Assembly (NCBI GenBank): GCA_047495785.1
Contig: JBLDXI010000014.1
Span: 434,001 to 498,000, forward strand
Reading direction: 5' to 3'
Length of the DNA: 64,000 nucleotides
From: Lepidodermella squamata
Taxonomy: Eukaryota; Animalia; Gastrotricha
The number at the start of each line of letters is the position of its first letter. Position 1 is the stretch's first letter. Shown here in pieces: positions 1-64,000 of the stretch. Below the pieces are notes generated by a model. The model ran no database searches and was not told where the DNA came from. It worked only from the letters and a program-made list of their open reading frames with translations. The position numbers and the translations under genes are program-made.

Positions 1-1999
1 AGCTTCTATGCCTGTTGGCTCATGGTGATGCGAAACATTGACACCGTAAGCAATAACTCTGCTGCCTTGCAGAACCCCGGGCCTGCCTTGAATGACAGAA
101 CCGTTGCTCGGAAACAAAAGCTTTGATTTTCGCATTATGAATGGCGAATCCTTTACAGCATCAAATACATTTCAAACAAAATAATGACATAGTTAGGGAT
201 ATTCTTACCAGAATGGTAGTGATCCGCAATTTTCTATTGTTTTGACAAGGCATTCTATGATTTACATGCTTATGATCCGGGTCTTTGTCCGACGTAACAA
301 CGGCTTCCATTTGCACATGTCGCTTGCTTTCCCTTTTCGAAATTTGAGGAGTGGGATACATCGGCGAAAATGTAGGATTCAAGATCCAAACCAAGTGCAT
401 TTTACCGCCAGCAAACAGGTATTGCAACCGCTGGAAAGAGCGAGTAAGCTGAATCAAAGTAGAAGAATCTGTAACTTACCACGAAATAACCATCATTTGT
501 CATATTCAACAACTCTAAGGTCCATCCTTTTCGTTCCTCGGCGAAAACTTTGTTCAGGAATGCCGTTTCTGAAGGTAAGCATAGTGTCGAGTTGTCTTCA
601 TCATCATCGTTTGGCGAGCTCATCGCTTTGCTAAAAGCATCGGTGGCCGATTTCATAGCCAAGTTCGATATTTCCTCGTCGTTATGGCCGTCGAGGGTGC
701 TTTCGTAAGCCATTTCAGCACTATCGACATCTTGCCCATCTGGTGTTGCCCTCACAACGATCCGCCGCAGTCTCAGCGCACTGACCGAGGTATGGTCGCC
801 GACGGAACAAGGTATGTTGAGAGGGTCAAGGTGGAAATTGAGGTTAGTTGCAATGTACATGTAACCTCGACCGGCCAGTCCGAGATCCAGTGCAGTGTGA
901 ATAAATTTGCGCTCGAAATCAGCCCGAGGGCTAGCGATGACAAACTTGCGGTGCCGATTTGACACCTCCTGAACCGCGTTCTCCCAGTTCTTTCTACTCG
1001 CAGGCCCTTCATCAATTTTGTGCCCCTTCAGGCGGAACAATCGAACGCTTTGATCACGTTGCGTGGCTGCGTTTAACAATTCTTCGATCGTGCTGCTCAG
1101 AGCTGATTTTTCTTCGATTTCTTGCGTGTCGATTTGAACAAGGGCGAAGCGCGATGTTTTTAAAATTGAGAAAATGATTTCTAGCATAGCGTTATCCAGA
1201 TCTGATTGTTTAGGCATAGCTGAAAGAAATGAAGCTGTTGAAAAATCGTCGCAATCCGGGTGGATGTCGTGTAGTAAATCTGGCGAGTACGTGGGTCCTC
1301 TCGGGTCAGATACTACGACTGGAATTTGAAGGGATTTCGCCACTTCAAAAACAATGTTGGACCAAGCTTTTTCAGGTGATGGCATCGTCTCGAGAATGAC
1401 ACCGATTACAGGGTTTTCAGAGCTTTCCAAAATGTCAACCACTGTCAAACAACAAACATTGAAATTTATCCAAGGTTTTCCAAGCGATTTGTTCTAACGG
1501 GGAATTAAGCTTACCTTCGTCAAACATGTTCATTCCGTTCATAGAGATGATCATGTTCACATCAAAGTAGCGAAATCGCAGCGGGAACATTTCCGGTAGT
1601 TCGGCAAGGTTTATTTTCGGCTTGAAATTAGTCGAACGTTTTATGATTCGCTCTACAGTAGTTACGCGGGCCCAGTATCCAGGGTCAGTTTTCTTCTGTT
1701 CACGCCAATACTTCTCAGGGTCCGTCGTAAAGACCACAACGATGGCAACTTAGCAAAACGGAAGTGAAAAATTGAAGAAAATTCGCGTGGGAAAACCTAC
1801 GAGGCGCATGTCGAGGCCAGGAATACTCAAAATCTGACGAGCCTTCATAGAAATAGTTCCGCGGCTTCTTGGTAGTCGGTGCTAACTTTGAATCGTCGAA
1901 AATAATTATTCCAGATTTTTTCGTAGGAACAAAAAATTCGCTGTTGAATTCAGGAAAATGCGCGAATATAACGAGAATTTTCAACAGCGGTACAAGCAT
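1..1999 (-). CDS. Ionotropic glutamate receptor subunit, 5' part (signal peptide, amino-terminal domain, start of S1); runs off the window start
   Basis: ORFs 1715-1999, 1435-1737, 402-1448 and 161-457 join through short GT-AG introns (about 1750-1800, 1443-1514). Hydrophobic N-terminus MLVPLLKILVIFAHF. The spliced 'KLRITTIL|DSPFIMRK' resembles the iGluR S1 start (LxVTTILEEPFVM). Confidence 0.75.
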
Positions 2000-4464
2000 T
2001 TTTCATCTTCTGAATAACCGGTGCATCATCCAGCTAAGGTGAGGCTATATTACCGAGGGCTTTTCGATCATTTCCGATTCATTATATACCTACAGCATTG
2101 TTGTTATTTATTTTTGTCTGTTATTTTTCGATTATTTCGTTGATTGCCCCAATTGTGATGGGACTTGGAATGCTACGAGGAGCGGCCAAAGTGTTTACAA
2201 GCGAGCCGCCGAGAAATCAGACGCCGATCATCATCGTAAAATAAATAAAACAACTTGATATTTATTTACGCTCTCGATTACAGCCATGAAATAGGGTGTC
2301 ATTAGCAGCGTTATTTAGTTTATTACCTCCGTCTTTTAAATGGCTTTTTTCGAAGTAGACGACGCACTAAATGTAACAAATACCCATCGCCAAGACCCGG
2401 TTTAGAGTAAATAACAAATAGAGGTGAAAATGCTAATCAGCTGGAGTTTACTTTGTTATTTAGAGACAATTTCACTTTTGCGTTTGCGGGTGAAAAAATA
2501 CGAGCAAAAAATTGCGATGTTGTAATGAGCCGCGGAACTCGGTTACCTGATAATAATATGCAGTGCCACCAAAGCTTTCAAAAACATATGCTGACCCGCT
2601 GTTGTTTACCGACGCGCGCGCGACTCGAACGAAAAATAATATACCTACTTGACGGATAAAGCGCAAATTGATGATTATGAGATGGCGAAAAATTCGCTTG
2701 AAGGAAAATGAGTCTCCGGAGAAAAATAACACGCGCGAAAAAAACAATATGCAAAACGTGTTATATATAATAGCGGGCTGTTATCAGCGCGCTGCATCAA
2801 TACTGGGTGCCTCGTGGGTACACAGGTGCGCATCTGGCAATTAGTCGCCACAAGTGACCAGTGATGATAAGTTATTCATTGCTTTAACACCTATAACTCT
2901 TAGAGGTAAAGCAGTAGAGCAGGTGAAGAAATCGTCGCTTGTCTAGCTTATTTTCTTAGTTAGTTTGTGGCAATAAATAACAAATGCACCAGCTCTTGCC
3001 GGCTGTATAGGTATGACACGTTCTTGGTCATCTCGTCTTCGGGTGGGAGCAAATTGTATGAAGAGCACTCTTAGTCATTAGCGGCTCGATAATCAGCTTT
3101 TCTACGTCTAGTAGGATTTTTTGTAAAAAGTCATGCCGGTAATTTTTTTTTGCCACCCTGTTTTTCACTCGTGTTCTTAATTAATAACCTTATCGAATTA
3201 TTATTGTAGGCGAGCGTCATAGTTGAGAAGCCCCATTAGCCTCGGCGACGCCAGTTGCACCTGGGGGGCCGCGGCAAGTCACCCGGCGTTGATGACTGAT
3301 GCGCGCTTTTCCGATAAAAATGCGTGTTTATATTGTAAAGTGACCATAGTCAAGTATAAGATAGATTAACACTGTAATACTCGGCGTTACATAAGCGCTT
3401 GCGGTCTGCAAGGCCATCACTATTATTTTCATACGTGAGTGAGCGATGAGCGCGAGTTGCTGGCCTCTGCGTGCGGTCACGTCAACTTAAAAAAAGGCAT
3501 TGAGCCTACACACTTGTTGAACACTCCGACGACGACACCGACGACACACGATGATGATGACCACCACGATTGCTGCCGTAGTATAGGTAGCTGCGAAGCC
3601 TGTGCACGCGCGGCCATTAAACCTAGCGGCCGGCGAGCGCGAGATAACTGCCACGACGGCTAACAGCCACCGCTGCGCTTGACCATGCGGCACCGGCGCC
3701 ACAAACGGCCTTGACCGATCTAGCTCGCCGGCCGTTATATGCCAGGCATCAGGCAGGCGTTGACAGTGGCAATAACGGCAGAAAAGCAAACTCGGCAGCG
3801 AAGAAAACCAACATAGCGTCGGCGCGCTCATCATCGTATTTCTTCTCGTCTTTTCGCGGCACTTATCGCCAGCATCATCATCTGTTAAAGTTTTTTTTTC
3901 ACTTGCCGGCGCTCCAAGCCGTAGTAGTAGAGTTCTTTTAGACACAAGCGCGTCTAGCTTTTTTACGAGCTGCGTCCACCTTAATAACTATTATTTTATG
4001 CCATAACAACAATAGCACAATAGACTGTATGTGTAATGAGCGAATGGTGATGAACATAATAATTGGCGATTCAACTAGCCTACTGTATCAATGTTATTAT
4101 TAGCAAAAAAATATAATTATTACTGCTGTTAATATAGTCTCAGCGGCTTCAACGCCGGCCTACATAGTCACATGCTTGAACAGCATAGCCACTGCTGTTC
4201 AGGTTGATGAGCATTTTCCGGCGGTTTTTGTGATTCTTCGCGCGCTAACCGGGACCCGCGTTGGCTTTTTAAATAACTTTAACAATAAACCTCGCTTTTT
4301 GTGTGGCTTTTTTGTAGCTTTGTTTACACTTACTATCAAAGCTTATTGACGCAATGTATTATCGCTAAATTTCTCCATCCGCCGTTAATTAATATAGGGT
4401 ATTTTAGAAACTAGCCCCGAATTTCGCCTGTCAGCCCACCCTAGTTACATATCAAACCAGTCAA

Positions 4465-7400
4465 ATGGCGATCGCCGTCATAACGCCAGCAGCTTTCTTA
4501 CTGCTGTCATCGGCTGTCGCTTTTGTCGCCGATGCGCAGTCGGCCAACTTCGGAGGTGAGAAAGCACGCGCACTATCAGCACCGCATCATCTATAACTTC
4601 CTCTCCCTGATTTCATTTTTTTAGTCACCTGTATCCAGCGCTGCGAACATGGCCGATGCATAGGTCGCAACACCTGCCTGTGCGACGACGGCTGGGGCGG
4701 AGCCAGCTGTAACATCGGTGAGACGAAAAAAGAAAGGAAAATAGCGTGAATAAAGCTTAACCGACGATTTATCCTTATAGCTCTTTGCAACCCCGACTGC
4801 GGACCCTACGGAATGTGCACATCGCCAAATGTTTGCCGATGCGCCCCTGGCTGGACTGGAAAGTTCTGCAAATACCGTTAGTTGAAATAAAGGCAAATTA
4901 AATTTGAATTAAATTTGATCTTTCAATAGCTATCTGCCAGCCGTCTTGCCAGCTTCACGGCACCTGCGTTGGTCCTAACCAATGCAACTGCTTCCAGGGC
5001 TGGTTCGGCGAGAACTGCCAGCAGGCTAACTGCACGCCCGGCTGCCAGAACGGCGGCGCCTGCGTTCTGCCCGACATTTGCTCATGCCCCGAGCAGTGGA
5101 GCGGCAGTCGTTGCGAGAAGCGTAAGTTCGATTATTTTTCCCTCAAATCAGATTTCCTAAATTCGATTGTTATCGATAGCCGAATGCATCAACGGATGCA
5201 TCAACGGCGCCTGCTCGTTCGACCCCGTCACCCAACAGGTTGGTTGCGTCTGCAGCCCCGGCTGGGAAGGTCCGGCCTGCGACCAGCGTAAGTCCACCGA
5301 AACTAGTTCAAAACGGTATTTTTTTACCCTAATTTCCGTCGCCCTTGTTTATAGCCGTTTGCAACAATGTTATTTGCCAACACGGCAAGTGCATCGCCAA
5401 CGACACATGCTTCTGCGAGGACGGATGGATGGACAGGTCTTGCGACAAGGCTATCTGCTCAACCAACTGCAACGGCCCGAACAACGGCTTCTGCCGCGAA
5501 CCCGAACAGTGCGTCTGCACACCATCCTTCTCCGGCCGCGACTGCGCTATTCGTTAGTTTATTATCGAAAATTTTCCTAACTTGATCAATTTATCTAGAT
5601 AATTATTAAACATTGCGGAACTTATCATAAATTCGGATAAAAAAATAATTTTATTTTGTAATATAGGCACAAGCCTGTCGTGCCCGGCTGGCGCACCCCT
5701 TACCGGTGATGTCCTCCTCGCCATCGATGAATCCGGCTCGATCGGATTCGACAACTTCGCCCTGTCGAAGGAGTTTGCCGGTCAGATCGTCCGCGTTCTT
5801 TCGAACTTCTCCAACGTCTTCGTTGGCCTGCTCAAGTTCGGCAACGGCCCAGCTGCTCAGATCCCGCTAACTCAGGCTTCGCGCATCTCATTCGCCGACA
5901 TTGCCAAGATCCAGTACGCTGAGGGCGCCTCGAATGGCGCCGAGCTGCTCAAGTACCTCGCCAACTCTTCGGCGTGGCTCACCACCGACCCGGCCCGCCT
6001 CCGCGTCACCCGCACCGTCCTCATCGTCACTGACGGTATGTGGGTTGGCCAGAACCAGGCTGTCACCGCCGCTGCTGCCCTCCGCGATGCCGGTATCAAC
6101 ATTTACGTCATCGCCGTCGGCCAGGTCCCAACTCGCGGATTCCTCAAGGTAAAAAAATAATGAAAAAACGATGAAATTGAAACAAAATGTTTTCTTTTCT
6201 CTGTAGAACATTGCTACTGATAGCGTTAATTATTACAGCGAAGTTGACAGCTTCATGGCTCTTACCCAGATCAAGCACAACTTCTTGACCAAGCTCTGCT
6301 CCGATATGTCCTGCTCGCAGCCTTGCCAGAATGGTGGCCAGTGCGTCGGCGGCCAGTGCCAGTGCAAGTCGCTCTTCACCGGCCTCGACTGCTCGCAGAC
6401 AAGTGAGTGCATTTTTTGAAGCAATCACTCTAATACATTTGCTTTTTTCTATCTTTTTTAGTCTGTGGTGCTCCTCGTGCTGTCGTTAATGCTTCATTCA
6501 CCCAGACTGACCCGCTTAGCGCCAAGTACACTTGCCGCCGTGGCTTCTCTATGATTGGCCCCGAGACCGCTACCTGCACACCAACTGGCTGGTCTACCCT
6601 CCCCGTCTGCAAGAGTGAGTGATAATAATTTCTAGACCAGGCGTGTTGAGTGCAATCGATTTTCATTTTTGGTAGAGGTCTGCGACGACCCACCACCGGT
6701 TGAGAACGCCCGCTGGACCAAGCACATGCTTAACGATGACGCCAACACCGTTTTCGCGCTCTACGTCTGCTCTCAGGACCACGTTGTCGAAGGCACTGAC
6801 TCCCAGTCCGTTAAAGTTCTGTGCCGCGATGGCTTCTGGGAACAGCGCCCGACTTGCAACCGTGCTCGTAAGTCTCATTATTTTTTCGTAGTTTAATTGT
6901 TTTACTAATTGATTGAAAAATTGAACAGCCATGCCCGCTCTTCAGCGTTGCGGTAACGGAGTCCTCGACCAGGGTGAGGGCTGCGACGACGGCAACCGCG
7001 AGAACGGCGACGGCTGCTCATCCGCCTGCCAACCCGAGGCGATGGCTGCTGGTGGCGCCGCGGCTGCGGGCGCCAACGTCCGCCCGCTCAATGCCCGCCC
7101 CGCCAACGGCAACGCGCCGTTCATGCCCACCGCCATCTGCGGCAACGGCATCGTCGAGAACGGCGAGCAGTGCGACGACGGCAACAACGTCAACGGCGAC
7201 GGCTGCGACCCAGGCTGCAGCGTCGAAGCGACCCGCCGCCCGGCCTCGCTCTGCGGCAACGGCATCGTCGAAGCCAACGAGGAGTGCGACAGCGGCAACC
7301 CCCGCGGCGGCAACGGCTGCAACCCCGATTGCACCAAGGTGCAAGTCGGCTCGCAGGTTCGCCCCAACAACGCCCCCGCTGGTCTGTTCAACATCTCCGG

Positions 7401-8065
7401 CGTGACGTCGTCCTCGTCGTGCCTGCCCATCCTCAACGTGCCGTACGGCCAGGCGTCCGTCCAGAGCCTGACGCCGACCTCGGCCGTCGTCGAGGTGCGC
7501 TGCAACGAGGGCTACGCTTTCCGCGGCCTGCCCGACGCTTCCTCGGTCACCATCACTTGCGCCAACTCGGTCTGGGACTCGTCGCCCGTCTGCGACCCGG
7601 CCGCCGCCACCGTCTCGTCCGACTGCCTCAGGTGCATGTGCAAGGCCGAGGGCTGCTCGAGCGGCTGCCGCTCGGAGGGCAACCGCTGGTTCTGTGGCCC
7701 ATTCTCCATCTCATTCCAATACTTCCAGCTCTGCTCGCCAAGCGGCGGTGGTGAGTGTTGACATTCGAATTTTTCTTCGATTAGTAACCAAATTCTGTTG
7801 TTTAGACTGGCTATCTTGCGCTCTTGATAGACAATGCGCTGAACGTTGCGTCAAGAACTTCGTCAACACATACACCCCTCACTGCACTCGTGGCCGAACA
7901 CCGACCTGCGAGGTAAGGCGTAGATACCTTGATTATTGTTATTAATAGCCGTTTTATTTGTTTTTGCAGGATTACGTTAGAGTGCACAAGTCCCAAAACA
8001 TCGACGGTTGCCTACTTAAATCGGCTTTCTTGGATGCGTTCGTCCAACGAGTTCAAACCTGTTAG
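4465..8065 (+). CDS. Secreted mosaic protein: signal peptide, tandem EGF repeats, vWA, EGF, 2 CCP/sushi, 3 Myxococcus-type Cys-rich repeats, CCP, C-terminal i-type lysozyme (destabilase)-like domain
   Basis: ATG 4465 MAIAVITPAAFLLLSSAVAF. Multi-exon EGF motifs (CxCxxGWxGxxC). vWA MIDAS 'DESGS' and 'LIVTDG'. 'CGNGxxExxExCDDGN..GDGC' three times. 'CLRCMCKAEGC...CGPFSIS...CAERCV...TCEDYVRVH'. TAG at 8063-8065. Confidence 0.85.
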
Positions 8066-9252
8066 ACCGAAAAAATTTCACAAAAAAACACACAGTCGTG
8101 ATAGTTGATAAAGGACCAGAAAAAAATGAAAAGAAGAACGTTATTCATGTGCAAAATATCTTTATGATTTCGCGTCATCTTTGTCGTCGTTCTCGTTGTC
8201 GTTTGTTTGTTGTATAATCAGCGGCCTATGACATGCGCGTCTTCGCATGCGTTTGCCGAATGGACCAACGCGCTCGGCGGCGCTGGTGATCACTTACCAT
8301 TTATCATCATCATCAACATCATCATCATCATCATTCTATCCTCCGTTTTCTATCACCTGCTGATGACTGACTGGCTAGCTATTGAATGACTGGTAGATAT
8401 GTCCCATGTAATATGAAGTTTGTAAATATTAGGCAATGATGGTTTTCTAGAGAAAGAGACGCCCGTCCTCCTTCGCCCGCTGGATTGCTGCTTTTTGCTT
8501 GTTTTCATGTACTCCAATTGATATTGTTATAAGAAAGAAGATATGTTTTAATTTTAAAAATGAAGTTGACGATTAAAATGAACGCGGCTTTGCTTTGAAC
8601 TACTACTCACTGCCAACATCGATCATTTCGATTTTAATAACGATAACGTTGTCGATGCGAATTTACTGAAAATAATATAACCTCCGGTGAGAGCCCATAA
8701 TTCATTTTGATCTATGACTTGAGCCCCAAACAAGTTCAATCCTTGAAAAAGCTGCTTTCTGAAGGAGGAAATTTCTGCACTCCACACTAATTCAGTTTTA
8801 GGATGATAAAGAAAGTAGAACACCACCTGGCAACCATAAGCGCCGAATAATAGCTGCACAAAACGCACAGCTTCAATTTATACCTTATAATACCTATCTA
8901 TTAATGTTTTATCGAATGAATATTTTGTTATGAATGATTAATCAATATTTACCGTCTCGCCTCAATTATTGAAACGGGCATCTCTTCGTTTAAATTATTA
9001 AAATTATTAAAATTACCGATAAAACAAGAAGCAAACTGCATGAAATATGTACCAAAAATATTACAATAATTTGTGCAGTTTGTGTTCCGCAAAAGAGAAG
9101 GATTTATGAGCAAAATAAAAAATCGACGGTCAAGCGATTTAAAATATAACTATACTATTCACTATTCTGGCTCGAGGTTCAATTGCAGCCTTTTTTCAAA
9201 GGCATCTTTGCGTGACTAGGCTCCCCTGGCGTGCCGACGGCGCGGCCTCGCC

Positions 9253-9853
9253 ATGGCAATCTCGTGGTATTTACTCGCATCCGGGGTTGCTGGCAAGCAT
9301 TTCTTGATCACGTTCAATGATTGCGATAAAAGAGCTTCGAACTTGAATTTTAGTCCACATGTCCGAAGTTACTACCACAGTTGCAGTCGACCTTTTTACC
9401 ACCTTGGTGGCGTCATCAACGCACAGCGATGCTACAACATCAACGACCACCCGGCCACCAACTCGGGCTGTTTTGACGCGAAGCACGACAACAATGATGA
9501 CATCAGCGGGCTCGACGGTCGCGGCAACAACGACGGATGGGACGACTCCCCTGGACGACTGGATGTCGAAAGTCCTTCTTCCTGCAATCGATGATTCATC
9601 AGGCTCTATTAGCAAAGTGACTAATATGGTTATGGCTCTTGCTGCCGGAATTCTTCTCATGATTATTATTACATTCGCAGCCTCTGTGACAAGCGCCGTT
9701 CTTCTATTTATCATCAATCGCAAGGTCAATCGGATGACATCTGGTCCAGCAGCTGTCAGCCATTCGGGCGGTAATTCGACCGCTAAAGTGAGCAATGGAC
9801 ACAACAGAGTCGGCCCACAGGCTGAAACTTCGATGAACGATAGAAACGACTAA
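9253..9853 (+). CDS. Small Thr/Ser-rich (mucin-like) single-pass membrane protein
   Basis: Exon 1 (9253-9292) joins ORF 9359-9853 in frame through a GC-AG intron (9293-9353). Thr-rich ectodomain, a long hydrophobic segment followed by NRK, and a short tail. Confidence 0.6.
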
Positions 9854-10418
9854 TCAACATTTTGATATATATGAATCATCACTTATCTGTACTGTTTCGC
9901 TAGGTTTCTCATTAAGTCAGCCGAAAAATTCTAACAAGTAGATGGGGCTGTTCAACCTTGCTGCATCTCTTCCAAGCTTCAATTACGAATTGATTACGAT
10001 TTGCGAGTCAACAGCAAAATTCTTAATATATTGCGTCGCTTTTCATAGTCTGCGTTTATGTATTGCAACCTACGCAGTCTCGAAGCGTATGAAAGACCTA
10101 GTTTTTTTTATCCCGCGGTTCAAAAATAGACCTTTTATAAGATTAGGCCGCAGTCACGGAAAAATATAGCTATATGGATTCCCGTTTCGAAAAATTTCAT
10201 CGTATGCTTCCATAGATTTCCCATGGTTCCAGAAGGTTTATCCATTTATACCTTTAAAATAGGAGTATTTTGCTGGCTGGCATGAGAAGCATAGCGAAAC
10301 ATGACTGTTTTTTCATCGACACATTTTATTAAAAAGCACCGGACGTGATATTTTGAGAAAAAAAATGATGGCATTCAAATAAACTGATCCAATTTAAGCA
10401 ATCGAGCCACAATGTCTA

Positions 10419-11022
10419 TTAAGGCTGCTCGACCGCTAAACTGCTGACATTAGTTTGATCGATAGACTGAATGTTTCCAGGTGACGATATGTCCATTCGC
10501 TGATTTGCACCACTCGCATTGTTCTGCTGCAAGTTTAAGGAAGTGCTATCTTCAGAGTGAACGGGTAAACGTCGAACAAGATCGGCAATGAGCTGCAGCC
10601 GCTCCTCCGCGATTTCCGCATCTCTGATCGCGCCGTAAGCTGATGACTCGAAGACATGGCCGCCTTGGAAACGCTGCAAATAAGCAATTTGCTCGAGAAG
10701 AGCCTGCTCGGCTTTTGTCACATTTCCCGCGAATTCGCCAATCAGTTGCTCAACGTTCCGTAACACAGCTTTTTCCTTCGCCAATTCCTGAACAATGCCA
10801 GCTTAAAAATTATACGATTAACTCTCAAGCCTCTTATTCAAATGAAAATTGCACACCTGCGTTTGAGACAGCCTCAGTTATCAGCCGCTCAGCTTCATTA
10901 AGGCGGCTGCTTGAGTCATTACTGCGATGAGCAACAGGTGTTATTGGGGGCTGCTGGGCGGTCGGGGTGGCTGGAGGAGGCCCACCACCGCCTGTCGAAA
11001 TCGATAGCGTGAAAGTTGACAT
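10419..11022 (-). CDS. MED11: Mediator complex subunit 11
   Basis: Two exons (intron 10802-10856). 'RLNEAERLI..NA..ELAKEK..QIAYL..GHVFESSAYG' parallels MED11 'ELSKEK..QIRYL..GQPHEGSSY'. Confidence 0.85.
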
Positions 11023-12049
11023 TGTCTGAATTAACCCACTAGTAGAAATTAAAAAAAAACAACGTAGCCGTGTTGTCCGTACACAAACTTGTTTTATTGT
11101 TGTAATTATTAATTCTGAACAAAAGCAAAGCCGGCAGAACGTACAATGGTATATAATGAAGACGACCAGATAGTCAAGAGTGAAGATGGCGCGTCATCGC
11201 CAACTTCGATTAGGAAAAAATTAAGGAAAAAACTTATCGAATATTTCTCATGTTGTATTGAATGATATCATCGCTGTATGAGAGGTCACGCACGCAAAAC
11301 ACACTGGGACATTATTATTTTTCAAGGCAATCTTTACACACTAGCAGTGTCATCCCTTGTCACTTCTAAAAAAACGCTATCATAAATGAGCAAATTTTTC
11401 CTCGTCGCGATACACTAAAACACTTTTATTACAAATGATAATAGTAATATAGTATATTTATATATAGTTAATAATTTTAATGTGCACACTTCGTCATCTC
11501 AGAATATCGGGGTTTCATACCGGTCAGGGTTAACTGTTTGATTTTTTTTAACGATAGCTTAGCATCGCGTAGCATGTAGTAAGAATAATAATTTTTACAC
11601 GTTTCAATCACATTAGGCGACTTGTTGCACGGAGAATAGGAGTAAGTATCCGACTATAATGATTAGACACGCGGCACACGGTTGTATTTAAATCTGTATG
11701 TACATATTGAACGACTCGAACGGACTCTCAAGGCATAACTTCATAAGTTGGTGTTATCACGAATCGTGCATCAGTGAGCGATTCAACATCCCAGCTATTT
11801 TCGGTTCACTCATGTAAACGTAAACAAATTAGTAATAATAAATAGTATTTCGCAGCGGCTGAATACTGGAGGAGAATAAGATACGCAGCAAAGTCCCACA
11901 TGCTTGTTATTCGAAATGAAAGAGCGGTCGCCTTTGAAACAAGCATGAGCCATGTAATCGACAAGTCGTTGTTAGGTTGTTAGCGGTGAAGTGTGTATGA
12001 GGTTGAGTGGTTGATTTTTTTTTATCGAATGAAAAACGCCAAGATTCAT

Positions 12050-14163
12050 TCAGTGTTGCTCCGCATTCCCGCCAGCTACTACCGCAGCTGCTGCCACCCC
12101 GGTTTCGGCCGGACGCTCCGGCTTCGGTTTGCGAATCTTGTTCTTCGGCTTCGGAGGGCGCTGTTGTTGCGGCTGTTGCGGTTGATTATGCTCGTCGTGC
12201 GCCGGCTCGTGCTTCGGACCTCCGTTCACCTTCTCCTGAAACTGATCTCCGCCGTCACTTTGGCGTCGTCGGTTGTTGTTGTTTCGGTTGCCACCGCCTC
12301 CGCGAGCAGCTTGACCATTTGTCTGCGGATTGCCGTTGGTAGGACCGTTTCCATTCGTCGCCGGGGCGCCGATAGGACCGTAGTTGGGCCGGCCTTTCCG
12401 CGGCTGTTGCATCAGGCGCGGCTGGCCTCCATTTCGATTGTCTTCGCCGTGGTGAAAGCCGTTCTGGTGGTGATTGTCGTGACTTGGCTCGTCCTCCGAT
12501 GCACTGATGTCGCCCATCCGACGACGCCCGGCATTCGGCCGCTCATTACCCTCTGTCCTTGGGCGCTGCGGCTTTGGAACACGACGGCCACGAGCCCCAC
12601 TGGGAGCACCTCCGTCAGTCGCATAGTGCTGTAGTTCGTCTCGTTCAATGTTATCGCGCGGGTAAGGGCGGGCGTGGAATGACGGGCGGGAGTTGCCGAC
12701 GACCGGCGACTTCGATCGCGACCCGTCTTGATCAAACGAATGCTGGTTGCGATAGCCGCCTCGATTTCCGCGGCCTCCTCGGCCAGACCCACTCCTGCCA
12801 CTTTCATAAGGTTGGAAGCGACCGCCATTTGCTCCATGGTACGAGTTGTGACCGTATTCATTGTGACCACCAATCTGCATACGACCCATGCTTTCACTCA
12901 TTTCGCGCTCTTGCTGTTCGAGACCGAGCATGTCACGCAGCTGATTGACATTGTAGTCCAACATCAGACGAGCGTTATCGATCGAAGCCCGAGTTCCGAT
13001 GAAAATGAACGGCACTTGAACTGAATCGCCCTCCTCGCCTTCGACGCGAACACGAAGAACGCCAGATTTGTCGACGATTTCCTGGACATTTCGACCGTTG
13101 CGGCCGATGATGCGTGCGATGAGTTCGCGTGGCACCAAAACAGCCTCTTCAGCGTATTCCAAAAGCGCACGAGCATCACGAACTGCCGACTCAGTTTGGC
13201 CGACGATGTGGAAACTATGTGCTTGATCGTCCAGCTCGATTGAAATAATACCTGGCAAATTACGAGCACGCTGAATGTTCACTCCTTGAGCACCAATTGC
13301 TAGGCCAATGAGTTGCTCAGGGACGGTAAATCGGTGCTGAACGTAGTTGCCGACAGGGCCTGACTCGTTCATCGATGAAAAACCTGGCTGCCTGCTGGAG
13401 GTCAGACGGCTTTTAATTGCCGTGCTCTGACGCAACATTTTGAAGTGAAGATCTGCAAGCATTTTGGCTTTGCTCATGGCCTCAGGCGTCAAGCTAGTTA
13501 TTTGAAGTGAATCGGTCTCTGGGACGAAACGAGCAGACAAAATGCCCGATGAAGCGATAAATTTGTCATGAACTCCAGATAATGCAGAGCTATTTGAAAT
13601 GAAATTAGCCATAGTTTCTCATACAAAGTCTTGCTTACGCTTCAACTGCATCGGCTGGAACCTTGATCGAGTCTTTGAGAATACTTTTATCTTTGAGTAT
13701 AGGGCTGAAAATATGAATGCCAGTAATGTAGTGAAGAAACTTCAAAACTGATGCTCACTTGGTATTCGGTGCGCGAACGTAGTCAGCATCGACTATATCG
13801 CTCTTTTCTACAGAGCCGACTTGATACTTGAAAACGCAGAAATCACCCTTCTTCGACATTATCTGTCCCCGAGCCCATAGCCCTGCATAAGGGTAGGTAT
13901 CAGGCTTAACAAATGCTTCAGCTGGGACGCCAGCCTGCTCAATTCGAGATTTCAGTGAAGGAGGTAAACGAACGCGGCTCATAGGAACTGTCATATCCTC
14001 AGAAGTTCCATCACTGCAAAGTCATTATAAATTATTATTTAATTATTCCTGATCAAATTTCAGCTTACCACTTGGGAAGGCTGACCAGTAAGTTTGAATT
14101 TTCAACGCTCTTGATAGCAGCTTTCGCGAACAAATTATCCTCAATCAAAACTTCGACTTCCAT
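12050..14163 (-). CDS. FMR1: Fragile X-related RNA-binding protein (Agenet/Tudor, KH domains, RG-rich tail)
   Basis: N-terminus MEVEVLIED..KA.IKSV. KH motifs 'IGLAIGAQGVNIQRAR' and 'IARIIGRNGRNVQEIVDKSGVLRVRVEG'. GRGGRG in the tail. Spliced over several short introns. Confidence 0.9.
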
Positions 14164-14376
14164 GATGGGCTTAGAAGGCACTTAACGATGATGATAATAC
14201 CTAACGATTAACTTCTAGGGTCAATAGAAAAGACAAATTTGAAAACTTGACGACACATCTAAAACATTGATATCGATTGGGTCACTGTAAAATAAAAGCC
14301 AATATTATAAATTTTCATTATTGAACAGTAGCGTAGAATTCCTATTTCCTAACAACCCTATTGCCGAAAATGAATT

Positions 14377-14405
14377 CTATCTGCTATCTGCTATCTGCTA
14401 TCTGC
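14377..14405. repeat. (CTATCTG)x4 tandem repeat between FMR1 and EFHC2
   Basis: ctatctgctatctgctatctgctatctgc read directly. Confidence 0.8.
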
Positions 14406-14926
14406 AAACATATTCCTACCGATGGTAACATTCATAATCGCAGAATAACGCATGCAAGACCTTTTAAACAGAAAAGTCACATAAGTTCAACCAAATTCGC
14501 CTAACCCTGTACGCCTAAGCGATGCATAGCTTAATTATATAACCTTGAGTTACTCATAAGTATAAACAATTTAAAATTGTCCCATTATTTGATGCATACT
14601 CAAGTTTAAGAGTTTTATGGATTTCAAGAAATGGATAATGGCTGATCAGTCTAGAAAATAGCAAATATATATTAGGTAATAAGTGCCGACGAATTACACT
14701 TGACAATCAGGAATTATCAGACGATACACCTCGAGCCTCGAGCGAGCCGCTTCGGTTCCAACTTCTTACTTCTTCATCGGCTCAGCGGAAAAATCTCGCC
14801 AAGCCGGACGCGCGAAAACATGCCAAAAATTGCTACTTTTTTCTTTTTGAAATGTAATTTTTATTTATACAAGGAAACAAATGCAAATTAAAATATTAAA
14901 TTGCATACAATATTTTGTAACAATTT

Positions 14927-14970
14927 GTGTCATAGCAACGAGTCGGCAATACGAGGCGGTACATGGAAAC
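14927..14970 (+). promoter_or_regulatory. Two X-box (RFX)-like sites upstream of EFHC2
   Basis: GTGTCATAGCAAC (14927-14939) and GGTACATGGAAAC (14958-14970) resemble GTNNC(N)RGNAAC upstream of a ciliary gene. Confidence 0.45.
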
Positions 14971-15091
14971 AAACCTTTAGCGCTTTTAGGTGACTTGATC
15001 GCTATGCTTGCGCAGCTGTCGAGATATTCTTACGCTTGCTATGAATTTGTGTATATTTTTATTTACTTTTAGGTCAACTTTATAATTGAAA

Positions 15092-17687
15092 ATGGCTCTG
15101 CCAAAACTTCCTGGCTACAACTTCGATTCCAACGTAAGACCGGCTACCCAGATTATTGATATTTTGTATATTCTTGACCAAACGATAGATCGGAAAAGAC
15201 AAATTCCACAAATCGCACCACTTTGATATCACAAATGAGGTCCCAGTCAATCTTAGCGAGAAGAAAGATGGCATCGGTGGCAATCCTCACGCTCTGCAAG
15301 ATTTGAAAAAACGATTCAGTAAAATTCCAAAAGGTAAGGCTAGAAAATATGAATAGGTATAATTTGACGCTGACTATCAAATAGGAGAAGGAAGTGCACT
15401 GCCCTCATGGGTAGCCTTCGACAAACAAGTTCTTTGTTTCGATGGATTCTTCCAAGAGACTGTCGTGGAACGCAGAGAGGAACAATATCGCGTGCGGCCG
15501 GTCAAAGTCATGTTTTATTTGGAAGACGATTCGATCCAAGTTATTGAACCTCGACTCAAGAACAGCGAATTAGCTCAAGGTAAAGTGTCATGAGGTCAGA
15601 ATCATTTTGAATTACAAAAATATATGCCACAGGAACGCTAATTAAGCGTCATCGAATCCCCAAGCCCGCTCCTCGAGAGGATGAGTGGTACACTGTAGAT
15701 GACCTCAATGTTGGAAACGAGCTACTGTTCTATGGTCGAAAGTACAAGCTTGTCGGCTGTGATCAATTCACATACAAGTGAGAGAAATCTGTCATTTGTG
15801 CGGGAGCGTTTAAACATTACGATTGATTTTCAGTTTCTTACGGCGGCTTGGCGTAGCTGTTGGAGATCAACAGCCTATTCCAGACGATCCATACATGAAA
15901 TACCGCAAGGCCCTTGACGAAAGCATGTCACCACTCCGTCCATACGAACGCAAAGACTCTTTGAAACAATTTTTGGATCATGATCGCCATGTTCTCCGTT
16001 TTTTTGCTGTCTGGGACGACCGAGATAGCATGTTTGGCGATCTCCACCGCGTGGAAGTCCATTACTTTTTAGCCGATGACACAGTCGAAATTCTCGAAGT
16101 TTTACCGCCAAACTCGGGCCGCGACAAGGTCCCCATGTTTTTGCGCCGGTAAATCTTTGCATTATTTTCCGTCTGTTTTTACCCGTTGATCCGTTAGATG
16201 CCGCTTGCCTAAAGATGTGCCGGCCTTGCCAAAGCCTGGTGAAATGACTGATAGAACTGTTCTGAATGTCTTTGGCCCGATGGGGCGCGGTAGTCGTTAT
16301 ATTCTTGACCCCCTCAAGGTAAATTCATAAAGAAAACCAAAATTGATGACTATAAATTCCTTATTAGACCGGGCAAAAAGTAATCGAGTATTATAAAGAT
16401 TCAGATCTTCGCATCGGAGCTGTCATCAACGCATTCGGTCGCAAGGTTCTGCTCGTTGATGCCGACGACTTCACGCGTGCTCACTATGCTACTAAATATT
16501 GCGTCACGGATATGCCTGCAATCGAATACGAAGCACCGCAAGCACCCAATAAGCAGCGCGAAAATCCGCCGTACACTGGCTTTGGCAGCGAAGAAGATTC
16601 GCTATCGTCTTGCAAGGGCATGCTGCCCAAACCTCCTCAGAAGGATTTCGTAAAATTCATGCTGAAGGATCGACGAGGCTTGGAATCTAATACTCTTCGT
16701 TACCTGGCTCGACTCATTACAGACAAACCAATTGACAAAACTCGGAGATTTATTATCAGCTATTTTCTGTCAGACGACACCATCCTCATCTACGAACCTC
16801 CAGTACGCAACTCGGGTGTTCAAGGCGGCAAATTTTTGGAACGCCAGCGTATTAAGAAATCTGTTGGCGTTTCTTACTCAACAAAGCCATCAGAGTATTA
16901 CCTTGCTACCGATTTGTACGTCGGTGCTCGCATTAATCTTAACGCGTTTGTTTTCGAACTTTTCGACGCCGACGAATACGCCTATGCTTACATGGAGAAA
17001 AATGCCGATCAATTCCCGATCGCAGATACGCGACGCATTATGTCAAGATTATGCCCGTGCCTTGTGGCCAACCGCGATGCCGTTTGGACGTCTTTTATCC
17101 AAATGGACCCAAGCAATCAGGGAGTTGTTAATTACGGCGCCTTCCGTCACTTCTTACAGCAACTTATGGGCGCATCCGATGCAGCCCTAACTGAGCACGA
17201 GACAGTTACTCTCGCTCGCTGCTACGCTCAGCCAGAGGCGTCTCGTTTCACTAGCAAGCAAGAAGTCGTCGCGATGATGCAACAGCAACTTCGCCGTCAG
17301 AATTTCGACATGATTGCCAACAAGATTTACGAGAGAATGGTGCAGGAAGACGCAGCCAAGTCAGGCTTCTTGCCGCCTGATAATTTGATTCGAATTTTCA
17401 AATCGTGTCACGTGCCAATCGAAATCGGTCTGGTCGAAGCGCTTTTCAGCACCCAGAACTGCATCGGTAAAAACTCGGCTGGTTTCATCGACTACCGCGA
17501 GCTTGTGGCTTGTCTCGATTGGAAAGCTTGCGGCTTACCTGTTACGTCAAAAGATGGGACGACCCCAGTTGCTCCGGATGTCTCGGGCTGGCCAGAAGAC
17601 AAACCACAATACGAGCGGCTCGGTATTCAATACCGTCGAATGCTTGCCGATTGCGGCTTGGCGGAGCAACAAACATCGCAACAATAA
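15092..17687 (+). CDS. EFHC2: EF-hand domain-containing protein 2 (three DM10 domains; Rib72 family ciliary microtubule inner protein)
   Basis: MALPKLPGYNF..IGKDKFHKSHHF. DM10 motifs 'FDKQVLCFDGFF', 'VLRFFAVWDD..YFLADDTVEI', 'FIISYFLSDDTILIYEPPVRNSGVQGGKFLER'. Confidence 0.9.
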
Positions 17688-19079
17688 TTGATTGCAAAGC
17701 CGGAGGAACATTACTAAATATTTTCGTTATAGCCTCGCCGTATTTGAATTTTATTTTCTTTGTCAGTAAACATTTTTTAGTTCAAATCAAATGCATACGA
17801 TATTTTCTCTGCTAAATAGCTTATATTATAAATTGATATTATCCCTTGAAAATCAAAATCGGGAAAATGAGATCGATTGCAACTGCTTTACAGCGGAATA
17901 CTGAATGAAAATTGTGATATTATTGGTAAATAACATCGCGGATGATCGCACGTGATAATTTTATTAAGATTGTTAAATAATATGTCTCAAGTCTAATAAC
18001 AAATAAAGTTATCTGATTATACGCGTTGTCGTGAGTGCCAGCTCACATCTTTAAGACATGCATCCGAAGGTAGCACTACCGGCAGTTTAATCTTAAAAAA
18101 AAACAGCACTTTGAAATGCAAAGGCAGGAGAAAATATTTAATTATCCTGACACGTTCTTCTATCAACATCACGAGTTTCAGGTCGAACACATGATTATTA
18201 CACTACCTAACGGTTAAGGCGATAGTGCCGATGATGATGAAGCCTGGCATGACAGTGAAAAAATGATGATGATGAAAAATGATGATTTAAGCAGCACCTA
18301 TAATACTTACACGCTCGAGCGGCGTCAAGAATTACGGAGCCGGGTCCTACGTGGTCACTTATGCGCAGCGAGGGTGATCGTCAGGTCCTGCGGCGCAAAC
18401 ACTATATTCCGACGACGTGGTGGCGTTGAAAGATCGCGAAACAAATAATATTATTATTTTGTACGTTTGTTTATGTACACGAAATGTTCCTCTAATACTA
18501 TGCTCCTTAAAAAGTTGCTCATTAGCCGTGTTAATTTTAATATTAATGGCGCTACTAGTAATATGTGGCAGTTAGTTGGAGGCGCCAACTGTCTATTCAC
18601 GTTTGTAGAGAGTGGACGAACGCAACAACCTCAAGTCCAAGCAACCTTACCGCATGTTAGTGTGAACATGGTTTCGCTCGCTCGCTCTCTTCTAGAACAA
18701 TTATGCCGTATATTTATTATAGCAATACCTAGCGTTTTTTGCGGCGCGGCTCTCGTTGCCGTATTGATGAGAAAAAACGGTGACAATGGCGCGAAGCTTA
18801 ACGTGACACTGCCGTTGAAAATCGTTCGGCGGCGTGAGCCGAAAATTAGGCCCACTCAATCACTTCAAGGAACCTATTTTCACATCCCATTTCCACACCA
18901 CATGCGATTGCCACTTTGAAATGCTGCCCGTGTTAAATGTGGGGTGATGTAACTCTAGAAATGACCGCGTTTTAAGTTCCATAAAAACTAGTAACAATAT
19001 AAATGTTTTAATGGCAATGCGATGATTTCTTCAATCGATATATTCATTTTCGCTTTTTTATAGGGTTATTGGTTGAATC

Positions 19080-20605
19080 ATGTTTAAGGCCGTTCTAGTT
19101 GCCTGCCTTGTAGGCAGCGCTCTCTGTAAGTTTGCTTAATTTCTTCCTTTTTCCGGACACAATAATTTTGTGGTGAATAGCCCAGGGTTACTGGGGAGGA
19201 CAGCAGGTTGGTCAAGCTGGTCAAGCAGCCCAGCAGGGTAACCAGGGCCGCCAGGCGGCTGCGCAGAGCCAGGGTGGTTACGGAACCGCTGGTGGCGCTC
19301 GTGGCGCCCAGGCTGCACAGGCCGCCGATGCTACGGCCGAGGCCCAAATGTCGCAACATGGTGCCCAAGCATCGCGTGTCGAAGCTTCGGCCGCTAATAA
19401 CGCCGAAGCTGTCGCCGGCGTGCGCCGTCGCCAATCGGTTCTCCTCGCTGCCGATCAGGAGGAGGGTGCTGGATTCGAGGGCCAGGCCACGTCATCAGGC
19501 AGCGCTGGAGGAGGTGGTGCTCGTGCCGCTTCTGGTTTCTGCAACGGCATTCCTATGACAGGAAACCAGTAAGATTCAAATTAAGACGGCTAATCAACAA
19601 TATATCTTGAAATGTTTTAGACACCTTTGCTGCGATGGCCAATACTATGGCGTAATTATTATCAATAATCGGAGACGCGGAAATGAGTGTTTATTTTAAT
19701 TAGGATACTTGGTCAGAGCTTAGCTGCTGCGGCAACTCGGTTTACGACAGCCGATTTTACGGTAATATAAAAAAATTTGGTTAACCCGGAAATTGAACAC
19801 TGCTCTGCCGATAGGATGCAAGAACAACGTTATGGCGCCTCTTTACCGCCCGACCAGTCTTCAGTCTTCCGATCTTACATCTGCTGGTCTTCGGTAAGAA
19901 TTACTCCATAATTTTCGTATTCAATTAATCCAACTTGTAATCATAGCCCAACTCGCCTTTGCGGTAATTACGTCTGGCAAATGTACAACGCCCCGTACGA
20001 ACTCTGCTGCGACGGTGTTCATTACCCGAACCCGTACGGCAACTACGGTTGCTGCGGCGCCCGTGCCTTCGACTCGCGCTACTACAACTGCGGCGTAGGT
20101 TGAACGCGATGCTTCATTAACACCATGAATGACCGTTTTTACACGCCCACAGCATGATACTGTCAAGCAGAGGTGGTATGTTTACAAGCGCTCGACCTTC
20201 GTGCTGGCTGCCACTGAGGAGCTCGAGGCTGTCGGTTCGCGTAAGGAGTCTGGCGTTGGCCGCCTGACCGCCGAGGAGGGCGCCGTCAGTGGCTCGCAAG
20301 CGTCGGCTCGCGAGACCCAGGGACAACAGGCTGCCGCCGCCCAGCGCGAGGCCGAGCTCGCCGCCCAGGCTGGCCAGGCTGAGCAGGCTGCCCAGGCTGA
20401 ACAGGCTGCCGAAGCCGAGGCCGGAAATGGTTACGGAGCTGGTGCCAACGGCTATGGTGCTAACGGTTACGGTGCCGGTTACGGTAACAACTTCGGCGCT
20501 GCGCCTTTCGGCTACGGTGCTGGTATTGGCGGCGGTTTCGGTGGATATGGCCCTGCCGGAGGAGCCGTCCGTGGAGCTTTCCCTGTCGGTTTCGGCAAGA
20601 AGTAA
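19080..20605 (+). CDS. Secreted galaxin-like (di-cysteine repeat) protein with Ala/Gln/Gly- and Gly-Tyr-rich flanks
   Basis: Signal peptide MFKAVLVACLVGSALS. Spliced 'LCCDG..SCCGNSVYDSRFYGC..LCCDGVHYPNPYGNYGCCGARAFDSRYYNC'. GYGA repeats. Ends FGKK-stop. Confidence 0.7.
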
Positions 20606-21133
20606 ACCCAGAATGTACAAAAATCACCACCGCCGTTTTTCATCACCTTCACACTGCCGCTGCTTTATTTTCAGTTAAACGAAGAAACTAACTCTCGTTA
20701 CCTTGTGAAACGATTTACTGTAGTGATTTTACTTAGCTGGTGATGCTTTGGGCTACACAGAAGGCCAAGCATAAGTGCCTGAAATACTATTTTAATACTC
20801 GACGAATTTGAAATTAAAGAAAGAGAATTACGAAGAGCTCCTATTGTCTGGGCGGTGTGTGATGTCTTTAAAACGGAATAAAAATTATTCGGCAACTCTA
20901 TTAAAAAATCTCAAAATGTGGAAAGTAAATTTGATCTGAAAGTTTTCCGAGTGATAATAATTGAGTATACAAGAACTGCAGGTTCAAATTAAAACAGTTA
21001 TTTTATTTCTTCAATCTATTGATATAAGTGCAATTTTATTGCGTTACTAGAATAGTTACAATGTCGCGATTGACATTTACTTTGATATGAGTTAGACTCA
21101 AAGCAGCAAAGCGCCATCAGTTGATTTGATGTT

Positions 21134-22572
21134 TTAATGATGACGTTTATCAGCTTGGACTTGGGCGAGGACTTGCGGTACAAATTGCTGAACAAGCTAA
21201 ATAAAGATACTTCAGTTAGACCGCACATCACACAAATAGTACTAGCAAATTTACCGATTGCGCGAAAGGATGGCTGAAGTTGGGAATCTTCGCGTGGGCA
21301 GCTTCAAGTTCCTTATGCGCCTTATTGCCACCGACCGGGTGAACATGAAGCCGCTGGGCGTGAGCGAAGCCGAGGTGGGGCTGGTGATAGTTAACGAGAG
21401 GACCATGATGCGCGACTGGCACGTTTGCGTAAGTTCTGTATCCAGGAACGATCAAGTCGTGGTGAACCTCGTGGCTGCCTTTCTTGACCTTGACAGCCGG
21501 GACGATATCGGCGCTGTGGAGTTCCTTGCCAATGCGAACAGGTGCAGGAACAACAGGGAAATAAGGTCCTCCCCAGTGAGAAACCAACTGCGGGTGGTGG
21601 AAATGATCGTGATGATGATACGGGCCTTCAATGAGAATGATTTTCTTCTCGGGCGAGCAGCGGTACCAACGTGAATCTTCAGGATTTGATGGAAATGTTA
21701 TTAACGGTTTTGAAAAAATCTTTCAGGCTTACCGAAGCAGCGGGACGCGCAGCATCCGTAGTAGAGATGGGGGTTGGGGAAATAGTGGCCATCACAGCAG
21801 AGATCGTATTGCGAAAAGGCAGGTAGGGAAATGGTTCCGCATTTGTGAGGGCTTAAGAACATCAAATCTCTCAGTGACGGCGACAGCAAAAAATGAGCTA
21901 CTCACGCTTCGTTTTGATCGAAAGCGATCCGTGCATTTCCGCTTCCATAACGACCGCTGGTGAATGATCGCCAGTCAACCTCGTAGGATGGACGGAAGAG
22001 GGGCACAATTCTACAACATCAAAGGCAAATCAATTTGACGCAGAATTTCGATTGTGTTTTCTCATTTCAGACTTTCGAGTTCTAACGCTTGCTGTTAGAT
22101 GCAGAACTGAGATTCTTGAAACGGATTTTGCTGTTGAAAAATTAAACCCGCTTACGTTTTTCCTCCGTTGCAAGAGTAAAGGCGATGATCGTAAATGTTC
22201 AGTCCGCAGCAGTTCAAGCTTTCGACAACATCGTCGTAGAACAAGCCGCCACAGCAGAATGAGCGGCGATGGCCAAAGTTGAAAGCTCGGAAAGCTGGAC
22301 CTCCGCAATCGTAGCGTGGATGGCGGCGGTGCTCGTGCGAGGCCGAGTCGCTGACTCGCCAAGGATAACGGGACAATTCACCGCCAAACCAAACGTCACG
22401 CTCATCACTCGCGCTGTTGTGATGGGCGAAATAGCGGCGCGGCCGGCCGATCTCGCCACCAGCTGTAAGTTGGGCAATGTCAAAAAAATCGAAACCTCAG
22501 GCGTGGAAACTCAATACCGTAAGCTGCGGATATCAAAGCCGCCAAGCATAGCGTTGCCTGAACGATAACCAT
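21134..22572 (-). CDS. Secreted galaxin-like (di-cysteine repeat) protein with His-rich C-terminus
   Basis: Signal peptide MVIVQATLCLAALISAAYG. 'FCCGGLFYD..NCCGLNIYDHRLYSC..LCCDGHYFPNPHLYYGCCASRCFDSRWYRC'. His/Val/Pro-rich tail ending KRHH-stop. Confidence 0.7.
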
Positions 22573-23782
22573 GCTTTTCAAAAGGCCAATTCTCCCTAAA
22601 TAATGTTATTAAATTGTAAATATTACAATTCACGACGATGATAAATATAAAAAATGATCGTGCTTAAATTGAAGTTGCGTTTAAGATGGAATGCAACCAA
22701 CTGCCAAATTTGAGCGAATCGGCGCGTATAATAAGCCCGCGTGAGGACAATGGTACAACGATAACCTTAGATAACGTAAACATGTTTTGTTGCCCAGGCT
22801 TTGCTGTATAACCGCTCTTTGTAAGTCACTTTTTCTCCTCACATCGCCTTATTTTTTTGCGAGGAAACGTCGTTGCCTTTCAGTTTTCATCAGCGGTTTT
22901 GCCGTAATTCTCCTCGAAATAACAAAAGAATTCCTGCTTTTTAGCTTAAATTAACGGCTCCGGCTCGCTCTGGTCACGCGCTTACCTTGATGCGCTTACT
23001 CATTTGATGCGCGTGTCTCTCTCTCTCAACTTTCAATTTTTCACGTTTCTTGTTCATCTTAAATTACTTCGCAATGAAAAACAATAGATATGTAAATGCG
23101 GTTTATTTTAATAGAGCGCCATAGTTGACGTAATTAACTTCACACCATAATACAGCGCTGAATTGCTTTGTAATAATTTTCAATAATTAATCAACAATTT
23201 TTCATGACAGACAAAGAACTGCACAAAATGGCAACGATTTATCACCAAAGCCTTACAACAATCTCAATTAGAGGGCGAAGGATTAACATCACAGATTATC
23301 ATTTTTTATAGCAGAAAAAAATCTTCAATTTTTAATATTTTGATATCAATTAGGCACTTCGGAAAGAGGTAACAATGCGCAAATGTAAACGCATCGTATC
23401 ACAATAATTGTGCGCAGTGCGTAACGAGGCTTCGTTAAGTTTTGCTATACTTCTTCCAATCACGATCATTCGAAGAAACTAATATCAACATAAATATCGC
23501 AAACAAATCGTGATCGAAATTATAGGGGGAATTGAAATCACGTAAAAAGTATGTATTAAGTAGAGATAATATATAATACTTTTCGTGTATCGCAAATCGA
23601 GTAGCGAGCTAGTTGTTTATTATCAGAGAATGATACACGTAGCAGACAAGCCATTAGTAGCATTCGAAACTGCACTTGATCGAAATTATAAGCGTATTAT
23701 AGGGTGACATGTGCACATTATTCCAGTAACATTCAAGGTATATTACCATTTTCAACACAGACGTAGCGCCATGAATTGAAGC

Positions 23783-25593
23783 CTATTTCCACAAGCGGCA
23801 TGTGTTATCTTTGCTGCCAGTGATAATAACAGTCCCTTCGTAATTGAATGCACAGGAAAACACTTCATCCGTATGCCCCTCTAAAACTTGCTCCACTGTT
23901 CCACTTTCTGGATCCCACAGTCTAGCCGTATGATCGGCGCTGCCCGTGAGAATACGATTTCCCTGGGGGTTGAAGACAACTTTGGAAACTTCACCTTCGT
24001 GGCCTTCCATTTTCGAAATCAAATTGTGAGTTCGGGCGTCGTAGCATCGCGCTGTTGAGTCGGTGCTAGCTGTAGCGACCAATCGGCCAGATAAATCGAA
24101 GCTAACATCAAGAACTTCTCCAGCATGCCCTTCAAGAGTCCCAATACATTTCGCATCGTAGTTGTTTTGTGCGCTGTTTCCACCGCTACCACCAGTGAAA
24201 TGCCAAAGCCTGCAACTCTGATCCATGCTTGCAGTGGCTACCATCGAACAATCCCAATTAAACACAGCACTGCTTACTTCTGCTCGATGCCCAACCAGGA
24301 CACTCACACGCCTATAAGCAGATAAAGCATATAGAACACATACTGAAATGTACACATTGTTTCTTACTCTCCAGATCGGATGTCCCATAGGGACGCCGTG
24401 TTGTCAAACGATCCAGTGAGAATTAAATTCCCCTGAGCGTTTACGGCGATAGAAACAACCTCCGCTGTATGGCCCTGGCAAAAAATTATGAATTAAAATG
24501 TTAAAAATATATTTCCAAGCTTACTTTGAGAACGCCAGTTTCTTGACCAGTTTCTACACTCCATATTCTAGCCGTCGTATCCATGCTGCTAGTTATAACC
24601 GACGTGCTTTGAGGATTAAATGTCACCGAGATCTGAAGTTATAATAATTTCAAGCATTGGATCATCATGAATCATGAGAGAAGCATGTGCATACAATTTC
24701 AGCTGTGTGGCCGCGGTATACATGATAGCATTTTCCCGTTTCTGCATTCCATAATCGACATGTTTTGTCAAAGGAACCGGTGGCGATTTTGTCACTACGA
24801 TGAATGCACAATACAATGAGCAGCTTGACTGTATGTAACGAATTTACATCCTTGTATAATTTACCTATATGGAGTATTGAATGCGATTCCGTAGACAATG
24901 TTTGAGTGGCCTTCAAGGGTATGCAGCTCTTCGCCTGATGCAGTGTCCCAAACTTTGCAAGTTCTGTCGTAACTTCCAGTGATGAATCTGAATAAAGATG
25001 AGTAATTTGTTTGCCATTTGTAAAAGCAATATACCGTGTGCCGGCTTTATCAAAACAGCAATTAGTCAATGGAAGAAGATGTGCTTTGCAGACCTATTAA
25101 TAAAATACGTCATAGCCTAGTCTTCATCAACTTGAAACAAATATATTACCTTGAACAAATAGAAACGATGACCTTTCGTCTGGGTCAACTTTTCTTGAAG
25201 GCCTATAAACATGGTATTTTAAAGGATCGGCCTTTTATGGCAAAAATCTGAAATCATACGTATCACCAGACGTCGCACTTGATCGACCTTTGATGGTGTA
25301 ATAAGTGGCTCCTTTTGGATAATATCATCGACGATTTGCTCAACGTCGCTCCTAAGAATGACAAATGATATCTTGAAGACCATTTATAAAAGCTGAATCG
25401 ACATATTACTCGGGACGCAGATCAACAAGATCAATGCTTCGCATTTTCGTTGTGCCATTTTGTTCGTATTCCAGACTGATTCCTGTTCAACGGAAGAGCC
25501 ATTAAACAAAGCGCACAAAAGACAATCATAAAAACTGCAATACAGAAACTTACCCGGAGGAAAGTAACGTAACAAAAATCGTCTGAGTTTCAT
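23783..25593 (-). CDS. DAW1: Dynein assembly factor with WD repeats 1 (WDR69/ODA16)
   Basis: Diagnostic N-terminus [14 protein letters not shown], multiple WD40 repeats, C-terminus '[14 protein letters not shown]'. Confidence 0.93.
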
Positions 25594-26317
25594 GTCTTGG
25601 ACGATTTATTGATGTGTCGATCTGCAAAAATCCTTGAATGCCCAAATGCATCAACTTCGAGCGACAGCGTTCTTCCAGCTACGAAGAGCAGGTAGCTAAA
25701 GACGCTAAAAAATTTCAAAAACTCAAAAATTGTTGAGCTAATTATTTTAATTTTCAAAGAATAAAAGTTGAATCTTCATAATTATATGTGAAGTTGTAAA
25801 ATTTATCAATAATGTCACGTGACTCCATTTTAAGTCTCGTACTTTTCTGTCGAAGCTGCCTGACTCAGCTGGGACCTGCGACCTGCGTCGACCGGCGATG
25901 GGCGATGACCTCTGACCCGAACAGATTGAGGATTTCGCTAAGCGCGAAATGGCTGCAAATCTTTAGCGCTAGACTAGCTTTAGCGCTGGTCAAAGGTCCA
26001 AATGCAGACTCCAGACTCAGGGTTATTTTTAAGTTTCGGGCGTGGCTACGAATAGGCTCCGAGAGATGATTCCCCTAGGCTCACGTAGACTCCTTAACAA
26101 ACTTACACTCCGATGCAGGTTCTATGTGCACACAGTGACTTCGACTTTCCCAGGTTAAGTACTGGTTTTGCCTGTGGTTGAGCCCAATATTTTCCGTCGA
26201 TGGCTCCGCGAAGATTATCTCCGTGCTGAATGCGAAGAAGGAGGCAAGTGTCATGCACATATTTATTCGTGTTACTTATTTAGTCGCAATTTAATTATAA
26301 AAAACTACGGAGCTAGA

Positions 26318-27371
26318 ATGCAATCTGCTACTTCTCCAGTGCAAGAGGATTTTTTGGCGATGCACAGAAAAGAACCGGATTCTTCTGTGGCAATAATTGC
26401 TATGAAAGTCCTGTATGAGTTGATCAAGAAGTCGACTGCTACGACTATTTTGGGGCTGACTTCATCTGTCAGAGAAGCCGTATCCGAAATGCAGAAATTG
26501 GCAGTATCTAGAACCTCTGTTCAGTCTGGCTGTGAGTTGTTTTACCGATTCATAACTTTCACAGCTTTGGATCAAGAGGTTCGAATTTTGATGATGCGAT
26601 GCGATTCTTACATTTATTCTGCCTTTGTAGAATTTTGACTTATGCAGGGCTGCGCTGCTCCAGCGGGGCTTGCTCTTTCTGGATCGCATATCTCATTGCC
26701 GTGACAGAATTGCTGAGTACTTCGTACCATTTTTGTCTCCTACTGCCCCCGTTATTTTAGTTCACTCGCGATCCAGAGTGTTACTACACTGCTTGAAGAG
26801 TGCATGGGAGCAGAAATGGTATTTGAAACAGTATTTTCATCGTTGATACATTATCTAGACATCAAACACTTTCTACAGTTTCTCCGTATTGGTTACTCAA
26901 AGCGCCCCCGATAACGAGGGTGAAGTTATGGTGAAAGAATTGAATGCGATTGGCATTCCTGCGTCTCTTGTCATTGATGCTGCAGTGGCTTATGTGATGA
27001 GCCGTGTTGACATGGTTCTTGTTGGCGCTGAGGGTGTCACACAGAGCGGAGGAATAGTCAACAAAATTGGAACTCTGACATTGGCAACATGCGCTAAAGC
27101 GGCGGGAAAGCCTGTTTATGTATTGGCCGAGAGCTTCAAGCTCGTCCGATTTTATCCGTTCTCTCAAAACGACTTGCCCACCGAGTTGCGCTCTTTTGAC
27201 ATTCATGCTCCAGTGAATTCAAATGAAAACAATGCCAAATCAGGACCGCATAACGTTCTTCAGCCGGTCGTCGATTACACTCCGCCAGAGTTGGTCAATC
27301 TTATTTTCACTGATCTTGGTATTCTGGGCCCTAGCTCTGTGTGCGAAATGTTGCTTAAACTCTATCTGTAA
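26318..27371 (+). CDS. EIF2B1: Translation initiation factor eIF2B alpha subunit
   Basis: 'SVQSGCELFYRFIT', 'HSRSRV', 'VLVGAEGVTQSGGIVNKIGT', 'AESFKLVRFYP', 'VDYTPP..LIFTDLGIL'. Two short introns. Confidence 0.93.
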
Positions 27372-27455
27372 CTGAAAATGATCTTGCGATCGATGATAAG
27401 TTAACTCGGGCGTTACATTTTGCATTATATCTCGTTCTAGAAATTTAAATTATCT

Positions 27456-27926
27456 ATGACTTCAGGTGGTAACGGTATTTCTGACTTCGTTCGGCGAGCC
27501 GTTCGTGGTGCCGCTGATAATGTTGATCGCCTCGATACCTTGCCCGAGGAAATTTTGCCGCCCCAGCTTGCTAGCGCACTCGGCGTCGCGCCCGACGTCA
27601 CTATGAGACCCGAAGCTTCTTATGTGGCTCAAACTATATCTGGAACTCTGGGAGGCGCCTTACTCGGCTACTTCTTTGGCAAAGTTTCGAAAGCAGCGGC
27701 TCTCGCAACCGGTGGTGGAATATTATTGCTTCAATCTGGAGTTCATTACGGCTATCTAAGCCTGGGGACTAGTCGCGATCTTCCGCGGTTACAGGGCCAA
27801 GAATCTGCTCAAGTTCGGGCGAACATTCGAACCCTTCGAAATAGAATCGAGCCATACGTCCAAAACAACCCCGCGTTTCTCAGCTCATTTGCGGCAGGCT
27901 TATGTCTCGGCTATGGTCTGAGCTGA
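27456..27926 (+). CDS. FUNDC1: FUN14 domain-containing mitochondrial outer-membrane protein (FUNDC1/2-like)
   Basis: 'QTISGTLGGALLGYFFGKVSKAAALATGGGILLLQ..HYGY' and C-terminal 'SSFAAGLCLG'. Single exon. Confidence 0.8.
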   Translation: MTSGGNGISDFVRRAVRGAADNVDRLDTLPEEILPPQLASALGVAPDVTMRPEASYVAQTISGTLGGALLGYFFGKVSKAAALATGGGILLLQSGVHYGYLSLGTSRDLPRLQGQESAQVRANIRTLRNRIEPYVQNNPAFLSSFAAGLCLGYGLS

Positions 27927-28288
27927 TTTCAACGTTCGATAACTTGTCTAACGTTTATTTTTGCCCTTGTCATATGGTCTGTCTCACTGGCTGTCGTGCC
28001 AATTTGTTTTACGCGTATAAATCACCGTACAGACTTCCTGGTTGCCGATGTGGAGATTGCATATACATATATATATATATACATATCAAACCCAGGGCCA
28101 CGGTATTCTTGTTTCAGCTTCAGGTCTCTACTGAATAACGATTCTGATGGTTACTAAAATGCGAGTGGCTATAATGCAATACATCTGCTGACGTGCTTTT
28201 ATCTGACACCACAGTCTTATTTTTCAAATAAAATGTTTCTGTTTCTATCGCATGGTTTTTTGTGGTTGAATAGGTTTCGGTAAATTAT

Positions 28289-30458
28289 ATGTCTAATCGC
28301 CGCGTCGCCTCAAGCTCGTCATCGAACGAGGCATCAAATGACGCTCCAGCGGGCGGATCCAACAAGCGTGGGAAAGTTGAGTTTAAAGTCAGCTCATCTG
28401 TTCGGGTTGGGACGGCCGCCCCGGTTTTTCAGGCGTCAAAAGGCGCCAAAGCGACTACAGCTCAAGCTGATAGCATTTGGACTGTGGTCGATGAGAAAGA
28501 GGGTAGCAGTGGCGATGATGCGCCTGTGTTTTCAGTAACAGACTCAACGGTATATTACTGATTTATAAGCTGTTTCAATTAAGCTGTGTTTGATTGATTA
28601 AAGATGCCCGATGATGTAAATCCTCACAATTTGCGAAGTCATACATCACATCAACTCGATGAAGGCAAGAAATCATCGTCAGATTCGAAAAAGCGGCGAT
28701 CGAAGGAAAAAGAGGAGAAGTAAGCCCTAGCCAGTTTTGTCAATATCTTCCTAATGTTATTAAACCAGGAGCCACAAGGATAAATCAGAGACATCTAAAT
28801 CAAAATCTCACGCAAAGGTCGCGGATCCGAAGGATTCCAGCCGGCCACCGTCTGGTACCGGTCGTTCCAGTCAGTTGGAAAACAAAAGTGCAACTAATTC
28901 GCCTGTCGAGGAGCCAACAAAGAGTAAGAGCAGCAAAAACGAAGCGAAAAAATCGCAGAAGAAAGCGACTTCGCGATCGAGATCCAGATCAAACTCGCCT
29001 CGTCGTGACGGCAAAAAGAAGCGGAAGAGTTCAGTTGAACCGCCGAAGGATAGCACAAGAAAAAGGTCACGTGAACGAGATCGAGAAAGAAGCCGCTCTC
29101 CGCCTGAGGTTACCAAAAAGTCGAAATCTGGTAATGAAAAGCCGCCGAGAAGAAGTCGAAGCCGCAGTCGAGATGCTTCGGTGACTCCTGTTGAAGGCGA
29201 ATCTCGGCGCCGAGCTCGATCTCGCAGTAAGGACAGGGATCAGGCGATTCCTGCGAAAAGCTCACGCCGGTCGAATTCGAGAGAGCGGCGAGCAACTAAT
29301 GCTCAAAATGATGATGCGAGGGGTAAAAAGGATGAAGTCTCGGCGAAAACTAAAGAAACAGCTAGCGACAGCCGCCGCCCTCGTGATCGTAGTCGCGACG
29401 CGGAGAGAGACCGTCGCGAGAAGGGCCGGGAGAAAGGTGCTCGGGAAAGGTCTCGAAGCCGCGAAGCCCGGCGATCGAGTCGTTATCCAAGTGAATCTGG
29501 CGGGAGGGGGCATCGCAATGAATCTCCGCAGCGGTATCGCCGCGACTCGGTTTCGCCGAATAGGAACGAGCCGGAAGGCAGTTCAAAGCGAAAGTCAAGG
29601 CGAGAGTCGACCAGTGAAGCTACGAAGCGATCGGATAAAAAGAAAGATAAAGGCTCGATATCGCCTTCGACCGCTGCTCGGCGACTGAAAGACGCATCCG
29701 ATGATGAGCTAGAGTCGAAACTGGCGAAAATGGAGAAGCGGGGAGCATTGCTTGTTACGTCAGCGAGTGATCCGGCCCAGGAGGGTGGCTCCAATGTCGA
29801 CTGGACTGCATTTTCCCAGGAATTGGCGGCGATTCAATCTCACTCAAAGGTAATCAATTTAGTTTATGATTTATAATAGAACTTGAAGCGATATTTTCCA
29901 TTTTGAGCCATTGAAATTTGGTCATACCGGGCAAATACCGAAAATTACTAAACCAGTTACCATCGGCTTTTTTCGGAAAAAATGGTTTCGCAACTTATGG
30001 GACATAAATTCCCAGTTTTCATTAAAATTTTTTGAAAATTCATGAGATCTATATTTTACTTTTAGCCCCAAAACAACGGCAACAACCACAACAACCACGC
30101 TCTTTCTGGAGTTGAACTGATCAGCTCAATTGGCGTTGCGACGACCCTGATGTCCAAGCAATACGTCGAGAAGCTGTTCGAGGCGATTCGTGAAGTTTCG
30201 GGCTTTCAACAGCTATCCCCAGTTGCTGCCTTTCATTCGATGGAATTTGCGAAGCGCAAGGTGCACGCAGAAACTGGCATCGTGTTCCGAAACCGCCGCA
30301 ATTCGATTCCGTTACCAGCTGTTATCAACGAGCAGATCATCAGTGCCTCGTCAGTGCCTTTGGATGCATCGACGGCGCCTCAACGGACAGAGGTCGCCCA
30401 GGCTTTGCGAAAGCTCACGAATGAATGGACTTCCAAGTTGACTAAAATTGCTTTGTGA
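28289..30458 (+). CDS. RS/RE-rich nuclear protein with a C-terminal domain resembling ZC3H13/Flacc
   Basis: Spliced ORFs 28289-, 28875-29849 and 30066-30458. Long RS/RD repeats. 'VDWTAF...ELISSIGVATTLMSKQYVEKL..SPVAAFH' loosely parallels ZC3H13 'IDWSGL...VMLRVGISKKLAGSELFAKV..ELGALN' (recalled, unverified). Confidence 0.5.
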
Positions 30459-30677
30459 TTCTCCAATAAACGCTGCGTTGATTTATATTGTATTTTGTGT
30501 TTCTTAATTAATTGAACATCCGAAGCGAAACCGAAGGATTAAGTAAAACCAAGAGAAAATGTTCAAGTATGTTGTTTTTATTGAAAATGTTTTCCAGCAA
30601 TTGTATTACAAAACCAAGTTTTTTCAACAAAGGAGGTGAAAATGGGTAAAACTAAAACTAGAGACAGTTCAGTGAAT

Positions 30678-32109
30678 TCACCGGCGACGTCTACCGTAAG
30701 CACCTTGGCCGCCCATACCTGCTTCAAAACATGACATTATTGAAAGCCAAAAAACTAGACGATAATTTTACCTTGGTAACCGCCCTGGCTGCCTTGCCCA
30801 CCGTAACCAGGCTGGCCGCCCTGAGCACCGAAATTGTTACCACCGAAACCGGGCTGCGCACCATAGCCGGGTTGTGCGCCGAAACTGGGATTGCCCTGCG
30901 CGCCGTAACCAGGCTGGGCTCCCTGGGCGCCATAGCCAGGCTGAACCCCCTGGGCACCATAACCAGGCTGGACTCCTTGGGCGCCATAACCTGGCTGGGC
31001 CCCATAGTTGCCACTGCCTTGACCTTGGTATCCTTGGCCAGCGTAACCAGGCTGAACTCCAGGGCCGTAACCGGGTTGGGCACCGTAATTGCCACTGCCT
31101 TGACCTTGGTATCCTTGCCCAGGGTAACCGGGCTGAACTCCAGTGCCATAGCCGGGTTGGGCACCGAATGTGTTGCCTGGGCCACCAAAAGGGTTGCCGT
31201 AGTTGGGCTGTCCGGGTACATTTCCACCGACGCCAGCGTTGTAGCCACCAGCGGCAGGAGCAACGCAAGCTTTATTGCCGTACGCTAAAATAGGAGCGAG
31301 CATCATAATTCTTAAAAAAAAGTTCAGCAAAAATATAATTAAACTAACCAGTTGGGCAGCAGATTTTTCCGTAATAGCATTGCGCATTTGTGTAACAAGG
31401 AGTAGCTTGCTGACCATAGCCAGGCATTGTACCCGCACCAGGCATACCAGGCACTGCAGAGCCCGGCATGTTGCCACCCGCATTAGGCATGCCTAGTGAT
31501 TGGCCAGGTTGGTCTTCATCGGGTAGAATGTCGACTAGCTCTTTGATGTTTTGAGGCACGCGATCGTCAGCGAGCGATGGAGAGTCATCCTCGGCAATGT
31601 CGCGGCGTTTACGACCGTTGAAGCCACCATAACCAGTGCCTTTTATTAAGAAAAAATGATTGAAAGGTGGACAAATTAAAGCAATACTTACCTTGACCCC
31701 ACATGTTATTATTTCCACCCATCGGAGGCATCTGCTGCCCGAAGGATTGAGCCGGTGGGCAGTTGCCCTGCTGCTGCATGGTGTTCTGGCCGTAAGTACC
31801 CATGCCCATATTATTGACTCCCATGCCAGGCATACCGCCGTTCATCCCAGCCATGCCGCCAGCTCCCCCGACGCCCCCCATGTTATTGCCAGGCATTCCA
31901 TTCATTCCAGCCCAACCCATATTGCCAGCGCCCATGTTGCCACCTGACATGCCTCCGTTCATACCTCCCATGCCTCCCATGCCTTGCATGCCTTGCATGC
32001 CGCCTCCCATGCCTCCCATACCTCCCATACCCCCTGCCATACCTCCAGATTGGGAAGCTGACAAATGGGCCGTTGCCAGAAGGAAGATAGCAATTTTCAA
32101 CGCTGCCAT
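30678..32109 (-). CDS. Secreted split-WAP protein 1 with Gly-Met N-domain and (GAQPGYG)-type C-domain
   Basis: Signal MAALKIAIFLLATAHLSAS; GGM repeats; NCPP; RKRR; 'CYTNAQCYYGKICCPTAYGNKACVAP'; QPGYG repeats; last exon ends GAYGRRRR-stop. Confidence 0.75.
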
Positions 32110-32395
32110 TATTGAGGGCTCGATCAAAACTTGTAGGTATTAAAACATGTGAGTACAAGTAAAATGTTTCAACAAAATTTTCTGATTTCAAAACTGGCAG
32201 CCGTCTAGCTTGAGTATTCAAACACGCGCGAAAACAACAGAATGTCAATTTTGAAGTAAGCATCGCTATGTAACATGGCACCAGGATGGCAGGCACAGAT
32301 GGAGGGTCAATGACATGTGAACAGGATTTGTTTCTGGACCTCTCGGCTCTGGATCAGCTGAAATAACAATTATTTTCATTATTGTGAAGAAACAA

Positions 32396-33138
32396 ATGAA
32401 GCTATTAGTCGCATTATTATTTGTCTTAGTTGTCGGCATAGCTGCCTGGGATGAAAATATCGAAGATGACGATGGCGGGTTCGATCGAGCCGCTGCAAAA
32501 GCAACTCTATTATGCCCAACCATAGCCACACCTGATTTGACCCGAAAGCGAAGATGGGGTATTTATCATCGTTAACTTGAAACATATTTTCTATGTTCAA
32601 CCTGTTTTTTTCTCGTTAAAAGATGAGTATACCGCAGCGGATACCGGCGCCGAGTCTGACCTGGACCCCACCTCAGTTATTTCACCGTCGGAATTCATCA
32701 ATGACGATTTCGACCGAAAAATTAATTTCGAAGTTGATATCGGCGACGACAGTTCCGAAGACGAAGACGAAGACAGAAAGCCTGTGTCCGAAGAGCAGGT
32801 TCCTTACAAAATTTTGCCAAAGGTTCGAACAATAAATAGAATTTTACCATAATTGGTGTATTGTATTCTTCTAGGATAAATATACAAGCTCTGTGGCACC
32901 AGCAAAGGGGAAACCTGACTCATGGCCTGGTACTCGACAATGTTTAGGGGACTTGAAACTTTGTTCCGAGGACACGGAGTGCCGTGGGCAAAAATGCTGC
33001 AAGGTTCCAGGTAAAAAATTTATTCCATAACTTGTTTCATTTTTTTATGTTTCATCATGTCATTCCATAGGTACGACGGTGTCCGTGTGCATGCAACCAC
33101 TGGTTTGGTTTACAGATATCAAAAAGAAGAGGCATTAA
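32396..33138 (+). CDS. Secreted split-WAP protein 2 (acidic linker)
   Basis: Signal MKLLVALLFVLVVGIAA; LCPT; RKRR; Asp/Glu-rich linker; 'CLGDLKLCSEDTECRGQKCCKVPGTTVSVCMQP'. Four exons. Confidence 0.75.
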
Positions 33139-33680
33139 CACTGAATTAGAAATTTTTGTTCTGCGCTTTTGAGATTGTTCCACCTTTTGAGCTTTTGAGA
33201 TCAACTTTTTGATTCGATTTGATAAAACTTTGATAAAATAATTCGTTTGGTGACTAATAAATTTCTGAATCAGCTTATTCTGGATTTTGAATTTCAACTG
33301 GTATTAGAGTATAAAGAAGTGAGGAAATAATCTTGAAGATGAGAGCAAGATAAAAGTGCGGTTGAAGTCCCCAAACGTTAATTATTGGAACTTCAACCAC
33401 GGTGACGCGCGAAATGATGCGAAATACGACACTACCGCGTGTGTACGTGTGTAAAAACGAGAGCTCAGTTTTCCACCAATTTTTATTCTTTGTAGCAACA
33501 AAATTGGGACAATATAGTTATTTACCAACTCGCAGTTTGAAATTTCAGTTTGCATTTTGCAGTCGGCAGATACTGTGGTGAAAAAATTACGCGTTTAAAA
33601 TACGACTTGAATTGAAGTAACTATCGGGTAAGATAGATGACGAGAGTAAAACAATGAGGTAAAAACACATTTTTCAAAGT

Positions 33681-34238
33681 TTATGATGCTCTTGCTCGAC
33701 TTTTGGAATAATTCACTGTTGATCGTGGCCAAAATCCGCAGACTTTTGTTTTAGTCAAAAGTCTGAAGCCATTCGCAACGCAGCCATACAAACCGAATGT
33801 GCCGAGCCTGGTGGATAAATCAGTAAAACTTGAGACCTAAACAACCGAGTAAAATACTATACCTGGTACATTACAGCACTTGAAATGTTCGGCGCACTGC
33901 AAATCACTTTGGCAGATCGCGAGTGGGCTTTTCGAGCACATACTGGTTTTCTTCGCCCGATCTTCAGAAGCCACGTCGTTTTCCGCAACCTCTCCAGAAT
34001 AGTCAGGGTCTGTGGTGGTGGTGGTGAAGGTAGTTTTTCTGTCCAAAGAAAATCTATGCGCAGATTTGCCCGAGGCGACGTTACCAGAATTTCCGAAAAT
34101 AGGGCATAGTTTTTCAGCTAAGGAAAAATCTAAAGTTGAAAACGTTGAGAACACTGGTGGTTGGAACTTACTGGATACAGCGTCGAAAATACAGACCAGT
34201 GCCCATAAAAAGTACAGTAGCCCAATTTGAACTTTCAT
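33681..34238 (-). CDS. Secreted split-WAP protein 3
   Basis: Signal MKVQIGLLYFLWALVCIFDAVS; LCPI; linker; 'CSKSPLAICQSDLQCAEHFKCCNVPG|SAHSVCMAV'. Confidence 0.7.
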
Positions 34239-34525
34239 TTTTGACTACCAAGATGTGCCAAGTTTGCGTTGATCGAGTTGAGTAAGTTAACGTGGATTAA
34301 AATTCCAATGCAAGCAAAAAATATCAGCGTGTGGCGCGTGGCCTATTACAAAGCACGAGTCTTCCTTCGCGCCAAAAAAAACAAAGATAACAGTTGTTGA
34401 CTCCTGTTTTATTTATTTTTAATAGCTTTAAAAACAAGAAAGTGTCATCGAACAAGGATCTCCGATAAACTCGTTATAGCAAGAGAAAGATATATCAATA
34501 ACAATGAGTCCAATATGCAGATCGA

Positions 34526-35846
34526 TCAACGACGGCCCATACCGCCAAAGCCGCCCATTCCGCCAGGCATTCCACCCATGCCACCGCCCATGCCACCGCC
34601 CATGCCTCCCATCATACCAGGGGCACCCATACCACCCATGCCGCCCATGCCGCCCATTCCCGGAGCACCCATGCCACCCATTCCTCCCATACCTGGGGCA
34701 CCCATACCGCCCATGCCTCCCATACCAGGGGCGCCCATGCCACCCATTCCACCCATTCCGGGAGCACCCATGCCGTAGCCGCCGGCTCCACCAAAGTTCT
34801 GACCGGCGCCTCCCATTCCAGAGCCATATGCGACGGGCCTCATGCCTAAAGAAGCATTTAAAAGGTAAGATATTACGTTAGTTTGAAGCGAAAAAACTCA
34901 CAAACGAAAGCTCTGGTACCGGGAACCTCGCAGCACTTCATTCCACCAGCGCACTGAGCGTCACTAGCACAAGTTTGAATTCCCATATTGTCTCCGCCAT
35001 AACCGTTGGAGGAGCCATCATACGATGTACCGTACGCGCCGCCCAAACGGCCGTTGCCGTTGCCGTTGGCTGCATTCCCAACGCCTGCTCCTTGAGGGTT
35101 CGCATTCGCACCATCATTAGGCATAGCGTCTCCGGGCTTAATTAAAATAAAATAAACAAATAGGCGTCTCCATTTCACAGCTTACCTGGGCAAAATCAGA
35201 TCCAAGAGACACAACAAGATCGCTCGCGTCAGCGGCGCGCCGGGCTCGAACATTCAAGACGCCTGTCGTTTCGCGTTTTCGTCGACCATACCCGCCGGCT
35301 GAAACAGATAAGTAGCCAGTTATGAAAATGAATGGGGTTTCAACATACCAAAAGAGCCCGATCCAGTTGGACACATGCCGCCTGAAATGTAAAATCGTTT
35401 ATGAGAACAACGGAAGTTGAGGAATGAACGTACCGGACATCATGCCACCTTGCTGTCCGTACCCTACGCAGAATACAGTACTTTTAACAGAGTAAAATTA
35501 ATGTCGGTAACTTACCAGGTGCACCCATGCCGCCCATGCCGCCCATGCCACCATTACCCATTCCACCCATAACGGGAGCTCCCATGCCTCCGAAACCTCC
35601 CATGCCAGGGGCGCCCATGCCACCCATGCCGCCCATTCCGGGTGCACCCATGCCGCCCATGCCGCCCATTCCAGGAGCTCCCATGCCGCCCATGCCACCG
35701 CCCATTCCAGGAGCTCCCATGCCGCCCATGCCACCGCCCATGCCACCCATGCCACCCATTCCGCCCATGCCGCCCATGCCACCCATTTGAGCAGCGGCGA
35801 GCTGGAAAATCGGTAAGCCGAGAATGAAAACGACAGATATAAACAT
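34526..35846 (-). CDS. Secreted split-WAP protein 4 flanked by (GMGGMGAP)n repeats
   Basis: Signal MFISVVFILGLPIFQLAAA; GMG/GAP repeats; MCPT; RRKR and RARR; 'CASDAQCAGGMKCCEVPGTRAFVCMRP' (final Cys codon spans an intron); ends GGMGRR-stop. Confidence 0.75.
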
Positions 35847-37891
35847 TTTTCAAGTGTGTTTTAATTATGTGTTTTAACGATCCGAAAAATGGAAGTTTCA
35901 CTCAGCTTTTCAATGACTTAAGGCCGTTGAGCCAACCAATCAGCGCGCACACAGCTGTCAGAATTTAAAGGATGACTCCAGTTACGATTATGAGACGAAT
36001 CATGTGTTGTCCAGCAGCCGTCTCCTTGCGGAAAATTTGCAGTAAAATTGTTGTAAATAGGTAGCAGGATGAGCAAAGTTAATAAACAAATGGCCATCAA
36101 CTGAATTGGTACCGAAATCAGTTATAGCTCTAATTGTTCCATCAAGTCTCCAAGTCTCCTCTGTCAACGAAAACTGAGTACTTGCGCAACTACTGGCTAT
36201 GCGTCAGCTGTTTTCTTTCAAATGGCTGTCAAGAAAAATATCGCTCATCGCTTATGGGTCTCAAATATCTTTACCTTGAAGGATGTGTCCCAGATTAGGG
36301 ACGACATTGTTTCCTGCAGCTGCGGTCAAGTTTTTCCAAAGTTTTTCATTCCCAGTAGGTAGTGAGTGGGAAAATTATTTGGCTCGGTACGGGAATTGCC
36401 CTTTATAGCCCTCGCGGTCTACCGACCTTATCTTCCCGACGGTTGCGCAAACCGGCTACTTTTGTTTACCGACTATTTCACTCCGTCAATTCATTATCGC
36501 AAATTATTTATTCTTCAACATTTTCCAACCGACGCTTGCGCATTAACATTTCAATTAACAATATATTTTTTATTTGCGACATTTTCGCACCGACAAAATT
36601 TACCCGGCATTATAGCTCCGTCAGTCTTTTATCGACAATAGATTCCCGACGGTTGGCAAGTAAATATTCAATCAGCATTTCAACCCCGTGGTAAACCCCG
36701 TGGCAAATGAAAGCTAGTGAGTTGAGCAAAAGGGTCTTCATCAGACCGTTCGGTCCTATTATTGTTTTTGCCCTCTGCCTCGGCGACCTTTCGTGGCGCC
36801 TGCGTGACTGTTACTGGCAACAAGTAATGGATCAAAGTTCTCGTCATGGGTCATCAGATGACGATTGGTCGAGTCAATTGGTCGCCTCAAATTGTGCAAT
36901 ATGTAAGCTGGAGTCTCGGAAAGCGTTGAAAATAGAAAAGTTACCTCGGAAACCTTAGGTCTAAAATCACGAAATTTAGACAGTTTGGTCACTTATAGAT
37001 CAAATAAGTTGGGCCCTGGGTCGCTTTTTTCGACATTAAGTTCGCTCATCCTTATCCTTATACAAGTAATAATAATGATTCCGGTAGATGAATTGGGTGG
37101 TTTTTTTGAGCATTAATTCAGATACATTTTGAAAATCGGTGTATTAGGATACTCCCAAGGCCCCAAGGCCCTAATTGAGGGGAATTCACCAGCTAAAAGC
37201 CGATTGGGGTGATTTTTTCTGGTGTAGGCAGAATGTGGCCACAAGGCGTTGCGAAGTAGGGAGTCACTTCTTTGCATGTGAAGCAATCACCGGCGCGGGC
37301 TAGTGCCCAAGACCCAAAAGTTCTAGCTCGATGGCAACAACGTCGCGGCAATAATTGCGCAACTGTTTGACGACATGGAAATTATGAAATGGACATGGAA
37401 ATTATGAAAAATAATGTTTAATTAATAATTATTTTTATCTAATGAACAACTGTCGGAGGAGAAATGCCGTATTGCACAAAATATAAAATTACGAAAATCG
37501 ACGTTAAACAAAAGTCGGGGTGCAAATTTCAAATGAAAAATTAGGATAAATATATTTTCTAAAATTTATATCTGTGCGGAAACGTCGAATGCGCAAAAGT
37601 AGCCGGTTTCAAAAAACGTCGGGAAGATATTGACGCTACACGGCCCTCGCATATCTCATGGTGACCTTTTTTCACCGCGTCGAACAACAAAAATCAAAAA
37701 TGATTCCGTAGAAGTAGCACAGAACTGCCATCGAGTCTCGGGTCTACAATTTCGGACCTGAGATCCGACGAGGCGCATTTTCTCGACTTTTCTTCTGATA
37801 GAGACGGAAATTTGGCTGTCGTTTTGATAAAACTATTCACCTTATCACCGCGGAAATCGTTTTCTTCACATTGGTATTCAGTAGACAATTA

Positions 37892-38017
37892 CCGGGTGTC
37901 CAAAAACAGCCGCAGGGGGGCGAAATTGAAGAATTTCAAACGGTTTTGCAGATTAAACTCTTCATTAAATTTTCGCGCATAATCTTCGCCCCCTGTGGCT
38001 TTTTGTGGCCATCCTGG
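37892..38017. mobile_element. Short degenerate MITE-like element (Tc1/mariner-type end)
   Basis: Imperfect ~33-bp inverted arms ccgggtgtccaaaaacagccgcaggggggcgaa / ttcgccccctgtggctttttgtggccatcctgg. TA precedes the left end; no clean TA on the right. Confidence 0.5.
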
Positions 38018-38222
38018 AGTGATGGCATGGTAAGTTTCAATCTACCTACAGGTTTGGGTTCGGCATGGAATCATGTGTTTCTTTTTCATCTTTCCTCATT
38101 TGGACAACTTGAAAGAGCTTCACCGTGATAAAAATGACGGTAACCAGTCAGAAATAACACTTTTATTCAGAATCACAATTGGAAACACACTAGATAATCA
38201 AAGCTGATTTATAATTACAGAT

Positions 38223-39561
38223 TCAAAACCAGCGACCAGTTAATTGTTTGTGTTTAGCCATGTGAAGCTGGATTGCAGTAGAAATCTCAGGAGCTGTGCG
38301 ACTCCTGCCGTAGTAGTCGACAAAATGGCCATCCGGATTGATTAGATACATGATGATTGTATGGTCAACAATATAGTCTTTTTGTTCATCTTTGGGGCCC
38401 ATGCTGTAGTAAACACGGTACGCTTTTGAGACCTGTTTGATTTGCTCTTGCGACCCTGTAAGACCAAGCAGCTTCGGCGAAAATTCAGCCACATATTTTG
38501 CAATAACGGCAGGAGAGTCACGCTCAGGATCAACAGAAATAAACAATGGTTGCAATTTGGCCTTCGAACCAGCACCTTCGACCATGTTCACGACCTGAAC
38601 CATTTTTTCGATTTCATCAGGGCAAATGTCGGGGCAGTGGGTGAAACCAAAGTAGATCAACAGCCATTGCCCTTTGAAGTCCTCGCTTTTACGCGTTTTG
38701 CCAGTATGATCCACCAGCTCGAACGGGCCACCGATGTCAGCTTTTCCAAGAGATTTCAATCTCTCGCGTTCTTGTTCTGAAGTAAAAAAGGTATAGAAAA
38801 CCGATCAATAGATAGATGGCTCGCAACACGGTACAAATACAACAAACCTAACTGCTTCTGTTTGTCAAGATAATAAAGATACGCCCCGAGCGCCGCAAAT
38901 AAAGATAGGCCGATCGTCACTGACTTTACGGTGGGTCTCTGTTGCAATACAATTGAATAATATGTAAGACTTTATCAAATCAACGAAATCGATGGATTTA
39001 TGTGTTTCAGTGCGTTAATTTTTATAATTGTATTTCTTAAGCGTTTGGTCCGATATATTTGTACCGTATCACGCCCTAATCACTATAAAAATGTAAACCT
39101 TTGCGTCTCAGATATTTAAGCAATTGAGTAACAGCCGCTAAAATTCCGATTCCACCGAAAGCATACAAAACCATACGCCAAGTCACAATCTAGGAATTAA
39201 ATTGGCCATTTTCAAATTAGTCAAGTGACCGGAGTGCCTCATCAGACCGAAAATTACTTTCAAGTTGTTCTAATACTCACCCCAACTTTCGGACGATTGT
39301 TAGGTCCGCCACTGTTAGTTTGCTGCTGATCGGTGTGTTGATAACTGACTGGTTGCGAAATAAGACAACTAGGCTGAAGTAGCCGACGAGCGCTTAAACC
39401 AGAAACAACATATGATTGATTTTGTAAAGAGATCGGTTTAAAGAAACCAACCTCAATGTGACAAGACTGAAGCCACGTCCAGTTGAAAGTAAGTTAACCG
39501 TGCGATGGTTCAGTAACAAGTTTGACCTTAGCCGAGGTATCACGCGTATTGCGAAACTCAT
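38223..39561 (-). CDS. SCO1: Cytochrome c oxidase copper chaperone SCO1/2
   Basis: Arg-rich presequence MSFAIRVIPRLRS, a TM segment, 'IGGPFELVDH', 'YFGFTHCPDICPDE', 'YIVDHTIIMYL'. Confidence 0.93.
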
Positions 39562-39600
39562 TACGAATAATAATCCTAAAAATCCAAATAGAAAGTTGGG

Positions 39601-40006
39601 TTTCCGCCTTCATGAGAGGATCAATGGGCTCTGACTGATACCCATGGAAATACGAAAGTAATCGCAGGCGAGCCCGGCGGCACTGGGTCGCAGACCATTT
39701 CTTAGCTGGATAATTATCTCGCGCATACTTTTGATAGAAGGCGATCTTTTGGCTTCAGCATGTGAACTTTTTCCTCTCACCTCATCATATCTTAAACGCA
39801 GATTCACCATTCATTGTCAAGCTTGTCCGAACTCAATGAACCACGCACCATCCGCCGAGTAAGTACCTCAAGTTCACTATGAAATTAATGGGGCAAACAG
39901 AACGCCGTAGTAATAAAAGCTGACGCGACCCCGCTATAATCTTGCTCTCGTCCCGGAGACTCCCATTCGCCCGGCGGGATGAAGGCGGGAGGGCGAAGCC
40001 GGTCTC
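39601..40006 (+). ncRNA. Candidate structured RNA of unknown family
   Basis: Nested inverted repeats: 39601-39613/39979-39991 (13 bp, 2 G-U on +), about 39684-39690/39924-39930, about 39762-39769/39870-39877, plus a 3' hairpin at about 39956-40006. Confidence 0.3.
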
Positions 40007-41047
40007 AAGAACTGAAATGTCGCATAAGTGAACCGAACAAGGTCAAAATTCGAACGCGCCTTTTGCGCGCTAAAAATTCAAAATTGCAAAAACCGAAAAA
40101 TTCTTACACAATTTATATTTCAGATTTCGAAAGTTGCAGTCGTTTATAGTAAAATATGTCAAAAAAAATATGTTTGCAGCTTGAATTTTGATTTTTAGTG
40201 ATAATCGTGTCGCCGCTCCTGAATTCGCTGTACGCCGCAAACCTATATTTAGTACGTCGCACCGGACAAGTTCGCTGTTCAATGTTCAATGTCGCGTTGT
40301 GGCAAGTTTCAAGCCTGAAGAATATAATTTCCTAAACCTACCCTAACGGAGATGAAAACATTTTCCTGGATGCTTGGGCACAAATCACAAATAAAAAATC
40401 CAGCAGAGTTCGGTAGCTTCTGCTAAGGTGCCGTCAAAATAATAGGATTGGGGAGAACGACGCCAGTCTTGCCGAACTCTTGGACATCTAATCATCCCCA
40501 CATCTCCGCTCTCAGCCACTGCATGTTGCACGTAACTTACATACTATCATCGTTGTTGTCTTCTTCTGGGAAAATTAGGCTCTTAGTTCAGCGCGAACCG
40601 GCTTCTTCAACATTCGAACGAAGCCTTCCTTGTTTCTTAGCTCTGAGCCCTGTGTGCAACCTTGCCTTGTGCGGTCAATGAAACGTTATATTTTAGCAAG
40701 CAATGTTTTATTTCAAAAAAGTAGAGTTAAGCACCGGCCACGGGTGGTCTTATGGCGCATCAGACGTATATAACTTGTACTTTGTATTTTATATTCCTGA
40801 CTCCTGACTCGCTCTAAACTGGATCATATGCATGGCGCCTGGCGCGACCATTAGGCTTTCTTATACGAGTTCTGACAAGGGCTCATTTCAATATCTGCTC
40901 AATCATACTTACTCTTAATTCCTCTGTCAGATTCGTTACCTTGTTGTTCTACTTTTGGGGAATTAAGCTTTTGTATGCAGTAGGAAACGGAAATTACTTA
41001 TTTATTTCAATGGTATTTAATACATAGTGTCATCTGAGTTTTACACC

Positions 41048-42809
41048 ATGTCTGGGGAGCCGCGCTTGTACTTGAAAGCTGATGGTTCAGTGGTAAGTTA
41101 AATTGAATTTTGACCTGGAGGAAGAGATCTTACTAATATCGCCTTGCAGGTGTCAGGGGCCTCAACAAGTAAACTTATGGCTGCTGTTTCTCAGCCCACT
41201 CAGCCTACAAGAATATCAGCATGTGAGTAAAGTGCGCCTCCTTTTTATCAGTACTTTAATTTCTTATTTTGCCAGCAAGCCTTACCGTTCTCAATGCTCC
41301 CAAGGAACGAAAAGTCATTTATATAGCTCCTGTAAGTTCAATTAAGTATGCGCAGTTTAAATTCACTCGGCTTGATGTGTCTAGGTTGACTCGCGTTCGA
41401 TAGCTGGTACCAGTGGAGCTAATCAGATTAACAGAAATATGATACAAAGCAGCTCTACCCCACCGAGAACATCTTTTGAAGGTGGAGTTGCCACCATCAT
41501 CAGTAATCCCGTAGCACCCGGTGGTTCTGCACGAAATCTGGCTGCCGCTTTCCGTGTAACACCTGCCCGTCAAGTTCAGAGTACCTCTCATCCTACTCAA
41601 AGTTCTGAACATCCCTCTCAGTCCAGTTCTCGAGCTGCCTCCAACCGGCCTTTGGGATTGAACCATCAATCTCTAGGGCAGATACCATTAAATTTGAACT
41701 CGAGCGGAAGTGTTGCATCGCGACGAGAGAAATCCAGCAAAGGATTGCGGCACTTCGCAATGCGCGTCTGTCAAAAGGTCCGGCAAAAAGTAGTAACATC
41801 ATACAACGAAGTGGCAGATGAACTAGTCGGGGAAATGAGTGATGGATCTCATCAATCGCAAGCTGAAAGAGTAATTTCTAATTAATGTTGTGATAACAGA
41901 AAAATTACCATACCAAATTATTTTTCCAGGCTTACGATCAGAAAAACATCAGGCGTCGGGTTTACGATGCGTTGAATGTTTTGATGGCGATGCGTATAAT
42001 AGCGAAAGAGAAGAAAGAAATTCGGTGGTTGGGTTTGCCTACCAATTACGAAGAGAGGTACCGTGAAATGGAGGACGAGAAAAGAGCTGCTCAAGAGCGA
42101 ATTCGTGCCAAATTTCAAAATGTGCAAGAACTGCTGTTGCAGCAAGTTGCAGTGAGGCAGCTTATTGAGCAGAACAAAAGCCGCGAAGTTCAGGAAGGAG
42201 GCCCGCCTTCATCAGACACCTCGCTGCGTCTGCCATTCATTGTTGTTAGCACTGTAAGAGCCGAGAGTCGCTTTCAGTACCTGCAGACTATTAAATTGTT
42301 TTTCTTGATAGGGTCGACGTGCTGTGATTGATTGCAGCATTTCTGCTGATCGCCAGGAGTATGTTCTAGCGATGGACCAACCCTTCGAGCTTCAAGACGA
42401 GACAGACGTGATGCGCCGAATGGGGTTGACTCTTGGCTTGGACCAGCCAGGTCGGTGCACCGATGCATCAATGGAGACAGCTGTTCGGCTAGTGCCTCCG
42501 CTTATGGAGCCCTTCATTCGCGAGATGGGTCGTTCCGGAATAAATGGCCAAGCAGCAGTTGCAATCAGTGCGAATCTGCGGATCCCCGAGCTGCCTCAGT
42601 CAGTTAATCGGCAGTTATTCGGGAACTCGAAGTCTGGTCTTCCAATGATGGGATTGGCTGATGCCCTCGGCAAAGGCGGCAGTGGTGCAAATGGCGAGGA
42701 CGATGATCTCGACGAAATTGAAGATGAAATTGTTGATAGTGACGACGACATGGACGAGGACGAATTAGGTTCGGACGACGAAGACAGTAGGTTGTCAGGG
42801 GAAAACTAG
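41048..42809 (+). CDS. TFDP1: Transcription factor Dp (E2F dimerization partner)
   Basis: '[25 protein letters not shown]', '[34 protein letters not shown]', '[17 protein letters not shown]', acidic tail. Confidence 0.93.
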
Positions 42810-43780
42810 GCTATCATGTCGTCTTTTAGCCCCGAGATTCCAGATACGTATTTTTTGTTGTTAATACCTCTCAAAGCCTTGAAGACGTATATGACGCTGC
42901 ATACTGTCCAAAGTTGCCTTATCCTTACACGAACGATCGAATAATTATACGTGAAGAAACGGCTATTTAGTCTTTTTACTCCACTGCACCTATGTTGCAA
43001 CAATTATTTGTAAATATCTATCTATTAATATCTATAATATCTATATACAATATTATGAAATATATATATATTCATGAAATTAACGTTATTATTGTGAAGT
43101 TTTCTAGTTAGAACGCGGAGAGAATGTCAGAACGCATCATTATTTTGACATTGGCAATTGACATTGTATCTCGTTTATAGGTTTTAATACGCAACTTTTT
43201 TGAAAGTAGTGAAATCTCGCGCGCGGCAATCTGAGCTCACGGCGTTGCTCGCCATTATTGGTTTTGCGCTATCATTATTATCATTGTAACCCCCGAAATA
43301 TACCCATCATCTATAAATCTATATAAATTTGGAAAACTATTTGCTCGCTGTAAAATACAGATAATGTTTCCTTATGTTACGTATTAACATTATTACACCT
43401 CGATGCACCTTTTTACAGAAACCAAGTGCCTCCATTTTCTTCTTGTCGGCTGTTTGTAACAATACCTAGTGAATGATTCCTGCGAAACAGTTTCTGAACA
43501 AAATTTATTACCATTCGATATATTTGTATAAAATCGGAGATAATGATGACTCTTTTTCTCTCATTTGATTTGTCCACTTCGGGTTTTTTCTCGTTCGTCC
43601 ACTGCTTCTATCATTGTACGGTAAAATAATAATTATTTCGTTATATTTCTTGGCGAGCTATACGTCATCAACAGCATCATAAAAAACATCGTCGTTTATA
43701 CGATTTTGCGCCAATTAACAGAATGTTTAATAAATGATGGATGAATGACTTGCATGTTTTTATTTTAGAGTTTTATCAAA

Positions 43781-46104
43781 ATGCCGACAAAGGAAAAAGA
43801 GAGTAAATCAACTCTGGCGAATAAAATCGCAGAGATGGATCCGGAATTCGCGGAGTTTTTGAAATCAGAGGACCGCGATTTATTGGATGATTTGGGCGAG
43901 GTTGACGACGTCGATGCGGCGAGTGATGCCGAAGAGAGCGATCTCGACTTGGGCGATGAAAGTGAGGACGAAAATGAGGGCGATGAAGAGGCTGAGGAGG
44001 CTGAGGAAGATGAGGACGATGAGGATATCGTGCCACTTTCAGACGAAGAAGATGCCGATGAAGAAGTCGACATTCGGAAACTGGTCAAAGGAAAACGCAG
44101 TAAGGAGTCGAGTAAGCGAAAGGCCTCAGATCGAACCTTGTCTATGCAGCAGATCAATGACTGGGCTGAAGCGTTGGGTATCATCGTCTCGGGCGAGGCG
44201 AATGAAAAAGGAGCTCGGCAAGTCATTGAACAGATAGTCGCTGCTTTACGTTGCGCGGCTGATAAAATCAAACCGGCGAAGAAAGGCGACCGCGATCCGT
44301 CGGAGGGCAAGAAGAAGAAACGCTCCAAGCGTGGCGATGACGACGAAGATAACGACGAAAGTGACGTAGAAAGCGAGGATGAAGAGGCCGATCCGAAAAA
44401 TAAGCGGAAATCTGCTAAAAACAAGCGAGACACCGATTTTTTCTCAAAAATGTTTGAATACGTCGGGGCCCGTGAATTTCACGCCGTAGTCAAATTGTGC
44501 ATCAGCCAATTGGTCCCGGCATTCCTCGCAGTTTTACGCGGGGATGCGAAACCGGAGAATGAGTCGAAGAAGGCTAAAGGGATGCTCCAAAACGCGCATC
44601 AACTCCGCTGTTCGCCGAGCTGGTCTCGGCTGAAATTGTCCCTTCGCGTCTACATTGAAACCATCGTTGATTTGGTTAAATTTACTTCCGATGAATCAGT
44701 TGCTACAGAATTGCTTGCTCATTTGAATACGGAAGATGCTCAAACCTTAGTTTTTGCCCTACCCTCCACCCGTCGTACTTTAGTTCAAACGGTAGTTTCG
44801 ATCTGGTCGAAGGGCAGTTTAATCACGTCAACTGCCCTACTGGAACAGTGTCACTCGTTGATATTGACCACCGTTCGGAATTGCCCGGCTGCGAAAGTGG
44901 TCGTGCTCTACGAGCGAATTTTCCGCAGGCTTTACCGCGCTTTCATGGCCGCGTGTAAATTCAACGCGAAACGCGCCGATGACGCATCGCTGCAGATCGC
45001 CCTAGCCATGAGGAACCAGCTGACCAGTTTTGTCCTGTCAGCGCCGTTACCCGCAACCGCCCATGCACTGGCTTTTGTGCGTGTTCGCCAACTCTGCGGC
45101 CAACTGCGAGCCGCCTTATCAGCTGCGTCGTCCGAGACCCGCGCGAAATCGACTAAAGTTGTATTGTCTTGGCCGTTTTTGCGCTGTATTGACTTGTGGG
45201 TTGAGGTAGTCGCGACGTCGCCGGAGGGTCACGCCGTCCGACAGTTGGTCTACCCGCTAACTCAGCTGACGATCGGTACCGCCCGCCTGCACCCATCGCC
45301 CCGCTACTACCCGCTCAGATTCCACTGCATTCGATACCTCAACAGACTAGCCCTGGCTACCAGGACGTTCATTCCGACCCTATCGCTGGTTCTGGATGTG
45401 TTTTCGATTACGGATTTCAACGCTGCTGCTAGCAATAAAGGTGTAGCGGCGAAAAATGACGAGCGCAGAATATCGTCGCTGACTCACCTGTTGCATTTCT
45501 CCGAGTCCCAGCTGCACGATTCCGGTTTGGAAGGCGGCATGCTTGATGCTGTTGTCAATGATTTGCTGTATTTCGCTTCGGCTGAAATTCTAGCGACTTA
45601 TGCTAACCGGATTGCGTTTCCCGAACTCGCCATCGCGCTGATTGTCCGATTGAAGAAATTTATTAAGGTGGGCTATTTTTAAATTTAATAACCGACTTTT
45701 TTTACTTTTTTTTCTTCCAGGCATGCCACGTTCCCAGGTTCGCCGAAAAGATGAAGGTTTTGTTGCAAAAAATCGAAGAAAATTGCAAATGGATTGAAAC
45801 TCGTCGCCGCTCAAACACGGATCTTCATCCCGCGAATTCAGGAGCATGTCAGACTTGGGAAAACGAGGCCCGTGCAGCTAACCCACCTATGGTGCAATTT
45901 TTCGACCGAATCAAGGCTACATTAGCACTTGTTAACCGAGCTGCTAAACAAAAGACTGCTTCCTCAGATAACCAAACTGCTGAAAATCGGAAACGCAAAT
46001 CTCCGATCAAATCCGAACCCGGCAAACACAGTGGCGGGAAGAAACATTTCAACAAGAAATTTCAAAAGAACAAGCCCAAAAAGATGAAGCGAGAGGTTGC
46101 TTAG
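43781..46104 (+). CDS. NOC2L: Nucleolar complex protein 2 homolog
   Basis: 'DPEFAEFLKSEDRDLL', acidic N-region, 'LVYPLTQL..P.PRYYPLRFHC', 'IAFPELA..RLKKFIK'. One intron at about 45668-45720. Confidence 0.9.
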
Positions 46105-46259
46105 TACTTGGTGCAAACTTTAAATAATAATTGTTGGAGATTGGAAAATAAACAATTTATTCAAAGCAACGTTTAATTGTTTTGCGTTTACACATGATTG
46201 CATCGAGGCGCAAGCTTCTCACATATGCATGCGTTTTATCGGCGCCAGTTTAAGACCTT

Positions 46260-48075
46260 TCAGCAGAGAACGCAAGAGGTGATACGGCGATCGTGGATAA
46301 TATCTTGAATGTCCCGGTCTTTCGTTTCGGGTAACTTGAATGTGAAAAGGACCAGTCCAGCAACACTGATAATCAAAAACGGGAGGAAAGAAAACTCTCC
46401 CAAGTATGGCTGAAAAATGAGCCGTGAAATTGAAAGAAAGTAATTTAAAGGCAATGAACTCACCAGTAGGACGTTCTCGAAAAGAAGTGCCACAATCACA
46501 GTTGAGGCCAAATTGCAAGTGCCTCCGATACTCGCAGCCGTAGCACGATACTCTGTAAAACTCGATGCTATAGTCATGCTCCAGAAATTAACCGCAGCTT
46601 ACCGCTAGTAAACAATTCGGAGGCGATGAAGTTGGGGACAGGCGCCAACCCCTCCGCAAAGCCAATGATGAACAAAATGACAGTAGCAATTGTGCCCCAA
46701 GCGAGCAACTTGTTTTCCGGATACTGCTTCGCAGCGAGCAGCAGAGCAATTTGAGCTACGACAGACAAGCAGAGCAGCAGATACGGTGGCAGAAGCATTT
46801 TTCTGCGGCCCAGCCGCTCCATAAGAGGCACACAGATGATAGTAGCTACTACGTTGATTGTGGACACGACAAGAACAGCGTAAGAAATCTCTTTGCCGAC
46901 CAAGCCGGCATTCTCATAGAGCGACCTGGCGTAAAAGAAGACTACATTGACTCCAGAGAGTTGCTGGCATGCATTTAGGGTCATGACAAGGATTATGGGC
47001 CACTTGGTATCGGGGCGTCTAAGGAAGAACAGCAAGCCACCTTCCTTCTTAGTTTGCGCCATGGCATCTTTGGACTCTTCACGGAGGGTTCGCATTTGAA
47101 CAGTAACGTTTTGCGTGCGGTAAAGTTTGATGAATGACCTATATATTTATTAAGGATGAATAGAAAAAAGTCATATAAAACTAATAAAGTGACTCACTCT
47201 TGTGCAGCTGTGTAGTCGCGTTGAATAACTAGCAACCACTTGGGACTTTCTTGAGCAATCGGCGATAACAACATCAGCGCAGAAACGGTGCAGAAAAACG
47301 ACTGAGCTCCAACTCCAACGGGCCATAGTAAATCAGAACCGAAGGAATCCTCCAGCGTAAGGGCGGTTCCAATTAAGATTCCGATGGTGATTGAAAGTTG
47401 GCTACACGCTCCGAAGGCACCGCGAAGATGGCGTGGGGCGATTTCAGTGACGTACATTGGGACGATCGCAAAGCAGGCACCCGAGGCCATGCCAGTGATA
47501 AATCGACTAATCATGAGCAATTCGACTGCGTTTGACATTTTAGAAATCGTTGCTAATAACGCTCCAATCAACGAGAAAATGAGCGTCAACAAAATGGCTC
47601 GTCGGCGACCCACTCTATATCATATAAAAATATTAAATATTTTCAAATTGTTTACATGATGACTTACTTGTCGGCTAATGGCCCAGAGACGTATGCGCCA
47701 AGAGATCCACCTAACGCGAAAAGAAGCACGATCACCGAGAAGAAGGCCGTGGTTGCCGTGTTCTCGGTATCAACGATGCCGTAGTGGTCTTTGATGGAAT
47801 ATCGAATGAAGTCTTTGATGTACTGAAAAAGTCGAGAGGGAGATAGAAATATTAGGTTTGATTGCCAGGAAATAGTATTATACTAACTGTAGCAGGGATA
47901 TTGAGGCATCCTATGTTATATCCATAAATGAATGGGCCGCCGATGAATGCTCCAGCTGCGGTAAACACCATTGGAAAAGTTGCGGAGGACTGTTGAATTT
48001 TTTTGGAAAATTATATAATTTTTTGAAATAAGAGGTAGAGCAAACCTTGACAACGATAACATCCTTGTCCGTCAT
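46260..48075 (-). CDS. SLC2/GLUT-like sugar porter, copy 1
   Basis: GRR loops, 'VPMYVTEIAPRHLRGAFG', 'ESPKWL', 'QQLSGVN', 'LPETK'. Multi-exon. Confidence 0.88.
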
Positions 48076-48857
48076 TTTGTATTTTTGAGATCTTAAAATC
48101 TGCAAGCAGAAAATGATATGTGATTGTTTTCTTCGGCTCTTTCGAACTATGGCGCAAACAACTACCCGGCTAATTAGCACTTGTTTACAGCGAATAGGTA
48201 TGAGAAAAACACGGGGACCGTCCACAAGGTTGCCACATTAAAAGCGGAATTTGTAGCTTTGACCATATGGCTAGGGAGACAGAAGATAAGCGGCCGCTTT
48301 GAGAAGTGGGCGGTTTTTATAAGCTATTAAAGATAAAATCAGGCAACATTCTAAAAATGCACACTATTTGCTTTTCCGGGAAGAAGCCCGCTTAAATTGA
48401 ACGGAAAGACGCGAAGCAATTTTCGCACCTCTATGCGAAATGTGGAAGAAAAATATCAAAATAGATAAGCAGGAGATATATATCTAGGTGAAATGCAAAT
48501 ACCTATATGCTTCATTTTACATGCAACGGTTGCAGCGGAAAATATATAGACGACACAACAATTTCTTCCGATGCAAAACTTTCTTGTTTCAGCCTCTGCA
48601 GCGATGACTTGGCTGACCTATAAGATTGGTAGACTTCGCGCAATAAATTTAAATAATTGGCACCAACCTTTAGACTTCCAGCTTTTTTCTCGTTGCTAAG
48701 GTATGTTGTCATGTAATACGTAGCGATATTTATTTCATTTTGAAAAGTTACGACATACAATTTATGCGAGGAAAGCTTAAGCAAGCTCTATTTTCCTTTC
48801 TTTTCTTCGCGTTTTCTTTGTTATTTTTTATTTGTTATTGCGGTGCGCTCTTGACTA

Positions 48858-50737
48858 CTACGCTTTGGTGTACTGCGGTTGGGAATATGGCACATAAGCG
48901 GGTGGTGGAGGTTGAAATGAATCGCCAGTGATGAGGTTCGTAGAAGACGGAATGACAGTCATGGCAACGTCCTGTTTTTCTTCGCTCTCCTCGGAATCTG
49001 GGCAGCCCAATTCGCGGTAGATGTCACTGATAGGTCGATTCTTTGTTTCTGGCAGTTTGATCCAGAAGAAGACCAAAAACAGCACAGAGCATACAAGGAA
49101 AGGCAAAAATGAATAGGTCTTCAAGTAAGTCTGAAAAATTAAAAGCAACATTAGTTCTTAGATCTTTGAATGCATCATTGTATAATTAACCTGCAAGACG
49201 TTTTCGAATAAAACCCCAACAAGCAAGGTGGCACTCAGGTTAACTACAGTTCCAATGCCGGCGCCAACTGCTCTCGGGCCAGGTCGGAAAATTTCGGAAG
49301 CGCTGAAGTTGGGGATTGGTCCGAGGCCCAGTGCGAAGCCGACGACGAAAATTGCGACGGCTACAATTGCAGCCCAACTCAACGCAAGTTTACCATCTTC
49401 ATCCAGCTCCAGTTCTTCACTGAGGGTCAACAGAACCACCTGGCCTACTAAAGCCGCGCACATTACCACCATCGGATAAAGCAGTAGCTGCCGCCGTCCG
49501 AAGCGTTCGATCATCGGCACGGCGAAGAGCGTCGCAATAACGTTGATACCAGAAACAGCAAGACCGGCGTAGCTTTGTTCTGCAGGGTTCAGCCCAGCTG
49601 AAGCGTAGAGTGAGCTGGCGTAGAAAAATACAACGTTGATGCCTGATAGCTGCTGGGCGGTGTTCAAAGTGATGACAAGAATCACGGGCCATCTGAGTTG
49701 GGACGATGTTAGCAGTTTCCAGAACGTCCATTCCTCCTGAGCAGCCCCGGGCGAATCGTTTTGAACGTTTGCTTCCTGTCTGATATCCGCTAACAAATCG
49801 TCGACATTGACGCGGTTGTAAAGCTTCTGCAGTGCCCTGAAAACAGCCTGAAAACATGATCAAATAAGCAAAAAGGCAAATAGCGAACTCTACTGCCGCT
49901 GCCTCGTCTTTCTTCACGATGAGCAACCATTTCGGACTTTCGATGGCGGCCGGCATCAACAACATGACAGCAGATAAGACGCTGAAGAAAGCCATGCAGG
50001 CCATGCCAACAGGCCATAAATCTACGAAAATGCATTGGATTCTCGGAAAAAAGATGATTGCTGACTGACTCACCTTCAGACCCAAGGGTGTCCTCAAGTG
50101 TGAAAACAGTCGATATGAGTATACCAAAGGTCATGGCAAGTTGGCTGCAGGCTCCAACCGCACCTCGTATCACTCGCGGAGTTACCTCAGTAGCATATAC
50201 TGGCACGATCGCGAAACAGCAACCGGATGCGAAGCCGACCAGAATTCGAGCTAAAAATAGCATTTCGAAGCTGTTGGCCAATTTGCAGGTGCCATATAAG
50301 ATGGCGCTGATCAACGCTACGAAGTGAGTCATTAATACTGAGCTTTTTCTGCCTAATCGATCGGATAATGATGCCGAAGCGAATCCTCCAATAGCCCCGC
50401 CGAGACTGAGCAGCAGTACAACTACCGACTGAAGAGCTTTTTGCCATGTTTCTTCGCCCGGCGCGTCGTATTGACCATAGTGCTCATACAGAGATGCGTT
50501 GATAAATATCTTCGTGTACTAAGGATATTAATGGGGACATTTAAACTTCAAGGTCAAATCATAAGCTGGCACCTTTCCTGGCAGGCCAACGCAGTTGATA
50601 TTCCAACCATAAACAAAGGGTCCGCCAATGAAGCAGGCGAAACCAGTGAAGACCATTCGAAAAGTGACATGCTATAATGAAAGCATGTTTTCCAAATAGA
50701 GAACAACTTTCAAAGTAATTACCTCCGTAATCCCCAT
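48858..50737 (-). CDS. SLC2/GLUT-like sugar porter, copy 2
   Basis: 'VPVYATEVTPRVIRGAVG', 'ESPKWL', 'QQLSGIN', 'ERFGRR', 'LPETK'. Confidence 0.88.
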
Positions 50738-51174
50738 TCTTTCACCTCACGATCAAATAATCACCTTCGAAGTGAACTCCTATAGAACTGCACTAAATGT
50801 TGTCCACTATAGCTGCGGGAAAATCGAGATAAGATTGTTGGTAATATGAAAGTGGGCGCGTTCCAAATAGACTTGTATATCCGCCAAAAAGCTGATGTTA
50901 GTTCAATTGAACTAGTTCTTGAACGCTAGATTATAGAGATTTTATCGCAGGGTGTTATATCAGGCAGCTGTGGCACGATATATTATGGAAATCAACATTA
51001 TCGTGCTGAAACTTCCTATCCCACTCCTTAATGTGGAGAGCCAAGGTGTTAATTAACGCCAATAAAACGAAAGTTGGGTGTGTTGAGGGAGTAGTGTGGG
51101 AATTTAAAATAGTCTCAAAGTTATCAACCTCTTTTATCACGGCGGAAACGGTCATCCTCTCATTATGCAGCAAC

Positions 51175-51602
51175 CTATAGGCCAGGGTGTGACGATGTCT
51201 TATCGTCTTTAACCTCGCATGTCTCAGCTAATGAGGACGAACTCGTTCTTCCTCTTCCTTCTCTTATCTTCCTTCTCTTCCATCTCTATCTTCCTATTCT
51301 TCCTTCTCTCTTCCTTTCTTCTTCTTCCACTTCTTCCTTAGGGCCGCGCTGGCCTCTGCGCGCGGCGCTCTTCCTTTTCTTCCTTTTATAGACGAATTCT
51401 TGCGTTTTCAGTCAATGACGAGCCAATCAGCTTTCGACACATTTCAATTCGAAAATTATTAAGGCGCATTTTTTATTATTTTGTTTGCAGTTTTACGCAT
51501 AAGGCGATTTCATTACTGCGTCGCACTCATACTGTGTGTGTTTGTTTGTCGACTGTCGACAACCTTCGAGACAATGTTAAAGCTATAGGCCAGGGTGTGA
51601 CG
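51175..51602. repeat. 20-bp direct repeat CTATAGGCCAGGGTGTGACG bracketing a pyrimidine-rich tract
   Basis: Copies at 51175-51194 and 51583-51602. CT-rich tract at about 51244-51387 with an internal gccgcgc/gcgcggc hairpin. Confidence 0.7.
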
Positions 51603-51985
51603 TAGAATGTAACATGACGTAGAATGTAGAGCGACAGATGACAAAAAAATGTGAACGGTGACCGAGGTGACCGAAAAAATGTCCATAAAAACCGGGTCGT
51701 TAATAATAAAAAAGATGAGTGAAGCTCCTATAAGCAGCTTTGCCAGAAATAAAAGCAGTGATGTGTGCAAACTCCAAACCCGAGTGGCCGGCTTTCTCAG
51801 TCGACAGGTCCAGTTGCTGCGCGAAAGGTTCGCCTCTGTCGCCTCTACACAATTTTTTATAATATAGCGACCTCCTTTAGCCATGTGACGTGCTATACGT
51901 CTATACGTTTACTTCACTTGCCATCAGCCTTCTAGCGCTGTTGTTAGTGAATTAGATGCCTATGCCGATTATCTGACGGTTGTCG

Positions 51986-52500
51986 GTGCCGACGCCAAGT
52001 TCGCCGAAGCCGAGCGGCACACCCAGGCGGAAATTTATCGCGTCTCCGAATGAGCATAATATATGAGGCGGCAACAATATAACGCCTCGAAGAGTGAAGT
52101 ACTCGCCTTTTCGCGTGAGTGGTGCCATAGGGCAGCGCCGCACTCGGGCCGTTGGGCTCGGGCCTCTGGAATCAAGCCATCGGGCTTGGGTAATTCTACA
52201 ACCAACTCCCTACCCGACAACTGTATCAAGTCCCAGCCCAAGCCCGGCGGCACGAGTACGGCGGGCACGAGCTTCTAACAATAGCACTGGTTCCCACTGT
52301 ACTCCGCCGTGCTCGTGCCAACATTTTGGCCGTCCCGTGTGCGGTGAAGCGTTATTCTATCGAATTAGTTAAATTTATAGTAATGTCGCATACGGGCATG
52401 TTTTAGAGTGGCCCGAGCGCGAAGCGGTAAATCAATGTTACTCGTCTGCGGTCGGGCCGGCCCGAACGCGTACGGGCAGAATTCGGATTCGGGCCCCAAC
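51986..52500 (+). other. GC-rich chain of hairpins (candidate structured RNA or non-autonomous element)
   Basis: Stems at 52176-91/52236-51, 52249-65/52303-19, 52334-46/52384-96, 52410-16/52452-58, 52459-66/52488-95, plus shorter ones upstream. Confidence 0.55.
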
Positions 52501-52946
52501 AATTGTTTCAAAATCTCTTACCGGAAGTTGCTAATCTCGGCATTCTGAACCTAAATGAATGCAAGCATAATTTACACGTGAGCCAAATTCAAAGCAAAAT
52601 GTAAAAGGTCAGGTAAAGTGGCATTTAGGTCATTTTTAAGAGATTTTTCAACTATTTTAGTGGAAAAATCTAAATATTTGCCCGCATCGCTCGAATTAAT
52701 TGGTTCAAATTATATTTTCACCAAAGCAGCAGAGATGTTTTCTTAGCTTAGACACATCTTAGACACATCATAGACAAGCCAAAATTGACCCTATTGGCAT
52801 ACACCATTTATCAAAAATATGAGACAAGCATCAAACGCATGATGGGCGAAGTTGAGTTGTATTTCCTATCAATGTGAGCGTTCATTTATTTCACTATAAC
52901 ATCTAAATTCATTTATTTACGTTTCTACGTTTCATTTTGGTTATGT

Positions 52947-54953
52947 TCAAACAACCGATGTCTCTAGTGCTTTTTCTTCAGTGTATCTTGGGTGTTGGTT
53001 AGGAACAGGGCCTTGATCGTTCGAAACACGTGATTGTCGCATAGGTGTCACTTCACCCAAATCACATCCCATGTCCTCGTAGATCTCGCGAAGGTTTCGA
53101 TTTTTCGTCTCAGGTAACTTCACAAAGAAGAATATGAAGAAGCCAATTGAAATCGCCAAGAACGGCAGAAAAGACAAGTAGTCTATGTATCTCTGTTAAA
53201 TCAAGTGAATAATGCGGTGTAAATTCTGAAGTACTTCAACTTACGTAGAACACGTTTTCAAATAACAGAGCGACGATAAGAACGGAGACAAAATTTGTTG
53301 CAGCTGCAACGCTAGACGCACTCGCCCTTGGCCCCGGCGGAAACAGCTCAGCAGCAGCGAAAATTGGTACAGTTCCTAATCCAAGGGCAAACCCAGTGAC
53401 TAACAAACCCGTGATGACGACTGAAATCCAAGACAAAACGGCTTGGTTGTCATCGTTGACCAGAGCGAGACTTATTACCAGCCCGGTAGTGGAAACGATG
53501 ACCGAACCGAGAGAAATCAAAGTCAACAGTCTTCGCCCAACATTTTCGATAAGCAGTACCGAGACAATCGTGGCAGCCACATCTACTGCAGACATTATCA
53601 ACGCCGCGTAATCGATTTCTTCACCTTCAAAGCCAGCCTGGTCAAAATCGAATATGTGATGTGGTTGCTTATCGGCGGTTTCACTTACACTTTGATAAAC
53701 GGTAACAGCGAAAAAGAAAACTATGTTGATGCCACTGAGCTGCTGTGCGGCATTCAGCCCAGATGCTAGGGCCAAGGGCAGTCTGTAAGATCGTGTTCTG
53801 AATAGCCGGATGAGGCTCCAAGATGATGCCTCCCCGGCTGCAGCAGTTTCGCTAGCCACTTCCTCCTTCATATCGGCAAACTCTTTGGTCACGTCGGCTT
53901 TCGAAGTTAACCGTCTAAGATTTCTGTTAATTGTTAATTCAGTTATTAATTGAAAAATCGTTAAATGAAGAAATACTTCTCTGAGCGATTAGCATCTTTC
54001 TTAAATGCAAGAAGCCATTTGGGACTTTCAACCGCAAATTCTGTACAAAACAAGTTATTGAATTGATAAAAAAACAGCCGTATAACTCACTGGTCATCAA
54101 CATTATTGCTGATATCATGCTGAAGAAGCCAATGGCTGAGACCCCAATAGGCCAATACTCTACAGGAAAGCTATAATTTAGAGATAATCTATACCCGGTA
54201 CAAATTAATCAAACCGTAGGATCCCAAAGTTTTATTCAAGGTGAAGACGTTTGACATGAAAATTCCAGTCACCAACATCAATTGGCCGCAGGCACCAACA
54301 GCTCCGCGGAGACGTTGCGGGCTTATTTCAATACTGTACATGGGAGAAATAGCCATGCAACAACCTTAAAATACAGTAACAAGTTTTACTCTTAAAAAAA
54401 CTTAAAATTAATAGGATTTTACCTGCACCGAAGCCGATGAAGAGGCGACCTAGCAGTAGAAGCTCAAACCTGTTCACAACCTTGCAAATGGCGATAGCAA
54501 CCGAGCCGAGGACAGTGAAAAGTTGGGTCATCATTATCGAGTCGCGTCTTCCGAATCGGTCTGTCAGCTTCCCGGCGGTGAGGCTAGAGATTGCCCCTCC
54601 ACAGGAAAACAGAAGAACTGCAACAGAGTAGAGAGCGGTTGTCCAGACTTCATCTTTTTCCGTTTGCCCATCGACAACACCGTAGTTGTCATATAATGAC
54701 TGCTTGATAAAATCCTTTATCCTCTGCAGGAAATTTTGTTGAGCTAGGCAAAACTCATTTTTCGTGGAAACTAACTCTTGAAGGAATGTTGAGGCAGCCT
54801 ATACTCCAGCCAAACACAAATGGCCCTCCAATGAACGCCGCCATGGCCGTGAAAACTAAGCGGAAGGTCACAAGCTGCAAAATTAATCGGCAAAGAAATA
54901 TAAACAGTATATTCAATTGATCAGTATTAAGGCACCTCAAAAATGTGCGGCAT
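52947..54953 (-). CDS. SLC2/GLUT-like sugar porter, copy 3
   Basis: 'GGPFVFGWSIGCLN', 'PMYSIEISPQRLRGAVG', 'ESPKW', 'QQLSGIN', 'ENVGRR', 'LPETK'. Confidence 0.88.
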
Positions 54954-57825
54954 TTGAACCTCAGGATCCTTTTCTCAAAAGGATGTTGATTCGATTTATG
55001 GGATGATCCGTCGGTGGAAAGGTAAAACGGAGAAATTTTAATCAATAGAAACTTCCTAAAATAGAAACATCCAGCAGTGGCAAGTTAAATTCGTGGAAAG
55101 TTCCGTGCACACAATAGGTTAATGTGGACATTTCCGACACGCGCCGCAGTTTAAACGAAATTACCTCAACTGTTTGCCTCTTGTGAACGATTTTGGTTCA
55201 ATTCGGTCGGCATCCATTGTTGCTGTGCCAGTCCTACCGAACAAATAATTTCGTTGAGGGCTGGATAAATCGTGTAGCTCGAGTCGTCCACCTTAACGTT
55301 TGGAGGTTCACCAATCTTCAGGGAGGAGAAGATTACTATTAGGTGCCGCCTGGCTCGTGTAGGTGCTAAAAACAAAGTGCAGCAAAAGCGCGTGCACGAG
55401 AAGGTTCATCTAAGAATAACGTCGCTTTGGAGAGATTTAGCCGAGGGGCGGGTCGGCTATATGGACTTCTTGGATACTTTTAGCTTGGCTGAGCTAAAAG
55501 AGAAGCGTCCCAATGATCTTCCCATGCCCCATCGAGATTCGGCAATATGAAAATTTCGTCCGCAATCGAGTGCGCGTGTACTAATCCTGAATTTTTCACG
55601 TGACCACTTAATACGAGTAGCATGTCCAGGAACCCATGCTTTATTACTTATTTACACGTCTCTTATCATCTGTAAATAAAGTAGGGCATGCGATTTCGAA
55701 CATCACAAAACATGTTGTTTTCCGCCCTTTGCCCCAAGATAAAAGCACCGCTTCAGTATCAGTTTTTCTTTGACCGAATTTATTTTCAGCGTTATCATGG
55801 TCAAGTGTAATAAATAACCTCAAGGATGTTCCAATTAAGCGTAACCTTCATTTTGAGACTTTTGCCGCTCACCTATGGATACACCTTTAATTAAGCGTAA
55901 CCGCATAGCTGAGTTCATATTTCAAATAGCAAGTCGAGTAACGGGTACTACGTATTTATTCGCAATATTTCGATTCCTCAGCCACAAAAAGTTATCACAC
56001 AAATACTTAGATATATTATTATTTCTACAGATCCAGTTTACACACTAATCAGCTGTTATTTTTTCAGAGATTCTCGCGTTCTCTGTTATTTCAGAGAAGA
56101 TTCTCGCCTCAAGTGTGCTTCCAAAAAAGTGTGAAGAAGTTGTGAAATAAAGTCACTCACTCAGTATTATGGTTAGCCCACCGCAAAATCTTTCAAATAG
56201 GGTAAAAAATGGCGATTAGCCAAACAAATAACAGGCGTCGCGCTATATACCAGAAAACAGATACACACGAGAAGGTTTTCCTGCCGAGAAACAGTCTGAG
56301 TTTACGCGCTTTCATCGTCAAGTCAATACATTCACGCGCTCATCTTATAGAGAGGCGACATCAGAGGTCTATTCTATCAACAGAAAAATTTATAAAACAG
56401 GCGTGTTTTCGCGACAGCCGCCGAAGAAATGACCGTATACAAGCGTAGAATAGACAACACAGCTGTGTTCACAGAGTATGTAGCATTAGGTCACATCATG
56501 ATCTTTTGACGCTGCTTTTACACTGCAAAATAGATTTGTAATTTCACACATTTTAGCTGCGAGTGCTCAGTGGACTGTGTCCGTCAGGTATATTATAGAT
56601 AACCCGGCCGGTATAATAGAATCGAAGCATGAAATGGCGTAAATGTATGAAACAGGTAAAAGAGCGAAACCAGATTGCGAGTGCAGCTCCGGAGCCGCAA
56701 CCCACACAAATGCGGAGTCTACTTTGGCAGCCCGGTGAAAGCTCATCGCTGTAATCTCGACTCCTGCAACATGAAAGGCAGGCAGCAGGCACGCACAAAC
56801 AAACGCGAACACACGCACACAGATTATTAGAAGCAAGTATTCCGGGTAGTATGTACAAACACGCGGTAGTTTGGCTATAATATAGGTAGGATGATTGTGA
56901 AGATTGGCCAAATAATTATTACACCGTTGCGTTAGTTGATGGGAAGTAAAAGTGCGTTTGAAATACAGTGGTTTTTCAATGGGTAACAGCCGCCATCAAT
57001 ACATCGATGCGTCGAAAGAAGAACACGGGTCATATAAAGAAATCGTAATAATAATCATACAAATGTCAAGGAAAAATAGAGAATGATCAGCGTGATTTAG
57101 AGACTTTAACAAAGATAAACCAAACGTTATTTCTCATCAGAAAAATTAGAGATTTTTAGTTTTTATTATGTGTCATTAGATTCAAAAAGAGATTCTCTCC
57201 ATAGAACAACAAAATTATTTCTAAATTTGAACAGTATTAATATCTCCGAAGTGAGCAATTTACGTAACTAGGAGGTGATGAGGGAAGTTTGTTCGTCTAA
57301 TTATTACTGTTATATATTATTTAAATCGATTCTCGATGGTGAGATGATAAAGCCAATAATATCGGAGATTGCTTGCAGTAACATTATTAGATTCAGGTGT
57401 AGCTCGGCTGGTGATTTTTAAGCTCATTTGGCACTTCCGACGTTGCTTATTGTCACGCGACTGGATTCTTTTCCTTGTCCGCAGCCAAGAGACGGTGGCC
57501 TTCCTCCTGAAAAAAATGAAAACATATATTAGGCATTGAAGTTTATATTTTAATGATATTGGTTAGAAAGATGGGGTGGAGTTAATTAGAATGTAGGTTT
57601 CTCTATCTACTATTGGATTCCCATTGGATTTGAAGTCCGATGAATTTATTGCACGATAGCGAGAAAGCATCATTTTCCACAGGTCTGAGACTAATTCTTT
57701 CGTTTTGACTAGAACGAAAATTGTATAAAAAAATAGTTGGGGGACTAGAAATTGTATTCCAGAGGTCAGGGTTTTTTCATGTTCGACAAACGGATCCGGA
57801 GCTTGCGTGTCCCTCATTAAATGGC

Positions 57826-60034
57826 TTAGACTGTTGTCACGTTATTAACAAGTGGAGCAATAGAGTGAACAGCGGAGGACACGGATATTTGGTCCGGATT
57901 AGGCTTATACCGCACGGCGGTAGCACGCACCATTTCAATATTTCCAGCCGGTGCCCGGACGCCTGAGTCCGACTCAGAGACGCCGAGTTTCTCGTAGATC
58001 TCCGAGACTGATTTGCCTTTAGTTTCAGGCAGCTTGACCCAGAATAAGATTAAAAATCCGGTCGTCAGAATCATGAACGGTAACAGCGATAATTTATCCA
58101 AGAAATACTAAACAAAAATGTGTGAAATATTAGTTTTAATGAAATCCATCAACAACAAAAAACATACTTGGATGACATTTTCGAAGAGTAAAGCGACCAG
58201 TAGCGTACCAACCAAGTTGACGACACCACCAAGAGCCATCGCCGAAGCACGAGGCTCCGGACGCAGGACTTCCGAGCCAATAAAAAGCGGAATTGGCCCA
58301 AGGCCCACGGCGAAGCAGATGACATAAATGACCATGCATCCTGTGTAAAATACATATATCAAAAGTGTGCGCACGTGATTAATCGTCTCGTTTGAAATCT
58401 AATTTGCCGTATTATTGATCGCAGTTCATCGCATGTGTGTTGCTTTATTTTCTCGCGCATAAGAAGTCTCGAAAAATAGCGCGCCCACGCTAGCGTGAAT
58501 TACCCTGAAAACGGACGAAATAAAGATGAACTAACCGATACACGCGTAAGACATCCATTTGCGATCGTCGTCGTTTTTCAAAGACAATAAAACTACTTCC
58601 AAGCCCATCATCAACACCATACCGACCATGGGGAAGAGCAGCAGAGGTCGGCGACCAAGCCTGTCGATGAGCCAGATTGATACGATAGTGGCAAGAACAT
58701 TGACTCCGGAAACCGTTAGGGCAGCATAACTTATAAGCTTGCCCTCAAGACCAGCCTGTGTGCCAAAAATTGAAATTAGTCCGAAAATTAGTCAGTCGAA
58801 AGCGAGTAACAAACCGATCTATATAAGCTCTCGGCGAAGAAAAATACGACGTTAATACCAGAGCATTGCTGAGCAGCGTTAAGAGCAACGACAAAAATGA
58901 CTGGCCAACGTAGATAACTTGTTTGGAAAAGGCGAACATAGCCCCATTCCTCTTGCTGGCCACCAGGAGTCTTAGAAACCACTTGGGACTCAGCCTTGAT
59001 CGACGCGGCGTATTCGTCAATGTCTGCCCCAGACAAACCGTAGAGACGAGCGATGGCTCTAAAATTGTATGAATTTCATGCTAACATGAATCCAAAAAAT
59101 ATTCAACTGACTTCTTGCCGGCATCATCGTCTTTCTTGATGTTTAACAGCCACTTCGGACTTTCGACAGACCAGGGCAGCAACAGCATCACAATAGAAAT
59201 GATGCTGAAGATTAACATACTAGCAGCACCAGCAGGCCACAGCTGCTGAGTTCCAAGAGTATCTTCTAAAATGAAGCAGGTGGCAACAAAAATGCCGATG
59301 GTGATGAAGAGCTGAGAACAGGCGGCAACGGCACCACGGACATGGGCAGGAGCGATTTCATTAGCGTACATCGGGACGATGGCGAAGCAGGCGCCTGAGA
59401 ATATTATTTAAACTCTGATATAGCACGTCAAGTAATTCTTACCTGCTCCGAGACCCACAAAAAATCGAGCGGCCATAAGTAATTCCAGGCTGCCCGCAAT
59501 CTGACACACACCGTACAGAATCGCTCCGAGGACTCCGACGGTATGCATCAACAAAACTGACTTCTTGCGACCAAAGCTGCAACAAAATTGATTATAAATA
59601 AATGCACCAGTTATTATTCCACAACTAACTGGTCAGCCAGTTTTCCGGCAAAGAAAGCACCAATGGCTCCACCAACGGTGTACAGCAAAGTTGCGAGTGA
59701 GAACAGGAATTTAACCTGAGCATCACTGAGACTTGTCCCATAATGATTGATTGCAGACTCATTCATGAAGGCCTTGATATAAGGGCTCGTAACGGACATA
59801 CATGTTATGTTCCTGCAATCGATTCAATATTGTTAAATATAGTTATTATCGCCGAGAAAATATAAACTTACCAGCCAAAAATAAAGGAGCCACCAATAAA
59901 TCCAGCCAGGCCGGTAAAAACAAGAGTGAAAGTAATCGGCTGCTTCTGTTGCACACAAATAGCACATCTCATTATCGATTCTTCAATAGCAAAGCTCTCG
60001 GAATTACCTTCTGTGCCTTGAGTTCTTGCTCCAT
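57826..60034 (-). CDS. SLC2/GLUT-like sugar porter, copy 4
   Basis: 'GGSFIFGW', 'PMYANEIAPAHVRGAV', 'ESPKWL', 'QQCSGIN', 'LPETKGKS'. Confidence 0.88.
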
Positions 60035-61914
60035 GGCAAAGCACTCCAAATAAATCTACCTAAACAATCAGATCTGACAATGAGACACTGACCAACTCAG
60101 GTTGAATTAACAATTAAAGGTTAAAGGATGCTACAAGAAATCATAAAATGAGTAGTTACGGGACTTCCGACAGGATGGGAACAACAAAATCAAGTGGACT
60201 AGAGCCCAGAGCTCCAAAAAAACGGTAATATAGTATTAAGAAACAGATTCAAGGGTTTAGCTGCTAGGGTAACAAGACTTGGCCAGTTTCGCCCCGCTAT
60301 GACATGAAAATCTCCCTTTTTCGATTGTTTAGGATGGTTTGGGCTGGAGCCACGAGCTATCAACGCGCTAATATTCGCTGTTGGATGTAATCTGCTCATT
60401 GAAATAGTCAATAACCGACGTAATAAAGGAGAAAATGGAATCTGCGTCATGTTTTGTAATAAAAGGCGAGAGAAAGTTTTCAGTTTTTGAAATTGTCTGA
60501 CCGGTTACGAGACAGTAAATCATTTGTAGAGAACCGCTGAATTGCCAAAGACTCAGATAATCATTTCAGAACCGAGAGTTTCAAAATGTCGTTAAAACGT
60601 AGTAACTGGAACTACGGACAAATTTCGAAAGTCGGTAGCGCCGCTTTCACCTTTCATGCCAGCATAAGGCTTAAGGCTTAAGACTTTAAACTTTAACCTG
60701 GATTCGGCCATCGACCCTCGATACATATCGATGGATCAGAGACTGACCCCTGATGAGCCACACCCGTCAGTTTGAAAAACCGCCGTTTGCGTGAAAAACA
60801 TAAAATTAATAATTTAAAATTAAGAAACTGAAAGAAATGATTTATTAAAAAACATAAATGATAAACAAATTTTCAATAAAAATATAAAATGCGCCGCAGT
60901 ATTTTAAGGTGATTTTTTCAGGTTTCGATGTCGCAAAATCAAACGCTCAGAATGAGGCGATCCATGAGGCGATCAGGGCCCTGATTATGAGACGCGCTGA
61001 TCCTGTACGTGACGAGACGGGTGTAAAAATCATCTATTAAAGTTCACGATGCGATATTCTTTTTTTTCAATTCTTAATCTGAAATCTGAAGATTTCTTTC
61101 CTCTCCTCAATCGCGGGTTTCTTGGTGCTAGTTAATGGAATGATTGATCTCCCCCAATCCAATCTTTTGATAACCCGAAGATCCCCAGAGGCCAGCCGCC
61201 GAAAGCGAACAGAACAGTCTCAGCCACCGTGGGCCAGTGTTTTTCAAAACCCTGCTAATCCACTTCCATTGCTCACAACATCGGCGAGTTGATCTCAACA
61301 CCTACGACAGCAGCCCTCCAACAGGGGAATGTGGAATCAAGGCATACGCCACCGCGAATGACTGCAGACAGCTTGTTTATAGATAGTTTGTTGTTGATAA
61401 TTCATCTCACTTTGTCGTTGACTTAACGAAACGGCACAGACAAATCTAACGGTTTCTATACGCTGTTTTGATATTAATTTTTCAAGTCAGCAATGCCCAT
61501 TAAATAAATAAATAGATAGATAAAGCCCGAAGATGAACTCGTATTCACCGGGAAGAGGTTTGCTTGCCACCTTTCCACTTCATAGGCATCCTTTTGTTGG
61601 AAGATTGCCTAACAGCGAATCACACGTTTATTTAGCATTCGATTTCAACTTAAAGCCTCTTGGAGGCACAATCATGACTATTGAATGGCTAGATGTCGCA
61701 AAGATGCGATGAAAAGAAAACCAGCTGGCTTTAGCCTCGTGTAAATTCAAATCGAAATCGAAGCAAGCATCCAATTAGCCTCTTCTACGCGACATAAAAT
61801 AAAATTATGGTCATCAAGAAGCTATTTAAGCCCCAGCTGCCATCACAAGCCAAAATCATTCAGCTTACTTGCTAATATTTTATAACAGCAATCCGTTCGA
61901 TATCTCTCTAAAAA

Positions 61915-63257
61915 ATGGTCGTTTACAGCACCAGCATGCCAAAGCACGTCCCAATCGTCGAACACAAAGGGCAGTGGTACATCAAGCTGAACGATGGCAG
62001 CGAAATGCCCATGGTTGGTTGTGGAACGTGGCAAGAAAGTGACGAGGTCGTTGAGCGATCGGTAACAACTGCTATCAAGAACGGATACCGCCTAATCGAC
62101 ACTGCTCGTGATTACGAAAATGAAGGCGCAATCGGAAAAACTCTTGAGAAGCTCTTCCGAGATGGCACGGTCAAGCGAGAAGATCTCTTCATTACAACAA
62201 AGCTGTGAGTTCGGTCAATCTACCTTTACTTTTAACAATTTTTTATATTTAAAAGGCATCCATCAAACATGGCCGAAGATGAAGTGGTACCTTCTTTGAA
62301 GGCTCAGCTGGCGAAGTGAGGGACTAATTATTATCAAGTTTTTATAAAATTCTTAATTGTTTTTTAGTTTGAAACTGGATTATGTCGATTTGTTTCTGAT
62401 TCACTGGCCCATGACTTTCATTAATGATGGCAAGCGGCTTCAGGTTTGAACTTTATTGTATGAGAATGCGCTCTGAAAAATATTTTCCAGCCAATCGATC
62501 CAAAAAGTGGTCGCTATCAATACGACTACACGCGGCACTACACCAAGACTTGGAGGGTAAACATTTTGCAAACTCTTGCCACTAATTTTTGCATTCACTT
62601 TGTATATCTTTGAAGGGAATGGAAGCTTGTGTTCGCATGGGCATGGCACGTTCTATTGGGCTTTCCAACTTCAACGTTCGTCAAATCGAGGATGTTCTGT
62701 TGCGGGCTACGATTCGTCCGGCCGTTCTCCAAATCGAATCGCATCCACTGCTCAACAACCACGAGTTGATCGAATGGTGCCAAGATCGCAACATTGCTAT
62801 TACCGCTTACTCTCCGTTTGGCAACCCCGGTTCCCAGTTGGCTCCAAAGTATGTTTCTTTTGAAAACTTCGTCTTTATTGAAATTTGAATTCTCCATTGC
62901 AGAGATTGTGATAAGGAATGGCCCAATTTGATTCAAGACCCTGGACTGAAAGCGATCGCCTCGAAGTACCCGAATCACACTACGGCCAATATCATGCTGC
63001 GCTGGCAATTGCAACGCGGTGTTTCTGTCATTCCGAAAAGCGCCCACGAAGATCGCGTCAAGAGCAACTTCAACGTCTACGATTTCGAACTGACGCGCAG
63101 TGAAATGGACGCGCTCTACGCTATGGACCAGAATCTAAGAACGTGTCCTTTCACTTTTGCTGGAAATTCTTCTAGCCGCGACTATCCGTTCGACGAATAC
63201 CGCGATAGCGATCCTTGGAAGGAAAAATCCGCCGAAAATCGCCAGACTGCTCGTTGA
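61915..63257 (+). CDS. Aldo-keto reductase (AKR1-like), copy 1
   Basis: 'MPMVGCGTW', catalytic tetrad D (LIDTA), Y, K (TTKL), H (LIHWP), 'SIGLSNFN', 'AYSPFG', 'VIPKS'. Confidence 0.92.
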
Positions 63258-63525
63258 AACTAACATCGATATTACCGAATCGATTCCAAATGACTAAAAA
63301 TTAATCCTCATCTTTTCCCATGTCTAATCACAGCATGAGTTTCTGCTGATAAATTTTCTGCAACTTGACTTTGATACTGGAATTGCAATAAACTATAATT
63401 CAGCTTGCAAATGAGTGTTTTGCGATATAGTTCAGATGGTCGCGTGCTTAAAAAATAGCAGCCTCCCTTTCACGCTTTCACGCTAATTCATGCGACTCAT
63501 TGAAAAGTAAAGCAAATTAATTCCC

Positions 63526-64000
63526 ATGGTACTTAACCAAGCTTTTGCTTTGCTGCGTTCCGCTAGAATTAAGGTTCAACCGAGCCGTCTTTTAAGCAAT
63601 ATGGCATTTAGTTACCATTCAGTTAATGGCCAGTTATACCTTGAACTAAATTCTGGTCACAAAATGCCTATGATCGGTCTGGGAACTTGGCAAGCAAGTC
63701 CTGATGTAGTTCGCAAAGCTGTTCGGGATGCGGTGAGCTTCCACTCATATATTTCCGGCATTTTTTAAAAGTGATGAAACAGGTTCATGCTGGCTATCGT
63801 TTGATTGATTCCGCTTACGGTTACGGTAACGAGGCTGCTATTGGCGAAGAGCTTGAAGCGTTGATCAAAGAAAACCGGGTCAAAAGAGATGAAATTTTCA
63901 TCACGACAAAGCTGTAAAATTTATTAGTTGTATGCACGATCATTATTTGTATTGTCTCAACAATTAATCTAGACATCCCAAGTTTATGCAGCGTGACGAT
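63526..64000 (+). CDS. Aldo-keto reductase, copy 2 (5' part; runs off the window end)
   Basis: 'LNSGHKMPMIGLGTW', 'GYRLIDSAYGYGNEAAIG', 'RDEIFITTKL'. Confidence 0.88.

Follow-up and report, generated by a model that had tools for sequence, protein, structure and literature searches.

Results

Four neighbouring spliced genes with a common layout

Positions 30678-35846 of the window, which is the whole 64,000-nt stretch of DNA that was analysed, probably from the gastrotrich Lepidodermella squamata, hold four open and canonically spliced genes (g1 to g4) with GT-AG introns of 49-64 nt. Each encoded protein begins with a hydrophobic N-terminus (signal peptide), has no later membrane segment and carries a C-terminal core of the form C-x5-C-x4/5-CC-x8/9-C, and a six-frame scan of the whole window yielded no fifth five-Cys core. 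RNA-derived contigs of runs X1/X3 contain joints for all eight introns of g1-g3, and the 3' end of the g3 transcript is placed at 33469 by a poly(T) loose end. The joints of g4 are absent from the listed RNA joints; its frame is matched by an orthologue instead. We rejected an alternative earlier donor in g4, with which the last cysteine would be lost, since the orthologue has that cysteine inside one exon, its core being intron-free. The four neighbouring spliced genes with a common layout described in the earlier note are thus borne out, as is the splicing of g1-g3 that it had proposed to check by RNA. The features are as follows.

30678..32109, minus: g1 coding sequence, exons 31692-32109, 31349-31639, 30772-31284 and 30678-30718; 420 aa; three RNA joints; in order, Gly/Met arm, Cys-Pro, RKRR, acidic linker, five-Cys core, Gly/Gln/Tyr repeat arm and terminal G-RRRR
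31759..31761, minus: g1 lone Cys117 (G-N-C-P), candidate displaced WAP C1, from cysteine count and orthologue conservation
31602..31613, minus: g1 furin-type site RKRR (aa 149-152), Gly directly before it; from sequence and orthologue sites
31265..31397, minus: g1 five-Cys core (C221, C227, C233, C234, C243), split by intron 31285-31348
32396..33138, plus: g2 coding sequence, exons 32396-32558, 32623-32822, 32875-33010 and 33071-33138; 188 aa; three RNA joints; Cys40-Pro at 32513, RKRR (aa 50) at 32543-32554; linker very acidic, with a net charge of -14; 7 Cys in total
32941..33090, plus: g2 C-terminal six-Cys domain, extra C144 and core C151, C157, C162, C163, C173
33755..34238, minus: g3 coding sequence, exons 34172-34238, 33863-34117 and 33755-33807; 124 aa; 7 mature Cys, among them that of Cys27-Pro at 34104-34106; furin site absent; two RNA joints and poly(T) end
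33788..33938, minus: g3 C-terminal six-Cys domain, extra C83 and core C91, C97, C103, C104, C114
34526..35846, minus: g4 coding sequence, exons 35516-35846, 35434-35463, 35349-35381, 35186-35298, 34902-35136 and 34526-34845; 353 aa; supported by the orthologue; Gly/Met arms either side of the knot, terminal G-RR
35371..35373, minus: g4 lone Cys124 (G-M-C-P), carried by a 33-nt micro-exon; G-S-C-P-T in the orthologue
35237..35284, minus: g4 paired furin-type sites RRKR (137-140) and RARR (149-152), both kept in the orthologue
34844..34971, minus: g4 five-Cys core (C225, C231, C237, C238, C248), with intron 34846-34901 dividing the last codon
L010:3004-4413: g1 orthologue in a distant relative
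L010:1195-2342: g4 orthologue in the same relative

Cysteine pattern and the lone Cys-Pro

Apart from the core, one isolated Cys followed by Pro is found in all four proteins, for which the Pro frequency gives a joint chance of ~1e-5. Mature g1, g4 and both orthologues hold six cysteines, i.e. the five of the core and one other, and mature g2 and g3 hold seven, with the extra Cys sitting 6-7 residues before the core. The six cysteines previously assigned to g1 and g4 are therefore correct, but the seven of g2 and g3 had gone unstated, so that the four proteins do not form a matched set; also, the end of g3 reads CMAA and not CMAV as claimed. The putative C1 lies 55-183 residues upstream of the core across the family (100, 103, 131 and 183 in g1, g4 and the orthologues), and we rejected the near-equal spacing of 100-103 residues in g1, g2 and g4 as meaningful, given the 131 and 183 of the orthologues. 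Around the lone Cys, g1, g4 and both orthologues read G-x-C-P, which we take to be the context of WAP C1, and g2 and g3 read L-C-P; nawaprin carries S-C-P at 6-8. The earlier proposal that the WAP C1 is displaced upstream is supported for g1 and g4 by the conserved lone Cys-Pro, yet it is weaker for g2 and g3, whose odd cysteine count would let the six C-terminal ones pair up among themselves, leaving the Cys-Pro aside.

WAP likeness of the core

Against the Pfam PF00095 gathering cut-off of 20.8 bits, the g4 exon scores 25.0, the g4 orthologue 22.8-24.7 and the g1 orthologue 22.0-26.2, and g2 (17) and g3 (18.1) fall below, with no match for g1. The matches above cut-off are to WAP only and cover the back part of the profile from position 15 (15-41, the profile end, in the g4 orthologue), which upholds the WAP-like core of the earlier note to that extent; in g2 and g3 the alignment starts at profile position 10-11 and runs through the extra Cys. 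The six cores share the C3-x5-C4-x4/5-C5C6 spacing (before CC, x4 in g2 and x5 in the other five), K or R before CC, CxxDxxC (N for D in g1) and a terminal C-x-x-P, whose Pro g3 lacks. Compared with PDB sequences, the core profile matches nawaprin best (E 0.038).

The g4 core is modelled as a short helix and a β-hairpin (pLDDT 79.6), and Foldseek lists 6atu in the top row and also omwaprin, SLPI and nawaprin, with a best E of 1.6, which is not significant. Knottins head the VIA list, a knottin giving the best structural Z of 3.4, and MIT1 and Dkk1 superpose at 0.8-1.3 Å over 26-29 residues. Altogether, WAP, knottin and prokineticin/Dickkopf hairpins all match weakly, no fold match is significant and WAP is not separated from the others. 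A single-sequence model spanning Cys-Pro and core (g3 read through intron 1) reached a pLDDT of only 36 and is uninformative.

Furin-type sites, linkers and arms

Furin-type sites had been claimed for three genes, with only RK and KK in g3, and this is what we find: RKRR at 149 in g1, RKRR at 50 in g2, and RRKR at 137 plus RARR at 149 in g4. The g4 sites are 12 residues apart and the two in the g1 orthologue 7 apart. Hence the paired sites required for a proinsulin-like excision from g4 exist, but only a short peptide would be lost; the predicted cut would leave a linker of 50-110 residues on the second chain. Gly before the basic runs suggests that the predicted products could be amidated.

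The linkers carry a net charge of -4 to -14 and the cores of 0 to +3. A linker motif common to the paralogues was rejected as not significant (360-4999 of 5000 shuffles), in keeping with the description of the linkers as unrelated, except that those of g1 and g4 each hold a short motif conserved in their own orthologue. The arms are Gly/Met/Tyr-rich (30-39% Gly, 7-17% Met), a composition that would point to extracellular material with a structural or adhesive role. The abductin-like GGFGGMG occurs twice in g4 and is absent from g1 and both orthologues.

Orthologues in a distant relative

The earlier note had suggested searching related genomes, and orthologues of g1 and g4 are indeed present in a distant relative, on metagenome contigs with an unchanged gene order and 79% identity in SCO1. 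The two genes remain neighbours in both species; the four proteins have 330-430 aa each. Lone Cys-Pro, furin sites (G-RKKR and RSKR in the g1 orthologue, RRKR and RDRR in that of g4), short linker motif and five-Cys core are kept against a background of drift in silent sites and arm lengths. Nine conserved islands are identical at 84 of 115 residues, 53 of these 84 using a different codon, and thus lone Cys-Pro, furin sites and six-Cys parity are under purifying selection. The 12-residue Cys-Pro window of g1 is conserved beyond chance, with the Cys masked or not (0 of 5000 shuffles), and the Cys-Pro flanks of g4 alone are not significantly conserved (1100 of 5000). For g1 and g4, this conservation speaks for an upstream shift of the WAP C1 and for a putative two-chain product. 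The retention of the layout with lone Cys-Pro, furin sites and core by a distant relative is a new observation.

A word-based search with g3 and with the core alignment gave no relatives, and phmmer against 1.8 billion representatives returned three repeat-protein artefacts only. Searches of JGI metagenomes (seven DNA-pattern matches rejected as stop-flanked chance matches), phages and bacterial genomes (one low-complexity match) gave no relatives; the lack of matches in these searches is due in part to the exon-sized queries and the length filter. The ESM Atlas gave only a WAP-cluster lead, below 0.9, and nothing for the g4 core. Our literature search found no split or two-chain WAP domain and no description of a structural or adhesive protein from gastrotrichs.

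Discussion

What is observed is that g1-g3 are expressed and spliced, that the proteins have signal peptides and the cysteine pattern described, and that two distant species share the lone Cys-Pro, the convertase sites and the core. We read these genes, with a confidence slightly better than even for the joint claim, as encoding secreted precursors that have a reduced WAP-type domain with displaced C1 as their basis and that a convertase cuts into a two-chain product for extracellular material. WAP domains pair C1-C6, C2-C7, C3-C5 and C4-C8. In g1 and g4, the core would retain C3-C5 and C4-C8, the C2-C7 pair would be lost, and C6 would be bonded to the far-upstream Cys-Pro, placing an insert of 100-180 residues where elafin-type WAPs have the protease-binding loop. 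On the way through the secretory pathway this insert would be cut by a furin/PC convertase, so that an N-terminal Gly/Met-rich chain stays held by one disulfide to a chain with acidic linker, knot and second Gly-rich arm. Most speculatively, the product could serve as a branched unit of an extracellular material (cuticle, egg coat or glue), with cleavage setting the time of assembly. Members g2 and g3 may have split off later from the g4 line as proteins with no arms, their spare seventh cysteine probably serving to form dimers; against a two-chain product, they could close a six-Cys domain alone, and g3 has no furin site.

A bolder version, possible though on balance doubtful, has a WAP protease-inhibitor domain turned, in gastrotrichs, into a convertase-activated disulfide clasp: the 100-180 residue insert would replace the inhibitory loop, the amidated, branched two-chain units with rubber-like Gly/Met arms would serve cuticle, egg coat or glue, and the seven-Cys members would switch partners or cross-link.

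A role as crustin- or waprin-like antimicrobial or defence proteins, in which cleavage unshields the basic cysteine domain from the acidic linker or frees Gly-rich chains, can be compatible with the bond pattern that we favour. Type II and VI crustins pair a Gly-rich region with a WAP domain (PMC11767717), and the acidic linkers stand beside neutral to basic cores, much as acidic spacers shield spider toxins (PMC6832493). We nevertheless find such a role unlikely, as the predicted cut leaves the acidic linker attached to the core chain, the net charge of the core is just 0 to +3, and strict one-to-one conservation beside housekeeping genes is not what fast-evolving immune clusters show.

Head-to-tail (domain-swapped) chains or networks, in which the Cys-Pro cysteine bonds the spare core cysteine of another molecule, initially or by post-cleavage reshuffling, fit the evidence equally well as an intramolecular bond. 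With a disordered spacer of 100-180 residues, unconstrained in length, the intramolecular bond is less favoured, arms of an elastomer type require cross-links, the neighbouring g1 and g4 of both species would suit co-assembly and g2 and g3 offer a spare thiol; disulfide reshuffling has a parallel in cnidarian minicollagens. However, ER folding usually closes intramolecular disulfides first, and if the furin cut parts Cys-Pro from core, only two-chain units and no long polymers result; we regard this arrangement as rather unlikely.

Slightly less probable still is an ordinary pro-protein whose N-terminal propeptide is discarded, its cysteine being a folding aid, a retention thiol or a homodimer bond, and whose mature unit is the acidic linker with a small cysteine domain; the six cysteines of g2 and g3 would close I-V, II-IV and III-VI, and the fifth core cysteine of g1 and g4 would make a dimer. 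A pro-region cysteine reportedly aids the folding of BPTI (Weissman and Kim, 1992, a study cited in PMC549202). In addition, g2 and g3 do have an even six-Cys C-terminal set with the Pfam alignment passing through the extra Cys, and Trichuris and Trichinella have six-Cys WAP domains (PMC5012510). This leaves unexplained, however, the constant Pro after the lone Cys, its WAP-C1-like context and the Cys-Pro of g3, which has no furin site; moreover, the N-terminal chains of g1 and g4 are long arms like the C-terminal ones, unlike typical propeptides.

It is very improbable that the core derives from another disulfide-directed hairpin (the first sub-domain of prokineticin, colipase or Dickkopf, or a knottin) completed by the distant cysteine via the first CC cysteine: the MIT1 start C-x5-C-x4-CC-x11-C-x-P with CERDLQC (PMC8859281) is near the CQSDLQC of g3 and the x4 spacing of g2, and the MIT1/Dkk1 superposition and the knottins heading the VIA list agree, but the prevailing x5 and K/R before CC, the C-x-x-P ending and the WAP-only Pfam matches above cut-off do not, and a knottin doublet is formed by cysteines 3-4, not after the turn.

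Should bond and cut of the favoured two-chain WAP-type precursors be real, the WAP fold can accommodate a very large insert within the binding loop and act as a chain-joining clasp, and these genes offer specific candidates, conserved between species, for proteins of gastrotrich cuticle or glue. Should the lone cysteine be only a propeptide thiol, what we have is an ordinary family of reduced WAP proteins particular to this lineage.

Comparison with known systems

WAP/WFDC domains are defined by eight cysteines in four disulfides within 40-50 residues (PMC11408880), as against six or seven mature cysteines here, the first lying far upstream. Elafin, SLPI, nawaprin and omwaprin share C-x5-C-x5-CC, CxxDxxC, K before CC, the C-x-x-P end and an N-terminal x-C-P; in our proteins, by contrast, C7 is always missing, convertase sites lie in the gap, and the C2-C7 scaffold of the inhibitory loop is gone. 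The six-Cys WAPs of Trichuris and Trichinella are likewise secreted, expanded and reduced to three disulfides, but they are contiguous, often tandem domains with no long cleavable insert reported (PMC5012510); g1 and g4 reach six only with the distant Cys, and g2 and g3 have six contiguous plus one. Type II/VI crustins (PMC11767717) share signal peptide, Gly-rich region and WAP domain, yet theirs is an intact eight-Cys C-terminal WAP with no internal furin site, whereas g1 and g4 join the Gly-rich region to an incomplete, internal one.

Prokineticin/MIT1 and Dickkopf (PMC8859281) resemble the core in a five-Cys first sub-domain of similar spacing, one Cys bonded to a distant partner, and good local superposition; the ten cysteines, AVIT N-terminus and second sub-domain of prokineticin/MIT1 are absent here, where a single five-Cys unit has no Pfam prokineticin match. 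As to knottins, the doublet here follows the turn, and the Hc3a alignment places the Hc3a doublet five residues earlier. Abductin, whose repeat consensus is given in PMC13052691, has Gly/Met-rich random-coil repeats like the GGFGGMG of g4, but no WAP-like knot, and the likeness is compositional.

Spider two-chain disulfide mini-proteins arise by spacer excision (PMC6832493). An R-x-K/R-R motif between cysteines, at which cleavage is predicted, is conserved in g1, g4 and their orthologues, present in g2 and absent in g3. As in CsTx-13, omega-agatoxin-1A (PMC6832493) and proinsulin, one precursor would fold, be cut at paired sites, lose a short spacer and yield disulfide-linked, possibly amidated chains; those systems have knottin or insulin folds, short spacers and no low-complexity arms, whereas a single inter-chain bond is predicted here.

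Results

All four split WAP-like genes were reconstructed from the window with reading frames open throughout and 13 canonical introns of 49-64 nt. The joined models were used for translation and for comparison with fetched loci, and Pfam scans were run on single exons.

Reconstructed genes and glycine-preceded basic sites (window positions)
Gene 1, minus strand, 420 aa, reconstructed from the window
Gene 2, plus strand, 188 aa, reconstructed from the window
Gene 3, minus strand, 124 aa, reconstructed from the window
Gene 4, 34526-35846, minus strand, 353 aa, reconstructed from the window
Gene 1, 31602-31616 and 30678-30695, glycine and basic sites, also in the orthologue on contig L010
Gene 4, 35273-35287 and 34526-34537, glycine and basic sites, also in the orthologue on contig L010

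Each of the eight introns in genes 1-3 is missing from contigs of two public sequencing runs, and a poly(T) end at 33469, downstream of an AATAAA signal, is present on one contig; hence these runs are RNA and genes 1-3 are transcribed. The proposed splices are thereby confirmed for genes 1-3, whereas gene 4 is covered by contigs of one run (X1) with its joints absent among those listed. The five introns of gene 4, with micro-exons of 30 and 33 nt, correspond to two at different positions in the orthologue of a distant relative (L010:1195-2342), indicating intron turnover. The repeat arm of gene 1 (30825-31140) differs in unit number between strains, with insertions, skips and back-jumps in contigs of runs X2 and X3.

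Each of the four proteins carries a hydrophobic signal-like N-terminal segment, a lone cysteine directly before a proline, and a C-x5-C-x4/5-CC-x8/9-C core, and no membrane segment was found in any of them beyond the N-terminus. The layout described in the earlier note is thus present in all four rebuilt genes and its basic sites were correct, but the C-terminal end of gene 3 had been misread (it ends in CMAA). Genes 1 and 4 do have six cysteines, while the mature proteins of genes 2 and 3 have seven, the additional one lying 6-7 residues ahead of the core. The Gly-rich arms of genes 1 and 4 contain 30-39% Gly and are rich in Met, Gln or Tyr. In these genes and both orthologues, a Gly residue stands immediately ahead of the first furin site and of the terminal basic run, a possible amidation signal for both chains, although glycine is abundant in those regions anyway.

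Against the WAP profile (PF00095, cut-off 20.8 bits), gene 4 scored 25 bits, genes 2 and 3 stayed below the cut-off at 17-18 bits and the exons of gene 1 gave no match. Matches of the five-cysteine cores begin at profile position 15; those of genes 2 and 3 begin at 10-11, aligning the extra cysteine as WAP C2. The gene 4 core is predicted as a short helix and β-hairpin (pLDDT 80; the last four residues are intron read-through), a model that WAP structures, knottins and prokineticin/Dickkopf domains match about equally, none significantly.

Direct searches (word-based with gene 3, core alignment, phmmer, JGI metagenomes) returned no relatives, and orthologues were therefore sought by synteny. 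At 79% identity, SCO1 occurs on three metagenome contigs from ENA, which share the gene order of the window (sugar transporter, Noc2, DP, SCO1), with the gene 4 and gene 1 orthologues directly beyond SCO1. The SCO1 gene of the window is metazoan (best named matches 60-68%). Both orthologues have the identical set of six mature cysteines, the lone one standing in G-Q-C-P and G-S-C-P versus G-N-C-P and G-M-C-P in the window. For gene 1, none of 5000 shuffles reaches the conservation of the 12 residues around this cysteine, also when the cysteine is masked; in gene 4 the corresponding residues reach significance only when the cysteine is included. Among alleles of the window's species, residues next to Cys-Pro vary and the motif itself does not. 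The gene 4 orthologue retains both furin sites, that of gene 1 has two, and a short hydrophobic and acidic motif downstream of the sites is kept within each pair (0 of 5000 shuffles). Nine conserved islands are identical at 84 of 115 residues, 53 of these 84 using a different codon, while arm sequences and cysteine-to-core distances (103 to 183; 100 to 131) have drifted. The cores of both orthologues score above the Pfam WAP cut-off. For the gene 4 orthologue, intron-free in this part, the alignment reaches the profile end (15-41 of 41); the last cysteine is therefore C8.

The Lepidodermella squamata assembly spans 122 Mb in 157 contigs at 43% GC (PMC11660948); GC of the window is ~45%.

Other features of the window
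6931-7761, plus strand, exon with three DUF4215 repeats, then the first part of a destabilase/i-type lysozyme domain
20129-20605, plus strand, ORF with terminal repeats rich in Ala/Gln and in Gly/Tyr, without a Pfam match; perhaps one exon of a further structural protein
30150-30458, plus strand, 102-aa ORF convergent with the gene 1 3' end, no Pfam match; likely the final exon of the Arg/Ser-rich gene (28875-29876)
33285-33455, stretch of 169 bp that one X2 contig jumps (ends TT..AA), located between the gene 2 and gene 3 3' ends and containing a 12-bp hairpin (33360-33398); may be a small insertion polymorphism
38223-47900, SCO1, DP (E2F partner), Noc2 and sugar transporter, collinear with metagenome contig L008:412-7971; SCO1 to gene 4 is ~2.4 kb, an interval that holds no evident gene, versus 183 bp in the relative
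46200-59700, minus strand, tandem array of at least four genes for sugar transporters, all of which match the copy with which L008 begins

Discussion

The structural model matches several folds alike; it is features of the sequence that settle the choice for WAP as the origin of the core. Five residues stand ahead of the doublet in five of the six proteins, Lys or Arg precedes it in most, the end reads C-x-x-P, and nawaprin is the best solved-structure sequence match (E 0.038). The best alternative is origin from an MIT1-type domain (PMC8859281). Knottins differ in doublet placement, which in the cores, unlike in knottins, follows a turn.

WAP disulfides pair C1-C6, C2-C7, C3-C5 and C4-C8. In a five-cysteine core, C6 would thus lack a partner. 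Genes 1 and 4 hold exactly one further cysteine, in a C1-like context and strongly constrained. The simplest reading takes it as a C1 that has been displaced, the insert then occupying the place of the protease-binding loop. As the cysteine spacing of this loop makes elafin and SLPI inhibitors (PMC11408880), such proteins should not be canonical protease inhibitors. Alternatively, the conserved cysteine may bond between molecules instead of within one, or may be a propeptide thiol that is later discarded.

Given the conserved R-x-K/R-R sites, convertase cleavage of the products of genes 1, 2 and 4 appears highly probable; it would yield a first chain of ~11-13 kDa, held to the remainder by a single bond. 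The proinsulin-like loss of a whole internal peptide suggested for gene 4 would be smaller than that comparison implies: its paired sites stand only 12 residues from each other, so the acidic linker would remain on the second chain.

Genes 2 and 3 are where a single model for the family is weakest. They lack arms, share one intron position, and their cores are closer to gene 4 (44% and 43%) than to gene 1 (25% and 24%). At the syntenic site no counterpart was found in the 660 bp between the gene 4 and gene 1 orthologues. They look like later offshoots, whose seventh cysteine may be a gain and could act in dimer formation or in competition for C6. Altogether, the family is real and conserved, and the proposed two-chain mechanism is plausible.

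Within the limited literature covered, we found no published split WAP domain. Compared with the canonical domain, profile and spacing agree here, but the eight cysteines do not. Reduced six-cysteine WAPs occur in Trichuris and Trichinella (PMC5012510), yet these are contiguous. Spider CsTx-13 and omega-agatoxin-1A (PMC6832493), as well as proinsulin, follow a similar two-chain precursor logic without belonging to the same family. Crustins (PMC11767717) have a Gly-rich and WAP layout in common with these proteins, but their domain is intact. Finally, the arms resemble abductin and other elastomers (PMC13052691) in their Gly/Met-rich composition, which points to an extracellular material as the product.
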